Assembly (NCBI GenBank): GCA_963843575.1
Contig: CAWJKZ010000010.1
Location: 352,001 to 416,000 of the forward strand
DNA from: an uncultured Acidobacteriota bacterium
GTDB lineage: Bacteria > Acidobacteriota > UBA6911
Length of the DNA: 64,000 bases
Reading direction: 5' to 3'
A program made the translations under genes and the position numbers. The number at the start of each line of letters is the position of its first letter. Positions within the stretch are counted from its first letter, which is position 1. The notes beneath the pieces were generated by a model that worked only from the letters and a program-made list of their open reading frames with translations, did no database searches and had not been told where the DNA came from. This document shows, one piece after another, positions 1-64,000 of the stretch.

Positions 1-472
1 CGCGCTCTTCTTCAAGGAGCAGAGCCTCCTCCGGGGACCTTCCCCCCGCTTCCAGGGTGTCGGAAAGCGCCCGAGTGTGTTCCGAGCTCAAGACATCGAG
101 CGAGACCGTGCCACGGCGCCGCAGCCGGTTCCACCAGCGGCACCGATTCGAGGCCCGGTTGACGGCGATACGGTAGATCCAGGTCTTCAGCGAGGCCTCG
201 CCCCGGAATCGGGGCAGTTTCCGGTACACCGTCAAAAACACTTCCTGGGACACATCCAAGGCCTCTTCACGATCACCCAAAACCCGATAGGTCAGATGAA
301 ACACCATCGAGTGATATCGCTCGAACAAATCGTCAAACTCCACCCTGACTTCCGGGCGCGTTCGCTCGGATACGGATACCTGATCCGCCGAAGCGCTCTC
401 ACCCTGGAAGTTTCCCAGAGCCAACTCATCCGGAAACATAGGTTTTCGCGCCAACCCGTTCGCAGCACCCAT
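1..472 (-). CDS. ECF (sigma-70 group 4, RpoE-like) RNA polymerase sigma factor, 3' end outside window
   Basis: Absent from the ORF track. Manual minus-strand translation gives ...FDDLFERYHSMVFHLTYRVLGDREEALDVSQEVFLTVYRKLPRFRGEASLKTWIYRIAVN..., a typical ECF region 2. Start is ATG 472 (alternative 439). Confidence 0.9.
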   Translation of the reverse strand, partial: MGAANGLARKPMFPDELALGNFQGESASADQVSVSERTRPEVRVEFDDLFERYHSMVFHLTYRVLGDREEALDVSQEVFLTVYRKLPRFRGEASLKTWIYRIAVNRASNRCRWWNRLRRRGTVSLDVLSSEHTRALSDTLEAGGRSPEEALLLEEER

Positions 473-504
473 AGTCTGCCTATCGGGATGTGTCCTTGCT
501 TGTG

Positions 505-532
505 TTAGACATCTTGAACCCGGGAAAGTTCC
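505..532 (-). promoter_or_regulatory. RpoE-type ECF promoter upstream of the sigma gene (candidate autoregulation)
   Basis: Minus strand reads GGAACT-N16-GTCTAA, 33 nt upstream of the sigma start, matching the sigmaE-type -35/-10 consensus. Confidence 0.7.
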
Positions 533-564
533 GATTCTGCTCGAAATCCGGTGATTTTCCTTCA

Positions 565-894
565 TTACCGGATCCGCAGCGCTCCCGCGTCCTCTTTCAG
601 CAACTTATTGAACTCCAAAACACTCAATTCCTGCACCTTCTCCAACTGCTGGGAAAGCGCGAAGAGCCTCTCGAGTCTGGGCGGGCCGTCGGGAACAGCC
701 GCGAGCCAGACGTCGAAGCACGATCGGACCTCCGTTGGTTCCACCTTGCCGGCTGTCTTTTGAACGAGGGTTTCTTCCACAACGTACGCGACCAGCGCGG
801 GAGAGTGGCGGTGTAGCTCGGCGTAGCTTGCGAGTGCGAGAGTCGCCAGCAACCCCAGAACCAACAGGCGCTTGTTCAACACCATCCTCTTCAA
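565..894 (-). CDS. Small hypothetical exported or membrane-anchored protein
   Basis: 109 aa ORF with a basic N-terminus followed by a hydrophobic stretch (KRLLVLGLLATLALASYA). Confidence 0.55.
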   Translation of the reverse strand: MKRMVLNKRLLVLGLLATLALASYAELHRHSPALVAYVVEETLVQKTAGKVEPTEVRSCFDVWLAAVPDGPPRLERLFALSQQLEKVQELSVLEFNKLLKEDAGALRIR

Positions 895-1060
895 GATATT
901 TTACAGCGGAGCGACCACTGTTACATCAGAATCGAGTATATCAAAATCGGGCCCGGAAGCGACTGTGCTATAATCGACCCGCACTCGAGAAAAAATGGCG
1001 GGAGGGGTTTGGCAGCCGGCCAGCCGTGCCATACTCCGACGGTGCATGAGAAGTTAGCCG

Positions 1061-2149
1061 ATGACAGCCGCAAGACTCTGCCCAAATTGCAGTAACAGCC
1101 AGATCGAGGACGCGGGCAACTGCCCCGCGTGCGGTTTTCAGGCGCCTTCCGAAGCCGTTCCGCCCGAAACGCCGGAACCGCCCGAGCACAAGGCGATCGC
1201 GGGACTGATCGAGATGGACTACTCGGTTGCGGAGGACGTCAAGGCGGAGATCCCGCCCTGGCGCGTCGAGTTGTCCAAGCGGCTTCAGGAAATCAAGAAC
1301 AAAAGGGAATCGGCGCCCGCGGCGGCCCAGGCCACGGATCCGGAGGGCGCAACACTGCCGTCGGCGCCTTCGGCCCCGCAGCAGCTCGACGGCAGCAGGA
1401 ACGGAGAGGCGGAGCCTGCACCTTCCCGGGCCCAGGCGCTTCCCGAGAGGAAATCCCGGCGGATGCCCCGCACGCCCAGGCCGGTCCCCAAACTGGATGC
1501 ACCGCGGTCGGAGCCACCGGAGCAGCCGTTGCCCCTGTTTCGACCCTCCCCTCCAAATCCCGTTGTCGGGAAACCGCCTTCCGGGGAGTCGCAGACGCCC
1601 CCGGCGCAGGCCGACGCGATCCAGGACATGATCGACCGGGCTGTGGCGCGGCAGACTTCACCCTCGGCTGCGGAGGATGTCCGCCCGGTTTTCCAGGGGT
1701 CGGCCTCACTGGTTTCGACGGCCGCGGCCGCTCCGTCGCGCTGGGTACTCCTGTCGCGCACCCTGGCAGGTCTGGTGGACCTCATCATCACCGTCTTTTG
1801 CACTGCGGCGATGATCATCGCCGCCGACGCGTTTGCCGGCGTCGAGATACTGGACGCCTTCAGCTTGGTCGACTATGGCGCGCTTCTGGTCGCCACGTTC
1901 CTGATCTACTCGGTGTTCTTCCTCATCACCGCCAACCAGACCATCGGGATGATGATCACCGACCTGCGTGTCGTCGACGAAGCCGAGGGGAGGCCCGAGG
2001 CACGGCAGATCCTGCTGCGCTGCGGGTTTTACCTTCTGTCGCTGGCTGCCGCGGGCCTCGGGCTTCTCTGGGGGTGCTTCGACCGCCAGGCAAAGTGCCT
2101 CCACGACCGGCTCTCAGGCACGAAAGTCGTTCGTCTTGCCATCTCGTGA
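1061..2149 (+). CDS. RDD family membrane protein with N-terminal zinc ribbon and Pro-rich linker
   Basis: N-terminal CPNC...CPACG; C-terminal RTLAGLVD...QTIGMMITDLRVV...LHDRLSGTKVV (RDD signature). Confidence 0.85.
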   Translation: MTAARLCPNCSNSQIEDAGNCPACGFQAPSEAVPPETPEPPEHKAIAGLIEMDYSVAEDVKAEIPPWRVELSKRLQEIKNKRESAPAAAQATDPEGATLPSAPSAPQQLDGSRNGEAEPAPSRAQALPERKSRRMPRTPRPVPKLDAPRSEPPEQPLPLFRPSPPNPVVGKPPSGESQTPPAQADAIQDMIDRAVARQTSPSAAEDVRPVFQGSASLVSTAAAAPSRWVLLSRTLAGLVDLIITVFCTAAMIIAADAFAGVEILDAFSLVDYGALLVATFLIYSVFFLITANQTIGMMITDLRVVDEAEGRPEARQILLRCGFYLLSLAAAGLGLLWGCFDRQAKCLHDRLSGTKVVRLAIS

Positions 2150-2153
2150 CTGC

Positions 2154-3442
2154 TCAGAACCCCCTGACGCTCGCAGCCAGGGACTCCGGCAGCCGGTTGA
2201 TTAACCGCACCGTGCCGCCGCTTTTTTCCACCGCGCAGTACTCGCCCGCATCGACCAGCGCGAAGGCGTCGGGGAGTTCCTTGACCACCGGCGCCTTCGG
2301 GTGGCGCAGCCGTAGCCACTCTCTCGCGGCGGACTGAAATTCCGCCGCATCTTCCGGCGAATCCCAGACGGTGCGACAGAAAGGCCGCGCTCTTGCCGGT
2401 GCCGTCCTCGACGAGTTGGATTTCGTCGCCGTCCCAACCTGCGGAGGCCGCCCGCGCCCGATCGTCGGAGAGCTGGAGCTTAAGGAAGCAGATAGAGCGA
2501 GAATTCGCCCAGAACATTCTTGTAGGTCGTCTTCCAGGTTCCACCCAATGCCGCGGAGGGATCCGGACCGGTCAGGAGTCTGGGGATCGTCCCGGGAGGA
2601 CAGGTACTTGTCCGGGTGAATGATCTGCTCGGTCGAGGACGGCAGGTCGGAGTAGATCTTGTCGACGGCGCTCCAGGGCTGCGAGCGTACGGACCTTCTG
2701 CAGGAACGAGGAGCCGTAGCCGTAAGGGAAAAGAAGCGTTTCCTTCAGGTACATCGGCGCATTCTTGAAGACTTCGAACTCCGAATCCATCGCCGCAAAT
2801 TGCGACCGCATGGCCGTGACCAGGTCGGGCAACTGCGAGAAATTCCGTCCCAGCGGGCTCGAGCATGGAATCCATCATCACCGCCATGGCGTCCCCTTCG
2901 AAGATCGCCTGGTGGGCCAGTATGCTGTCGTCGTCTTGCTTCTTCAGGTCCTGTCTTGATCACCGCGTTCAGGTCGAAAGTATTGATCCTGCAGGGCGTG
3001 CGTCAGTTCGTGGACCATCACGGGCCGCTGCTGTTCGATCGGCAGCCAGCCCGCAATGAAGAACGTCTTCCGGTCCGGGTCGTAATAGCCGCCCACCTGC
3101 TCGGTCAGCAGTTTCATCACGAGGTCCCGGTAGTCGCTCTCGTCCGGGATCAGGCCGAGCGACTTGAGCATTCGACCTTCGACCTGCAGCTGCTGTTCGC
3201 CGTAGTTCTCCCGCACGTGCCGGTTCAGGTATTCGGAGATTTCCGCGCGGCTCTTGACCCCTTTCTGTATCGGCTGCTTCGGACTCAGGCCGCGCAGCCG
3301 GGCGACCTGCTCGATGATGGCGTCGGCGGTCTTCAGCAGCGTCCGAAGGGGGCTCCTGCGGAAGCGCCCAAACCCCAGACACACAGAGCGCAGCGGCGAA
3401 GCGGAAACAACAGGCGAACATCCGATACTTCCACTTGCACAC
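2154..3442 (-). CDS. Secreted putative zinc metallopeptidase-like protein (HExxH), frameshifted in this sequence
   Basis: Fragments in several frames join into one protein: signal peptide, EQVGGYYDP, VMVHELTHALQDQYF, LLFPYGYG, AGWDGD. Confidence 0.7.
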
Positions 3443-3749
3443 GGGACCTGCTTTCTGCGATGCCGGGGTCAGGTCCTGATGACCGTCTCATCCTGCCGAT
3501 ACAGGGAGCCGGGCTTACCGCCGAGAGTCGTCGGCCGACGGCCTCAAACTCCGGCGCTGCCAGTGTAGTGTCTCGCGGAGGAGCCGTCAATGGCCCGCCC
3601 GCCAATCCCGCCTGCAGGAAAGGGCCAAATATCAACATTGCAATTGTTTGCACACGATCTTGCCCGAGTCCGGACGGCCATTGATTTTCAACTGTACGGG
3701 ATGCTAGAGTGATTGGCCTGCAATTTGCACCGGGGGATACGAAACGACG

Positions 3750-4103
3750 ATGGACGTTATCATTCCTTTGATCGCGATGGCTATCCTGGTCGGCGGAATC
3801 GCCGCCGCATTCATCGCCGCATCTGCGTTCCTGGGACCGAGGAAGCGCGGCGCGGTCAAGGACAGCCCTTTCGAGTGCGGGATACCCTCGGAGGGTCTCG
3901 ATCGCAAACCGGTTCCGGTGCGGTTCTACATGATGGCGTTGCTTTTTATCCTGTTCGACGTCGAGCTGGCGTTCCTGTTCCCATGGGCGGTGGTGTTCAG
4001 GGACCTCGGCTGGTCCGGCCTTATTCAAATGCTGGTCTTTTTTGTGGTTGTGGGTGTGGGATTCGTCTACGCATGGAAGATCGGCGCACTGGAATGGGAC
4101 TAG
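3750..4103 (+). CDS. nuoA: NADH-quinone oxidoreductase subunit A
   Basis: PFECG, FYMMALLFILFDVE, WKIGALEWD. Confidence 0.95.
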   Translation: MDVIIPLIAMAILVGGIAAAFIAASAFLGPRKRGAVKDSPFECGIPSEGLDRKPVPVRFYMMALLFILFDVELAFLFPWAVVFRDLGWSGLIQMLVFFVVVGVGFVYAWKIGALEWD

Positions 4104-4605
4104 AAACCGGCTCCGAACAGACGCTGCGCTGCCTCGCAAGACGCTCGAGTTGTTGCGCACGGACTTTGCCGGCGGTGTCGTGGAGTTGTCGGCGCCGCAG
4201 GGCGACGACACGGCGATCGTGCTGCCGGGGACACTGGTGGGCGTCATGGAGTTCCTGGCCCACGATCCCAGGCTGCAGTTTGACGTCCTCATGGACCTGA
4301 CCGCAGTGGACTACCTGGGCCGCAAACCCAGGTTCGACCTCGTCTATCACCTGGTCTCCACCGCCAATCGGCTCCGGCTGCGGGTCAAGGTGCGGGTCGA
4401 GGACGGAGAAGCCGTGGACTCGCTCGTCCCGATCTGGCGTTCGGCCAACTGGCTCGAGCGCGAGGTCTGGGACATGTACGGCATCAGGTTTACGGGGCAC
4501 CCCGATCTCAAGCGCATCCTGCTGTACGAAGAGTTCCAGGGGCACCCGCTGCGCAAGGACTATCCGATTCGCAAGCGCCAGCCTCTGATCGGGCCGAAAA
4601 ACTGA
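4094..4605 (+). CDS. nuoC: NADH-quinone oxidoreductase subunit C (5' end probably contains an indel)
   Basis: DLTAVDY, ANWLEREVWDMYGIRFTGHPDLKRIL, GHPLRKDYP. Probable ATG at 4094 overlapping the nuoA end. Confidence 0.92.
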
Positions 4606-4612
4606 GGTCGCC

Positions 4613-6226
4613 GTGTCTGAGAAAGAATTGGTCACCCTGACGATCGACGGGCAAACCGTCCGCGCGCCAAAGGGCACGTCGATCATAGATGCGGCCAAGG
4701 CCTCCGGAATCGAGATCCCGTATTACTGCTATCACCCCGGCCTCTCGGTGGTGGGCAACTGCCGGATGTGCCTGGTCGAGATCGAGAAGAACCCCAAACT
4801 ACAGCCGTCGTGCGCCACGCCTGTGGGCGAAGGGATGGTGGTGCGCACCAGGACTCCCGAAACGCTGCGCAACCGGCAAACCGTGCTGGAGTTTCTGCTC
4901 TTGAACCACCCGCTCGACTGCCCGGTGTGCGACCAGGCAGGCGAGTGCGAGCTGCAGAACTACTACATGGACCACGGCGCCTACGACCCGCGGTTCAACG
5001 AGAACAAGACTAAGCGAAAGAAAGCGTTCCCTATCGGTCCCCACGTGATGCTCGATCAGGAGCGCTGCATCCTGTGCACGCGCTGCGTCCGTTTCACGCG
5101 GGAGATCTCGAAGACCGGCGAGTTGGCCGTCCACGACCGCGGCCATCTCAGCGAAATCGACATTTTCCCCGGAGCGGAGCTCGCCAATCCCTACTCGGGC
5201 AACGTGGTCGATATCTGCCCGGTCGGCGCGCTGACCGACCGCGATTTCCGGTTTCAGTGCCGCGTCTGGTTTCTCGGCCGCACCCCGTCGGTCTGTCCCG
5301 GTTGCAGCCGGGGCTGCACTATCGAGATCCACTACAACGAGCGGTTCAACCCGCGCTACCACGACAAGCGGGTGCAGAGGCTGAAGCCGCGCCACAATCC
5401 CGACGTGAACGGCTTCTGGATGTGCGACGAGGGAAGATACTCCTATCACTCTATCGATGCCTCCACGCGTCTGAAGGCTCCCCGGTTGAAGCGCGGGGAG
5501 GAATGGCAGGAGGTGCCATGGGATCAGGCGATCCGCGCGGCGGCAGGAGCGCTCTCCAGCGCCCTGGAAGCCGGGGGACCGGACTCGGTCGCGGTGCTTG
5601 CGTCGCCCCAGATGACCAACGAGGAACTTTATCGATTGCGGCACCTCTTTGCGGGCTCGTTGGGCGTCAGGCGCATCGGGTTCCGCGCCCCCTCACGTGT
5701 CCCGGTCTATTCGGATGATTTCCTGATCACGGCGGACAAGAATCCGAACACGCGCGGCGCCGAGGCGCTTGGGCTGGACGGAGACAGCGCCGAGCAGGTG
5801 CTTGTCGCCTGCGCCGAGGGGAAGATCCGCTTCCTGTACGTCTGCCACCACGACCTTACCCTGGGCTTCGATCCCGGTGCGGTCGCGGAGGCGCTGGGGC
5901 GCGTCGGGTTTGTCGCCTTCCAGGGCCCGCACGGGCAGGCGACGGCCGCCATGGCGCAAGTGCAGTTCCCCGCGGCCGTCTACGCGGAGATCGAGGGCAC
6001 GTTCACGAACGTCCAGGGGCGCGTGCAGCGTATCAGCGCGGCCGTCCCGCCGCTCGGCGAGTCTCTGCCCGGTCTTGAAATCCTCGCCCGTCTGGCGGGG
6101 GAACTCGGCATTTCCCTTCCAGGCACCGGGGCGCGGGATGTCTTCGAGGAAATCGGCAAAGAAATCGGGGCCTTTGCGGGAATGACGTACGAGTCCCTGG
6201 GCGAAACCGGCCGGATGCTTGGATAA
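4613..6226 (+). CDS. nuoG: NADH-quinone oxidoreductase subunit G (short form)
   Basis: Fe-S motifs CYHP..GNCRMC, HPLDCPVCDQAGEC, CILCTRC..DICPVGAL, CPGCSRGC; C-terminal EGTFTNVQGRVQ. Confidence 0.9.
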   Translation: MSEKELVTLTIDGQTVRAPKGTSIIDAAKASGIEIPYYCYHPGLSVVGNCRMCLVEIEKNPKLQPSCATPVGEGMVVRTRTPETLRNRQTVLEFLLLNHPLDCPVCDQAGECELQNYYMDHGAYDPRFNENKTKRKKAFPIGPHVMLDQERCILCTRCVRFTREISKTGELAVHDRGHLSEIDIFPGAELANPYSGNVVDICPVGALTDRDFRFQCRVWFLGRTPSVCPGCSRGCTIEIHYNERFNPRYHDKRVQRLKPRHNPDVNGFWMCDEGRYSYHSIDASTRLKAPRLKRGEEWQEVPWDQAIRAAAGALSSALEAGGPDSVAVLASPQMTNEELYRLRHLFAGSLGVRRIGFRAPSRVPVYSDDFLITADKNPNTRGAEALGLDGDSAEQVLVACAEGKIRFLYVCHHDLTLGFDPGAVAEALGRVGFVAFQGPHGQATAAMAQVQFPAAVYAEIEGTFTNVQGRVQRISAAVPPLGESLPGLEILARLAGELGISLPGTGARDVFEEIGKEIGAFAGMTYESLGETGRMLG

Positions 6227-6238
6227 AGCGACGATACC

Positions 6239-7324
6239 ATGTGGATCGACCTGCTGATCGCGTTCGTCAAAGCCTTCGTTTTCGTCAACTGCGTCCTGAT
6301 CCTGACCTCGCTGCTCACCTGGATGGAGCGCAAACAGTCGGCGGTTATGCAGGATCGGCTCGGCGCCAACCGGGCGTCTATCCTGGGTGTGCGCGCCTGG
6401 GGCCTGCCGCACATTCTTGCCGACGCCCTGAAGATGTTCTTCAAGGAAGACTACGTCCCGCCCGGGGGCGACAGGCTGCTCCACACGCTCGCGCCGTTCA
6501 CCGCGCTGTTCTTCGCCCTGATGAGCTTCGCAGCGATTCCCTTCGGGGACGCCATAAACCTGTTCGGCAGGAGAATCGAGCTGCAGGTGCTCCCGCTGAA
6601 CGTAGGCGTGCTGTTCGTGCTCGCGATGATGTCGATGGGGATCTACGGGACGTTTCTCGCAGGCTTCTCCTCCAACAACAAGTACGCGTTCCTGGGCGGG
6701 CTGCGCGCGTCGAGCCAGATGATCAGCTACGAGATCACCATGGGGGCGACCCTGGTCGGGCGTTCTGATGATCTTCGGCACGCTCGATCTGGCCCAGCTC
6801 AACCGCGCGCAGGGAGAGTTGCTCTGGGGCTGGCTGCCCAAGTGGGGGATCTTCCTACAGCCGCTAGGGTTCCTGCTCTTCCTCACCGCAGGCATGGCGG
6901 AAACTAAACGGGTTCCGTTCGACCTGCCCGAAGGGGAATCGGAGATCATCGGCTATTTCCTCGAGTACAGCAGCATGAAGTTCGGGGCGTTTTTCATGAC
7001 CGATTTCGTGGAGACGATCCTGATCGCGGCCCTGATCGCCACGCTGTTTTTCGGCGGCTGGCAGGTCCCCTACCTGCAGTCCGGACGGCTTCCATTTCCC
7101 GTGGGGTCGCGATCGCAGCCGTCGCTCCGCTGCTGGTGATGCTCCTGCAGGTGGCCGCGTTTGCCCTGAAGGTCGTCTTCTTCTGCTGGTTCCTCCTGCT
7201 GATCCGTTGGACACTGCCGCGCTTCCGTTACGACCAGCTGATGCGCCTGGGCTGGAAGATCCTGCTGCCGCTCTCGATCGCGAACATTTTCGTGACCGGC
7301 TTTGTCCTCGTCCTATTGAATTGA
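6239..7324 (+). CDS. nuoH: NADH-quinone oxidoreductase subunit H (about two frameshifts)
   Basis: [68 protein letters not shown], spread across ORFs 6239, 6768 and 7136. Confidence 0.92.
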
Positions 7325-7398
7325 GGTGAGCGACGCCACCCTGACCCGCGGGCGCTGCTCCGCGTTCCCGGCTCCTCACGGCTTCGGGGAGCAACGCC

Positions 7399-10300
7399 TC
7401 ACTTCGCCAGCACTTCGAAGCTCCCCCTGAGCCGTATATCCTTCGATGAATGTCCGATCAGCACATCGAAGGTTCCCGGTTCGACCACCCACTTGAGCCC
7501 ACGGTCGAGCACCGCCAGTTCCTCGGGCCCGAGTGTAAAGCGGACGGTGCGCGATCTCCCCCGGGGCGAGGGAGATCCGTTCGAAGCCTCTCAACTGGAG
7601 CACCGGCGTCGTCACCGACGCGATCACGTCGCGCACGTAGAGCTGGACGACTTCGTCGCCCCGGACCTTCCCGGTGTTGCGCACGTCCAGCCGTACGGAC
7701 GTCGTTTCCGTCCGGGCCAATCGTCCGGTCGTCGATCGCGAGGTTGCTGTAAACGAAATCGGTGTAGCTCAGGCCATGTCCGAATTCGTACAGCGGTTCG
7801 GGGTTCAGGTCGGCGTACGGCTTGCCCCAGGCGTGCTGCAGCCAGTAGGCCTTCGAAGGCTTGTAGTTGTAGTAGAACGGATACTGACCGACGTGGCGCG
7901 GGATCGTGATCGGCAGCCGGCCGCCGGGGTTGTAGTCGCCGAACAGGACGTCGGCGACGGCCTCGCCCGCCGCGTTCGCCGCACATCCAGGGCTCGAGGA
8001 TCGCGGGGATCTTCTCGGCGATCCAGCGGATTGCCAGCGGCCTGCCGTTGAGCAGGACCACGACGGTCGGGGTTCCGGTCCCGTACACGGCTTTGACGAG
8101 ATCCTCCTGCATCCCGGTCAACTCGAGCGTGGCGACGTCGTAACCTTCGCCGTCGGTCCCCTGTTTCTGAGGCCGGTTCCATTCGTTTTCGCCCAGGACG
8201 ACGATGGCGACCTCCGCACTCTTCGCGGCGGCGCGGGCCTGCGCGATCTCGTCCAGGCCGGTGCCGACCACGTCGCACCCCCGCACGTGGGTGACCTTGG
8301 CGCCGGCGGACCTTGGCCCGGATCCCGTCGAGGACGGTCACGATTTTCTGCAGGATGGCCTGCGAGGTGTAGTCGCCGAGCTGGTTGCGGGCGTCGTCCG
8401 CGTTGGGGCCTATGACCGCGATCGATTTCAGGTTCTTGCGCAGGGGCAGGAGCTTCCCGTCGTTCTTGAGCAGCACGATTCCTTCGCGGGCCGCCCGCAG
8501 GGCCAGATCGGCGTGGGCCGGGGCGTGCACCGTCCGGGCGGCGGCTTCGGGGTTCACGTAGGGGTTGTCGAACAGCCCGAGCCGGATTTCTGCGTCAGGA
8601 TCCGGCGGACGGCGCGGTCGACCAGGTCCATCGGGACATTCCCTTCCCTGACGTTGTCTGCCAGCAGCTGCATGAAAGCCTTCTCGTAGGAAATCCCGAC
8701 GTCGAGCCCCGCCTTGAGTGCGAGCGCGCCGGCGACCTTTTCGTTGGCGGCGATCCCCTCGTAGAGCAGGGTCGACAGCCCGCCCCCTTCGCTGAGCACG
8801 AGTCCCTGGAAGCCGAGTTCCTCGCGCAGGATTCGGGTCAGGATCTCCTCGGAGCCGTGCACGGGAACGCCGTCGATGGCCGGATAGGTGGCCATGACGC
8901 CCAGCCCGTCGCCCTTTGCGGATCCCGGCGACCCACGGGGGGAGGAACACCTCGCGCAGCATTCGGGGCGAGATTTCCATAGCGCCCCGTTCGAGGCCGC
9001 TCGTCGGCTGGCTCTGACCCGGGTAGTGGCAGAACCCGGCGACCGCCTTGTCGGGCGCACGTACGTCGTCGCCCTGAACACCGGCGGCAATGGCGTCCGG
9101 CGATGCGGGCGCACAGGAACGGGTCTTCGCTGTAGCCTTCCTGGTTGCGCCCCAGCCTCGGGTCGCGGTTCGGCTCGATCACGAGGGTAAACAGCTGGTG
9201 GATGCCGACCGCACGCGCTTCCCTGGCGGCGACGGCGTAGACCTCCTCGAGCAGCGCGGGATCCCAGGTGCTGCCGAGCGCCAGGCCCTCCGGGAAGATG
9301 GTCGCGCCGGAGCACATAAGCCCGTGCGTCCCCTCCTCCGTCTGGAGGAGCGGGATCTTCAGGCGGGTCTTTTCAAGGGCGATCTTCTGGAGGGAGTTGA
9401 AATACTCGGCCTGCTGCCGGGGGCCCTCGAGGAGGATCGTGTTGGCGAGGGTGAAAAAACCTCCCCCGGGCCCGACGCCCGGTTCGTACGTCCCCTCGGC
9501 GAATCTCCTGCACGCTTCGGTCTTGTCCGCGAGGTCCTTGCCGAGCCGCTCTTCATAGACGCACGGCATGTTCATCTGGCCGATTTTTTCCTCCAGCGTC
9601 ATCTGTTGCAGCAGGCGCTCGATTGCCGGATCCGCGGCGGCACCGGCGGCCTCGCCGCGCTCCCGGGCGATGTGTGCGGCCACGGCGTGAAACGTGTCGA
9701 TCCAGAGGCCGTGCGCCGGATCCTGTGCGTAGCGACACAGCTCACGGAGCATGGAGAGCTGCGTCGTCTGGCGCTGATCGGAGTCGCCGATCTCGTGGCC
9801 GGCCAGCACCAGCCAGGAGCCGCGTTCCACCGCCTCGTCCAGGAGCCCGCGGACCCGGTCGAAGCCCTTGTTGTCGCTTTCCACGGCGAGCACCTGGGCG
9901 AGGTCGCAGAATGACGGGTCGTTGGAGGCCTCGTCCAGCCACCCACGCCCGGCCAAAAACAGCTCGGCGACCAGCGGGACGTAGCTCTGCAGGCTCTTTC
10001 CCCGGCCCGTGAATTTTTGGCCGCAGGGATAGGCGAAGGTGGCCGGCACGATCCCGACGAGCTGCTGCACGGCGGCGTTGGCCTGCACGAGCTCGGCGCG
10101 CATCCGCTCCGGCGTGAAATCCTCCAGGGCCCGATCCCTCGACCACGGGAAATTTCCGCTGCACGGGTGAGTCATGGAATGGTTGGCGATCTCGTGACCG
10201 GCCGCGGCGGCGCGCTTCCAGGCGTCCACCCTCTCGCCCATGCTCGAGGGCGACACGAAGAACGTGGCCTTCACGCCGAACTGGTCCAACAACGGCACAC

Positions 10301-10478
10301 CCGCGTCGACCTGGCTCCGCCGGGCGTCGTCGAACGTCAGGGTGACCGCGGCCCGCTTCCCCTGGGGCCAGCGAAACTTCGCGCCGGCAGGCGCACTCGA
10401 TTCGTACTGCCCCGCCCCGTTTATCGAAAGGAAGACCGTCAGTGCTGCCGCTGCGGAGAATGCCTTGAGCGATGTCAT
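7399..10478 (-). CDS. Secreted polysaccharide deacetylase (CE4/NodB)-glycoside hydrolase family 3 fusion, frameshifted in GH3 part
   Basis: Signal peptide, TFDD and HEIANHSMTH (NodB), then in-frame MTLEEKIGQM, EEGTHG, RDPRLGRNQEGYSEDP. Later fragments give GIVLLKNDG, IAVIGPNA, GEGYD and an Fn3-like GDEVVQLYVRD..LRGFERI. Confidence 0.85.
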
Positions 10479-13388
10479 GGCGCGCGCTCCTGATATTGCG
10501 CCAGCATACACCAAGTGGGCCGCGGCGGCTCGCCGCGGCCCCTGGGTTCAGCCCAACCGCTGACGTTTCCGGGACGCGGATTTGGCGCGGATCGCGACGA
10601 CGGCGGATGCGGCCGAGCGCGGCGCGATCTGGGGCGTCGCGACACCTTGCGCGTGAAATTCTTCCGCGAATCCTGCGGGTACACATGGGAGGAGAGGCGG
10701 ATCACGGTCTCGCGCAACCGTTCGGTGTCCTCCCGGTAGGATTCTCCCGACGTCGAGACGATGGGGGGCCCGAAGATCACCCGGACCCGGTGCGGCCGGA
10801 TGCGCATGCTGTCGCGCGGCCAGACTTCGTAAGTACCTTGCAGCCCCACGGGCACGATGGGGGCGCCGATCTCGTGCGAGAGGATCGCGGCGCCCTTCTT
10901 GAACTCCTTCACGTCGCCTTCGAATGAGCGGGCCCCTTCCGGGAAGATGCACAGCACCCGCCCGCTGCGCAAGCCGTAGGCCCCGACCTTCATGGCGCGC
11001 AGCAGGTGGACATCGGGGTCGACCGGCACAATGTTCGCGAGGCGCGCTAGGGCTTTCATATACCAGTTCTGGAAATACTCGCTCGCTCCCACGAAGAACA
11101 CCTTCCGGAACACCCGGTAGGGGAGCACCGACATCACCACGAATGGGTCGAGGTAGCTGGCGTGGTTTGGACAGATCAGGAAGGGAGGGTTCTTCGGCAG
11201 CTGTTCCAGCCCCTGCACGTCGAGGCGCAGGAAAATGCGGAAGAGGAGGTACAGGATCCGCAACCCGACGTATTTCACGAGCGTGAGGGTGTGGCCGGTG
11301 AAGCGGATCCGCCACTCGCCGTCATCCGCCTCCAGCGCTTCCCGGGAGAGGATGGAGCTCCAGTTCTGACGCGTCGAGGAGCCGCCGCCGGCGGGCGAAC
11401 CGACCTGTGTTTCAAGGCGCGCGACCAGGTCGCGCACGGTGAATATGTCGGCCCCGAAGTCGTCGGGGAGCTGGATCTGCAGAGACTGCTCGAGGCTGGC
11501 AAGCAGCTCGACGCGCTGCATGGAGTCGAATCCGAGGTCCAGCTCCAGGTTCATGCCCGGGTCGATGCCGGCCTGGTGGCCCGTTTCGCGAATCGCGCGC
11601 ACCACCTCCTGCCCGACGGGGGACTCGAGGAGCGCAAGGTCCTGCGGAGAGAGGGTCCGTTCCCCCTGGGACGCCTCGATGCCCCGCAGCTGGCCGGTCT
11701 CGATCAGACGCTTGAGTTCGACGCGCTTGATCTTGCGCGTGGTGGTGCGTGGCAGCGGGTCCTTCTGGATCTGGTAGCTCATCAGCCGTTTGTACTTGGG
11801 CAGCTGGTTGGACCAGCGGCCGATCTCGTCGCGCAGGATCTCCCGCGCGTTGGCGATCTTTTTCGCCCGCAGGTAGTCGAAGTTCGGGACCACCACCCCG
11901 TGCAACCGTTCACTCGTGGCGTGCCCGCCGCTTTCGGCGATGCCGACGACGGCGATCTCCTGGATGTACGGGCACTGCAGGTAGTGCGTTTCGAGCTCGT
12001 CGGGATAGATGTTCTTCCCGTTGGCGAGCACGATGACCTCCTTCTTGCGCCCCGTAATAAAGAGGTTTCCCGCCGCGTCGAGACGCCCCAGGTCCCCCGA
12101 GCGGAACCAGCCGTCGCGCATCGCCTCGTCGGTCGCGGCGGGGTTCCGGTAATAACCCTTCATCACCACGGGCCCGCGGATGAGAATCTCGCCCACTCCC
12201 TCGTCGTTGGGCTCCGCGATCTCGATGTCGGTGCCGGGGAGCGCGGGGCCGACCGAGCCGATGACGTTTTTCTCGATCGGGGTGATGCAGCAGCCCCCGG
12301 TAGTCTCGGTGAGCCCGTAGCCTTGGAGGATCGTCAGCCCGAGGTCGTGGAAATCCTGGGCCACCCGCGGATCGAAAGCGGAGCCGCCGCTCACGAATAG
12401 GCGGAGGCGGCTGCCGAAGTTGCGGTGGATGCGGCCGAAGAGCACCTTCCCGAAATTCAGGTGGAGGCGGCGGCAGAGGCCGTTGAGCCGCATCAGGAGT
12501 CGAAAGAGGGTGCGCAGCGGGCGCCGGCCTGTGTCCCACCTCCTCCTGGATGCGGCCGTGGAAGAGATAGAAGAACTGCGGCACCGTCGCGAGGATCGAT
12601 ATCCCGGCCTGCTGCAGCGCTTCCATGATCTCCGCCCGTTTCAATGTATCGATGAACGTGACCTGGGCGCCGAGCCACAGCGGGACGAGGACGTTGATAA
12701 TCGAGGCAAACACGTGCTGCAGCGGCAGGAGACAGAGAAAGTTGTCGTTTTCGTCGACGCGGACCACCTGGAGCGCCGTGCTGATCTCGGCGACGACGTT
12801 CGCCTGCGTCAGCGTCACCCCTTTGGGTTTCCCGGTTGTGCCCGACGTGTAGATGATCACCGCGACGTCGGAAGGCTGCACTTCCGGGAGTGACGGTGCC
12901 GGGTCCAGCGCGGCCGCCCACTCGATGAAGCCGGGGAGCTCGGACCGCGCGTCGCGATCCCCTTCAAGCGCATCGAAGCATACGATTTTGGATATCAGGT
13001 AGGAATCGCGCAGGGATTCCCGCAGCCTGGGGAGCAGCGCGCCGCTCACAAAGACGTATTGCGACTCGGAATCGTCGATCAACCGCCTCCATTCGGCCGC
13101 CGAGAGCTGCGCGTCCAGCGGAACCGCGATCCCGCCCGCGAAATAAACGCCGAGATAGGCGATCACCCACTCGGGACGGTTTTCGGAGAGAATCGCGACC
13201 CGGGCGCCGGTTTTCAGCCCGAGGGCGGAAAGTCCCAGGCCAACCCCCAGGCACTGCCGAAAGGCCTCGGCATAGCTCGTCTGCTGATAGCCCTGGTGAG
13301 TCTTGATCCGGAAAGCCGTGCGGTCGGGAAATCTCCGGACCGTCTGCCGGAACCTCTCGTTGAAAGTGGCGCTGGCGGATTCTGTCAT
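10475..13388 (-). CDS. Long-chain acyl-CoA/AMP ligase + carrier domain + 1-acyl-sn-glycerol-3-phosphate acyltransferase (Aas/ElbD-like), frameshift near 12500; true 3' end uncertain
   Basis: YTSGTTGKPKG, QGYGLTET, GWFRSGDLG; carrier motif LGFDSM; acyltransferase NHASYLD and FPEGAR. Confidence 0.88.
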
Positions 13389-13565
13389 ACGCGTGATTTC
13401 GGATTTCCTCGGGCGCGCTCCGTGCGCGCAAAAAATCACATTATCAGCAAAACCACGGTAAGTAAAACTGGGCATAATCCGATAATCTGCTACTGCGATT
13501 CAGACATGGGGATCCTGCAAACTTCCTGGAACGCGGATTCTCGCGGATTTACGTTGTAGCTCGGC

Positions 13566-13611
13566 TTAGGGTTCGCGCCAAAATGTGAACTCATTCTTGC
13601 GCGAACCCTAA
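13566..13611. repeat. Miniature inverted-repeat element (13-bp perfect IR)
   Basis: TTAGGGTTCGCGC...GCGCGAACCCTAA; the same left end recurs at 19639. Confidence 0.7.
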
Positions 13612-13629
13612 TTCCGCTTTGTTCCGTGT

Positions 13630-13810
13630 GCAAAGCTCGGCGGGGCGCTCTGGATGTGGTTCTCCGGGGTGGGCTTGCGGCAAACGCTCTCGTGCCAGGC
13701 CGGACCCGCGCTCCGAGCTCCAGTGCGCTTGCCGCAAGCCCACCCCGGAGAACCAACCGGCGCTTGCGCCGGCCGCCGTGCGGCATCCAGGGCGCCCCGC
13801 CGAGCTTTGC
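13630..13810. repeat. Large nested palindrome (REP/MITE-like)
   Basis: 13630-13656 pairs with 13784-13810 (27 bp, one mismatch); 13658-13683 pairs with 13729-13754 (26 bp, perfect). Confidence 0.8.
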
Positions 13811-14168
13811 CAGCGTTCGTCCGCGTCCGAGGAATTTTGAGTCGCTGTCTGACTCGCAGTAATCCGCTACGAGGTTGGATCTCCCGCGGCGCGGGCCGGT
13901 TCGGGGACCGGGGAGACTTTCCCGTAACCGTAGGCCGACCCACGCCGAGGGAACCGCCGACGCAGTGCGCGCATCGGCGCACGTCGGCGTACGGACAACG
14001 TTCCCCGACCGGCGGGCTGCCGACCTCCCGGACGGCTGGTTCCCATCCCGCGGGCAATGTGTTAATGTGGCCCGCGCGTGGGCGGGGGCGGCCCGCCCAC
14101 GCCCCAGACAGCAACGGCCCGTAAGTTCGACAGGCCGCCGCGGCCCACTCCGAGCCTATAAACCCGCC

Positions 14169-15143
14169 ATGGATGAGACTCAAACGGCGAAACTCATCAG
14201 CATCGTCATCCCCGTCCTCGACGAACAAGGGTCGCTGGTCGAATTGGCCGCCAGGCTGCGCACGATCGCCGAGGCCCACGGGTTGCGGATCGAACTGATC
14301 TTTGTCGACGACGGCAGCCGGGACGGCTCGTGGGAAATCATCCGGCAACTAGCCCGGACGCCGGGCGTCCGCGGCGTGCGTTTCCGCCGCAATTTCGGGA
14401 AATCCGCCGCGCTCGCCGCCGGCTTTGAGGCCGCAGCGGGCGACATCGTTTTCCAGATGGACGCCGACCTCCAGGACGATCCGGCAGAGATCCCCGGTTT
14501 TCTCGCCAAGCTGGCGACCGGGTTCGACATCGTCAACGGCGTGCGCCGCCGCAGGCGCGATCCCTGGCACAAGATCTACCCCAGCCTGATCTTCAACTGG
14601 ATGGTCGGCGCGCTCACCGGCCTGAGGCTGCGTGACCACAATTGCGGGTTCAAGTGCGCACGAGCCGAGGTCGTGAAAGAATTGCGGCTTTACGGCGACA
14701 TGCACCGGTTCATCCCCGTGATCGGGCATGCGCACGGCTTCCGGGTCGCCGAGCACGAGGTGGAGCACAGCCCGCGCCGCTGGGGCCGCTCGAAGTACGG
14801 GGTGCGCCGATTCACGCGGGGGTTTCTCGACCTGATGACCGTCACCTTCCTCACCGTGTTCGGCCAGCGCCCGCTCCACCTTCTGGGCGGGGTGGGATTG
14901 ATCCCGCTCGCACTAGGGTCAGCGGGCCTGGCTTACCTCGCGTTCTGCTGGGTCCTGGCGCGTCTGGGAGTGTCGGGTTACGGCCCGATCGGCCAGCGGC
15001 CGCTGCTCAGTTATTCCGTGCTCGGGGTCTTTCTAGGCGTGCACCTGTTGTCGATCGGCTTCCTGGCCGAGCTCCTGCTTGCGCTGAACATCCGCAGCGT
15101 GAAGAGCTACAGCGTGCTCGAGCGCACCGGGCAAGAACCATGA
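14169..15143 (+). CDS. Glycosyltransferase family 2, ArnC/polyprenol-phosphate glycosyltransferase-like
   Basis: ISIVIPV, FVDDGSRDGS, RNFGKSAAL, MDADLQDDP, DHNCGFK, HRFIP; two C-terminal TM helices. Confidence 0.92.
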   Translation: MDETQTAKLISIVIPVLDEQGSLVELAARLRTIAEAHGLRIELIFVDDGSRDGSWEIIRQLARTPGVRGVRFRRNFGKSAALAAGFEAAAGDIVFQMDADLQDDPAEIPGFLAKLATGFDIVNGVRRRRRDPWHKIYPSLIFNWMVGALTGLRLRDHNCGFKCARAEVVKELRLYGDMHRFIPVIGHAHGFRVAEHEVEHSPRRWGRSKYGVRRFTRGFLDLMTVTFLTVFGQRPLHLLGGVGLIPLALGSAGLAYLAFCWVLARLGVSGYGPIGQRPLLSYSVLGVFLGVHLLSIGFLAELLLALNIRSVKSYSVLERTGQEP

Positions 15144-16534
15144 ACCCAAACGAGGCGACAGTGCCACATGACGCGCGGCGGCAGCCATTGGACTTCATCA
15201 TCATCGCGCTTGCGGTCGGGGTGGTCCTGGGCCTGATCCTTGCGGCAAGAAGCGATCACGGCACGCAAACCACCCCACCCGCGGTCCTGAGCGTCAACGA
15301 TCTTTCGCGCTGGGCGACCGTCTTCAGCCTCGCCGAGCGCGGAACGTACGACATCGACGAAACACCCTGGCCCGCGACGATAGACCGCGTCCGGATCAAC
15401 GGGCATTTCTACTCCTCAAAACCGCCGCTTCTTCCCACGCTGCTGGCCGCCGAGTACTACCTGCTGAAAAAGGCCAGCTTCGGACGGCTCAGCTTCGCCT
15501 CCAGCCCGAACGCCACCATACGGCTCATGATCGTGACCGTGAACCTCGTCCCTTTTGGGGTTTTCCTGCTCCTCTACGAGAAGCTGCTGCGCGAGCTGAC
15601 ACCGGATCCCTGGACACGCTGTTACTCTCTCTGCGCCGCCGCCTTCGGTACCTACCTGACGAGCTTCTGCGTCACCCTGAACAACCACACCATCGCGGCT
15701 TTCAGCGCGCTGTTCGCGCTGTATCCGCTCTACCGGATCGTGTGCAGCCGGTCTTCGTCCCCCCTCTATTTCGCGGTCGCCGGGTTTTTCGCCGCCTTCG
15801 CCGCGGTGAACGAGCTCCCTGCCGCCGCCTTCCTGGCCCTGGGCGCCGGCGCCCTGCTCCGGAAGGCGCCCCGCCCCACCCTGGCCGTGTTCCTGCCGTT
15901 TGCGTTGCTCCCCGTCGCGGCACACTTCACGACCAACTACCTCGCCGTCGGCTCCCTCGCCCCCGCCTACGCGGACAAGCAGGCCTACGAGTTTCCCGGA
16001 TCGTACTGGAAGGTGGACCCAAACACCGGCCGCCTCACGAGCACCCGCACCGATCCGGCGACGGGAAAGGTCGAGGTGCGCAAGAACATCGACAGCCTGT
16101 ACGAACCTTGGCCGGTCTACCTCTTCCACATGCTGGCAGGACACCACGGGATCTTCTCACTCTCGCCAGTTTTCCTGCTTTGCTTCGCGGGATTGTGGCG
16201 CGTCGCGCGCGACCGCGCCGCGCCGCTGCACGGCTTCGCGCTCGTCTCGCTGTTCCTGACGGCGCTGTTGCTGTTGTTTTACGTGTTTTTCGCGGGGCAG
16301 AGAAACTACGGGGGGGCGACGAGCGGGCTGCGCTGGCTTTTCTGGCTGATACCCTTCTGGTTGTTGTTTCTGCCTGCCGGGATGCACAAAGCCGCCGGGT
16401 CGGGACGATTCCGCGGGCTCGCGCTGGCCTTCCTGCTGCTGTCCGCCATGTCGGTGTTTTATTCGGCGGGAAACCCCTGGACGCGGCCGTGGCTGCACCA
16501 GTGGCTGAATACCATGGGATGGATCTGGTACTGA
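15140..16534 (+). CDS. Multi-pass membrane protein, probable GT-C-fold glycosyltransferase
   Basis: ATGA-coupled to the GT2 gene; NDLSRWATV, YSSKPPL, TLNNH, NYGG..GLRW and many TM segments. Confidence 0.65.
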   Translation: MNPNEATVPHDARRQPLDFIIIALAVGVVLGLILAARSDHGTQTTPPAVLSVNDLSRWATVFSLAERGTYDIDETPWPATIDRVRINGHFYSSKPPLLPTLLAAEYYLLKKASFGRLSFASSPNATIRLMIVTVNLVPFGVFLLLYEKLLRELTPDPWTRCYSLCAAAFGTYLTSFCVTLNNHTIAAFSALFALYPLYRIVCSRSSSPLYFAVAGFFAAFAAVNELPAAAFLALGAGALLRKAPRPTLAVFLPFALLPVAAHFTTNYLAVGSLAPAYADKQAYEFPGSYWKVDPNTGRLTSTRTDPATGKVEVRKNIDSLYEPWPVYLFHMLAGHHGIFSLSPVFLLCFAGLWRVARDRAAPLHGFALVSLFLTALLLLFYVFFAGQRNYGGATSGLRWLFWLIPFWLLFLPAGMHKAAGSGRFRGLALAFLLLSAMSVFYSAGNPWTRPWLHQWLNTMGWIWY

Positions 16535-16611
16535 TCTGAGTAGCGCGGCCCGACGCCGCCTGGGGGGCGCGCGGGAGGAACGCGGCGCCGAGGCGCCGCG
16601 TTCCGAGACGA

Positions 16612-17679
16612 TCACTTCGAGTTGCGGCGGTTCCACTCGTCGTCGGACATCACCATCTCGACGGGCGCCTTCGCCTTGAGATCCTGCAGGTGCTTCTGCA
16701 GTGCGTCCTCCTTCGCCTTCCTGGTGAGGAAGTTCGAGATGTCGGACTTGCTCGCCTCCAGCGGCTTGACGCCCGCGGGCTTGTTCTCGATGACCTTGAT
16801 CAGGTGATAACCAAACTGGGTCTCCACGACCGGGGTCAGGGTGCCGGGCTGGGCGGCGAAGGCGGCGTCGGAGAATGGCTTGACCATCTGGCCCCGCGCA
16901 AAGAATCCCAGATCGCCCCCTTTAGGCGCGCTTCCCGGGTCCTGCGAATTCTGCCGGGCCGCATCCTCGAACGTCAGCTTCTTGCTTTCGATGTCGGCAC
17001 GGAGCGCATCGATCTTCTGCCGCGCCTCGGTCTTCTTTTCCGGACCGGCCTGCGCGTCGACCCTCAGGAGGATGTGGGCGGCGTGCACCTGCTCGGGTTG
17101 CTCGAAGTACTTGGGGTTCTCGTCGTAGAAATGCTTGACCTGTTCCTCGCTTGGGGGAGGGGCGTCCTTGACAGCGTCCTCGACCACCTGCTGGAGCAGG
17201 ATGTTGTCCCTGATTGAACGGCGCAAGTCGGCTTCGGTAAGGCCCTGCTTCGCCATCGCCTGCCTGAACTGCTCCTCGGAGGGAAAGCGCGCCACCAGCG
17301 TCTTGAACTGCTCGTCGGCTTTGGCCTGATCCACGCTGATCTTCTTCTCCTGCCCCTCATGCTTGAGGAGAATCTGGGAAACCAGGGTGTCGAGGGCGTT
17401 CTTATAAAAGAGGACGTTCTTCTTCTGCTGCTGCTCGGGCGTGGTCTGCTGACCGGCGGCGATCTGGCTGATGACGATCAGTACCTCTTTTTCGGTTATC
17501 GGCTCGCCTTGAACCCGGGCGACGACCGGGTCGCCGGCGCCGGCCTCCATAACCGGGACTTGTGCCGCAGGGGTTTGCGGCGGAGGCGCCGGAGTCGGTG
17601 TTTGCGGTTGCTGCGCGAAGGCAATCGACGCGAAGATCGCTGTAAGGCAGACGCCTTTTATTATTGTGTGGACAGCCAT
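16612..17679 (-). CDS. Parvulin-type peptidyl-prolyl isomerase (SurA/PrsA-like)
   Basis: Signal peptide, VHAAHILL, SQDPGSAPKGGDLGFFARGQMVKPF, VETQFGYHLIKV. Confidence 0.93.
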   Translation of the reverse strand: MAVHTIIKGVCLTAIFASIAFAQQPQTPTPAPPPQTPAAQVPVMEAGAGDPVVARVQGEPITEKEVLIVISQIAAGQQTTPEQQQKKNVLFYKNALDTLVSQILLKHEGQEKKISVDQAKADEQFKTLVARFPSEEQFRQAMAKQGLTEADLRRSIRDNILLQQVVEDAVKDAPPPSEEQVKHFYDENPKYFEQPEQVHAAHILLRVDAQAGPEKKTEARQKIDALRADIESKKLTFEDAARQNSQDPGSAPKGGDLGFFARGQMVKPFSDAAFAAQPGTLTPVVETQFGYHLIKVIENKPAGVKPLEASKSDISNFLTRKAKEDALQKHLQDLKAKAPVEMVMSDDEWNRRNSK

Positions 17680-17836
17680 GAGACGGAGTTCTCCTTAAGG
17701 GTAGTTTCGTGGTTCCGGTGCAACGGCCAAGGCGCGTCGAGCAGTACCGGGTCGCGTACCGCCCGTCTATGACGAGGGTGGAAACGCTCGACAAATAATA
17801 CACCCCGTTGCCGCCCCAGGCCAGCACGGCCCTCCT

Positions 17837-18244
17837 TCACGAGAGGTTTCGTGCGGCCTTGTCCAGACTCCAGGGCCCGGGCCCGGCAAAGACCAGATAG
17901 AGAAAGCAGAAGCTGTACAAGACCGCCAGTTCGCCGCCGTTCATAATCGGCCAGAAATTGCGCGGCGCGTGCGCCATGAAGTACGCCACCGCCATCTGGC
18001 CCGACAGGATGAACGCAACCGGCCGGGTAAAGAGGCCAAGGACGATCAGCAACCCGCCGAACCCCTCCAACACACCCGCCGCCCAGAACAGCGAGAAGAG
18101 TTCGGCCGTCCCCCCCTTTCCCCCCATCCCCCCGAACGCCCCAAACAGCTTCTGAAGACCGTGCAGCGAGAATGTGAACCCCGCAACTAGGCGCAAGAGC
18201 GACAAGGCATAGGGCTGAAATCGAGAGAGCTTGCGTGATGTCAC
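17837..18244 (-). CDS. DoxX family membrane protein
   Basis: LLRLVAG..HGLQKLFG, GLFTRPVAFILSGQMAVAYF, NGGELA, GPGPWSLD; GTG start after AGGAG. Confidence 0.9.
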   Translation of the reverse strand: MTSRKLSRFQPYALSLLRLVAGFTFSLHGLQKLFGAFGGMGGKGGTAELFSLFWAAGVLEGFGGLLIVLGLFTRPVAFILSGQMAVAYFMAHAPRNFWPIMNGGELAVLYSFCFLYLVFAGPGPWSLDKAARNLS

Positions 18245-18455
18245 GTCGATTCTCCTTTTGGATGTACCCCGTTTGCCTGGCGATTCTTCGAGCTCTTGGA
18301 GCCCTGGAGGAGAGACGCACGGCTCACCTCGAAAACTCCAAGGGCTCAGGGGAACTCGAAGCCTCTCCCGGCTTCCACCTTCAAGTCCTTGAACAATGCA
18401 CCTAAGGGTACTACTCTCAGGCTGCACACCAATATCACTAAGTGAGGAGGCTTCA

Positions 18456-19431
18456 GTGTCTCGATCATATTGGCAACTGGCGTTCCTACTGGTGTTGCTT
18501 TGCCCGGCCGTGTCGGCCGGGCTTGTCCAGCAGTCCGGCACGACCGAGATCGCGGGCGGACGAGGCGGCGGCGGCTTTGCCGACACCGAACCCCAACTGG
18601 GGACGCGCGTGGCCGAGGTGCACGTCAGGTCCGGGGACCAGGTGGATTCGGTTCAAATGCGGCTGGCGCTCCCGGGCGGGACCACCGTCATGACCCCGCT
18701 GCACGGTGGGAGGGGCGGAAGGCTGGACGTCTTCCGGTTGGACTCCGGAGAGTACATCACCGGCATCTCCGGCCGATGCGGCACCTATATAGACTCGCTC
18801 CGCATCCACACCAACCGAAGGACGTCGCAACTCTTCGGTGGGCGCGGCGGCAGCCGCGACTTCGTCGTCGAGGTTCCCTCGGGAACCCAGGCCATCGGCT
18901 TCACCGGTCGGGCCGGTGATTACCTTGACGCCGTCGGGCTGGTCTACGCGGCCATCTCGGTCGGGCAGGCACAGCGCGCCACGCTGGCCGGCGGCCGAGG
19001 GGGGTCCGAATTCTCCGAGGGCGACGTCGCCTCGCAATCGAGGATCGTGGAGGTCCGGATCAGGTACGGCGACCGGATCGATTCCGTGCAGGCGATCTAC
19101 ATGACCTCGAGCGGCAGCACCGTCGAGGGTGCCCGGCACGGAGGCCGGGGGCAGGGAGAGCGTGTTCCGCCTCGACAGCGACGAGTACATCGTCGCCCTG
19201 TCCGGCCGGTGCGGTGACCAGGTGGACTCGCTGCGCATACACACGAACAAGCGGACGTCCGAGTTGTTCGGCGGCAGCGGCGGCCGTGATTTCCGCATCG
19301 AGGTCCCGAGCGGGACACGGGCCACGGGCTTTGCCGGACGCTCAGGTCAATACCTCGACGCCATCGGCCTCAACTACGGGTCCCTCACGCAGAACCAGCC
19401 GACCCGCAGGTTCCGCTGGCCCCGACGCTAA
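18456..19431 (+). CDS. Secreted protein with two tandem jacalin-like lectin domains (one frameshift near 19150)
   Basis: Repeated GGxGG, FRLDSxEYI..SGRCG, FGGxGG, GFxGRxGxYLDAxG; signal peptide; RBS GAGGAGG. Confidence 0.85.
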
Positions 19432-19640
19432 ATACACAGTCTCATAAGTACGCTGACGTATTTTTCAGGACGCAGAACAACACGGGCGATGAAAAACAAA
19501 AGCCAAAACAGAACGCAGATTCCGCGGATCCAACGGATTCACGCGGATCGGACGCAGCCTGTCGCCAGGTCGATCTGACGGGATCCGCGCGCATCCGCGT
19601 CCTGACAAATACGTTGGCGTATTTGTGAACATCCGTACTA
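19429..19640 (+). mobile_element. MITE-like repeat, copy A (most complete, ~45-bp imperfect terminal IRs)
   Basis: Near-identical to 21897-22070 and, inverted, to 28081-28258. Left end ..ATAAGTACGCTGACGTATTTTTCAGGACGC pairs with right end GCGTCCTGACAAATACGTTGGCGTATTTGT. Confidence 0.8.
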
Positions 19641-19836
19641 AGGGTTCGCGCCATTTTGGCGCGAGCGCCGGGCGGTCAGATGCAAGGCGCCGCGACGCAG
19701 GCGATGTGGTGACATCGTCGAGGCGGCAACGCCGCAGATGCCCGCCCGCCGTCGAATAGGGTCTTGGGGGGTCGAAGGTCGCCCTCGATCCCCGAATCGT
19801 GGTTAGAAGGGCCCCCACAGGCTCACCGGAGGCACC

Positions 19837-21879
19837 GTGCGTATCCTCCTGTTGGCGTTGCTTTCGGTCGCCGTCGGCGGAGTCGGCCCGAACGAGCAGG
19901 AACTGTTCCGCGACGACTTCTCGCGCTTCCCACCCGGGCTGCTTTCCCAGCCGGTAGGGCAGCTCAACGGCGCAATCCAGGAGTACCACTACCTGCCCCA
20001 TCGCGGTGTACCGCTCGAACCCTGGGCGAATCCGATCATCCACGACGACTCCTGGGCCGTCGGCGACGAGGAGGGCAGGAGTTACCTCGAGCAGCACGGC
20101 GTCAACGACCGCCCCGAGCAATACAACCCGCTCATGATCACCGGCGATCCCGAGTGGGCCGACGCGACCGTGGCAGCGAAGGTGCGTCCGCTTTCGCTGG
20201 AGCAGTTCGCCGGGCTCGTCTTCCGCTACCACCACAACCGCCACTACTACCTGTTCGCCCTGCAGGGGGGAACACGCGCCCGGCTGGCAGTTCGACTCCC
20301 GCTCGAGAAGACGTTTCGCGTAGCCGAGTGGCGGGAACTGGCCGCAGCCCCGTTCGCCTATGACGTCACCCGCTACTACGCGCTCAGGGTCGAGAACGAC
20401 GGAGCGCGCATGCGCGCTTTCGTCGACGGCTCCCTCGTGCTCGAAGCCTCCGACGGCGAGATCCTGAAGGGAAAGGTCGGGGTGGCAGCGAATACTCCCG
20501 CCCGCTTCGCCGAGTTCACCGTGTCGGCTTCCGCCGCCTCGGCCGCCGAGATCCGGCGGAACATGGCGGCGCGGGACAAAACACTGGATGCCCTGCGCGC
20601 CGGCAATCCCAAGCCCCGGCTCTGGAGACGCTTCGAAACGCCGGGATTCGGCGCCGGGCGCAACGTCCGGCTGGGCGATCTCGACGGCGACGGACACCCC
20701 GACCTGCTGATCGGACAGAACATCCCGCGCGTGCGCGGGGACGCCTTCGACCACATCTCCTGCCTGACGGCCGTAAACCTGGAAGGAAAGATGCTCTGGC
20801 AGTCCGGGCGACCCGACCCGCGCAACGGCCTGCTGACAAACGACACCCCCTTCCAGATCCACGACGTCGACGGCGACGGCCGGAACGAAGTCGTGCTCGT
20901 GCGCGATTTCCAGCTGCAGATCCTGGATGGGGCGACGGGAAAGCTTAAAAAACAGGCGTGGATGCCCGAAATGGGGCTCGAAAACAGGGAGCGTCCCTAC
21001 AAACTGCAGCCGGGCGACTCGATCGCGTTCCTCAACCTCAACGGCAACGGGCCGCGGGAAATCCTGCTCAAGGACAGGTACCTCAACTTCTGGATATATT
21101 CGAGCGACCTGAAACAACTGTGGCGTGGCAGCGGCCTCACCGGCCATTACCCGTATGCCTTTGACATCGACGGCGACGGCAAAGAGGAGTTCGCCATCGG
21201 TTACGCGATCTGGCGCCCCGACGGACGCTTGCTCTGGTCGCGCGACGCGGAATTGAAGGACCACGCCGACGGCATCGCGATCGGCAACTTCTCGGGGGAC
21301 CCCGGGCGGCCGCCGATGGTCTACGCCTGCGGCAGCGACGAAGGCTTCCTGTTAATGGACCTGCAGGGCCGGATCCTCAAGCACGTCCGCATCGGGCACG
21401 CTCAGAGCCCGAGCATCGCCAGGTACCGCACCGACCGCCCCGGCCTGCAACTGCTGACCGTGAACTTCTGGCGCAACCCGGGCATTCTCTCGCTGTTCGA
21501 TCACGAGGGGAACCTCCTGAAACAGGAGGAGCCGATCCACTCCGGGAGCCCGCTGCTCCCGGTCAACTGGCGCGGCGACGGACAGGAGTTCGCCCTGCTG
21601 TCCGGTAACGTGCGCGAAGGCGGCATGATCGACGGGGAATTGAGACGCGTCGTCATGTTCCCGGACGACGGCCACCCCGACCTCGCCTGCTATGTCGCCA
21701 ACCTGACCGGCGATCCCCGGGACGAGGTCATCCTGTGGGACACCAAGCAGGTCTGGATCTACACACAGGACCGCCCGTTCTCCGGCAAACGGATCTACGC
21801 GCCCGTCCGGAATCCCGACTACAACGAATCGAACTACCGCACCACCGTGTCGCTGCCGGCCTGGAAGGAACTGCCCTGA
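19837..21879 (+). CDS. Secreted FG-GAP/beta-propeller protein resembling PL11 rhamnogalacturonan lyases, with N-terminal beta-sandwich (DUF1080-like) domain
   Basis: Signal peptide; repeated DLDGDG/DVDGDG/DIDGDG calcium loops; GHYP, DHADG and GHAQ motifs. Confidence 0.65.
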   Translation: MRILLLALLSVAVGGVGPNEQELFRDDFSRFPPGLLSQPVGQLNGAIQEYHYLPHRGVPLEPWANPIIHDDSWAVGDEEGRSYLEQHGVNDRPEQYNPLMITGDPEWADATVAAKVRPLSLEQFAGLVFRYHHNRHYYLFALQGGTRARLAVRLPLEKTFRVAEWRELAAAPFAYDVTRYYALRVENDGARMRAFVDGSLVLEASDGEILKGKVGVAANTPARFAEFTVSASAASAAEIRRNMAARDKTLDALRAGNPKPRLWRRFETPGFGAGRNVRLGDLDGDGHPDLLIGQNIPRVRGDAFDHISCLTAVNLEGKMLWQSGRPDPRNGLLTNDTPFQIHDVDGDGRNEVVLVRDFQLQILDGATGKLKKQAWMPEMGLENRERPYKLQPGDSIAFLNLNGNGPREILLKDRYLNFWIYSSDLKQLWRGSGLTGHYPYAFDIDGDGKEEFAIGYAIWRPDGRLLWSRDAELKDHADGIAIGNFSGDPGRPPMVYACGSDEGFLLMDLQGRILKHVRIGHAQSPSIARYRTDRPGLQLLTVNFWRNPGILSLFDHEGNLLKQEEPIHSGSPLLPVNWRGDGQEFALLSGNVREGGMIDGELRRVVMFPDDGHPDLACYVANLTGDPRDEVILWDTKQVWIYTQDRPFSGKRIYAPVRNPDYNESNYRTTVSLPAWKELP

Positions 21880-21896
21880 GGTGGGCGGTGTTTTTC

Positions 21897-22070
21897 TAAG
21901 TACACAGTCACACGGGCGATGAAAAACAAAAGCGAAAACAGAACGCAGATTCCGCGGATCCAACGGATTCACGCGGATCGACCGCGGCCTGTCGCCAGGT
22001 CGATCTGTGGGGATCCGCGCGCATCCGCGTCCTGAAAAATACGTTAGCGTATTTGTGAACATAAGTACTA
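21897..22070 (+). mobile_element. MITE-like repeat, copy B
   Basis: Shares CACGGGCGATGAAAAACAAAAGC...GTATTTGTGAACAT..GTACTA with copy A; lies between convergent genes. Confidence 0.8.
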
Positions 22071-22105
22071 CGTGGTTGTTCAGGTAAGGCGCGTCCGGAG
22101 GCTTG

Positions 22106-23017
22106 TCAATCCCGGCGCTGCAAGACGTCGAGGAATGCCTTGGCGGCGTGGCTCAGGGAGCGGCGCGCCGGGTAGACAAGCCTGATCTTGCGCTCCACGT
22201 AGAGCTCGTCGACCCTGACTTCGTTCAGCGTCCCCGCCTCCAGCTCCGGTTCGACGCACATCCTCGGCAGGAACGCCACCCCTTCGTTGCGCTGCACGAG
22301 GATGCGAATCGATTCGACCGTCGGCATCTCCACCTCCATGTGAAGCGGCACCTTGTGCCGCTGAAACTCCTTGAGGACGATTTCCCGATACGGCGACCTC
22401 ACGTTGTGCGCGATAAAGGTCTCCATCCCCAGCTCCGTTATGCTCACCGATTCCCTGCCCGCAAACCGGTGTTCCGGGGAGATCACAAAAGCGAGGTGGT
22501 CGTTGTATATCTCGCGCGACTCGAGCCGGTCGTCTTCGGGATCGTAGCTGATAACCCCGAGCTCCAGGTCCCCGTCGATCAGCTGGCCCGGAATCCGGCT
22601 CGACAGGCTGCGCCGTACCTGCACTTTCACCATCGGATACAGGAGGCGATAGCGCCGTATCGCCGGAAGCATGTAGAGGGTCGTCGATTCGTTCGCCCCC
22701 ATGACCAGGACGCCCGCCGCGTTGTCACGCAGCTCAGCCAACGCGTTCACCAAGTCCCGGTGCAGGTTCTCGAAACGGCGCGCATAGTCAAGAACGAGCT
22801 CGCCGGCGTCGGTCAACAGCAGCTCCCGCCCCGCCCTGTCGATCAGCTTTTCCCCCAGGTCCCCCTCGAGCCGCCGCACCATCATCGAGACCGCCGGCTG
22901 CGTGCGCAACAACCGCTCCGCCGCCCTCGAGAAGCTTCTCTCCGTGGCAACCGCTTGAAACACTTGGATTGGATAAAGATCAACGTTGTTGATTCTCTTT
23001 TTTTCTTCCATAAGCAT
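22106..23017 (-). CDS. LysR family transcriptional regulator
   Basis: HTH SFSRAAERLLRTQPAVS..LEGDLGEKLIDR..LTDAG followed by a substrate-binding domain. Confidence 0.95.
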   Translation of the reverse strand: MLMEEKKRINNVDLYPIQVFQAVATERSFSRAAERLLRTQPAVSMMVRRLEGDLGEKLIDRAGRELLLTDAGELVLDYARRFENLHRDLVNALAELRDNAAGVLVMGANESTTLYMLPAIRRYRLLYPMVKVQVRRSLSSRIPGQLIDGDLELGVISYDPEDDRLESREIYNDHLAFVISPEHRFAGRESVSITELGMETFIAHNVRSPYREIVLKEFQRHKVPLHMEVEMPTVESIRILVQRNEGVAFLPRMCVEPELEAGTLNEVRVDELYVERKIRLVYPARRSLSHAAKAFLDVLQRRD

Positions 23018-23043
23018 TAGCTTATATCATAAACACAATTTAT
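23010..23043. promoter_or_regulatory. Candidate LysR binding boxes between divergent lysR and leuA
   Basis: Palindrome ATAAGC-N4-GCTTAT (23010-23025) and ATAAA-N5-TTTAT (23029-23043, T-N11-A) in an AT-rich stretch. Confidence 0.5.
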
Positions 23044-23151
23044 ATTCATGAATCACACTATAAATTGGCTAACAAGCTCCTGGACGTGAATAATCGCTTT
23101 CATGGCGGGCCGAGGAATGCCGCCCGCAGGTCAGGAAAAGGAGAGGAAGCG

Positions 23152-24321
23152 ATGATTGGTCATGTCTGCGTTTTCGATACGACGTTGAGGGATGGCGAGC
23201 AGTCGCCGGGCTGCAGTATGACGGTGGATGAGAAGCTGAAGATGGCGGCCAGACTCGAAGCCCTGGGGGTGGAGATTATCGAAGCGGGTTTCCCGATCGC
23301 CTCAGAGGGTGATTTCGTTGCGGTGGACTCAATCAGCCGGCAGTTTTCCGGGATGCGGGTGGCGGCGTTGGCGCGCGCCTGCCGGAAGGACATCGAGCGC
23401 GCGGCCGAGGCACTGCGCCACGCCCGTCGTCCGCGGCTTCACACCTTCATGGCCACGAGCGACATCCATCTCCAGTACAAATTGAAGAAGACGCGGCAGC
23501 AGGTGATCGACGAGACCGTCGAGGCGGTCCGGTTGGCCCGCAGCCTGGTCGACGACGTGGAGTTCTCGGCGGAGGACGCCACCCGCACGGATCCGGAGTA
23601 TCTCGAAGAAGTCTGCAAGGCTGCGGTCGCGGCGGGTGCCGGGACCGTCAACCTCCCCGACACGGTGGGATACTCCACGCCGGAGGAATTCGCCGGCATG
23701 ATCCGGCGCATGGCGAACGTGCTCGCCGGTGCCGTCGTAAGCGTCCACTGCCACAACGACCTGGGCCTGGCGACGGCCAACTCGCTCGCGGCCGTGTTGG
23801 CGGGAGCCCGGCAGGTGGAGTGCACGATCAACGGTATCGGGGAGCGGGCGGGCAACTGCTCGCTCGAAGAGGTGGTGATGGCGATAAAGACGCGCCAGGA
23901 CCGGTTCCCGTTTCAGACCGGGATCGTGACCGAACAGCTCTATCCCGCCAGCCAGCTCCTGAGCCAGATCATCAGCTTCGGCCCTCAACCCAACAAGGCG
24001 ATCGTGGGGCGCAACGCCTTTGCTCACGAGGCCGGCATTCACCAGGACGGGTTCCTGAAGGAGCGCACCACCTACGAGATCATGGATCCCAAGTCCGTGG
24101 GGATCCCGGCGAGCCGGCTGGTGCTCGGGAAACACAGCGGCCGACACGCCCTGCGCGACCGGTGCGAGCATCTGGGCTTCGCGCTCACGCGGGAGGAGCT
24201 CGACGCCGTGTATGAAAGCTTCATCGCCTACACGGACCGCAAGAAGGGCATTCTCGACGAGGAGATCAGCGACCTGGTGAGCGAGGTCGTGGCGCGGTTT
24301 TCCCAGGCAGCAAACGAGTGA
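23152..24321 (+). CDS. leuA: 2-isopropylmalate synthase, short form lacking C-terminal regulatory domain
   Basis: FDTTLRDGEQSPG, IEAGFP, PDTVG, HCHNDLG, NGIGERAGN, HEAGIHQDG, GKHSGRHA; ends at about 389 aa. Confidence 0.9.
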   Translation: MIGHVCVFDTTLRDGEQSPGCSMTVDEKLKMAARLEALGVEIIEAGFPIASEGDFVAVDSISRQFSGMRVAALARACRKDIERAAEALRHARRPRLHTFMATSDIHLQYKLKKTRQQVIDETVEAVRLARSLVDDVEFSAEDATRTDPEYLEEVCKAAVAAGAGTVNLPDTVGYSTPEEFAGMIRRMANVLAGAVVSVHCHNDLGLATANSLAAVLAGARQVECTINGIGERAGNCSLEEVVMAIKTRQDRFPFQTGIVTEQLYPASQLLSQIISFGPQPNKAIVGRNAFAHEAGIHQDGFLKERTTYEIMDPKSVGIPASRLVLGKHSGRHALRDRCEHLGFALTREELDAVYESFIAYTDRKKGILDEEISDLVSEVVARFSQAANE

Positions 24322-24609
24322 TGCGCGGGTGAGAGGCAATCCGTACCCTCCGCGGCGGGGCGCGGCGCCGCAGTGCGCCGCGTCCCCGGTCAAACGCCGC
24401 CCTCTGCACCCGCACAACCGGTCCGAACCTCAACCGGGGAGCGGCCCGCCCGTACCCAGCCTTCACGCCGAATCCCAACCGGTTAATACCCACAAGAAAA
24501 AGCTGCCCTGGACGGGCCTGTCGGGGGTAAGGTGTTGGCGTGTCCGCTACATACCGTAGTCGTCTCGTTTCCGGCTCTACCTTCATCATGGCCTGAGGAG
24601 GCATCAAAC

Positions 24610-26151
24610 ATGGCACCCGACATCAACCGCCGTACATTTCTTGAAACCGCGGCCGCGTCTGCCGCCGCGTTCACCATAGTCCCGAGGCATGTGCTCGGGG
24701 GGCCGGGATACGTCGCCCCGAGCGACAAGATCGCCCTGGCCCACATCGGCTTCGGCACCCAATCGATCCGCGAGGTGGGGGCCCTGCTCGAGAGCCCGGA
24801 TATCCAGATCGTCGCCGTCGCCGACCCCGAAAAGGACGGCCTTCACTACGTGGAGTGGGGCAAGGGCCAGATCCGCGAAACGGTGCGCAAGATGATCGAT
24901 AACCCGTCCTGGCGGCAGGGCGCCGACCATGTCCCCGGCGGCCGCGACGTCGGGAAGGAAATCGTCGAAACCTACTACGCCAAAAAGAGGGCTGCCGACA
25001 GTTTCAAGGGGTGCAACACGTATGTCGATTTCCGCGAGCTGTTGGACAAGGAAAAGGACGTCGACGCCGTGAAGGTGATGACCCCGGACCACCTTCACGC
25101 CACCGTCGCCATCGCCGCCATGAAGAAGGGCAAACACGTGCTCCTGGCCAAGCCCATCGGCAACCGGCTGGCGGAGGCAAGGCTGGTGATCGAAACCGCG
25201 CGCCAGACCAAGGTGGGCACCCACTTTCTCCCGGCGAGCGATGGAGCTCAGATTCAACTGGCGCTCGACTGGATCAAAGACGGCGCCATCGGCACGCTGC
25301 GGGAGATCCACAACTGGTCCGCACGGCCGATGTGGCCCCAGTACCCCGTCATCCCGACGGACCGGCCTCCTATCCCCAAGGACTTCGACTGGAACATGTG
25401 GCTCGGCCCCGCGCTCGATCGCCCGTATCACCCGCACTATACCCACACCGTTTTCCGCGGCTGGTACGATTTCGGCGGCGGCCCCATAGCCGACATGGGC
25501 CATTACAGCCTGTGGAACGTATTCCGCTTCTTGAACCTGGACTCCCCGTACTGCGTCGAAACCAACCCCACACACATCTGCGCGGTTGCCGACGGCGTGA
25601 GCACCCGGGTCAAGAACGACTACTCCTTCCCGGTGGCGAGCACGATCCGAATGAGGTTCGCGGCCAAGGGTGACAGGCCGGCCATGGACATCATCTGGTA
25701 CGACGGCGGCATCAAGCCGCAGCCGCCGGAGGAAGTCTCGGCAGACAACAAGGACCTCGAATCGGAAGGGATGCTCTACGTCGGCGACAAGGGGAAGATA
25801 CTCGCCGGGTTCCGAGGCGAGAATCCACGCCTCATCCCCGAGGCCAGGATGGCACAGTACCGGACCGCGAAAAACTTGCCCGAACCCCCGCCGCGGGCCG
25901 AGCGCGGAGCTCGCGCCGCGGGCCAGCCGCCGCGCGAGATACCCTGGGTTGCCACGTTCAGGGGCGGGCCCCCGACCTACGGGAATTTCCTGTTCGGCAT
26001 TCCCATTTCGGACGCCTTCAACCTGGCGTCTATTTCGCTGCGACTCGGCGGCAAAAAGCTCCTCTGGGACGCCGCGAACGCGACGATCACTAACCTCCCC
26101 GAGGCGAACAAATACCTCGTCCGCGAATACCGCAAGGGCTGGGAGCTGTAA
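24610..26151 (+). CDS. Tat-exported Gfo/Idh/MocA family oxidoreductase
   Basis: NRRTFL twin-arginine motif, TPDHLH, KHVLLAKP, DMGHY, EYRKGWEL. Confidence 0.9.
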   Translation: MAPDINRRTFLETAAASAAAFTIVPRHVLGGPGYVAPSDKIALAHIGFGTQSIREVGALLESPDIQIVAVADPEKDGLHYVEWGKGQIRETVRKMIDNPSWRQGADHVPGGRDVGKEIVETYYAKKRAADSFKGCNTYVDFRELLDKEKDVDAVKVMTPDHLHATVAIAAMKKGKHVLLAKPIGNRLAEARLVIETARQTKVGTHFLPASDGAQIQLALDWIKDGAIGTLREIHNWSARPMWPQYPVIPTDRPPIPKDFDWNMWLGPALDRPYHPHYTHTVFRGWYDFGGGPIADMGHYSLWNVFRFLNLDSPYCVETNPTHICAVADGVSTRVKNDYSFPVASTIRMRFAAKGDRPAMDIIWYDGGIKPQPPEEVSADNKDLESEGMLYVGDKGKILAGFRGENPRLIPEARMAQYRTAKNLPEPPPRAERGARAAGQPPREIPWVATFRGGPPTYGNFLFGIPISDAFNLASISLRLGGKKLLWDAANATITNLPEANKYLVREYRKGWEL

Positions 26152-26156
26152 GCGCA

Positions 26157-26192
26157 TCGAGGGCCGCGGCGGGAGTCCGCCGCGGCCCTCGA
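26157..26192 (+). terminator. 16-bp perfect GC hairpin after the oxidoreductase stop
   Basis: TCGAGGGCCGCGGCGG-GAGT-CCGCCGCGGCCCTCGA; only a weak U tract follows. Confidence 0.55.
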
Positions 26193-26442
26193 ATTCTTCC
26201 CGACCGGCAATTCCCTCAGTGACCTCGTCGAACTGAACGTGCCCGGTCCCTCCCCTGTTGCCGGTCGCAGAATCATGGACCTGCCGCCGCCCAAAACTGC
26301 GCTGATCGTGCTGGTCGGACGCGGCGGCGACTTCGTCGCCCCCAACGGCAGCACTATGCTGGAAACAGGGGATACCCTGCTCGTGCTCGCCGGCAAGGAC
26401 GACGTCCCTCCGCTGCGCGCGCTCGTCGAACCGCCCCCATAG
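26188..26442 (+). pseudogene. 3' remnant (TrkA-C domain) of a K+/H+ antiporter-like gene
   Basis: LEFFPTG..DLVELNVP..SPVAGRRIMDL..ALIVLVGRGGDFVAPNGSTMLETGDTLLVL; no upstream membrane domain. Confidence 0.65.
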
Positions 26443-26468
26443 GCTGACTGGATCCGGCCGACAACGGA

Positions 26469-26633
26469 TTACTCGAGTACCCGGTGGGTGGTGTAGGAGA
26501 CCTGCACGGGAACTAGTTTCTGGAATTTCACGCGAATGACGACCTGATAGGCTTTCGGCAGCGCCCCACCCACCAATCCAACCCGCCGGACCAGCTCTTT
26601 GGCGTACGTCGGCTGGGTCACGTAGTCGACCGC
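26469..26633 (-). pseudogene. 3' remnant of a membrane-anchored sensor/regulator-like gene
   Basis: Manual translation AVDYVTQPTYAKEL..LPKAYQVVIRVKFQKLVPVQVSYTTHRVLE*; no start codon. Confidence 0.45.
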
Positions 26634-26638
26634 CCCCC

Positions 26639-26845
26639 GCTCTCCAGAAAACGATGAAGATCACCGAAGGTCACCGCATTTCCTTCCGGGCCGAGTTCTT
26701 CAATATCTTCAACCGCGTACATCTCGGCAATCCCGGAACCAACATCTCCTCGTCGTCCTTCGGGCGCATCACGTCGGTCATGAACCGTGAAATCGGGACG
26801 GGAACGCCGCGACAGATCCAGTTCATGCTGCGTTACGCCTTCTGA
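26639..26845 (+). pseudogene. 3' remnant of an Oar-like TonB-dependent receptor
   Basis: FRAEFFNIFNRVHLGNP..SFGRIT..PRQIQFMLRYAF* with a terminal Phe; the rest of the barrel is absent. Confidence 0.8.
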
Positions 26846-26976
26846 AAACCTGCAAGTCGGTTCCTCGAGAACTGAGATGCCTGCGTAATTGTCGACCATG
26901 GCCGGGACCAGACGTCCCGGCCATGGCGATTTGTGGAAGTAAGCCAACCAACATCCCGTGATAAAATTGAGATACT

Positions 26977-28056
26977 ATGCGCAAAACCTGGCTGCCCCTG
27001 TTGATGCTGGCGCTGGCTGCTGCCTGCGCGCGGACAACTCCTCCGGACGTTCATCCTTCGCTGGCCACTGAATCGGTGACCGACGATCCGGACGATCCCA
27101 CGATCTGGGTCAATCCCTCCGATCCGAGCCGCAGCATTATCGTCGGGACCAACAAGGTCCCGGCACCGAAAGGCGCGCTCGTGGTCTTCGGGCTGGACGG
27201 GAAGATCCGCCAGACGATCGCCAACCTCGACCGGCCCAACAACGTCGACATCGAATACGGTCTTCAACTCGGCGGGCAACCTGTGGACATCGCGGTCACC
27301 ACGGAGCGCCTGAAACGGCGCCTGCGCGTGTACAAGATCGAACCCGAAGGGACCCTGACCGACATCTCTTCGGAATCCGGCCTGAATGTCTTCGAGGGCG
27401 AGCAGGGGGAAAACGGTGCCCCGATGGGCATCAGCCTCTACTGCCGGCCCAGCGACAAGGCCATCTTCGCCATAGTCAGCCCGAAGGAAGGCCCGAACGA
27501 CGGCTACCTCTGGCAATACCGGCTGTCGGACGACGGCACGGGAAAGGTCAAGGCGGAGAAGGTGCGCCGTTTCGGCCGCTACAGCGGGGGTACCGAAATC
27601 GAGGCGGTCGCCGTCGACGACGCCCTCGGCTTTGTGTATTACGCGGATGAAGGCGACGGCATCCACAAGTACCATGCCGATCCAGACCACCCTGACGCTG
27701 CACGCGAGCTGGCCCACTTCGGCAAGACCGACTTCAAGGCCGATCGCGAAGGGATTGCGATTTACGCCCACAGCGGCGGGACCGGGTACATCCTCTGCAC
27801 CGATCAGCTGGACGGCAACAGCCAGTACCGCATTTACCGGCGCGAAGGCACGCCTGCCCATCCGCACGACCACAGCGAACTGCTCAAGAGTGTCGGGGGC
27901 GGGGCCGATGGGACCGACGGGATTGAAGCAACCTCTGCGGCGCTGGGGCCATTGTTCCCCAACGGCATGGTGGTGGCGATGAACAGTGGGGCCAAGAACT
28001 TCCTGGTGTTCCGGTGGGAGGACTTCGCCGGCTCGGGCTCCGTCAAGCTGAAGTAA
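26977..28056 (+). CDS. Beta-propeller phytase, probable lipoprotein
   Basis: DPDDPTIWVNP, GTNK, NNVDIEYG, EIEAVAVDD, DREGIAIY, DGTDGIE; lipobox LAAAC. Confidence 0.92.
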   Translation: MRKTWLPLLMLALAAACARTTPPDVHPSLATESVTDDPDDPTIWVNPSDPSRSIIVGTNKVPAPKGALVVFGLDGKIRQTIANLDRPNNVDIEYGLQLGGQPVDIAVTTERLKRRLRVYKIEPEGTLTDISSESGLNVFEGEQGENGAPMGISLYCRPSDKAIFAIVSPKEGPNDGYLWQYRLSDDGTGKVKAEKVRRFGRYSGGTEIEAVAVDDALGFVYYADEGDGIHKYHADPDHPDAARELAHFGKTDFKADREGIAIYAHSGGTGYILCTDQLDGNSQYRIYRREGTPAHPHDHSELLKSVGGGADGTDGIEATSAALGPLFPNGMVVAMNSGAKNFLVFRWEDFAGSGSVKLK

Positions 28057-28084
28057 GGGTCTGTCACAGAATATGAGGCCCTAA
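28054..28084. repeat. 31-bp mini element starting at the phytase TAA stop
   Basis: TAAGGGTCTGTCACAGAATATGAGGCCCTAA; a similar copy lies at 63608-63638. Confidence 0.65.
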
Positions 28085-28258
28085 GTACTGATGTTCACAA
28101 ATACCCTAACGTATTTTTCAGGACGCGGATGCGCGCGGATCCCCACAGATCGACCTGGCGACAGGACGCGGTCGATCCGCGTGAATCCGTTGGATCCGCG
28201 GAATCTGCGTTCTGTTTTGGCTTTTGTTTTTCATCGCCCGTGTTGTTCTGCGTACTAA
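28081..28258 (-). mobile_element. MITE-like repeat, copy C (inverted)
   Basis: Reverse complement matches copies A and B; ends are CTAAGTAC and GTACTAA. Confidence 0.8.
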
Positions 28259-28407
28259 GCCTCCGCGGTTTTCGCGATTCCTTGAGTCCTTCGGGCGTGA
28301 AATAGACCTCGCAGGTTCGAAGAATCTCGAATGCGAGTTCTGAAATCACACGCTGCCGCAATACCCCGCCGAAGTGTTATGCTCCATTTTTTCGTGAGGA
28401 TAGTGAC

Positions 28408-30266
28408 TTGGGAGCCAGTACAAAATCCCGGCCCGCGCATCTGGAGTTCACCGCGGCGCCCCCGGCGGCCCGCCGCGCCTTCCGGGGCATCCTGATCGGA
28501 ATCGCGGCGATTTACCTGCTCGGGTTTGGGGCGGAGCCGATCAGCACCATGGACGACCAGGTGATGCTGGCCGCGGCGATGAATTTCGTCCAGACCGGCA
28601 AACTTACGCTCCCCGATCGGTTCGCCGAAGCGGCTCCCGGGCGCGCTCTTTTCGGGCGCACGACCCCCACAGGGGAGGTCTACGTCAAGTACCCGCCGGG
28701 GTACCCTCTCGTCCTCGCTTTCTTCCTGCTGCCGGCCAAGGCTGCCGGTCTCGCTTGGGGAGGTGTTGCGGCCGACCTGGTCCTGTGCTTGCCCTCGATG
28801 CTGGCCCTGCTGGCCGCTACGGTCCTGGTGTGGCGCGCCTGCATGCGTCTGGGCCTCCCGCCCGCCGCCGCCCACATCGCCGCCGCGGGCATAGCTCTCG
28901 GGAGTTATGCCTGGCCCTACGCGGGTGTCAACTTCGGCGAACCGCTGCAGCTGCTCTGTGTCGCCGCAGCCTTTTACGGCCTTCTGGCCGCGTTCCAGGA
29001 GGAGGCCCGATGGAAATTCTACCTGCTGGGGGCCGGCCTGGCGCTCGGCTACGGCGTCCTGACGAAGTCTTCGCTGGGATTGCTGATGCCTATCTTGGCG
29101 CTTGGCGCCCTCTGGGGATGGTCGACCCGCACCCCTCGTTGAAGGAGGGGCTCGTGCGGTCGGCGCTCTTTGGCCTCCCCTCGATGCTGGCCGGTGCGTA
29201 TCTCCTCGTGGTCAACGCGTTCCTGTTCGGCGACGCCAAGGATTTCGGGTACACGGGTGAAGCGTTCCGGGCCTCCGCCCTCGCGGGACTCCGGGAGTTG
29301 ATCGTCGGCTGGGACAAGGGGATACTCTGGTTTGCCCCCCTGGTCGCGCTCGTGCCGGTGGGCGCCTGGAAGCTGCGGAGGAATCCGTGTCGTTGGGCCG
29401 CCCCGACTCTGCTCGCCTGTTGCGCGGCATACACGGTGTTGATCGCGTGCTGGTGGGCCTATCGCGGCGGAAATTGCTGGGGACCGCGCCTCCTCCTGCC
29501 CGTACTCCCCCTTTTGATGATTCTCGCCGTGGCGGCCGTGGACTCCGTGAGGTGGCGCTGGGCCGGGATCGGCCTGGTTGCGCTCGGCCTTGCGGTAAAC
29601 CTTCTCGGGGTCGTCGTCAACTACCAGTCCTACTACATCGCGGTGCGTCTGGCACCGGGGAAGCCCGACTGGAAGGATCCTGCCTACGCGCAAATACCCG
29701 GCCACTTCTGGCTCGCCCGTGTGCAACTGGCGAAGCAGTCCCTCAGCCAGCCTGAGGAGAGCGTGCCCCTTTGGAGCGCGCCGCCGTGGATTGCCGGCAA
29801 CCCCGAGGGCAAGCCCGGGCCCTACTCGCGGTACGACGAGCCCGTCTTGAACCCGTGGCCGCTCCGGGTCGCCCTCGGCAAACCCTGGCTCCGCCGCGCA
29901 GACCTCTGGTACCTGCGCAGCCTCATGGAGGTGGCCATCACGAGGTACCAGAACGGCGATCTTCCCGGCGCGCTGCGGCTCATGCAGGAAGGGCTCGACA
30001 TCGAGCCGTCATATGCGCCGATGGTCGCGGCCGAAGGGATGGTATATTACAGCTCCCGCGATTTCGGCCGTGCCTTGGGCCGCTTCGACCGCGCTCTGGC
30101 GCTCGATCCGGCCTACGAGTTGGCGTGGTACGGCCGGGGACTCGCCCTGGAGTCGCTGGGAAATCCGAAGGAGGCGGCGTTGTCCTACCGGAGACTGCTG
30201 CAGGTAGGCCTGCGCAGCCTGAGCCGCAAGGAAATCGAGGAGCGGCTGGCACGGCTGGCCGAGTGA
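28408..30266 (+). CDS. Multi-pass membrane protein (GT-C/PMT-like) with C-terminal TPR repeats, frameshift near 29135
   Basis: YVKYPPG, FGEP, KGILWFAP, WGPRLLLP; TPR-like ALALDPAYELAWYGRGLALESLG. Confidence 0.7.
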
Positions 30267-30271
30267 CGACG

Positions 30272-31312
30272 ATGCCTGCAGCTGAATCGATCTCCCCGTC
30301 GGTCCGCATCTCGGTCGTGATCCCTTTCCGCGACGCCTCGGCTCACCTGCACGACTGTCTCGCCGCGTTGCGCGGCTCGGACAGGCTGCCCTATGAACTG
30401 ATACTGGTCGATGACGGCTCGCACGACGGTTCCCACGCCATGGCCCGCCTCTCGGGAGCGAAGGTCGTCACGCTGCCGGAATCGCGCGGGCCCGCCTTTG
30501 CCCGCAACCGGGGGGCTGAGCAGGCTTCGGGCGACGTGTTGGTTTTCATCGACGCGGACGTGCTGTGCCACCGCGACACGCTGTCGAAGATTGCCGATGC
30601 ATTCTCGCGCGATCCGGGGCTGAGTGCCGTGATCGGCTCCTACGACGAGAGCCCTCCCGCAAACAACTTCCTGTCCCGGTACAAGAACCTGACGCACCAC
30701 TACGTCCACCAGCACGGCCTGTCCGAGGCATCCACCTTCTGGACGGGCTGCGGCGCCGTGCGCCGCTCGGTGTTCCGGGAATTGGGCGGGTTCGACGAGA
30801 CCTACAGGCGGCCGAGCATCGAGGACATCGAACTCGGTTACCGCATGCGCGCCGCCGGCCGCAGGATCGCGCTGCGCAAGGACCTGCTGGTGCGCCACGC
30901 GAAGGTGTGGACCCTCGGCAGCCTGCTTCGGAGCGACGTGCTCGACCGGGCGATTCCATGGACCGCGCTGCAGTTGGAGTACGGCTCCATCCTCAACGAC
31001 CTCAACGTCACCGTTCCCCAGCGGGTCGCCGCGCTGCTGGCGTGGGTCCTCATCGCCGGGGCGGCTGGGGGCTTTGTCTGGCCTCCCCTGTGGCTGGCCG
31101 CGTGTGCAGGCGCAGCGGGCCTGATCTTGATCAACCACGGCCTGTACCGCTTCTATCTGCGCAGTGGCGGCTGGCCATTTGCGCTTGGCTGCGCTGGCAT
31201 GCACGTCATGTATTACCTCTACAGCACCGCCGCCTTTTGCGCCGGGTGCGCGCTCCGCGGGCGCCGCGGAACAGTCCCGGCGGCGAGCGCCCGCGCGAGG
31301 CACTCCGCTTGA
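30272..31312 (+). CDS. Glycosyltransferase family 2
   Basis: ISVVIP, VDDGSHDGS, GPAFARNRG, FIDAD, GGFDE, IEDIELGYR. Confidence 0.92.
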   Translation: MPAAESISPSVRISVVIPFRDASAHLHDCLAALRGSDRLPYELILVDDGSHDGSHAMARLSGAKVVTLPESRGPAFARNRGAEQASGDVLVFIDADVLCHRDTLSKIADAFSRDPGLSAVIGSYDESPPANNFLSRYKNLTHHYVHQHGLSEASTFWTGCGAVRRSVFRELGGFDETYRRPSIEDIELGYRMRAAGRRIALRKDLLVRHAKVWTLGSLLRSDVLDRAIPWTALQLEYGSILNDLNVTVPQRVAALLAWVLIAGAAGGFVWPPLWLAACAGAAGLILINHGLYRFYLRSGGWPFALGCAGMHVMYYLYSTAAFCAGCALRGRRGTVPAASARARHSA

Positions 31313-31314
31313 CC

Positions 31315-32742
31315 ATGTCAGCGCCGCAACCCCCGCGACACGTCGTGATTGCCGGGGCCGGCCCGGCCGGCCTGACTGCCGCATTCGAGCTCGTTCGCCG
31401 CGGCCTGAGGCCGGTAGTCCTGGAAATGGACGGCATCGTGGGGGGCCTCGCCCGCACAAACCAGCATTCCGGGTACCGCTTCGACCTGGGGGGGCACCGT
31501 TTCTTCACCCGGATCGAACGTGTCAACCGGATTTGGGAGGATCTGCTGGGCGAACGGTTTCTGCGTGTCCGACGGCTCTCCCGCATTTACTACCGCGGCC
31601 GGTTTTTCGACTACCCCCTCCGGATGGGCAACGTGCTGCGCGGCCTGGGCCCGCTGGAGAGCCTGCTCATCGCGGCAAGTTTCCTGCGCTCCGTGGCCGC
31701 GCCGAGCGCGCGTGAGGACAACCTCGAAGACTGGGTGAGCAACCGTTTCGGCAAACGGCTGTACCAGGCTTTCTTCAAGAGCTACACCGAAAAGGTCTGG
31801 GGTATGCCCTGCAGCCGCATCCCGGCCGAATGGGCCGCCCAGCGCATAAAAGGGCTTTCGCTGCGCACCGCGCTCCTCAACGCCATGTTCGGCAACAGGC
31901 GTAACAAGATCAAGTCGCTGATCGAAGAGTTCCGCTACCCCGAACTGGGGCCCGGCATGATGTGGGAAGCCATGCGCGACGACATCGTGCGCGGCGGCGG
32001 GTCGGTCCTGCTGCACCGCGAGGTGCGGCGCATCCTGGTGCGCGGCCGGCGCGTCGCAGCCTTCGTAGCGGGCCGGCCCGGCGGCGGCGAAGAGCGTTTC
32101 GACGGGAGTCACTTCGTCGCCAGCATGCCCGTCACCGAGCTGATCGCCCGGATGGACCCGTCGCCGCCGGCGCCCGTCGTGGAGTCGGCCCGCCGGCTGC
32201 GTCACAGGGATTTCCTGACCGTCTGCCTGATCCTGGACCGCCCCGGCCTATTCCCCGACAACTGGATCTACATTCAGGACGCCGAGCAGCGCATGGGCCG
32301 GCTCCAGAACTTCGGGAACTGGAGTGCCCGCATGCTTGCCGACCCGTCGCGTTCCAGCCTCGGCGCCGAGTACTTCGTAAACGAGGGGGACGATCTCTGG
32401 ACCATGCCGGACGCCGAGCTGCTGCGTCTTGCGGAAGCGGAGCTGCGCTGTGTCAACCTCATCGGCAGCACCCGCGTCCAGGACGGCGTCGTCTACCGGC
32501 AGAAGAAAGCCTACCCCGTGTACGACCACGACTACCGTGAAAACCTGGGACGCATCCGCGCCTTCCTCGGGGAGCTGGAAAACCTCCAGCTGGTCGGGCG
32601 CAACGGTCTCCACCGCTACAACAACCAGGACCACAGCATGCTCACCGCGCTGCTGGCCGTCGAGAACCTGTTCGGCGCGAGACACGACGTCTGGAGCGTC
32701 AACACCGACGACCGCTACCACGAAGAGTCTGAAACCCGCTAG
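31315..32742 (+). CDS. NAD(P)/FAD-dependent oxidoreductase (UDP-galactopyranose mutase/protoporphyrinogen oxidase-like)
   Basis: GAGPAGL, GGLART, FDLGGHRFF, YTEKVWG, AYPVY, GRNGLHRYNNQDHSM. Confidence 0.88.
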   Translation: MSAPQPPRHVVIAGAGPAGLTAAFELVRRGLRPVVLEMDGIVGGLARTNQHSGYRFDLGGHRFFTRIERVNRIWEDLLGERFLRVRRLSRIYYRGRFFDYPLRMGNVLRGLGPLESLLIAASFLRSVAAPSAREDNLEDWVSNRFGKRLYQAFFKSYTEKVWGMPCSRIPAEWAAQRIKGLSLRTALLNAMFGNRRNKIKSLIEEFRYPELGPGMMWEAMRDDIVRGGGSVLLHREVRRILVRGRRVAAFVAGRPGGGEERFDGSHFVASMPVTELIARMDPSPPAPVVESARRLRHRDFLTVCLILDRPGLFPDNWIYIQDAEQRMGRLQNFGNWSARMLADPSRSSLGAEYFVNEGDDLWTMPDAELLRLAEAELRCVNLIGSTRVQDGVVYRQKKAYPVYDHDYRENLGRIRAFLGELENLQLVGRNGLHRYNNQDHSMLTALLAVENLFGARHDVWSVNTDDRYHEESETR

Positions 32743-32853
32743 GACGCGGATCAACGCAGATTAAAAACACCGGCATTGGTGACAGGCCGCGCCCGGCCGA
32801 TCTGCGCAAACCCGTTAAATCCGTGGAGATCCGCGTTCTGCTTTTGCTTTTGT
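32742..32853. repeat. Degenerate relative of the MITE-like repeat core
   Basis: GGACGCGGATCAACGCAGAT...GATCCGCGTTCTGCTTTTGCTTTTG resembles copy C; a shorter relative lies at about 44437-44508. Confidence 0.5.
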
Positions 32854-32970
32854 CTTTCTTGACCGGTCCAGACGCAGACAAACACCGATCACCGCCGCGT
32901 TATTCCGGGCCCTGATAATATGTCACCGCGATTATGAAGTAGCGTACTCAGCAAGGTGAGGCGTTAGAGC

Positions 32971-33273
32971 TCAATGCCGCACGACCCGGTTGTAGACCGA
33001 CCCGAGCAAGTAGCCGGATACAAAGCCGAGGCCCAGCCCGTAGAGGAACCCGATGATGCTGCCGCCGATGCTGACGGAGTAGCCGGGCAGGTATTGGCCC
33101 AGGAGGGACAGGTGGGGTCCGACCTTCGGGCCTCCCTTTATGACCAGCCAGAGCGTGGCCACCAGCAGGACCGCTCCCGCAAAGGCACCCAGCACGACGC
33201 CCATCGTGACGGAATTCAGCCGGACCACGACCGTCGAAATCGCGTCGTCTTCCGTTTGTTCATGATCGCACAT
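32971..33273 (-). CDS. Small membrane protein (paralog 2)
   Basis: Two hydrophobic segments around LSLLGQYLPGYSVS..G...YN. Confidence 0.7.
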   Translation of the reverse strand: MCDHEQTEDDAISTVVVRLNSVTMGVVLGAFAGAVLLVATLWLVIKGGPKVGPHLSLLGQYLPGYSVSIGGSIIGFLYGLGLGFVSGYLLGSVYNRVVRH

Positions 33274-33281
33274 CGGATCTC

Positions 33282-33683
33282 CTAACCTAGGCGGTCCAGG
33301 ATGTCGCTGAGCTGCTGCTGCTCCGCGCGCTTCCGGAGGTAGGCCAGATAGAGCCGGATGGTCGTATTCCTGGTTACCGCGAGCAGCCAGCCTGCGGCAA
33401 ACCCGGCTCCGAACGCATAAAGCAAACCTGCGACGGCGCCCTGCGCCGTGACACGGTATCCCGGAAAGTACTGGGACAGCAATCCCAGGGCGCGTTGAGC
33501 CGCTTCGGCACCCGCTAGAGCTGTCCAGAGCGTGACCGAGAAAACCCACGCGGCGCATACCGTTCCGAAGGCAATGCCCAGGGCGACAGGGTGCAGCCGG
33601 GCCAGCTCCAGGGTTGCCGAGGACGGGAGACCTCCGCCATCGGCGCTCTTGATTCCCTGCGATAACGGGGCCGGATGCCGCAT
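33282..33683 (-). CDS. Small membrane protein (paralog 1)
   Basis: ARLHPVALGIAFG..LGLLSQYFPGYRVT..G...RN; homologous to its neighbour. Confidence 0.7.
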   Translation of the reverse strand: MRHPAPLSQGIKSADGGGLPSSATLELARLHPVALGIAFGTVCAAWVFSVTLWTALAGAEAAQRALGLLSQYFPGYRVTAQGAVAGLLYAFGAGFAAGWLLAVTRNTTIRLYLAYLRKRAEQQQLSDILDRLG

Positions 33684-33968
33684 AGCGTCCATTATAGGCT
33701 GCGTCGCGCCCTTGTGTTCCGTGAAAAAGCCGGCGATTCTTCGAGTCCCTGGAGCCTTCGAGGTGAGTTTGCGGCTCGCCTGCAAGACTTCACGATCTTG
33801 AAGCCAACGCAGGGGCGCCGAGGCGCCGAGTATTTCGATCTCAGGACGCAAGTGGAAAGCGGCGCCGAGGCGCCGCACTCCAGATTGTCTGCCGGGGATT
33901 AGCCTGGAGACAACCCCTGGCGTTCCGTATAAAATCATGGTGCCGGCAGTGACTCGTGGAGACAGATA

Positions 33969-35326
33969 TTGGCTGCAAATGACCGCCCATCCCTTTTTTC
34001 ACGGCTGAAGTGGAGCGGCTACCTGGCGGCCCAGATGCGGGGTCAGCAGCGGCTGCCCTTCCGCTCGCCGGAAGAGCTGGAGCGGATCCAGAGGCGTCGC
34101 CTGCACGCCATGGTGACGCACGCATACCGAACGGTGCCGTATTATCGCGAGACGATGGACCGCCTCGGCCTGCGGCCGACGGATTTTCACGTCGTCGCGG
34201 ACCTGGCGAGACTCCCGGTCATCGAACCCAGCGACCTCCAGACGGATGCGGAGCGGTTCCTTTCCTCCCGGCGTCCCCGGGATCATTACATCCTGCTCCG
34301 CACGGGCGGCAGCACGGGCGACCCACGGCCGGTTTATCACAGCCCGGAGGGGATTTTTCAGAACGCCGCCCACGGCGAACGCGAACGGTGCATCGTCTGG
34401 GCGCTGCTGGGCAAGCGTTTCGGCTACAAGGAAACGGTCATCGCCTCCCTCAACTGCACCGCCGCGAAACTGCAGGACTTCGTCCAGTCGCGCGGCCTCA
34501 TGCCGGGCGGCCTGAGGATCCGTCGGCAGTATCTGTCGCTGTCGGACACGCCCCAGAAGAATGTCGCCCTGATCAACGAATTCAAACCCGACATCATCCA
34601 CACGTACGGTTCCTACCTCGAGATCCTGTTCTCGTATCTGGCGGATTCCCGAGAAGGGTTCCACCGGCCCGTGACGGTCACCTACAGTTCCGACGGCCTG
34701 GACGAGTGGGCCCGACGCCTGATCCAGGACTCATTCGGACTCCCGGTCTTCAGCACCTATCAGGCTAACGAAGCGCTCAAGATCGGCTTCGAGTGCGAGC
34801 AGCACCTCGGACTTCACCTCAACGTCGATCTCTACCCGGTGCGTATCGTGGACGCTTCGGGCCGTGACGTCCCCGCCGGGCAGACGGGGGACCTGGTCGT
34901 GTCAAATCTGGTGAACAACGCCACGGTGCTCCTGAACTACAGGCTGGGCGACCTTGCTGCGATGCTCGGGAGGAGTTGTCCCTGCGGGCGGACGCTGCCG
35001 CTGCTGTCTTTCCCGCCGGGGAGGTGCGACGATCTCGTTGAGTTGCCCTCGGGCCGGATCATTCACCCGCAGGCGGCCCGGACGGTGTTCATGGCGGAAG
35101 GCGGCGTCCGGCAGTTCCAGATCGTTCAACGATCCCCCACGCGTTTCGACATCAAGATAGTCGTGGCGCCCGGCACCGATCATGCGGGTTTGCAGGACCG
35201 CGTCGCCCGGGAATTCGTCAACCGGTTCGGTGCCGAGGTGAGCACGGACATTCAGTTTGTGGACGCTATCGACCGCACCGCCGCCGGGAAGTTTCGCCCG
35301 GTGATATCGCTTCATCCCCGGTCATG
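33969..35326 (+). CDS. Phenylacetate-CoA ligase family (PaaK/CapK-like) adenylating enzyme
   Basis: HAYRTVPYYR, TGGSTGDP, YQANE, IGFEC, LLNYRLGD, GRCDD, GKFRPV. The stop was probably lost through one missing base at about 35326. Confidence 0.85.
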
Positions 35327-36195
35327 CCACCCCGCGACGGCCGGAGTCCCCGGCGGCTGGGCAGGATCGTCGAGCCACGGCGGGCAGTCCTGCGACGGAT
35401 TCCGGCGGGCTGTACTGGGATGGTGTCGCACGAGACTGGCAACGCGACGCCCGGCAGCAATTGTGGAGAAGATATTGCGACGCTCTGCACAGCGCACTGC
35501 TGGACCGCTGGCTCGGCCGGGAGCGTTTCCAGTCGGCACTAAAGACCGACCTGTTCGACGAGGCGGTTGCCGACGGGCTTTATCCCTTCCTCGCCTCCAG
35601 GGCGTCCGAGGTTACGGCGGTTGACGTCTCACCGGAAATCGCGACTGCCGCCGGCGGGAAATACCCTGCGCTGCGGGTCCACCGGGCCGACGTACGCCGC
35701 CTTCCTTTTGCCGACGCCTCGTTTGACCTGGTGGTGTCGGACTCGACACTGGACCACTTCGCTTCCCGCGAAGGCATCCTCGCGGCGCTGGGCGAGCTGT
35801 CACGGGCACTCCGCCCGGGGGGGCGCCTGGTGCTCACGATGGACAACCCCGCAAACCCGTTCGTGTGGCTTCGCAACCACATGCCTCTGCGCCTGCTCAT
35901 GCGCTTGGGACTGGTCCCCTATTTCGTGGGGGCCACCGGCGGGCGACGATGGCTGGAGCGCAGCCTGCGGCAAGTCGGCCTGGCCGTCGTGCAATCGACC
36001 GCAATCATGCACTGTCCACGCGTCGTCGCGGTAGCCTCCGCCAGCCTGGCGGGCAACCGCGCCGACAACAGGAAGCAGGAGGCCTTCCTGCGCCGCCTGA
36101 TGGCCTGGGAAAGGCTGGAGAGCTTCCCGACCCGCTACACCACAGGCCATTTCGTCGCGGTGCTCGCGGCAAAACCGGGGCCGGCTGGAGCGTAA
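35324..36195 (+). CDS. Class I SAM-dependent methyltransferase
   Basis: LKTDLFDEA, VDVSP, ADVRRLPFADASFDLVVSDSTLDHF, LRPGGRL. Confidence 0.85.
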
Positions 36196-36198
36196 CCG

Positions 36199-37461
36199 AT
36201 GGGGCTGACAAGCAGGAGAGAAGGCGATTGCACGCTCCACACCGCGTCGCGCGACGGCGAGGTTCTGGGCTATGTGGCCATCCACACCACGGTCGCGGGG
36301 CGTGCCTGCGGCGGACTGCGTATGATGCCCGACGTGAGCGAGTCGGAGATCTGCGGACTCGCGCGGGCGATGACGCTGAAATACGGCATCCTGGGATTGC
36401 CCCAGGGGGGCGCAAAGGCGGGCGTGCTGGGAGACCCAGACGCAGCCCAGGACGCCCGCCGCAGGCGCCTGGTGGAGTTCGGCCGGGTGATCGCCCCGTT
36501 GCTTCGCGGACGCCTGTTTGCGCCCTGCGCCGATATGGGAACCGACGCGCTCGACATGCGCCATATGCTCGGCGCCGTAGGCGTGCGCGTCGGGTTGCGC
36601 GAGCAGCGCAACAACTCCTCCGGACTGTATACCGCGATGTCGGTCCTCGCGGGAACGGTCCAGTCGGCCAGCCACGTCGGCCTGCGGCTCGAACAGTGTA
36701 CGGCCGCCATAGAAGGGTTCGGCAAGGTCGGCGCACCCCTCGGGCGGCTGCTCGGCGAGCGCGGCGTGAAGATCGTGGCCGTCTCGACCTCGCGCGGCGC
36801 CCTGTACAACCCCGAGGGCCTCGAGGTGTCACGGCTGATCGAGCTTTCCGGACGCGTCGGCAGCCACGTCGTGGAGAGTTACCCGCACGCGGACCGCATC
36901 GACCGGCGCGCCCTGCTCGAACTGCCCGTGGACATCCTCTGCCCGTGCGCGCGCCACGACAGCATCGCCGCCGACAACGCCGCGCGCATTCGGGCGAGGA
37001 TCATCTGCCCGGGTGCAAACAATCCCGTGACGCCGGAGGCGCACGAGACCCTCACGGCAAGAGGCGTGCTCTGTATGCCCGATTTTCTGACCAACTGCGG
37101 CGGAGTCCTCGGAGGGACCATGGAATTCGCGTCCATCGCCCCATCGAAGATCGCCGCCCTGATCGAGAGCTCGCTCGGCGCGGCCATCGCCGCAATCCTC
37201 AGGAAATCCGCCGGGAGCGGGCGCCCGCCCGGCCCGGTTGCGCGGGAACTCGCACTGCGGCGCTTCGAACAGGTGAAGCGGATCGGCGAGCACCCCGGCC
37301 TTGCCGGCCGTCTTCTTTCACTCGGACTGGTTCTGTACCGACAGGGGATCGTCCCCTCGTCGATCACCGCCCCGCTGGCCGAACGATATTTCCGGCGTCT
37401 GCTCGTGCCCCTGGCCGCCGGCGGAGTCCCCGAGCTGAACCTCGGTTCAGAAATACGCTGA
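36199..37461 (+). CDS. Glu/Leu/Phe/Val dehydrogenase family protein
   Basis: GGLRM, MTLKYG..GGAKAG, DMGT, EGFGKVG, PCA, GANNP, PDFLTNCGGV. Confidence 0.88.
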   Translation: MGLTSRREGDCTLHTASRDGEVLGYVAIHTTVAGRACGGLRMMPDVSESEICGLARAMTLKYGILGLPQGGAKAGVLGDPDAAQDARRRRLVEFGRVIAPLLRGRLFAPCADMGTDALDMRHMLGAVGVRVGLREQRNNSSGLYTAMSVLAGTVQSASHVGLRLEQCTAAIEGFGKVGAPLGRLLGERGVKIVAVSTSRGALYNPEGLEVSRLIELSGRVGSHVVESYPHADRIDRRALLELPVDILCPCARHDSIAADNAARIRARIICPGANNPVTPEAHETLTARGVLCMPDFLTNCGGVLGGTMEFASIAPSKIAALIESSLGAAIAAILRKSAGSGRPPGPVARELALRRFEQVKRIGEHPGLAGRLLSLGLVLYRQGIVPSSITAPLAERYFRRLLVPLAAGGVPELNLGSEIR

Positions 37462-37568
37462 CGTTTCCAGGATGCGGATATACTCGGATGCTCGTGAATT
37501 CGACTGGTCACAGCCAAAGGTCGAGGGGCGCTTCGGCATCATGAGGAATACATCACCGTATTTGCTGC

Positions 37569-38201
37569 ATGGTGTACTTACCGGGAGGTGCGGTCTTGAT
37601 TGGGTATCTGCTCATCGGCGTGAACGTCCTGATCTCGATGCTCGCCTTCTCGTCCGGGAAGGGGGGCGTCTCGAATCGTTTCCTCTTTGTTCCGAGCGAG
37701 GTGGCCGCAGGGCGTAACATCGGCGGGATGATCCTTTCGAACTTCTCGCACGCGGACATGGGGCACCTGTTGTTCAACATGCTCTCGCTGTACTTCTTCG
37801 CACCCGTGGTCGAGTACGGGCTCGGGGGGTCGGGGCTGCTGACGATCTACTTCGTCTCGGGAATCTGCGCGGGCATCTTCATTTTCTATTTCCACCGCCG
37901 CAATCCCGCCTATCGCGCCCTCGGGGCAAGCGGCTCGGTGTCGGGCGTGATCTTCGCCTCGATCGTGCTCCAACCCTCGATGAGCCTCTATCTCTTCCTG
38001 GTGCCCGTCCCCATCCCCGGCCCGGTCTTTGCCGTGGGATACATCTTCCTCTCGACAATCCTGATGCGCCGTGGCGGGGGCGGTATCAGCCACGAGGCGC
38101 ATATCGGAGGGGCGGTGGCGGGGTTCGTGCTAGCCGGGCTGCTCTATCCTCCCGGGTTCAATCCCCTTCTCGAGAGGATCGCGCACCTGTTCGGGGGATG
38201 A
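37569..38201 (+). CDS. Rhomboid family intramembrane serine protease
   Basis: HADMGHLLFNM, GASG, HEAHIGG. Confidence 0.92.
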   Translation: MVYLPGGAVLIGYLLIGVNVLISMLAFSSGKGGVSNRFLFVPSEVAAGRNIGGMILSNFSHADMGHLLFNMLSLYFFAPVVEYGLGGSGLLTIYFVSGICAGIFIFYFHRRNPAYRALGASGSVSGVIFASIVLQPSMSLYLFLVPVPIPGPVFAVGYIFLSTILMRRGGGGISHEAHIGGAVAGFVLAGLLYPPGFNPLLERIAHLFGG

Positions 38202-38213
38202 GGCGGAGGGCCG

Positions 38214-40154
<1,941 letters not shown>

Positions 40155-40285
40155 TCTCTCCGTCTTCGACGACGACCTATGGGAACTCGCAACACTCTAA
40201 GCCGCTTTCCTCAATAACGCAAGATTCCGCTGTGCTTGCCGCGCTTCGAGATGCTGCGAGTCCCTGGAGCCTTCCGGGAAGAATG

Positions 40286-41014
40286 CTATCGCTCACCTCC
40301 GGGACTGTCGGCTCCCAGGTTTTCGGTGACCTCCCGGGACCCAGTCTCAAAGTTGCCGACGAAGGCGCTGCGCCTGTTCAGCAGCCGCCACCGCGACCCG
40401 AGCGACGCGCCCGAGTACTCGTTGGCAAGCGCAAAGACCGGCATGGAGTGGGAGAGTTGCCGCGCCAGCGGCGGATAGTACGTGACCTCGTTACCGCAGA
40501 AATGGTCCTTGTGCCCCAGCGAGCGGGTGCGAACGGAGACGACGTCGCCCGCCGCGAGGACCGCGGACCCGTGTTGGTCGCCCTCCCCGATCACCAGGGA
40601 GATGGGCGCCGCCTGCACCTCGACGACGTCTTCGAGCAGACGCCCGGCCATCGCTTTGGCAAACTCGACGAGCGCCAACTTCTGCGCGCCGGTGGCGTTT
40701 TCGTCCACGATGACGACGGCCCGCGCCGGGTACGGATCGTGATAGAGGTCGCCGAGCGTCGCGCCTGCGCGGGCGATCCCGACCACGCTCAGGCCACCGA
40801 GCGACACGCCGTTCCAGGTTCCGCGACGCACCCTCCACGCCACGATCGCCTGGTTGCCCTGGAGCCCGACCTCGCCGTTGGCGAAACAAGGCCCGGTGTA
40901 AACATCCGCACTGCGCGTTTCGAGATAATCGCCCTCGATCCCCGCGGCATAAGCGGCCGCAGAAAGCCACAACGACAGCGCTGGTATCAGCCCAAACCGG
41001 ATTGCCGTCCTCAT
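40286..41014 (-). CDS. DUF1326-like secreted protein
   Basis: Signal peptide; GDYLETRSADVYTGPCFANGE, CGNEVTYYPPL. Confidence 0.7.
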   Translation of the reverse strand: MRTAIRFGLIPALSLWLSAAAYAAGIEGDYLETRSADVYTGPCFANGEVGLQGNQAIVAWRVRRGTWNGVSLGGLSVVGIARAGATLGDLYHDPYPARAVVIVDENATGAQKLALVEFAKAMAGRLLEDVVEVQAAPISLVIGEGDQHGSAVLAAGDVVSVRTRSLGHKDHFCGNEVTYYPPLARQLSHSMPVFALANEYSGASLGSRWRLLNRRSAFVGNFETGSREVTENLGADSPGGER

Positions 41015-41200
41015 CTTTCCCTCCCCGAGTCGCCACCCGGCCCCGTTGCGGGATCGGGCGCGACGACCTGCACCCTTGATGACGCAATGATACCGTACGG
41101 GTTGCCCGGTGAGAAGCTTGCCCGACCGTCCACCATTGTGAGACGATGGACGCACACCGGATTCTGGCAGGTATTCGTCAACCCTCAGGGAGGGGTTCTT

Positions 41201-42124
41201 ATGACTGGCATGTCGAGACGTGAGTTTGTGGAGAAGGCGGCAGTCGGTTCCGCCGCGGCTGGGTTTCTGACCTTGAATGCGGCGGAGCTTGGAGCCAATC
41301 CGCTGGGCATGCCGATTGGGGCGCAGATTTATCCGCTCAGTCCGTTGCTCAAGGACTTTCCCGCGTTCGTCAAAATGATGGCCGGACATCGGCGTGACGA
41401 GGCTCGAGCTGTGTTCGCCGATCGGATACGGCGGCTGACTTCGCCGTCCTCGCGAACGGGAAAGAAGTGAAGAAGATCCTGGCCGATCACGGCATGAAGG
41501 CGAGAGTTCCCACTTCAGCATGAAGGAGCTCCGGGAGAGCAGGACAAGAGCATCGAGTGGGCAAAGCAGGTCGGGATCACGCAGATGATCACGGCAAGCC
41601 TCGGTGACGGGAACGGCGGGAAGCAATCCCACGATGGACCAGGTGAAGAAAGCGGCGGACGAGTACAACAAGATCGCCGCGGTGGCCGCCAAGGCCGGCT
41701 ATGCAGCAGGGCCTGCACAACGAGGGGTTCGAGCTGTCGATGGTCGACGGCAAGCGGACCTACGACATGCTGTTCGATCTGCTCGATCCGAAGCTGGTCA
41801 AGTTCCAGTTTCAGATGTCGACGATCACGGCAGGCTTCGTCGGCGCCGAGTATTTCGCGAAGTACCCGGGCCGCTTCATCTCGATGCACGTGCAGGACGT
41901 GGACATGAATGCCCCGGTCCCGCCGCCGCCGCCGAGGCGGAGCGCGGCCGGGCGGGTCGGACGCGGCGGGACGACGCCCGCAGGTTGCGGTCGGGACAGG
42001 GCACCATCGACTGGGTCAAGACCTTCAAGGCGGCAAAGAAGGCGGGGTCAAGAACTACTTCGTCGAGCAGAACTGGGAGCTCACGCAGAAGAGCGTCGCG
42101 TATCTCAAGACCCTCAAGGTCTGA
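41201..42124 (+). CDS. Tat-exported sugar-phosphate isomerase/epimerase (TIM barrel), several frameshifts
   Basis: MSRREF, PLGMPIGAQIY, GLHNE, PGRFISMHVQD, YFVEQ across frames. Confidence 0.8.
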
Positions 42125-42186
42125 TCGCCCAGAGGACCGACCAAGCCATTCGCCGGGGACGCGGCGGGCCGGTGCAGCCCGCCGCG

Positions 42187-44187
42187 TCAGCGGACCTGCT
42201 GCACCGTCACGGTGCGGCTCTCCGGTTCGGCGCGGGCGACGACGTGCTGGTGCTCCGCGATCGAGACCGTCGACGACAACTCCCGCCCGGCGTACTTCCC
42301 TGAACTCCACCGGAACACGACACGGTGATCGCCGGCGGCAAGCTGCGGTATCCGCGCAGGGTAAGGGCCGTCGAGCCGGGTGCCGTCCAACACGATTTCA
42401 CAACCGTCGAATGCATCGTCGGGCACCTCGAGGTAGGCGCTCCCAATCCCCAGCTCGGCCCGAGGCAGTTCGACCGCAACCGGACGGAGGGCGGCGCTTT
42501 CGGCAACCTGGATGGGGGCCGCAGGATCCAGCCGCCGGGCCGGGCCGGATCGCTGCCCGGCGAGCTGGCTCCGGATGGACAGTGCGGCGGCATTGGCGGG
42601 ATCGACCTCCAGTACCCGGCGGAGCTTCGCGTCGCTCTCCGGAAACTTGCGCTGCGCCCGCAGCGACTGAGCCTCGAGCAGCAAGACCTCGACCTTCCTG
42701 CGGCTGCTTTGCCCGTCCGCTTCGTCGAGGATTTTCCTGGCCTGGGGATTTTCAGGGTAGGATCCCAGGACGCGCCTGGCGATCTCCGCCGCCTTATCGA
42801 GCTGTCCCCGGTCGAGTTCGGACTTGGCCTGAGTCACCGCCGCTTCGAGTGCCCGGCGGGCCGTATCGGGCCGGCTCAACACGACCAACGCGGTGACCCC
42901 GAGGGCCAACAGGAGAGCGACCGGAACTCCCAGCCGCAGTGCCGGGTGCAAACTGGTACGCGGCAACAGGACGGTCGACTCCAACCCCGGGGGTGGTTCG
43001 GGCGGCGGCACTGATCCGGCATTGATTCTCGGGGGCCGCGCCGCCATCCCTCCGGCAACGCAGTCGTCGATGAACTTCTTTCTTTGCGCCTCGATCTGAT
43101 CGAGGAGACTCCGCGGGGCCGAGCCGCCGTCGAGCTGCAGCGCCTGCTGCGCAAACCGTTCCGCCCGGGCGAAATCGTTGCTGCCCAGCGCCTGCCGGCC
43201 GAGACCCACGAGCCGGCCCACCTCGCCCGACGCCGAGGGAGTCGGCGGCGGGGCAAGGGCCGGACCGCTCGAGCGCTGCACCGGCATCGCCGCCGTCGCC
43301 TCTGCCTGCGCCGCGGGCGTGGAGAGGCGCGCGGGCCGACCCTCTCGCAGCGGCTCGGCAGGACGCTGCGGGTCGCGCAATAGCGCGCGGCAAGCGCCGC
43401 CCAAATCGGCCATGGCCGCGTAACGGCGGCCCGGATCCTTGACGAGGGCAAGACCTACAACCGGCCAGAGGCCGGCGGGCGCATCCGGAAGATGCCGGCC
43501 GAAGTCGCAGGGCTCGCCAAACAGGATCCGGTCGAGCGTCTTCTGCAGCGTCTTCTCGCGGAACGGGTGAGTGTAGGTGAGGAGTTCGTACATCACGATG
43601 CCCAGCGAAAAGATGTCGCTCCGGGCGTCGCACTTCAGCCCGCGGATCTGTTCCGGCGACATGTACAGGGGGGTCCCGAGCCGGACGCCGGATTCCGTGA
43701 GGTTCGAGGCGGGGATGTGGGCTATGCCGAAGTCCAGGATCTTGGCGTTCCCGGACGCGCCGACGTGAATGTTGCCGGGTTTCAGGTCGCGGTGGAGGAT
43801 TCCGTTGTCGTGAGCGTGAGCCATCCCCTCCGCGACCTGGGCGATGATCGAGAGCTTCCGCTCGAGCGCCATCGGGGTCTTTTCCTCGATGATCTTCTTC
43901 AGGTCCTTGCCCTCCAGCAGCTCCATCGCGATGTACGCCGTCTCGCCTTCCTCGCCCATGTCGTAAACGCCGACGATGTTCGGGTGCTGCAGCCGCGCGG
44001 CGGATTTCGCCTCGCGGTAGAACCTCAGTTGCAGCTCGGGATCCCGGCCGCGTTGGGCCGCAATCGTCTTGATCGCGACGTGCCGCTCCAGCACCTCGTC
44101 GTACGCGGCGTAGACGGCCCCCATGGACCCGCCACCGATCTTCTCTCTCAGCGTGTACTTTCCCAGTCTGGTCTTCATGCGTGCCAT
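42187..44187 (-). CDS. Hanks-type Ser/Thr protein kinase with TM helix, TPR-like repeats and C-terminal beta domain
   Basis: IGGGSMGAVY, VAIK, HRDLKPGN, DFGIA, GTPLYMSPEQ, SDIFSLG. Confidence 0.95.
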   Translation of the reverse strand: MARMKTRLGKYTLREKIGGGSMGAVYAAYDEVLERHVAIKTIAAQRGRDPELQLRFYREAKSAARLQHPNIVGVYDMGEEGETAYIAMELLEGKDLKKIIEEKTPMALERKLSIIAQVAEGMAHAHDNGILHRDLKPGNIHVGASGNAKILDFGIAHIPASNLTESGVRLGTPLYMSPEQIRGLKCDARSDIFSLGIVMYELLTYTHPFREKTLQKTLDRILFGEPCDFGRHLPDAPAGLWPVVGLALVKDPGRRYAAMADLGGACRALLRDPQRPAEPLREGRPARLSTPAAQAEATAAMPVQRSSGPALAPPPTPSASGEVGRLVGLGRQALGSNDFARAERFAQQALQLDGGSAPRSLLDQIEAQRKKFIDDCVAGGMAARPPRINAGSVPPPEPPPGLESTVLLPRTSLHPALRLGVPVALLLALGVTALVVLSRPDTARRALEAAVTQAKSELDRGQLDKAAEIARRVLGSYPENPQARKILDEADGQSSRRKVEVLLLEAQSLRAQRKFPESDAKLRRVLEVDPANAAALSIRSQLAGQRSGPARRLDPAAPIQVAESAALRPVAVELPRAELGIGSAYLEVPDDAFDGCEIVLDGTRLDGPYPARIPQLAAGDHRVVFRWSSGKYAGRELSSTVSIAEHQHVVARAEPESRTVTVQQVR

Positions 44188-44726
44188 CCCACACCGCGAG
44201 TATGCGGACGCCGTCCGCAGCCCATGTCGTCGAAAATATCCGTACGAGGAAATCCACCCAACCCGTTAATGTCTTAAATATGCACCTCGGGATCGGGCAG
44301 ATGCAAACACGAATCTTCGGATTGCTGTTCGCTGCATGGAATCGCGCGAATGCCGGGCGCAGCGGCCTTCCCGGTCCCGCTGCGGCCGCAATCGACCGCA
44401 CAATGGAGGTGAAAGTAGCAGCAGAAAAGCGGGGTGGGACGCGGATAAACGCTGGCAGAGCGAATCGTCAGTTCTGATCCGCGTTTCTCCGCGTGCATCC
44501 GCGTACCGCACCGGTCGTCTGGTGCATCCCCATGCCGGCCCGGATGCCGCCGCAGGGCCTTCCCGAGCGATTGGGCCTCTTGAATTTGGTTGCGGTAATT
44601 GAGTATTTTCTAGATGTTGTGTCTCCCCCTCGCTCATCTTATGCCAGCTCCTGTCGAGCATCGATCGCATGAGAAGGGCGTTTTGACGCCGAAGCTCTTG
44701 TCTTTGTCGAACCAGGGAGGTAGAAA

Positions 44727-45554
44727 ATGCTGCCAGGCAAGTCCGCGGCAGTTGTATCCGTCGTGCTCTGTATGGCCGTGCTTGCAGTGCCGGTCGTGCT
44801 TTACCCGGATGACAACTCTCCAATCGAAGTCGGCTACGCCGTGGTCACCCCGACCTCAGCCAACACTTCGGGTCTCGTCGTGTTCGAGACCTTTGGCCAG
44901 AAGCGAGGGAACGACACGACGCAGGCCGGTGTCATACCATCGGAGTTGACAACGGATGCGGTGGTTTTCGTCAACGCCAGCGGGAGGCTGTCCCGAAACC
45001 TGGGGGTGGCCATCGCCAACCCTGGCGCCATCGACGCCACCGTGAGGCTCACGCTTCGCGATCAGAGCGGTGCCGTCCTCGCCACAAGAGACATCACCGT
45101 GGCGGATAAGAACCAGAGAGCTCGATTCGTGACCGAGTTGTTCTCGGGGCAGCCCGATGTCCCCCAAGACTTCGAGGGTACTCTGCTCATTCACTCGTCA
45201 GTCCCGGTTGCCGTGATTGGACTGCGCTTCCGCGGCGATAATTTCAGCACGATTCCGACCACGAACCTTTCAGCGCCTGTCCCGCTGCCTGAAGTCGCTC
45301 CGGGAGTCGGTGGCGCAAGCGCAGTGATATTGCCTCATTTCGCAACCGGCGGCGGCTGGGCGTCGGAAATCGTTCTGGCCAACACGGGGGCTGCACCCCT
45401 GACCGTGAGGGTGGACGTATTCCGGCAGAGCGGTTCACCGTTGACGGTCAGCCTGAATGGTCAAACCCAAAGCAGTTTTCAGGATCTGACGATTCCCGCA
45501 GGCGGCGTGATTACGCTGGCCCCGCGGGACAACCAGGGCGATTCGGTTTTCTAG
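44727..45554 (+). CDS. Secreted hypothetical beta-sandwich protein
   Basis: RBS GGAGG, signal peptide, internally repeated (IA/VL)AN(P/T)G..TVR motifs. Confidence 0.7.
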   Translation: MLPGKSAAVVSVVLCMAVLAVPVVLYPDDNSPIEVGYAVVTPTSANTSGLVVFETFGQKRGNDTTQAGVIPSELTTDAVVFVNASGRLSRNLGVAIANPGAIDATVRLTLRDQSGAVLATRDITVADKNQRARFVTELFSGQPDVPQDFEGTLLIHSSVPVAVIGLRFRGDNFSTIPTTNLSAPVPLPEVAPGVGGASAVILPHFATGGGWASEIVLANTGAAPLTVRVDVFRQSGSPLTVSLNGQTQSSFQDLTIPAGGVITLAPRDNQGDSVF

Positions 45555-45744
45555 ACCTCCTGCGTGGGAAGCAGGGCGGCTGGGTTCGGTCGGCCGTTGC
45601 TCCCGCCTGCGCGCACCGGGTAGGATTCCTGCTCCTCTCCGCGGAACCGCGTGGGGCACTCCGCTGTGACAGTCACGATGCCATGCGCGCACACAAATAT
45701 GGACAGCAGGAGCGAAGCAGTGCAGAATCGGGTGCCAAAACCGC

Positions 45745-45834
45745 GGAGGAATGGCCGAGTGGTTGAAGGCGGCGGTCTTGAAAACCGTTAGGGGGGTAAC
45801 CCCCTCGTGGGTTCGAATCCTACTTCCTCCGCCA
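45745..45834 (+). tRNA. tRNA-Ser(TGA)
   Basis: GGAGGAA acceptor stem, D loop TGGCCGAGTGGTTGAAGGC, anticodon loop CTTGAAA, long variable arm, GTTCGAATCC, 3' GCCA. Confidence 0.97.
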
Positions 45835-45880
45835 CCACCTCTAGAATAAACATCTTGCATCCATTACTAGCCACAAATTT

Positions 45881-46141
45881 TCAAAAATGCTTGCGCTGCA
45901 ACTCCGTGCCCGGGTAAACGCGTACGCCCAAAGAAACTCCGGCGCTATCCGGTCCAGCCCGTCTGACGAGCTCCACCGTTTGCCCAATGCTCTCGCTCGT
46001 CTCGCCCGGTGAGCCCAGCAACAGGTCGAGCATGGCCACGATCCCTTGTTCCTTTGCCCAGTGTGTCGCATTAAGGATATCAGCCGGGCTCGGCGCAACA
46101 GGCGGCTGCATACGGTTTGTATTTATCAGTGCTGTCCGCAT
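45881..46141 (-). pseudogene. Internally deleted cobalamin-binding radical SAM gene remnant
   Basis: N-terminus ALINTNRMQPPVAP (TsrM-like start) joined directly to a late radical-SAM segment LLLGSPGET..GVRVYPGTEL; no CxxxCxxC. Confidence 0.7.
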
Positions 46142-46224
46142 AGGCGATTAGGCGGCCTGGGACGTCGGCCCGACGATGCTGTCCTCGGGGTCACGAGTTT
46201 GGCTCACCCTCGGCCTGGAACGTA

Positions 46225-46938
46225 TCACGAAGCTCCTGCCTCGACCGCGGCGACGCCAGTATCGTGCTGCACAACGCCGTCCTTCAACAGGATCCTGCGG
46301 CTTGCCATGTTCATGATGCTGGCGTCATGCGTGGAGAATATGAAAGTGACGCCGTTCTGTTGGTTAATGCGCTGCATGAGCTGAATGATCGCAGTTCCTG
46401 TTTCAGAATCCAGGTTCGCGGTCGGCTCGTCCGCCAGCACTATAAGAGGATCGGTAACCAGCGCGCGCGCAATCGCCACGCGCTGGCGCTGCCCGCCGCT
46501 CAGCTGATCCGGCTGGTGCTTCTGCTGCGGTTCCAGATCCACCGCGCACAGCATCTGCTTGACCCGGCGGGCCCGCTCCGCCGGCGGGCACCGTTTCAGT
46601 ATCAACGGGAACTCGACGTTCTCATAGACGTTGAGCACTGGGATGAGGTTGAAATTCTGGAAAATGAATCCGAGTGTATCCCTCCGGAGTGCGGTGGCCT
46701 TTTGATCGTCCAGATTGCTGACGGGCTGTCCGTGCACGTATACCTCCCCGGTGGTCGGCACGTCCAGGCAGCCTATCAGGTTGAGCATCGTGGTTTTTCC
46801 CGACCCAGAAGGCCCTACCACGGCAACAAACTCGCTCTTAGCGATGCGCAGATTGACATGTTTCAGGGCAGCAACGACAGTTTCACCGAGCTGGTAGGTC
46901 TTCCCCGCACCTACAAACTGCACCACCGGCTCCGTCAT
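46225..46938 (-). CDS. ABC transporter ATP-binding protein (LolD/MacB-like)
   Basis: GPSGSGKT, LSGGQRQRVAIARAL, LADEPTANLD, STHD. Confidence 0.95.
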   Translation of the reverse strand: MTEPVVQFVGAGKTYQLGETVVAALKHVNLRIAKSEFVAVVGPSGSGKTTMLNLIGCLDVPTTGEVYVHGQPVSNLDDQKATALRRDTLGFIFQNFNLIPVLNVYENVEFPLILKRCPPAERARRVKQMLCAVDLEPQQKHQPDQLSGGQRQRVAIARALVTDPLIVLADEPTANLDSETGTAIIQLMQRINQQNGVTFIFSTHDASIMNMASRRILLKDGVVQHDTGVAAVEAGAS

Positions 46939-46958
46939 AGCGATCTCCCTCGGGGGAT

Positions 46959-48119
46959 TCACATGTAGTATTTCAACCTTACGGTCACCGAGGACCGCAG
47001 TGGCAAAAGCCCGAATTCACCCCTCCCCCCACTGAAGTTCAGGAACAGGTCCGTACCGAATTCCAGGTGATCGCCGATCAGCCACGTAACAGCTGGCTGC
47101 AGGTATCCCGAACCGTCATCAAGGCAGACCAGGGACCGGGCGCCCCAGCTGAAGTCGTGCTTTTGCCGGTGGTAATATGCCGCGTATGCATAATTCCGGC
47201 GCAAAGTTCCCGGTCCGTATGCGCTCGCTAGCGCATCAGCCGGCTGAAGGGCCCCGGAATCCGAGTCGGACAATGCGCGCACCACATCGAACTCGGCTCC
47301 CGCCAACCCAGAGTCGTCGTGATAGTACTCGAGCGAAAACAGCCCCTTACCCAAAACCGACCTGTTGGCGCCCACGACGAACTTGCCGGTCAGGTCGTGC
47401 TGCCTCCTCTCGACGGTGGGGATTTCGCCCAAAACGGCTGGGTACGTCCGGGGGTTGTTCCAAACCAGTCCACCCTCTCCGTGCATGGTCCAGCCGCCTA
47501 GATTTCTTCTCACCGCTACTCCCAGGGTGCGCTCCCGCCGAGCGCTCCAAAAACCGTTGATATACGCTTCGGTACCGCCCCAGTACGAGTCCATCTGGAT
47601 GCCTGCGTAGGTGTCCCCCGAGTCCCGGACCGCCACAAACTTCGGCGCCACCCTCCCGAGCCGCCGCGAAACCACCAGCATGGGAACACCCGCCGCGAGG
47701 TAATCGGGACGCGACAGGTCGGTCTTGGGCTGTGCCGGGAACGTGGGGTTCCAATAATAAGAATACTGATCCGCATACCGCTCTACGCCGCCGGATACTC
47801 CCCACGTCCCCGGCAATTCCAGGCTCACGAACCCCTCGTCGAACCGGAGAGCATTGACGCGATCGCCGGCCAGGATTCCGTATGTCTGCAAGGTTCCACT
47901 CAGCCTGGCCGATCCGAGCGTTGCTGAACCCTTGCCCCGCAGTACCAGGAATGACTCCCAGCCGGGGACATCCTCATGGTTCGCGTTCTCTGTTGCATTG
48001 TTCAGCCTGCCGATCAGCTCGGCGCTGCCCGACAAGTCCTGGAATGCCCATGCGCCCATCCCCGCCCCCAGGGCCCAGACGCAACCGAGATTGATGAGGA
48101 AACGGCCCAGCTTGACCAT
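46959..48119 (-). CDS. Putative outer-membrane beta-barrel protein
   Basis: Signal peptide, amphipathic strands, FSLEYY, terminal VTVRLKYYM. Confidence 0.7.
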   Translation of the reverse strand: MVKLGRFLINLGCVWALGAGMGAWAFQDLSGSAELIGRLNNATENANHEDVPGWESFLVLRGKGSATLGSARLSGTLQTYGILAGDRVNALRFDEGFVSLELPGTWGVSGGVERYADQYSYYWNPTFPAQPKTDLSRPDYLAAGVPMLVVSRRLGRVAPKFVAVRDSGDTYAGIQMDSYWGGTEAYINGFWSARRERTLGVAVRRNLGGWTMHGEGGLVWNNPRTYPAVLGEIPTVERRQHDLTGKFVVGANRSVLGKGLFSLEYYHDDSGLAGAEFDVVRALSDSDSGALQPADALASAYGPGTLRRNYAYAAYYHRQKHDFSWGARSLVCLDDGSGYLQPAVTWLIGDHLEFGTDLFLNFSGGRGEFGLLPLRSSVTVRLKYYM

Positions 48120-48120
48120 G

Positions 48121-48882
48121 TTACTTCCTGATGCTCTCGACCGAGAAAATCCCTGGCGCCAGTTTCGCTTCTTTCATGCTTTCAATCGTGATCACGGTGA
48201 AGTCATTGTCCACCGACGCATCGCGCATCTCTATGCGGGATGCCCGCAAACGCCCCGCCAAATGCTTCCGCTCGCTGAACACGCATGTCTTCAGCAGCAT
48301 TCCAGAACGGGCGAAGTAGTCGAATTGCAGGGGGATGTAGGTCTCGCTTTCGACCATCATGCGGATCGAGTGATAGGTGACCCGCGGCGATTTCGCTGCG
48401 CAGCGCAGGACGTAGTGGCGCACGCCGTCATTCTCGACAGTTTTCTCGATTCCGACCTCGTAGTCGTCGCTGTATTCGGTGTCCATCAAGTCGTTGTTGG
48501 CGAAGGTGGAGTCCATGAAGGCCTCTTTGGACGACACTCGGATCGCGTTGGGCAGCCCCGGAATGGAGATCCAGACATTCCGGTCCTTGAAGAGGTAGTT
48601 CTTCCCGACCTCCGTGGGAGGCGACAGGAGGGCTACTATGCTGCCTATCCGTTTTGTCGCCTGCACGTGTATCCTGAAACTCCGTCCCCTCCCTTTCGGC
48701 GGATGGTCGACGAGTGTCATGTCCATCACGAGGGAACCGGGGAACATCGCTTCATCGAGTTCGCGGAGGACCTCCGGGCCTGTCATCGCAGTGCTGCGGG
48801 CCTGCCCGGAGCCGTCAGGCAGACTCGTAGCTATCCAAAGCAGGACGATGCCGACGGTGATGAGCATGCTTGCATGTTTCAT
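48121..48882 (-). CDS. Outer-membrane lipoprotein-sorting protein (LolA-like fold)
   Basis: FMDSTFANNDL, DYFARSGMLLKT, FSVESIR; signal or anchor at the N-terminus. Confidence 0.85.
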   Translation of the reverse strand: MKHASMLITVGIVLLWIATSLPDGSGQARSTAMTGPEVLRELDEAMFPGSLVMDMTLVDHPPKGRGRSFRIHVQATKRIGSIVALLSPPTEVGKNYLFKDRNVWISIPGLPNAIRVSSKEAFMDSTFANNDLMDTEYSDDYEVGIEKTVENDGVRHYVLRCAAKSPRVTYHSIRMMVESETYIPLQFDYFARSGMLLKTCVFSERKHLAGRLRASRIEMRDASVDNDFTVITIESMKEAKLAPGIFSVESIRK

Positions 48883-48886
48883 ACCA

Positions 48887-50119
48887 TCAGTCTCCGTGCA
48901 GGATTTCCACGATATTCACACCACGGGCGCGGATCGCGGCGCGCAATCCACCCAGCCACCCCGAAACCGCGCCCAGAACAAGGCAGCCCGCGTACTCGAT
49001 GGGCCGGCTGATCGTGTAAAAGCGGGGGCTGACCGGGATTGATGACAACTCCCCGACGTCCGTTGGGATGCCGTAGATGCCAAAGTACCAGCAAAACAGT
49101 GCACCCACGACGCAGCCCGCGACCGAGCCCAGCACGCCAATGAGGATTGACTCAGTCGAAACAAGCCCCAGGAGCATGTTTTTGGACATGCCGAGCGCGC
49201 GCATCGTGCCGAACTCGCGCATCCGCTCGAACACGGTCATGGACATGGAGTTGTTCATGATGAAGATCGAGATCAGCAGGAGGATTCCAAAAAAGAAGGC
49301 GAGGAAACGCGTGTCGATGAAAATGTCGGCCACCAGGGCGGTCTCGTAATGGCGCCAGTCGAAAAGCTCCAGTTGTTTCATGGCCGGCTCGCCGAGCTGG
49401 CGCTGCAAGTCGCGCAGCAGCGCTGCCGCATCATTCTCCCGGGCGGCCATGATGGCGATCTCCGTCGACTTGGAACCCATCTCCAGCAAGTCGCGGCCGA
49501 AAGCGATGGGGAGAAAAATGACGGTTTGGTCGAGCGAGTTGAACGGCGGCCGCACGATGCCGAGGACAGCGGCGTCCACGAGGTTCGGCACGTCGTAAAA
49601 CGTCCGCGCCTTCAAACGCACGGAATCACCGACCTTGGCGTGGAGGTCTCTCGCGAGGCGTTCCGTGATCAGGATCCCGGCGTCGTTCTCCTCCAGGTAT
49701 CGCCCCTGCTCGATGCACTCGGGAAGCAGGGAGACGGCCTTTTCCCTTTCCGGGGAGAAGGCCACTGCCGTCGTGTGCAGCACCTCTTCGCCTCTGGACA
49801 TGTAACAGAAGAAGCGGATCCGCTCGGATGCCATGCGCACCCGCGGATCGGAACGTACGATGCTTTCGACGCGGCCTGCCTCGGGAACGGCCAGCGTCAC
49901 CGGGAGCTTACGCGCGATCGTGTCATATCCCTTTGCATGGATCTGCAGGTGCGCAGTCCGATACCGTGTCGCTTTCGTCACTCCGTCCACGATCCGGAAC
50001 CGGTACACGCCGACGAAGAAAACGATCATGGACAGGCAGACAATAAAGGCGGCCATGTCCAGCAGTGTCCGTCTGGGATTCCGCAGCACATTACGGTACG
50101 CCAGCCACAGCAACTCCAT
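48887..50119 (-). CDS. ABC transporter permease (LolC/E-FtsX family)
   Basis: LAYRNVLRNPRRT, MTVFERMREFGTMRALGM. Confidence 0.92.
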   Translation of the reverse strand: MELLWLAYRNVLRNPRRTLLDMAAFIVCLSMIVFFVGVYRFRIVDGVTKATRYRTAHLQIHAKGYDTIARKLPVTLAVPEAGRVESIVRSDPRVRMASERIRFFCYMSRGEEVLHTTAVAFSPEREKAVSLLPECIEQGRYLEENDAGILITERLARDLHAKVGDSVRLKARTFYDVPNLVDAAVLGIVRPPFNSLDQTVIFLPIAFGRDLLEMGSKSTEIAIMAARENDAAALLRDLQRQLGEPAMKQLELFDWRHYETALVADIFIDTRFLAFFFGILLLISIFIMNNSMSMTVFERMREFGTMRALGMSKNMLLGLVSTESILIGVLGSVAGCVVGALFCWYFGIYGIPTDVGELSSIPVSPRFYTISRPIEYAGCLVLGAVSGWLGGLRAAIRARGVNIVEILHGD

Positions 50120-50133
50120 ACGACACCGTTCAA

Positions 50134-51351
50134 CTATTTGAAAGTGAGGGCTTTCAGCGGCTGCATCTTCCCTGCCAGATGCGCCGGGTAAAAGGCTCCC
50201 AGAAGCGACACCAGGATACCGACACAGAAACAGAAGACAGCGATCTGTCCCGAAAAGGTGGGGTAGATGATCCGGGCGATGCCATCGAGTTCCGGGCCCA
50301 TGTCGATCCCGCGAATCGCCACGATGCGGATTGCCACGGCACCGAGTGCCACACCCAGAAGCGACCCGATCAAGCCCACCAGTCCCGTCTCAGTCATTAC
50401 CATCGCCATCAGCGCCTTCCGCGACATGCCGATCGAGCGCATCGTCCCCAGGATACGAATCCGCTCGAACACCGAAATCAGGTGCGTGTTGACGATGCCG
50501 AAGGTGATCACAGCGACGATGATCGAAAACAGGATGACGATGACGGTGTTGACCCAGACAAGCCCCACGGCAACCTCCGCGTAAATGCTTTTCCACGGAT
50601 GCGCCCGGAGGCCTGCGCGGGAAAAAGAGGCGTTGAATGCAGCGACCATCGTGCCCGTCGACTCCGGGTCCTTCAGGCGGACCAGGATCGAACTGGACGC
50701 ACCCTGGACCTGGAGGAGAGTGCGGACCAATTCGATGCTCGCCAGGACGAGAAACTCGTTCTCGTCGGTCTTGTCCGTCTCGAAGATCCCTGCTACCGAG
50801 GCCTCTACTGCGTTGACGCCGCCGTTGCTGTTGTAAGCCATGAGGGTTAGCCGCGTTCCCGGATTGAGTTTGAGGTATGCCGCTGTAGGTTTGCCCAGCA
50901 GGATTTCGCCGGGCGCGTCCGGGAACCGGCCCAAGACCAGGGCCTGCCTGTACCGGGTGTTCCACCTCAGGTCGCGGGTGTCCACTCCACGGATCAGAGC
51001 ATCAGCTGATTGATCGGGACCCAGGATCATGCCGCCGCATACTAGCTCCTCCGTCGCTGCGTCCACCCATGGGTTTGCCCGTACGGACCGGAGCGCCGCC
51101 TGGGGATCCTCCACAAGCAGGCTGACGGGAAGAGTCGAGGCCTGCTCGAGATAGCCCTGCCGCTGGATGCAGATGTGTCCGATCGTGTCGAAGGCCAACG
51201 CCAGGAACATCTGCTTCATCCCGAGGAGAAAGCCCAAGGCAAAGGTCAAAACCGCGATGCTCAGGGCCACCGCGCTCAGCACGGCGACGGAGCGATGCCT
51301 GTCTTTGACGGCGTGACGAGCCGCCACCTTCAAAACCGTTCCGCCTCCCAT
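50134..51351 (-). CDS. ABC transporter permease (LolC/E-FtsX family)
   Basis: SVFERIRILGTMRSIGM, YPAHLAGKMQPLKAL. Confidence 0.92.
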   Translation of the reverse strand: MGGGTVLKVAARHAVKDRHRSVAVLSAVALSIAVLTFALGFLLGMKQMFLALAFDTIGHICIQRQGYLEQASTLPVSLLVEDPQAALRSVRANPWVDAATEELVCGGMILGPDQSADALIRGVDTRDLRWNTRYRQALVLGRFPDAPGEILLGKPTAAYLKLNPGTRLTLMAYNSNGGVNAVEASVAGIFETDKTDENEFLVLASIELVRTLLQVQGASSSILVRLKDPESTGTMVAAFNASFSRAGLRAHPWKSIYAEVAVGLVWVNTVIVILFSIIVAVITFGIVNTHLISVFERIRILGTMRSIGMSRKALMAMVMTETGLVGLIGSLLGVALGAVAIRIVAIRGIDMGPELDGIARIIYPTFSGQIAVFCFCVGILVSLLGAFYPAHLAGKMQPLKALTFK

Positions 51352-51355
51352 CGAC

Positions 51356-52069
51356 TCACCGCGCGCCTTTCGATGACGTCAACTTTCCTTCGAGTTCCGG
51401 CAGCAACCTGTTCGGTTTTCCATCCATCTCGTCGAAGAGATCGAATTCATAAAACGGGACCTTGATCCTGCGCCGGTTGAGCTGGCGGCTGAGGAATCCT
51501 ATGAAGATCCCGGGGCCCGGCCTGGATACCTTCCGCAGCACCTCGTTCTGCTCGTCCGCGGTAACCTTGTCGATTTCCACCTTGGAGCTCCACTCGAAGT
51601 ACTCGCGCAGATCCGGGTGAGAGGTCACCGCACATGTCGGCGAACCGCGGATCCCGACTATCCCGACGACGTTCATGCCTTCCCTCAGGTAGTCGGCAAT
51701 CTCCCTGGCGGTGTATCTGGCAACCCAGCGCATCCTCCAGTTCAGGACGAAGAGATACAGCGGCATCAAGAACGCGAACACGGCATGGACGATCTTGCAT
51801 CTGCCCATTCCGTGAAACTGGTACACGTGCTTTTTATAGATGCCGCCCCAGGCCACCCTCTCGGGGCAGATCATCTGGATGACACCGCAGTCCGTCCTCG
51901 CGACAAGAAGGCGGAGGATCTCGGGATTCACTCCCTTTGCGAATGCGCCGCCCATGTAACGCGTGTTAGCGTTGAGCAGACAGTGAGACAGGAAGAGCAC
52001 CCGGTTGCCGCGCCGGTCGCTCAGCCGCTCACGCAGGGTGCACATTGTTCTTGGAAACAGCGTTTTCAT
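51356..52069 (-). CDS. DUF523/2-thiouracil desulfidase (TudS)-related Fe-S protein
   Basis: SHCLLNANTRY, QMICPE, GSPTC, GPGIF: three conserved-looking Cys. Confidence 0.7.
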   Translation of the reverse strand: MKTLFPRTMCTLRERLSDRRGNRVLFLSHCLLNANTRYMGGAFAKGVNPEILRLLVARTDCGVIQMICPERVAWGGIYKKHVYQFHGMGRCKIVHAVFAFLMPLYLFVLNWRMRWVARYTAREIADYLREGMNVVGIVGIRGSPTCAVTSHPDLREYFEWSSKVEIDKVTADEQNEVLRKVSRPGPGIFIGFLSRQLNRRRIKVPFYEFDLFDEMDGKPNRLLPELEGKLTSSKGAR

Positions 52070-53288
52070 GACACTCCAGCGGGTTGCGCCAGCGGCATGC
52101 GACCGCGTAGTCCATGCAGCGCCGGAACATCTCGTAGTCGACTTCCGGGCAGCGCACGACGCTGTCGGCTTCCAGGATCGCGTCCGCCCGGGCAGTATCG
52201 AACTGCCGGCTATCGCTCATGTAGGGCAGGTAGACCCGACAGAAGTTCTCGTAACGCCGTTCCAGCGCGGTCTTGGGCGCGGCCGGGAACACCTCGGCCG
52301 TGCAGACACGGCTTCCTTTCAGACCGAGATAGTGCTGGCCCCAGGCGACCAGTGTCTCCAGGGTACAGGGATGCTTGTTGACAAGGTGGTACATGCCGGA
52401 ATCGGCCGCACGGGTCATGATGGCGCGAAAAGCCTCCACGACGAAGTCGATCGGGACAAGGTTGATGACCCCGCCGGTGTCAGTTCCCGTGTCGAACCGG
52501 ATAGGGACTTCAAGAGTCCCGTCGGGCTCCTGCCGGATACCGAGCCTCGAGGCAAGCCGCCCCTGGTTTTCGGCAAAATCCTTGCGGAATTCGTTCGCGA
52601 GGTACTCTGCCACCTTGACCGGGTAGTACATGGCGTTGAAAAGCAGCGTCCTGCCGCGTTTGGAGTCGCCGATGATGACGGAGGGCCGGTAAATGGACAG
52701 GCGGATGCCGGAACCTTCACAGGCGTCAATCAGAAGCTTTTCAGCTTTGTTCTTTGATGCTTCGTAGGCGTTGTGAAAACCTTCCGGTTCCCGCCATGAC
52801 TCGAGGCACAGGCCCACTACCTTCCCGACACAATATGCCGTGCTGAGGTAGTGAATGACCGAGCAACAGCCGGCCTGCGCCAGCTCGAGGACCCGTCGCG
52901 TCCCTCCAACGTTGATTTCGTACGTCGTCTCTTTGTCTTTCTCCTGGAAGCTGGTGTAAGACCCGCAGTGCACAATCTCGTCGACCTGGCGCGCGAGATC
53001 GAGGAAATCAGCCGGTGCGCATCCCAGTCTCTCCCTGCTCAGCTCGCCCTCAACGATCTGAAGCTCGGGACCGGACTCAATGCCGTGCCACTCAAGGACT
53101 CTCCGGACCCGCTCCCGGGCGCTGTGTTCCTTCCCCGCACGTGCCAGCACAACAACGCGGTACCCGTCGCGGAGTAACGACGCTGCGACATGGCTGCCCA
53201 CAAATCCGGTCGCGCCGGTCAGGAAAACCACAGCAGAGCGGTTCTGGCGCGCTCTCTGGATCTCCGAAACAGATGCCCTCATCACCAT
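52029..53288 (-). CDS. Extended SDR, thioester-reductase/fatty acyl reductase-like
   Basis: VFLTGATGFVGS, NVGGT, STAY, YEASK, YRPSVIIGDS, NLVPIDFV. Confidence 0.85.
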   Translation of the reverse strand: MVMRASVSEIQRARQNRSAVVFLTGATGFVGSHVAASLLRDGYRVVVLARAGKEHSARERVRRVLEWHGIESGPELQIVEGELSRERLGCAPADFLDLARQVDEIVHCGSYTSFQEKDKETTYEINVGGTRRVLELAQAGCCSVIHYLSTAYCVGKVVGLCLESWREPEGFHNAYEASKNKAEKLLIDACEGSGIRLSIYRPSVIIGDSKRGRTLLFNAMYYPVKVAEYLANEFRKDFAENQGRLASRLGIRQEPDGTLEVPIRFDTGTDTGGVINLVPIDFVVEAFRAIMTRAADSGMYHLVNKHPCTLETLVAWGQHYLGLKGSRVCTAEVFPAAPKTALERRYENFCRVYLPYMSDSRQFDTARADAILEADSVVRCPEVDYEMFRRCMDYAVACRWRNPLECHENAVSKNNVHPA

Positions 53289-53376
53289 ACAAGAAACCAG
53301 ATCTCTGATGGCGTCTGACAGCGCATCCGAGCGCTGTCAGAGCGGCATAGAACATCGGGCGGACGCCCCGGAGCAG

Positions 53377-55275
53377 TTATCCGCCCGCACAGAGCTCGCT
53401 GTCATTCCCTTCGTAGCAGCCAAAGAGATACGTCTCCGGGCGCGACATCCCCTGCATCAAGATCCACTCGCCCGAACAGACGAACCCGGGCCTCGCTGAA
53501 AGCTGGGCAACCAGTTCCGCCGATTCCTTCATCGCCTCGCGCATCGCCTCGACATGCGCCGGGTTCGTCTGGTCAAAGTAATAGTCGTACTCCATCAGCC
53601 CACGGGTCCCTTCCTCCAGCGGCACCAGGTAGCCGAACCCGTGTCTGAGGCCGTGTCGTTCGCCGACCTCGCCGAGCCTGTCGCATGCCTGGATGATCGA
53701 GCGCGGATCCTCGAGCGCATAGTAGAGCACCCGCGAGATAAACTGCTCTCCCCTCCCCATCCGGGCGGGCAGGATGCGAAAGCTGTTCAACCATAGCGGG
53801 TCCGACCGTTCGGGGTTGCGGCGCAAAGCAGTGAAGAAGTCCCGCATGTCCTCGTGCACATCCTCGTCCACTATGGAAGCGCTCGAGCGCAGGGATATCT
53901 CCAGCAGGGGCCGCATGTCGGGCGCAAAGATCTCACGGTAGTCACCCTGCGCCCCCTCCTCGCCCATGATCAGCTGGAACCCCGGCTCTCGGTGCAGCAT
54001 CGATAGGCCCCGGAGCATGAGCGAGGCAAGTTCTGCGTCGAGCACTGGGGACGCGAAGTTCCCGATCGAGGCGAGTGATCCGCGGTCCCCGAGCACCACC
54101 ACAAAGGCCTGAATGCCGAGACACCTTACGAGGGTGTCCGCGACCTGCGTTACGGTCTGGGAGCTCGAGGCGGCGAAGATGGAAAGATAAAGGCTGCCGA
54201 TCACCCCCAGGCCGACGCCGATCCTTCGCCGAGCGATGTTACGCGCCAGCGAAATGGCCTCTTCGATGCTGCCGCACGGCACGAGCGCGCTGCTCTCGTC
54301 CGGACCGATGGCGTGCAGCCGAAGCTGCAGCCCCGTGCAGATCCCGAGCGGTCTTACCTGCCGTCCTTTTCGGAAGAAGAACGGGTTCGGCGACCCATCT
54401 CCGCTTAAGCGGTAGATCTCGCCCGCAGGGCTGACGAATTCGGCGTCAATGTAATGGTTGGCTCCGATCCCATACCCGTAGGAGAAGAAAGAATGCATGT
54501 TCGTATGAATCACATTGGCGCACACCGATGCCGCGGGTTCGGCTACGTTGGCCCTCATTCCGTGATGCGACGCGGCCTTCTGCAGATCAAACGCCGAGAC
54601 GCCGGGCCCCACCCAGACACACCACCTTGCATCATCGATGCGGATTGCGTCCATGCGGCCGAGGTCGATTACGAGCCCGGGCGTCAGGGCGCCAGCAAGG
54701 CTCGTCGCCGCACCGCGGGCCAGGTACGGCAATCCACGGCGAGTGCACAGCTTCACGAGCTCCGCCACCTCGTGCGAGGACGACGGAAGGGCAACGTACT
54801 GGGGGCGGATTTCGTCGCAAAGCGGAGACCTCGCCCGCGCATAGCTCGCCGTGATTGCCGGATCCGAACTGCACCACTTCGGGCCGACAATAGCCGCGAT
54901 CTCGTCAATCACGGGATCCCGGATCGGTTCCACCGCGCTGTGCCGGACCGACGCGACATGAGACGCGAACGCGTCGAATATTCTGGATGTCCGGAGGCCG
55001 GCGACGAAATAGCACTGTTTGTCGCAGATACCGCACTTCCGGCACGACAGCGCGACCTCAACAAGCATCGGCGTCAACGGGACGAGCCCCCGTCGGTAGG
55101 CGCTGATCACCTGCATTCTTCCCTGTGGATAGAACGCCGCGAAACGTCGCTGCAATGCTACAGGACAGGTGCCGGTGTCCAGGAAATCGATACGGCACAT
55201 CCCGTAGCCGGAACAGCGGTCCGCTTCGGCGGTGTCCTCCAGGAATCGCGAACTTTTTTGGATTTCAGCATCCAT
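53377..55275 (-). CDS. FAD-linked oxidoreductase (VAO/PCMH-type FAD domain) with N-terminal 4Fe-4S domain
   Basis: CSGYGMC..CP and CRKCGICDKQC, then VALPSS..EV..RGAATSLAG..IDLGRM..VGPGV. Confidence 0.8.
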   Translation of the reverse strand: MDAEIQKSSRFLEDTAEADRCSGYGMCRIDFLDTGTCPVALQRRFAAFYPQGRMQVISAYRRGLVPLTPMLVEVALSCRKCGICDKQCYFVAGLRTSRIFDAFASHVASVRHSAVEPIRDPVIDEIAAIVGPKWCSSDPAITASYARARSPLCDEIRPQYVALPSSSHEVAELVKLCTRRGLPYLARGAATSLAGALTPGLVIDLGRMDAIRIDDARWCVWVGPGVSAFDLQKAASHHGMRANVAEPAASVCANVIHTNMHSFFSYGYGIGANHYIDAEFVSPAGEIYRLSGDGSPNPFFFRKGRQVRPLGICTGLQLRLHAIGPDESSALVPCGSIEEAISLARNIARRRIGVGLGVIGSLYLSIFAASSSQTVTQVADTLVRCLGIQAFVVVLGDRGSLASIGNFASPVLDAELASLMLRGLSMLHREPGFQLIMGEEGAQGDYREIFAPDMRPLLEISLRSSASIVDEDVHEDMRDFFTALRRNPERSDPLWLNSFRILPARMGRGEQFISRVLYYALEDPRSIIQACDRLGEVGERHGLRHGFGYLVPLEEGTRGLMEYDYYFDQTNPAHVEAMREAMKESAELVAQLSARPGFVCSGEWILMQGMSRPETYLFGCYEGNDSELCAGG

Positions 55276-55291
55276 CGACGATCTCCGCACC

Positions 55292-55654
55292 TCACCGGGG
55301 CCCTTGCCGCTGTTTCGATAATTCCTGCACGGACGCCGACAGAACGGAAGCAAATCGCAGGATATCTACGATATTCCCGGAGGTATGGATCAGGCCGCTC
55401 AACTTACCCGCAAGAGGCGTGATCTGACGGCGGGCGAGAAGATCCAACGTTTCCTCGCTCAGCCGGAACGAGATGTCAGGCGGGAGGGCACACGAATCGC
55501 ACACGACAGCATTCCCGTCAGCCACCTGCACGGAGAAAACGGACTCGCCGACGGTCAGGCCGACGTTCCTGTTCCACCCTCGAAGCATGCGCCCGACCTG
55601 CGCACTTGCCTTGCCTGCGTCGATAATGGCCTGAATCTGCTCCAGTGCGCCCAT
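55292..55654 (-). CDS. SCP2 sterol/lipid-binding domain protein
   Basis: 120 aa; VADG..PDISFRLSEETL..ITPLAGKLSGLIHTSGN resembles the SCP2 C-terminus. Confidence 0.7.
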   Translation of the reverse strand: MGALEQIQAIIDAGKASAQVGRMLRGWNRNVGLTVGESVFSVQVADGNAVVCDSCALPPDISFRLSEETLDLLARRQITPLAGKLSGLIHTSGNIVDILRFASVLSASVQELSKQRQGPR

Positions 55655-55681
55655 GAACTCTCCCTTGGCCGCGGGTTTTAT

Positions 55682-57140
55682 TCAATGGCTCGAGAGCCTT
55701 TCTGGGGGAAGGTAACGAGACAGATCCGTCTGTTCCATCCAGGCAGTCTCCGACCGGATCAGGCGGTGGGCATGTCCTTGCTTCCTGGTTGCGTCGATGC
55801 CCATCTTCACGGAGAAATCCCCGACCCGGGCGGCGTCGGTCAATTCGCCCGTGGCCTCGAGAACCATCACATCTCGGAGCGCAACAACCCTCGTGTCGGT
55901 CGCCCACTGCACATCGAACGGGTCGTAGACGTCGATGTCGTCGTCCACCACCACCACCCTTTTTAACCTGGCGGAGAAGGCAAACAACGCCCGCAGGATG
56001 TCGTAAGGCTCGCTCGCACTCTGCTTGTAGATAGACACGGCCAGCCCGGTCCCGGGCACCCCGGGGCAGCATGAATAGATCCTTGATGTTGGGAGATATC
56101 GATCCCAGGAACGCGCGTGTTTTCGCGAGCTCCGTCATCCCAAGGGGCATGATGAGCGACATCATTTCGAAAGAGGTGCAGACCAGGCTGTGGAACATAG
56201 GGTCCTCCCGAGTCCGCACAGCCTTGATTTCGACCGGGAAGCTTTCGGTGGCTTGGCTGGCCACGAGGTCGTACTCGGTAAACGGGCCTTCCCGTACCCG
56301 CTCCTCGGGGTGGAGCACTCCCTCGAGCAGGTACTCGGCGTCTGCAGGCACGGGGAGGTCAACGGTCTCAGCCTGCGCGAGCCTGAACGGCGATTGCGTG
56401 AGCCCGCCGGCGACGCAATACTCGCTCTGGCCGAACGGTACGCTCATGGTGGCGGCCCACAGCATCTCGGGTGCGACACCTACCGCGATGGCAATGGGCA
56501 GGGATCTGCCTTTCCGGGCCGCACGGTGAATTATGGCTAGCAGGTCGCGTTTGGCGTTCACCATCATCACCATCCGCTGCCGGTCCAAGACCTGAATGCG
56601 GTAGATCCCGGCGTTTACATAGTTGTTTTCGGGATCGCGGGCCACGGTCACAGCCGCGGTTAGGTAAGGTCCCGCATCCTCCCGGAAGTACCATGGGGCC
56701 GGGACCTGGCGCGTCAGGTCCACGTCGCAACCCATATGCGAGACGGGCCACGCGCCCTCGCAATGGACGGGATCGACAGGGTGAGCCAGGGCGTGCAGGA
56801 CGGATTTTTCCACGTCCCGGTATATCGACAGGTACATTTCGTTGGAAGACCACAGCGGATAGACGATACCAGGCTTGCGCAGCCCGGAGTAAAAGCTCAG
56901 GAATTCCGGCTGCAGGGGAACCGTTGGGAGTATCCCCGTCCGGAGCGGGGTCAGGAAAATGTTCCCCACGATGCGCCCGGGATACCCGCGCAGCCTTTCG
57001 AAAAGGACGCTCTGCAGGTGTTTCTTCTCGATCTGCCACTGGAGGGCCGCGAGTTCATGACGGGTATCGACGCACGTGTCTACCCGCACCAGATGGCCGA
57101 AATCGTCCAGTTCCTGAATGTACTCTCTCAGTTCCGGCAC
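55682..57140 (-). CDS. UbiD family (prFMN-dependent) decarboxylase, one frameshift near 56062
   Basis: LREYI, EDAGPYLT, NAGIYRIQV, VPADAEYLLEG, EGPFTEY, VVVVDDDIDVYD..VQWA..TR, KMGIDAT. Confidence 0.9.
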
Positions 57141-57160
57141 CGGGCCCCCGATTGATCGCC

Positions 57161-57424
57161 CTACGCTTCAGCCGAGCGCTGCTGGTTGATCCTCCCGAAC
57201 ACGTAGTCGGCGATGTCCTTGACTGTCCTGGCAGCCTTCTCGAGGTCCTGCGGGATCTCGATATCGAAGTTCTCTTCGATTTGCCACACGATTTCGACAG
57301 CCGACAGTGAGGTGGCGTCCAGGTCCTCACGAAGCCGCGAGTCCGGTTTGATCTCGGCGGGGTCAGTCTCAAGGTTCTCCGCGATGATCTCGATGATTTT
57401 GCGTTGAACGTCATCGTATGTCAT
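57161..57424 (-). CDS. Acyl carrier protein (atypical ATSL motif)
   Basis: Acidic 87 aa protein; LREDLDATSLSAVEIV..IEENFDIEIP..TVKD; ATGA-coupled to fabF. Confidence 0.9.
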   Translation of the reverse strand: MTYDDVQRKIIEIIAENLETDPAEIKPDSRLREDLDATSLSAVEIVWQIEENFDIEIPQDLEKAARTVKDIADYVFGRINQQRSAEA

Positions 57425-58671
57425 GACACCTCCACTCTCTTCAACACGAGGCAAGCGTTACAGCTGCCGAACCCGAAGGAATTTGAAAGGGCCGCCCCCA
57501 CCGGTGTGCGCCGCGCCGCATTCGGCACATAATCGAGATCGCAATCCGGGTCTCTGCATTCGTAGTTGATTGTGGGGGGGATGATTCCCCGGTCCAGAAC
57601 CAGCGCGGTGACAAGCGCCTCGATGGCTCCCGCGGCCCCGATCGTGTGCCCGATCATCGACTTAGTGGACGAAATCGGCACCTGGTACGCCCGGTCGCCG
57701 AAGACCTCCTTGATCGCCAGCGTTTCTGCCGCGTCGTTCAGAGTCGTTGAGGTCCCGTGCGCGTTGATGTAACCGACGTCCTCCAGCACAAGCCCGGCAT
57801 CGCGGATGGCTCCGCGGATGACGCGTGCCGCATCCTTGCCGTCGGGCTGCGGCATGACGATGTGATAGGCGCCACAGCCCGCCGAGTATCCGGCGACTTC
57901 AGCGTAAATTCGGCGATTCCTACGGACGGCCCGTTCCAGTTCCTCGAGGACTAGCATGGCCCCGCCCTCAGACATCACGAAGCCATCGCGATCCTTGTCG
58001 AACGGGCGGGAAGCCTCTTGGGGCGTGTCGTTCCGTTTCTTCGACAGCGCGCCCAACGCCGCATAGGACCCATAGGTGAATCGCGTCAGGGGAGCCTCGA
58101 CGCCACCGCAGAGGCACACATCGATTTCCCCGGTGCGGATTTTTCCCAACGCCTCGCCTATAGCGATGGCGCCGGAAGTGCACGCGGCGGAGATGACGAG
58201 ATTGGGCCCCCACAGACCAAACTGGATTGCGATGTGGCCGGCAACGGCGTTGGGTGATACTCTGGGCACCGAGAGGGGGTTGATCCTATGCACTCCCTTG
58301 TCGTAGGCGGCCATCATCTGTTCCTCGTGGAAGGCGATGCCTCCCAGTCCGGAACCGACGACTACTCCGATCCTGGCGGAATCCTCCCGGTTCAGATCCA
58401 GCCCGCTGTCCTCGAGCGCCATCCGTGCCGCGGCGACCCCGTAGTGGACGAAACGGTCCGTTCTTTTTGCAGTGGCGGACGGCATGTACACGGACGGGTT
58501 GAAATCCTTGATTTCACCTGCAATCCGGGATTCGAAATCGGAGGAGTCGAATCGGGTAATTTGGCCAATACCGGACCGGCCTTCGACATTCGCCTGCCAG
58601 AAGGCCTCGAGACCAACTCCATTTGGTGCAACTACTCCCACGCCAGTGACCACTGCACGGTTCGTAGCCAT
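57421..58671 (-). CDS. fabF: Beta-ketoacyl-ACP synthase II
   Basis: AVVTGVG, SAACTSG, SRPFDKDRDGFV, NAHGTST, KSMIGH, SNSFGFG: intact Cys-His-His triad. Confidence 0.93.
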   Translation of the reverse strand: MATNRAVVTGVGVVAPNGVGLEAFWQANVEGRSGIGQITRFDSSDFESRIAGEIKDFNPSVYMPSATAKRTDRFVHYGVAAARMALEDSGLDLNREDSARIGVVVGSGLGGIAFHEEQMMAAYDKGVHRINPLSVPRVSPNAVAGHIAIQFGLWGPNLVISAACTSGAIAIGEALGKIRTGEIDVCLCGGVEAPLTRFTYGSYAALGALSKKRNDTPQEASRPFDKDRDGFVMSEGGAMLVLEELERAVRRNRRIYAEVAGYSAGCGAYHIVMPQPDGKDAARVIRGAIRDAGLVLEDVGYINAHGTSTTLNDAAETLAIKEVFGDRAYQVPISSTKSMIGHTIGAAGAIEALVTALVLDRGIIPPTINYECRDPDCDLDYVPNAARRTPVGAALSNSFGFGSCNACLVLKRVEVS

Positions 58672-58698
58672 TTGCACCGTTCGAAGTCGTTAGAAGAT

Positions 58699-58715
58699 GG
58701 ACATATCTTATGTCC
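58699..58715. promoter_or_regulatory. Palindromic candidate operator upstream of fabF operon
   Basis: GGACATA-TCT-TATGTCC, downstream of a minus-strand TATAGT at 58734-58739. Confidence 0.4.
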
Positions 58716-59585
58716 GGTGCGGGACGAGAGGCAACTATAAAAGGACTCGGAGCGCTCATCACTTCACCGAGTTCATCGAGGACAGAGGAACACAACTCGG
58801 TGGCACCAGTGTAATCTGTAGCATCGGAATCGGTGTCGCTTAGGACCTTCGCGGTCTCGGCGGTCTTTCCGGTTCAGCCTTGAAATGAAACCGGGAGGAC
58901 GACGAAGACCGCGAAAGCTCCCTGAACCGCAAATGTCAGCTTGAGCCGTCGAGGCCCTGCGTTACGCGCTGGGGCACAGGGCAGCAAACCCCACTGCGCA
59001 CCTGGCCCTGGCGCTCACCATGTCGAGCAAAAGGATCGCCGGCGATCTCGACCGCATCGTCGAGGCCGCCGCGCAGTCCATCGATCGGCGGCTGACATAC
59101 GAACAGGCGCTGCGCGATCACTTCGCGCGGCTTCGCGTACACTCCCAGGGATTCATGTTCTCGCTCGACGGCATCCAAGCGGAGTACCGGCAAAAATGAG
59201 ACATCACCCTGTGGGGCCGCCGTGTGCCTAAGGGAGAACCACATGCGATACGAGGAGTTTCGCAATCAGCTCCAGGATGCTCTCGTTCAGGTGCGTCTGC
59301 TTGACCGGCGCCCCTGGGACATTTTCCCATCCCCTATCGTCCGGGATTTCATGCATCAAAACCCAGACGTGTGCATGTTATTTCATGACGCTGCCCAAGC
59401 TGGAGGCCGAAGATCCGGAATCCTTGAGCCTGATGCTCTCAATCCCGGGGGAGAATTTTCTTAGCAGCAGCATAGTTCCATGATTTACTGGTTTACTGGA
59501 GAGTTGGGTGTTGAAATCTCCAACTTCTCCAGCTACATTCCGTGCCACATCCGATGCTCAACCGCATCTTGGAAAGGGGACGCCA

Positions 59586-61082
59586 TTGAGTACAAAACTG
59601 AGCCGCAGAAGGTTTATTGGTGCATCCGGAGCTGGTATAGCCGGAGCCGGTCTGGCTAGTTCCAACATTCTGGCCGGGCGCGCTGAGATTGGAGAACAAT
59701 CGCCTCCAGATCGCATAAGACAGGAGTCTGGCAAACAGCACACACAGAAATTCAACATGTCTGGTTATCGTGCTCCCAAGATCGACCTGGTGCGTGTCGG
59801 CTTTATCGGCCTTGGAAGCCGGGGACCAGGTCATGCCAGAAACATGAGCCTTCTGGAGGGGGTTGGAGTCAAGGCGTTATGCGACATCGTTCCGGAGGAG
59901 GCAGAAAAAGCAAGGAAAGGGATTGAATTTGCAGGTTTTAATCCGACCCTGTACACGGGCGATTCCGAGGCGTGGAAGAAGCTATGCGACCGGGATGATA
60001 TCGACCTTGTCTACATCTGTACTCCCTGGAACTTACATGCGCAGATGGCGGTTTATGCAATGGAACACGGCAAGCATGTTGCCATTGAAGTTCCTGCAGC
60101 CGATACCCTCGAAGAGTGCTGGCAGCTTGTCGAAACATCCGAGAAGACCAGGAAGCATTGCATGATGATGGAAAACTGCTGCTACGACTTCTTCGAGCTC
60201 CTGACTCTGAATATGGCGCGGCAGGGGTTCTTTGGCGATATCGTGCACGGGGAAGGCGCCTATATACACACTCTGTTAGAGGGTAATTTTAGCAGGAATG
60301 GATATTGGAATATGTGGCGCCTCAGAGAAAATGCAGACAGGCGCGGCAATTTATATCCGACACACGGCCTGGGTCCAATATGCCAAATAATGGACATTAA
60401 CAGGGGCGACAAGATGGATTACCTCGTATCCGTCATGGGCAGCGATTTCTTGATGAACGAGACGGCCAAGAAACTGTCAGCGACAGACAATTTCTTCAAG
60501 GAATTCGTTAATCGGCCATATAGAGGCAATATGACCACGACTTCGATCCGTACCAGCAAAGGACGGACGATACTGCTGCAGCATGACGTAACATCACCAA
60601 ATGTTTATTCCAGGATCCACAAGGTCAGCGGCACCAAAGCTTCGGCGCTGAAATATCCTCTTCCCCCTAAGATCGCCATCGGTCATCGTGAATGGGTTTC
60701 GGATGAGGAGTTCAAGTCGCTTGAAGAAAAGTACGCCCCTCCCATTGTGAAGAGAGTAGGTGAAATGGCCAAGCAGGTTGGCGGTCATGGCGGCATGGAC
60801 TTTCTTGAAGACTGGCGCCTGATTGATTGCCTTCGCAATGGATTGCCTCTCGACCAGGACGTCTATGATGCGGCGCTTTGGACCGCTATCGCACCATTAA
60901 GTGAATGGTCGGTTGCTAACCGCTCAAATTCGATTGACGTGCCTGATTTCACAGGCGGATCATGGAAAACCAACAAACCGGTGGACGTATTCTTGGAAGA
61001 GGGCGGGAATACAAAGGTGATCAGAGCGGCGCCACCCAGAGCGCGCAGAGTACAACCCGCGGTCGAAGGAGTAGAAAACTAA
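59586..61082 (+). CDS. Tat-exported GH109 alpha-N-acetylgalactosaminidase-like (Gfo/Idh/MocA fold)
   Basis: SRRRFIG, GLGSRG, EVPAA, MENCCY, GAYIH, YPTHGLGP, GGHGGMD, PDFTGG. Confidence 0.9.
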   Translation: MSTKLSRRRFIGASGAGIAGAGLASSNILAGRAEIGEQSPPDRIRQESGKQHTQKFNMSGYRAPKIDLVRVGFIGLGSRGPGHARNMSLLEGVGVKALCDIVPEEAEKARKGIEFAGFNPTLYTGDSEAWKKLCDRDDIDLVYICTPWNLHAQMAVYAMEHGKHVAIEVPAADTLEECWQLVETSEKTRKHCMMMENCCYDFFELLTLNMARQGFFGDIVHGEGAYIHTLLEGNFSRNGYWNMWRLRENADRRGNLYPTHGLGPICQIMDINRGDKMDYLVSVMGSDFLMNETAKKLSATDNFFKEFVNRPYRGNMTTTSIRTSKGRTILLQHDVTSPNVYSRIHKVSGTKASALKYPLPPKIAIGHREWVSDEEFKSLEEKYAPPIVKRVGEMAKQVGGHGGMDFLEDWRLIDCLRNGLPLDQDVYDAALWTAIAPLSEWSVANRSNSIDVPDFTGGSWKTNKPVDVFLEEGGNTKVIRAAPPRARRVQPAVEGVEN

Positions 61083-61333
61083 CGCCAGTTTCGGGTTTGG
61101 CGCATGGATACCGGGTATCCTGCGGCCGTATGTGAAAGACAGCACTACCGGGGGTGCAAAAAGGCGAGCCTCCCTGGGCGGCCCGCCGTTATTTCACCTT
61201 GCGACGGTTCCCCGGCGGCCGGCTCCCGTCACAACTCAATACCGATGCGGTGACAGAGCGGGTGAGACGTGTGCTGCGGATTTCCCAAACATGACCGGTT
61301 AACGTCGATGTCATCGATCCCGGCTGTGCGGCA

Positions 61334-62467
61334 TCAACAGGGTCTCGAGCGACGCTCGGCGACTGCCGTGATCCGCATGTCCCTGCCGAGGCGGATCACA
61401 TCAAATACGAGGGGTGTGCTGAACAGTTCCGTCCAGCGCCGTCGGTCGCCGCGCCCGAGAAAGATCTGCGTAATCTGATGACGTCTCGAAAAAGCGACCA
61501 GCGTTTCAGCAACGTTGCCGCCCTGAATCACCCGTGTCTCGATGTGCAGATTTCGCGCAAAATTCAAGTGCCGCTCGAGCGCCCCTCGCTCGGCAATAGG
61601 CAGGCGCGTCAGATCGGGGTACGGACAAACATACACGGCGAAGCATTCTGCTCGGATATAGTCCGCCACTCGCTTTGCCCGGCGGATCAGCATCGCACTC
61701 GCGGCATCCGACGTCACATGGACGAGCACCTTTTCCCTGGCCGTCATGTGACACTCCTCGGAACCCGGCGGGGAAAGGCGTTGCGTGGACGCAGACTCGA
61801 CGGAGTCTTCCTGCTGTATCTGAACCTGGTGCGCCGTCTGCCTCAACGCCAGTTCCCTGAGTGCCCCCAGAGTTGACTCCCTGAAAAAGTTCTCGAGAGC
61901 CCTCTCTGCCTTCTCAGGTGGATACACGGCGCCGCGTCGAAGCCTGTTCATGAGCGCTTCAACCGTGAGGTCGACCATGACCACCTCGTCCGCCTGGGCC
62001 ACGACCCAGTCAGGCACGGTCTCGCGAACCCGTATCCCGGTCATGTGCAACACCTGGTCGTTCAGGCTCTCCAGGTGTTGCACGTTCAGCGTGGTAAGGA
62101 CGTCGATACCCGCCTCGAGCAGCATGAGAACGTCCTCCCAGCGCTTGGCGCGCTCCGACCCGGGTACATTGGTGTGGGCAAGTTCGTCGACCAGGCAAAC
62201 GGCAGGGTGACGGGCCAAGATCGCGGCTGTGTCCATCTCTTCGAAAGCATGTCCTCTGTAGGGAATCGTGCGGCGCGCCACTGCTTCGAGTGTCTCGGCC
62301 TTCGCGATGGTGTCCTGGCGCCCGTGTGGCTCAAAGTAGCCGATGGCGACGTCCACCCCCGATCGCTTGAGGTCCTGCCCTTCCTCGAGCATGCGGAACG
62401 TCTTGCCGACGCCAGCCGCAAAGCCCAGGAAGATCTTCAGCCGGCCTGGCACTGCAACCTTTCCCAT
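61334..62467 (-). CDS. kdpD: KdpD N-terminal sensor domain + USP domain (no TM or kinase domain)
   Basis: GRLKIFLGFAAGVGKT, VDELAHTN, TTLNVQHLESLND, LRELALR. Confidence 0.88.
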   Translation of the reverse strand: MGKVAVPGRLKIFLGFAAGVGKTFRMLEEGQDLKRSGVDVAIGYFEPHGRQDTIAKAETLEAVARRTIPYRGHAFEEMDTAAILARHPAVCLVDELAHTNVPGSERAKRWEDVLMLLEAGIDVLTTLNVQHLESLNDQVLHMTGIRVRETVPDWVVAQADEVVMVDLTVEALMNRLRRGAVYPPEKAERALENFFRESTLGALRELALRQTAHQVQIQQEDSVESASTQRLSPPGSEECHMTAREKVLVHVTSDAASAMLIRRAKRVADYIRAECFAVYVCPYPDLTRLPIAERGALERHLNFARNLHIETRVIQGGNVAETLVAFSRRHQITQIFLGRGDRRRWTELFSTPLVFDVIRLGRDMRITAVAERRSRPC

Positions 62468-62479
62468 GACGGCAGCCTT

Positions 62480-63577
62480 TCAGTGCGGGAAAACGGTGAC
62501 GTCGATCCCTTCAGCTTGCCGGATCAATCGGTTGATGATGCTGCCCCAGAGACGCCGCCATCCTCCCTGGCGCAGAGTGTGCCCGACATAGATCTGGGTT
62601 ATCGCCTTCCGCCGCGCATATTTGAGGATTGCATCCACAACATCGAGACCTTCAAGCATTACGACTTCTGCGCCGACAGTGCGGGCACACGACAAATTGC
62701 CCTCGAGAGTCGCCTGATCCCCCGCGGACAGCATGGGCTGCCTCACGTAGGTCACGTAGAGCTCGCCGTGAAAGCGGTCCGCATTGCGCCTGCCGCTGGC
62801 AATCATGGTCGAAGCGTTGGATTTTGGCGTAACGCAAAGCAGTACGCGCTCGTTGGCGCCCCAGCTTTGTTCTATCCCGTGGGCCTCCAGATAGGCTTCG
62901 AGTTGCCTGTCGACCACGTCCGCCGCGACCACCAGGGCCATTTCCCGCAGCCGTGACAGTTTCTGTTCCTCGTCCTCGAGGTCGGGACGACTGACTCTTG
63001 CGGATCGGGCTACACTCTCCGGCGTCGGGGCATCAACGACGACAATCTCGTCTGAGACGTCGAGAAAGGCCCTCGGAATACTGTGGGCCGCACGTTTACC
63101 GGTGATGCGCCCCAGTTCGTCCCTGAATTCCTCGATATACTGCAGATTCATCGACGTGATGACGGAGATGCCCTTCTGGAGCAACTCCTCCACATCCATC
63201 CATCGGTTCGGGTTACGGCTTCCCGGAGGATTATTGAACGCAAGGCCGTCAATGACGACGACGCGTGGCCGCCGCTGCAGAATCGCCTCGACGTCAAGCA
63301 CCTGCTCCCCTGAGATTCTGAGCGGAGCTATGACTTCGGCTGAGGCGACAAGTCTTTCGACTTCAGCGGAGTATTTGGGTTGCAGCAGCCCCAGGACGAC
63401 ATCCTCGCCTCGTTCGCGCCGCCGCCGTGCTTCATCCAGCATCTGGTACGACTTGCCCACGCCGGAGGCGTACCCTAGAAAGACCTTGAGCTTTCCCCGC
63501 TGTCCCATTCGCTCCTGCAGCTCAACCTGCCGCAGCAGTTTTTCGGGATCCGGTCTCTCGCCAGGGGAATCGTGCAT
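62480..63577 (-). CDS. Second, more divergent KdpD N-terminal + USP protein
   Basis: RPDPEKLL, GKLKVFLGYASGVGKS, RNPNRWMDVEELL, LREMAL, USP ITQIYVG. Confidence 0.85.
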   Translation of the reverse strand: MHDSPGERPDPEKLLRQVELQERMGQRGKLKVFLGYASGVGKSYQMLDEARRRRERGEDVVLGLLQPKYSAEVERLVASAEVIAPLRISGEQVLDVEAILQRRPRVVVIDGLAFNNPPGSRNPNRWMDVEELLQKGISVITSMNLQYIEEFRDELGRITGKRAAHSIPRAFLDVSDEIVVVDAPTPESVARSARVSRPDLEDEEQKLSRLREMALVVAADVVDRQLEAYLEAHGIEQSWGANERVLLCVTPKSNASTMIASGRRNADRFHGELYVTYVRQPMLSAGDQATLEGNLSCARTVGAEVVMLEGLDVVDAILKYARRKAITQIYVGHTLRQGGWRRLWGSIINRLIRQAEGIDVTVFPH

Positions 63578-63607
63578 CGTGGCTCACCAAGTCTTGCGAT
63601 AAGCGGC

Positions 63608-63638
63608 TTAGGGTCTGTCACAGGATAACAGGCCCTTA
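63608..63638. repeat. 31-bp mini element abutting the kdpE TAA stop
   Basis: TTAGGGTCTGT-CACAGGATA-ACAGGCCCTTA; similar to 28054-28084. Confidence 0.65.
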
Positions 63639-64000
63639 GGGAAGCTCCATCCGATAGCCGATCCAGGGCTCGGTTATGATGTACGTCGGTCTCGCAGGGT
63701 CCGGTTCGATTTTCTTACGCAAGTGGTTTATGAAAGTGCGTAGATACTCCAGTTCGCTGCCGTAATCCGGGCCCCAGACGGCCTGCAGCAGTCTCGCATG
63801 AGTGAGCGGCGCATTCGCATGCGTGACGAGGTAGTGCAACAGATCGAATTCCTTCGGTGTGAGGTGAACTCTATCCCCGTGAACCGTGACGCGGCGCTGC
63901 ACAAGATCAATGGCTACGGCTCCGAATTCCAGAGCACTCGGCCCCCCTTCGGGAGCCAGCGGCACCCGGCGGAGCGCGGCGCGCATCCTGGCCAGAAGCT
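63636..64000 (-). CDS. kdpE: OmpR-family response regulator KdpE (5' end outside window)
   Basis: HLTPKEFDLL, LLQAVWGPDY..YLRTFINHLRKKIEPDPARP.YI.TEP..GYR; adjacent to kdpD-like genes. Confidence 0.88.
   Translation of the reverse strand, partial: LLARMRAALRRVPLAPEGGPSALEFGAVAIDLVQRRVTVHGDRVHLTPKEFDLLHYLVTHANAPLTHARLLQAVWGPDYGSELEYLRTFINHLRKKIEPDPARPTYIITEPWIGYRMELP

Follow-up and report, generated by a model that had tools for sequence, protein, structure and literature searches.

The cyanobacterial heterocyst glycolipid system combines hgl polyketide synthase genes, with release by a thioester reductase, and the exporter DevBCA. The locus analyzed here lies in a 64,000-nucleotide stretch of an Acidobacteriota contig (the window) and is similar in that a carrier-bound fatty chain would be released by an NAD_binding_4-type reductase, with a MacB/FtsX-type ABC exporter leading to the outer layer. 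The ATPase of the window scores 211 bits on DevA, and Aminicenantes-like loci have a DevB-like HlyD adaptor. However, the locus lacks a modular polyketide synthase, a glycosyltransferase and an HlyD adaptor, misses the cut-offs of both DevA (295.8) and DevC (18.6 versus 290), and instead has UbiD, SCP2, an iron-sulfur flavoprotein (termed FeSFAD), a LolA-like carrier and a barrel of its own. Aryl-polyene (APE) and flexirubin clusters likewise join a type II KS and ACP to a LolA-like protein and direct a pigment or lipid to the outer membrane, whereas our locus is devoid of a KS/CLF pair, ketoreductase, dehydratase, ammonia lyase, thioesterase and acyltransferase, and its export machinery is of the ABC type, not RND/MMPL. 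To our knowledge, APE clusters do not include UbiD, FeSFAD or the R-type SDR.

LolCDE-LolA lipoprotein sorting likewise employs a pair of FtsX/MacB_PCD permeases, a single ATPase and a periplasmic protein of the LolA fold, but the locus misses all the equivalog cut-offs (228.5 versus 307.75 bits for LolD, TIGR02211; 78.9 and 102.6 versus 362.45 for lolCE). Ubiquinone biosynthesis (UbiD/UbiX with the SCP2 proteins UbiJ/UbiT) also pairs a UbiD-family enzyme with an SCP2-type lipid holder, to which relatives of the locus, but not the locus itself, add a UbiG-like methyltransferase or a UbiA-family prenyltransferase. In contrast to that pathway, the row lacks UbiA, UbiG, UbiE and hydroxylases, its UbiD falls far under the pathway models, and the R-type SDR and the Fe-S flavoprotein have no counterpart. 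In the ether-lipid starters FAR and AGPS (eukaryotes, and Agps of Myxococcus) an NAD_binding_4 reductase similarly accompanies a FAD_binding_4 (VAO-family) enzyme, and ElbD likewise has an NAD_binding_4-type reductase domain (10.64898/2026.06.23.733905). Compared with these, FeSFAD has an added N-terminal Fe-S domain, and the locus has neither a FAD-oxidase_C signature nor an acyltransferase for the DHAP step. No characterized cluster matches the combination, in line with the preliminary description, which had not recognized it among known clusters, and no description of this cluster was found in the literature searched.

Organization and conservation of the gene row

Pfam and NCBIfam bear out the row FabF-ACP-UbiD-SCP2-FeSFAD-SDR-DUF523-two permeases-LolA-barrel-ATPase-radical-SAM fragment, with all genes on the minus strand and spacings of -41 to +88 nt according to the gene coordinates. 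The preliminary description had placed the genes on one strand with gaps below about 90 nt beside tRNA-Ser, and this agrees; of its twelve apparently complete genes and one remnant, the row stands, but UbiD is not complete as assembled, being split over two frames. The spacing between ACP and UbiD (20 nt) and that between DUF523 and the first permease (4 nt) suggest co-transcription. In a sediment metatranscriptome, near-identical short contigs fall within FeSFAD (196 nt, one mismatch) and FabF (297 nt, no mismatch), a weak signal for which DNA carry-over is possible. The tRNA-Ser(tga) found by ARAGORN (45745..45834, plus strand) is convergent with the cluster and is treated as a neighbour whose membership is not established; about 390 nt in all separate it from the ATPase gene, and this is the site of the radical-SAM fragment. 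No direct repeat of the tRNA occurs at the far end of the cluster, and neither an integrase nor an att-like repeat was found at the cluster. The GC content is slightly lower than upstream (0.60-0.62 versus 0.62-0.70), as is GC3.

Nine genes, from UbiD to the LolD-type ATPase, keep their order and strand in another Acidobacteriota metagenome-assembled genome (L001; 39-75% identity), which argues against a chance arrangement, and UbiD-SCP2-FeSFAD occur in the same order on the metagenome contigs L105 and L108. The synteny expected from the preliminary description therefore holds for these genes, but FabF-ACP and DUF523 are absent from the L001 locus. By sequence comparison, UbiD-SCP2-FeSFAD-SDR and the five exporter genes make up the conserved core.

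FeSFAD is directly followed by the SDR in 55 of the 69 loci with room downstream, and this pair spans a dozen or more phylum-level labels, archaea included. Its frequent neighbours are UbiG-like methyltransferases and TIGR04072-like B12 radical-SAM genes, while MacB-type exporters are occasional and adjoin it in three lineages: with a LolA-like protein and a barrel in the window and L001; with a BamB-like protein, LolA_like, two FtsX proteins, an ATPase and a 389-residue protein carrying a signal peptide and a C-terminal aromatic residue in L078/L114; and with HlyD, two FtsX proteins and an ATPase in L115/L116. Since the pair stands alone among unrelated genes, without an exporter, in most of the 14 annotated loci, export is not obligatory for it. 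Cultured organisms that carry the pair include Geotalea sp., Geomesophilobacter sediminis, Marinilabilia rubra and Geofilum rubicundum. Within the phylum the distribution of FeSFAD is sporadic (nine of 400 other genomes, none of six in the same family).

Properties of the predicted proteins

The row begins with a FabF-type beta-ketoacyl-ACP synthase II (57421..58677; TIGR03150 545 bits, cut-off 493.75; ketoacyl-synt N and C domains), whose translation contains the Cys/His/His motifs as judged by eye. It is an extra paralogue, as the genome has two more FabF genes (50% and 43% identity), each following an ACP. The ATG of the acyl carrier protein (about 57161..57424; PP-binding 1.5e-13; NF002148 71.9 bits against a cut-off of 71) overlaps the FabF stop codon. 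The L001 genome contains a single FabF-type gene at E <= 1e-40, on a different contig from its cluster. According to Pfam, the row lacks FabG/FabZ, a chain-length factor, UbiX and a PPTase, as had been noted previously; nor does it contain a ligase or PPTase for loading the R-domain enzyme. Elsewhere in the same genome lies a UbiX-like gene (151 bits).

The UbiD-family (prFMN-type) decarboxylase (55682..57140) is divided between two frames, with UbiD (7.2e-55) and UbiD_N in the ORF 55518-57140, read from 57140, and UbiD_C (5.5e-15) in the ORF 55682-56059. The break lies at about 56060-56070 within a C/G run, at a site left uncovered by the public contigs that align to the stretch; 20 relatives are uninterrupted across it (alignment A2), and the L001 orthologue is intact with 484 residues. 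Because nuoH (three frames) and an AMP-binding/ACP/acyltransferase gene (two frames) are similarly broken in the same window, an assembly indel is likelier than a pseudogene, and the frameshift is probably an assembly error. The closest solved structures are HmfF (6h6v, 286 bits) and Escherichia coli UbiD (193 bits), with Fdc1 also among the PDB matches, and the protein scores well under the UbiD equivalog (109 versus 788) and the menaquinone model (145.6 versus 495.9). The adjacent small protein (55292..55654) is SCP2-like, an assignment that is weak: Pfam SCP2 reaches 18.8 bits (E 0.0022), under the cut-off of 21.3, and a profile of four orthologues places SCP2/nsLTP structures at the top with a weak E of 0.015. 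In two relatives, P0123 and P0124, UbiD is fused to an SCP2 domain that is 45-47% identical to the SCP2-like protein of the window.

FeSFAD (53377..55275; FAD_binding_4 6.6e-24, Fer4_8 weak) consists of an N-terminal Cys-rich ferredoxin-like domain, a VAO/PCMH-type FAD domain and a cap. Six cysteines, including a CxxCxxCxxxC motif, are invariant in 24 sequences. The predicted model (pLDDT 89) shares the two-domain fold of the VAO/PCMH flavoenzymes over residues of about 117-629 (Z 19.5-20.5, 380-413 aligned residues, r.m.s.d. of 3.3-4.0), but the identity to these structural matches is just 13-19%, and the ferredoxin-like domain is an addition. The structure matches do not distinguish D-2-hydroxyacid dehydrogenases from 4-alkylphenol oxidases: D-lactate dehydrogenase has a VIA Z of 20.5 and 4-ethylphenol oxidase one of 20.2, and the latter ties for top fold match with eugenol oxidase, vanillyl-alcohol oxidase and p-cresol methylhydroxylase. 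No solved chain matches the cap domain in sequence, and FAD-oxidase_C was not detected by Pfam. Sequence comparison does return AGPS (E about 6e-15), but it is missing from the 50 best structural matches. The neighbouring stand-alone thioester-reductase-type SDR (52029..53288; NAD_binding_4 9.4e-43, TIGR01746 136 bits) is closest among solved structures to the reductive-release R domains of MxaA, PKS R and CAR R. Downstream of it, the DUF523/TudS-related protein (51356..52069; NF045597 77.7 bits under a cut-off of 130, Pfam 2-thiour_desulf weak) has tblastn matches in none of 80 related loci, and its gene is thus, as far as these comparisons reach, specific to the cluster version of this genome.

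The exporter comprises two MacB/LolC-E-type ABC permeases with FtsX and MacB_PCD domains (permease 1, 50134..51351, which gives the 102.6-bit lolCE score; permease 2, 48887..50119), a LolA-like periplasmic carrier (48121..48882; PF17131 1.4e-33, the sole strong match to this family in the genome), an outer-membrane beta-barrel predicted from an AlphaFold model (46959..48119; 386 residues) and a LolD/DevA/MacB-type ABC ATPase (46225..46962; ABC_tran 1.1e-32). Identities to the L001 orthologues are 55% and 53% for permeases 1 and 2, 53% for the LolA-like protein and 65% for the ATPase. The barrel has no Pfam, NCBIfam or PDB sequence match; its model (pLDDT 68) shows a signal-like helix and about 19 strands, and Foldseek ranks OccK/OpdK, AlgE and porins highest (E about 1e-9 to 1e-10). 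A search of 5.8 billion proteins returned four homologue clusters only. Two of these are on contigs sized 15604 and 11740, while FeSFAD P0002 and UbiD-SCP2 P0123 are on contigs of 15604 and UbiD-SCP2 P0124 on one of 11741; the matching sizes suggest that relatives of the barrel, FeSFAD and UbiD-SCP2 share contigs. By homologue distribution, the barrel is specific to this cluster type. As the exporter genes lie in the midst of enzyme genes and come with this private barrel, the cargo is probably not a lipoprotein.

The row ends in an 86-residue B12-binding radical-SAM gene fragment (45881..46141), an internal piece of which about 65 residues match several B12 radical-SAM models weakly at model positions of about 300-420. 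Its best matches among the loci are the radical-SAM genes of L077-L079 (31-34% identity), and because these directly follow FeSFAD-SDR in Bacteroidia, the remnant is not a stray. The radical-SAM partner in relatives is closest to the “lipid biosynthesis B12-binding/radical SAM protein” model, at 285.6 bits under a cut-off of 360.

Candidate pathway and alternative readings

We propose, with about even confidence for and against, that the row is a dedicated operon for tailoring a hydrophobic carboxylate or thioester and delivering the product to the cell envelope. The support comes from gene content and order, the conservation of nine genes and two predicted folds: the FabF/ACP overlap and gaps of at most 88 nt, the UbiD-SCP2 fusions, the few barrel relatives, the FeSFAD-SDR adjacency, the exporters in three lineages, the nearness of the SDR to R domains, the two-domain fold and Cys motifs of FeSFAD, and the presence of a UbiX-like gene all argue for it. 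An aldehyde or alcohol would arise when the SDR reduces a thioester-held chain. In the present genome the cluster's own ACP would carry that thioester and the extra FabF would lengthen the chain; in other genomes the front end would differ. FeSFAD may perform an oxygen-independent dehydrogenation or hydroxylation, with electrons passing through its N-terminal Fe-S domain, and UbiD, with prFMN from the UbiX-like gene product, may decarboxylate or carboxylate an unsaturated or aromatic intermediate while the SCP2-like partner holds the greasy substrate. Extraction of the product from the inner membrane would then fall to the MacB/LolCDE-like transporter, its passage across the periplasm to the LolA-like protein, and its reception in the outer membrane to the barrel. 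The preliminary description had envisaged a pathway that builds, tailors and exports an unusual lipid; tailoring enzymes coupled to a Lol-like exporter are retained, but building is the weakest step, since FabF-ACP, like DUF523, is not conserved in the other cluster copy and chain building may stand apart from the core.

One alternative, a route to a prenylated phenol or quinone-like lipid, is unlikely. UbiD would decarboxylate a prenyl-hydroxybenzoate-type intermediate held by SCP2, as with UbiJ/UbiT in ubiquinone synthesis, the flavoprotein would oxidize a para-substituted phenol without oxygen, and in relatives a UbiG-like methyltransferase would cap the hydroxyls. In 13 of 73 loci such a methyltransferase is the gene immediately upstream of FeSFAD, and in L078 and L065 the one adjoining FeSFAD scores 144 and 141.5 bits, above the UbiG cut-off of 102.95, although in our judgement this cut-off is low and generic class I methyltransferases may pass. 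L106 groups a UbiD of this clade (45% identity) with an ABC exporter of the same kind and with a UbiA-family prenyltransferase, a ferredoxin and an aldehyde:ferredoxin oxidoreductase, but the row of the window has neither UbiA nor a methyltransferase. The UbiD-SCP2 fusions and the phenol-type oxidases among the top fold matches fit this pathway; against it, D-lactate dehydrogenases match equally well, UbiD lies far under the UbiD and menaquinone models, and known quinone routes give an R-domain reductase and FabF-ACP no role.

It is also improbable that the genes modify a carotenoid or other isoprenoid polyene without oxygen. The flavoprotein and SDR would here oxidize a terminal methyl group, yielding an aldehyde or acid; decarboxylation of the conjugated acid would fall to UbiD, and export would take the pigment to the outer membrane. 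Fdc1-type UbiD enzymes act on conjugated unsaturated acids, and Fdc1 is among the PDB matches; two cultured carriers, Marinilabilia rubra and Geofilum rubicundum, are named for red, which we take as a lead only. Carotenoid-type genes adjoin FeSFAD-SDR in three of the 14 annotated loci (L012: two Amino_oxidase genes, SQS_PSY and SRPBCC; L068: CrtO, GT2, adh_short and Amino_oxidase; L075: Amino_oxidase and Aldedh), but tblastn with such queries on about 95 loci gave no match beyond these three sources. Moreover, the row has no carotenoid genes, the Amino_oxidase gene at 30565-32742 being 13 kb away and unlinked, and R-domain SDRs normally reduce thioesters rather than oxidize alcohols.

We likewise give little credence to a role in breaking down or detoxifying aromatic, phenolic or hydrophobic acids, in which the chemistry would be shared among a UbiD-type carboxylase/decarboxylase, a PCMH-like hydroxylase and a reductase that forms aldehydes, with the ABC system as an efflux pump. 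Anaerobic aromatic degradation does employ UbiD and PCMH-type enzymes, the closest solved UbiD, HmfF, is a catabolic furandicarboxylate decarboxylase, L106 joins UbiD to aldehyde:ferredoxin oxidoreductase, and FeSFAD-SDR is often alone in unrelated neighbourhoods. However, FabF, ACP, the SCP2-like carrier, the LolA-like protein and the dedicated barrel better suit biosynthesis and outward transport, as does the “lipid biosynthesis” radical-SAM model nearest to the partner in relatives, and CoA ligase, ring reductase and beta-oxidation genes are absent nearby.

This cluster copy could be decaying, given the out-of-frame UbiD and the radical-SAM stump, but a decaying or mosaic island, with radical-SAM and possibly UbiD lost and FabF-ACP and DUF523 as chance neighbours, has a low probability overall: the unconserved genes, sporadic FeSFAD and lower GC and GC3 favour it, whereas the split nuoH and second window gene point to assembly indels, the remaining genes are full length, the short spacings suggest co-transcription, and integrase and att-like repeats are absent.

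In the proposed tailoring and transport operon, the cargo of the exporter is probably a greasy product bound for the outer membrane. The FeSFAD-SDR pair, which supplies the two central enzymes, occurs in many anaerobic microbes and, judged by its gene neighbourhoods, is a much wider two-gene unit nested in the conserved core.

The gene row and its frame-split UbiD gene

ORF listing, a tRNA search and Pfam/NCBIfam scans place an unbroken row of genes on the minus strand, running from position 58677 down to 45881. The row starts with FabF (57421-58677), which overlaps the ACP gene (about 57161-57424) at the ATG and stop codons, and continues with UbiD (55682-57140), an SCP2-like protein (55292-55654), an iron-sulfur flavoprotein combining a 4Fe-4S and an FAD_binding_4 domain (53377-55275), a thioester-reductase-type SDR with an NAD_binding_4 domain (52029-53288) and a DUF523/TudS-related protein (51356-52069). 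The widest gap, of 88 nt, separates the flavoprotein from the SDR. There follow two FtsX+MacB_PCD permeases (permease 1, 50134-51351; permease 2, 48887-50119), a LolA_like protein (48121-48882), a 386-aa protein of no family with a predicted outer-membrane barrel (46959-48119), a LolD-like ATPase (46225-46962) and an 86-aa fragment of a B12 radical-SAM protein (45881-46141). The gene for tRNA-Ser(tga) (45745-45834) is convergent with the row and lies 46 nt from its end. The preliminary description had counted 12 apparently complete genes and one remnant on the minus strand beside this tRNA; order and setting are as it said, but the UbiD gene is split over two frames in this assembly.

The ORF that begins at 57140 encodes UbiD_N and the UbiD core and turns into arginine-rich nonsense beyond about residue 355, while UbiD_C is a separate ORF (55682-56059) in a different frame. 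The switch occurs at about 56060-56070, inside a C/G run. Twenty aligned members of the UbiD clade read continuously across this site, and the orthologue in L001, a locus from an Acidobacteriota MAG, is intact with 484 aa. We read the break as a probable assembly indel rather than gene death, because two other genes in the same 64 kb are also frame-split. A nuoH-like gene (NADHdh; 6239-7324, plus strand) reads in three frames, with profile positions 2-148, 149-247 and 247-297 in separate ORFs, a sign of assembly indels, and a gene for an AMP-binding, phosphopantetheine-binding and acyltransferase protein (10475-13475, minus strand) occupies two (11910-13475 and 10475-12493). Contigs from two public read runs, which contain 7-9% of the sampled words, are near-perfect over parts of the stretch, and no matching contig covers 56060-56070. 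The split acyltransferase gene has an Aas/ElbD-like, lipid-related architecture and is located 33 kb from the cluster. The SDR orthologue of L001 (L001 11863-13043) is itself split near 12624 into two frames, so that the L001 MAG probably also has indel errors.

A genomic-island reading is not supported: no direct repeat of the tRNA-Ser was found, there is no integrase among the genes flanking the cluster, and the GC difference is small. A promoter and terminator scan returned the same counts as shuffled sequence and is hence uninformative. Divergently placed at 59508-61082 (plus strand) is a GH109/GFO_IDH_MocA-type oxidoreductase gene with a twin-arginine-like N-terminus and an unusually low GC3 of 0.56, compared to 0.72-0.87 in its neighbours. 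Two adjoining genes at 61334-63577 (minus strand) each contain a KdpD N-terminal sensor domain, and one of them a Usp domain; the histidine-kinase part was not seen in the ORFs scanned.

Enzymes and exporter encoded in the row

The UbiD_N, UbiD and UbiD_C domains, found in two frames, and the EGPFxE motif (EGPFTEYD), which is invariant in 20 relatives and present in the window translation, place the protein in the UbiD (prFMN-type) decarboxylase family. The protein does not qualify as a ubiquinone- or menaquinone-pathway UbiD: it scores 109 against 788 for the UbiD pathway model and 145.6 against 495.9 for the menaquinone model, and the row contains neither UbiA nor a methyltransferase. The closest solved structures are HmfF and then E. 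coli UbiD. The clade is tight (about 24 protein clusters at 48-94% identity), with full-length members above 530 bits and the next scores at 218 bits, and a metagenome scan with it gave 4 loci. A UbiX-like gene is found on another contig of the window's genome. In two members of the clade, of 607 and 620 aa, UbiD is fused to SCP2, and their C-terminal 110 residues share 45-47% identity with the SCP2-like protein of the row. The SCP2-like protein of the row reaches 18.8 bits with Pfam SCP2, below the cut-off of 21.3, and a profile of its orthologues ranks SCP2 structures first, weakly (E 0.015-0.06).

The contig L106 (1-8248), which bears a methanogen-type FilR1 regulator domain, has in this order genes for a UbiD (45% identical to the clade), ferredoxin, aldehyde:ferredoxin oxidoreductase, a prenyltransferase of the UbiA family, a 306-aa unknown protein, two FtsX permeases and an ABC ATPase. 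It gives the impression of another, distinct group of enzymes that is coupled to this UbiD clade and to an exporter of the same type.

The iron-sulfur flavoprotein belongs to the VAO/PCMH superfamily: FAD_binding_4 scores 84.6 bits, and the model (pLDDT 89) has the two-domain architecture of the superfamily and aligns with Z about 20 across roughly 400 residues. Structure alignment with VIA-align gives Z values of 20.5 for mammalian D-lactate dehydrogenase, 20.2 for 4-ethylphenol oxidase, 19.5 for p-cresol methylhydroxylase and about 18-20 for eugenol and vanillyl-alcohol oxidases, all at 12-19% identity, and Foldseek is concordant. AGPS matches by sequence in the FAD domain only (E about 6e-15) and does not appear in the top 50 structure alignments, and comparing the isolated cap domain to PDB sequences gave no meaningful match. 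In the N-terminal domain of about 110 residues, an alignment of 24 sequences reveals six invariant cysteines, including CxxCxxCxxxC, which implies that the protein carries its own electron relay and would therefore pass electrons to something other than oxygen. A look-up in a protein-cluster atlas returned generic 'FAD-binding oxidoreductase' clusters only. The profile run against all representatives matched 122 proteins at E <= 1e-30, about 25 of them full length, and no informative fusion was seen among the 122.

The SDR is of the R-domain type, with 146.6 bits for NAD_binding_4, and its translation displays by eye the nucleotide motif TGATGFVGS and a YEASK (YxxxK) motif. Its nearest solved chains are reductive-release domains, namely MxaA, a PKS R domain and a CAR R domain. 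Because it scores 136 bits compared to the cut-off of 213, it is not a typical member of TIGR01746. The DUF523/TudS-like protein stays below the family thresholds (NF045597, 77.7 against 130; Pfam, 19.8 against 34.7) and is at best a distant relative. The radical-SAM fragment gives 18.4 bits with TIGR04072 ('lipid biosynthesis B12-binding/radical SAM protein'; cut-off 360), which is the best model for the full-length radical-SAM partner at the related locus L078 (285.6 bits, yet below the same cut-off). Among the related loci, the fragment is most similar (31-34% identity) to the radical-SAM genes of Bacteroidia loci carrying the flavoprotein and SDR, so that it is what remains of a gene regularly found in such clusters.

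Both permeases exceed the FtsX and MacB_PCD cut-offs and the ATPase has 114 bits for ABC_tran, which places the exporter in the MacB/FtsX superfamily. Every equivalog cut-off is missed (LolD, 228.5 against 307.75; lolCE, 78.9 and 102.6 against 362.45; DevA, 211 against 295.8; DevC, 18.6 against 290), so that the exporter is a relative, not a member, of the Lol, Dev and MacB systems. Apart from the LolA_like gene, nothing in the genome matches PF17131 strongly. The 386-aa protein is predicted to be an outer-membrane beta-barrel: its model (pLDDT 68) contains a signal-like helix and about 19 strands, and Foldseek matches it to OccK/OpdK, AlgE and general porins. Four homologue clusters were found among 5.8 billion proteins, one being the L001 protein. 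Two further relatives are listed with contigs of length 15604 and 11740; a length of 15604 is also given for the flavoprotein P0002 and the UbiD-SCP2 fusion P0123, and 11741 for the fusion P0124. These near-equal values suggest two more copies of the cluster.

Conservation of the cluster and distribution of the flavoprotein-SDR pair

An alignment of 24 flavoprotein relatives was used to scan one genome per prokaryote species, giving 302 related stretches, from which 80 loci were kept. When all window proteins were compared to these loci by tblastn, the whole core was found in L001 only, in the same order and strand arrangement. Identities are 63% (N part) and 75% (C part) for UbiD, 41% for the SCP2-like protein, 56% for the flavoprotein, 46% for the SDR, 55% and 53% for permeases 1 and 2, 53% for the LolA-like protein, 39% for the barrel and 65% for the ATPase. 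Synteny is therefore conserved for nine genes (39-75% identity) but does not extend to FabF, ACP and the DUF523-like gene, which the L001 locus lacks. At E <= 1e-40, only one FabF-type gene is found in the L001 genome, on a different contig, and in the L001 locus UbiD is preceded by a gene for a 272-aa protein with a weak asparagine-synthetase-like match (E 0.098) and no match anywhere in the window's genome. The cluster thus has a variable front end. Since the window's genome has two more acpP-fabF pairs, the FabF-ACP pair of the cluster is an extra copy. UbiD, SCP2-like protein and flavoprotein also occur in this order on two short metagenome contigs, L105 and L108.

The flavoprotein and the SDR form a wider unit. 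In 69 loci the sequence continues for 1300 nt or more beyond the flavoprotein gene, and 55 of these have an SDR within 600 nt downstream on the same strand. A class I methyltransferase gene immediately precedes the flavoprotein gene in 13 of the 73 loci with room for it, and in 9 of the 14 that lack a downstream SDR. The order flavoprotein-SDR-B12 radical SAM-methyltransferase is seen in five Bacteroidia loci. Loci with the pair are labelled Acidobacteriota/Aminicenantes, Bacteroidota, Chloroflexota, Spirochaetota, Nitrospirota, Thermotogae, Planctomycetota, Firmicutes, Verrucomicrobiota, ANME-1 archaea and Desulfobacterota-type lineages (Geobacterales, Syntrophaceae, Desulfococcaceae), and Thermoplasmatota are present among the flavoprotein relatives. 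Most of the 302 stretches derive from anoxic sediments, digesters and soils. In the phylum to which the window belongs, the flavoprotein family occurs only here and there, in 9 of 400 other sampled genomes and in none of six from the same taxonomic family.

In 14 diverse loci that were annotated, the pair stands mostly alone among unrelated genes. It adjoins a MacB-type exporter in the window and L001, in L078/L114 and in L115/L116. The L078/L114 exporter comprises a BamB-like protein, a LolA_like protein, two permeases and an ATPase, together with a protein of 389 aa that has a signal peptide and an aromatic residue at its C-terminus. These two features, together with an alternating sequence, would make the 389-aa protein a candidate barrel; profile comparison with the barrel alignment of the row gave a probability of 0.9%, and homology is not shown. 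In L115 (700-10763) and L116, both from the window's phylum, the pair stands towards the end of the gene order HlyD-FtsX-FtsX-ATPase-flavoprotein-SDR-polysaccharide-deacetylase-like. In L035 (842-11728), from an ANME-1 (Methanophagales) MAG, a GFO/IDH/MocA oxidoreductase and a cupin lie between SDR and flavoprotein, and the next genes encode BioY, a biotin carrier, biotin carboxylase, a B12 radical-SAM/biotin-ligase fusion and a carboxyltransferase.

Relation to known systems and possible roles

The cluster does not show the defining features of the aryl-polyene, Ole, Pfa, Dev, Lol and ubiquinone systems, and it is probably not of the Elb/AGPS type either; the preliminary description had likewise not recognised it among aryl-polyene, OleABCD, Pfa, dialkylresorcinol or Elb clusters. 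Aryl-polyene synthesis needs a KS/chain-length-factor pair, a ketoreductase and a dehydratase, whereas the row has one KS with FabF-type scores and no adh_short/KR or FabZ/FabA domain in its 13 proteins, which agrees with the preliminary description in that FabG, FabZ and a chain-length factor are missing. Aryl-polyene clusters moreover combine their LolA-like protein with an RND/MMPL exporter, while here a LolA_like protein accompanies an FtsX/MacB ABC exporter. The OleA thiolase, OleB hydrolase and OleC AMP-ligase-like domains of OleABCD are all missing, and the SDR matches OleD models at E 6e-6 to 2e-8, far under the cut-offs of 580. Pfa PUFA synthases and modular PKSs are large KS-AT-ACP-KR-DH proteins, in contrast to the single-function proteins of the row, which do not exceed 658 aa. 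The row differs from LolCDE-LolA in that its ATPase and permeases are below the LolD and LolC/E equivalog cut-offs, and from DevBCA in that DevA and DevC cut-offs are not reached and no HlyD-type DevB is present in the window. Ladderane-type clusters have a different gene set (Rattray 2009, PMC2649909). Full-text literature searches found no published description of the cluster. Its nearest functional parallels would be lipid pathways whose last step is a MacB-type exporter of their own, such as heterocyst glycolipid/DevBCA, and aryl-polyene clusters with LolA-like proteins are a looser likeness.

The original proposal, a pathway that builds, tailors and exports an unusual lipid, is partly right. 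Tailoring enzymes do stand together with an exporter, but the FabF-ACP front end is not conserved in L001. In its general form, in which a hydrophobic thioester-held chain is tailored by these enzymes and the product is moved outward, we consider this reading evenly poised between right and wrong. FabF and ACP would supply the thioester in the window's genome, the R-type SDR would reduce the hydrophobic chain held on it, and the Fe-S flavoprotein would oxidise or hydroxylate the chain independently of oxygen. In the Acidobacteriota version, UbiD would decarboxylate (or carboxylate) the chain at a conjugated position, with the chain lying in the pocket of the SCP2-like protein, and the product would leave through the MacB/Lol-like pump, aided by the LolA-like carrier and the private barrel.

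Among the rivals, a prenyl-phenol or quinone-like route draws on UbiG-like and UbiA neighbours and on the fold matches to 4-alkylphenol oxidases; in two loci tested, the methyltransferase adjoining the flavoprotein scores 144 and 141.5 bits, above the UbiG cut-off of 102.95. We nevertheless think this route unlikely. Tailoring of carotenoids or isoprenoids appears still less probable. The pair does have carotenoid-type neighbours in three unrelated MAGs (L012, 5408-10048; L068, 5548-9883; L075, 13529-17888), among them genes for a phytoene-desaturase-like Amino_oxidase, SQS_PSY, CrtO acyltransferase, GT2 and an aldehyde dehydrogenase, and tblastn of about 95 loci with these genes gave no further case. 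We place equally little weight on catabolism or detoxification by the same enzymes, and on a decaying mosaic.

The most valuable result is the broad, uncharacterised flavoprotein-SDR module that is repeatedly coupled to envelope exporters. A bolder possibility, which we put forward as a long shot, is that the two enzymes are an unrecognised oxygen-independent lipid-tailoring module in anaerobes of at least 12 phyla, including ANME-1 and Thermoplasmatota, to which Acidobacteriota add UbiD-SCP2 and a private trans-envelope exporter. The UbiD-SCP2 unit would then decarboxylate a lipid-bound unsaturated acid, and the product could be an 'orphan' sedimentary lipid, such as non-isoprenoid alkyl/alkenyl chains, ethers or methoxylated/methylated long-chain compounds.

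If the tailoring-and-export reading holds, the cluster signals an as yet unrecognised envelope lipid in Acidobacteriota and a two-enzyme module represented by 302 stretches in one-genome-per-species collections; such modules would help organic geochemists to link biomarker lipids to their producers. It would also mean a new role for the UbiD/prFMN family and for VAO-type flavoproteins with their own Fe-S wire, and the barrel with its LolA-like carrier would be a compact model for how non-protein hydrophobic cargo crosses the bacterial periplasm.
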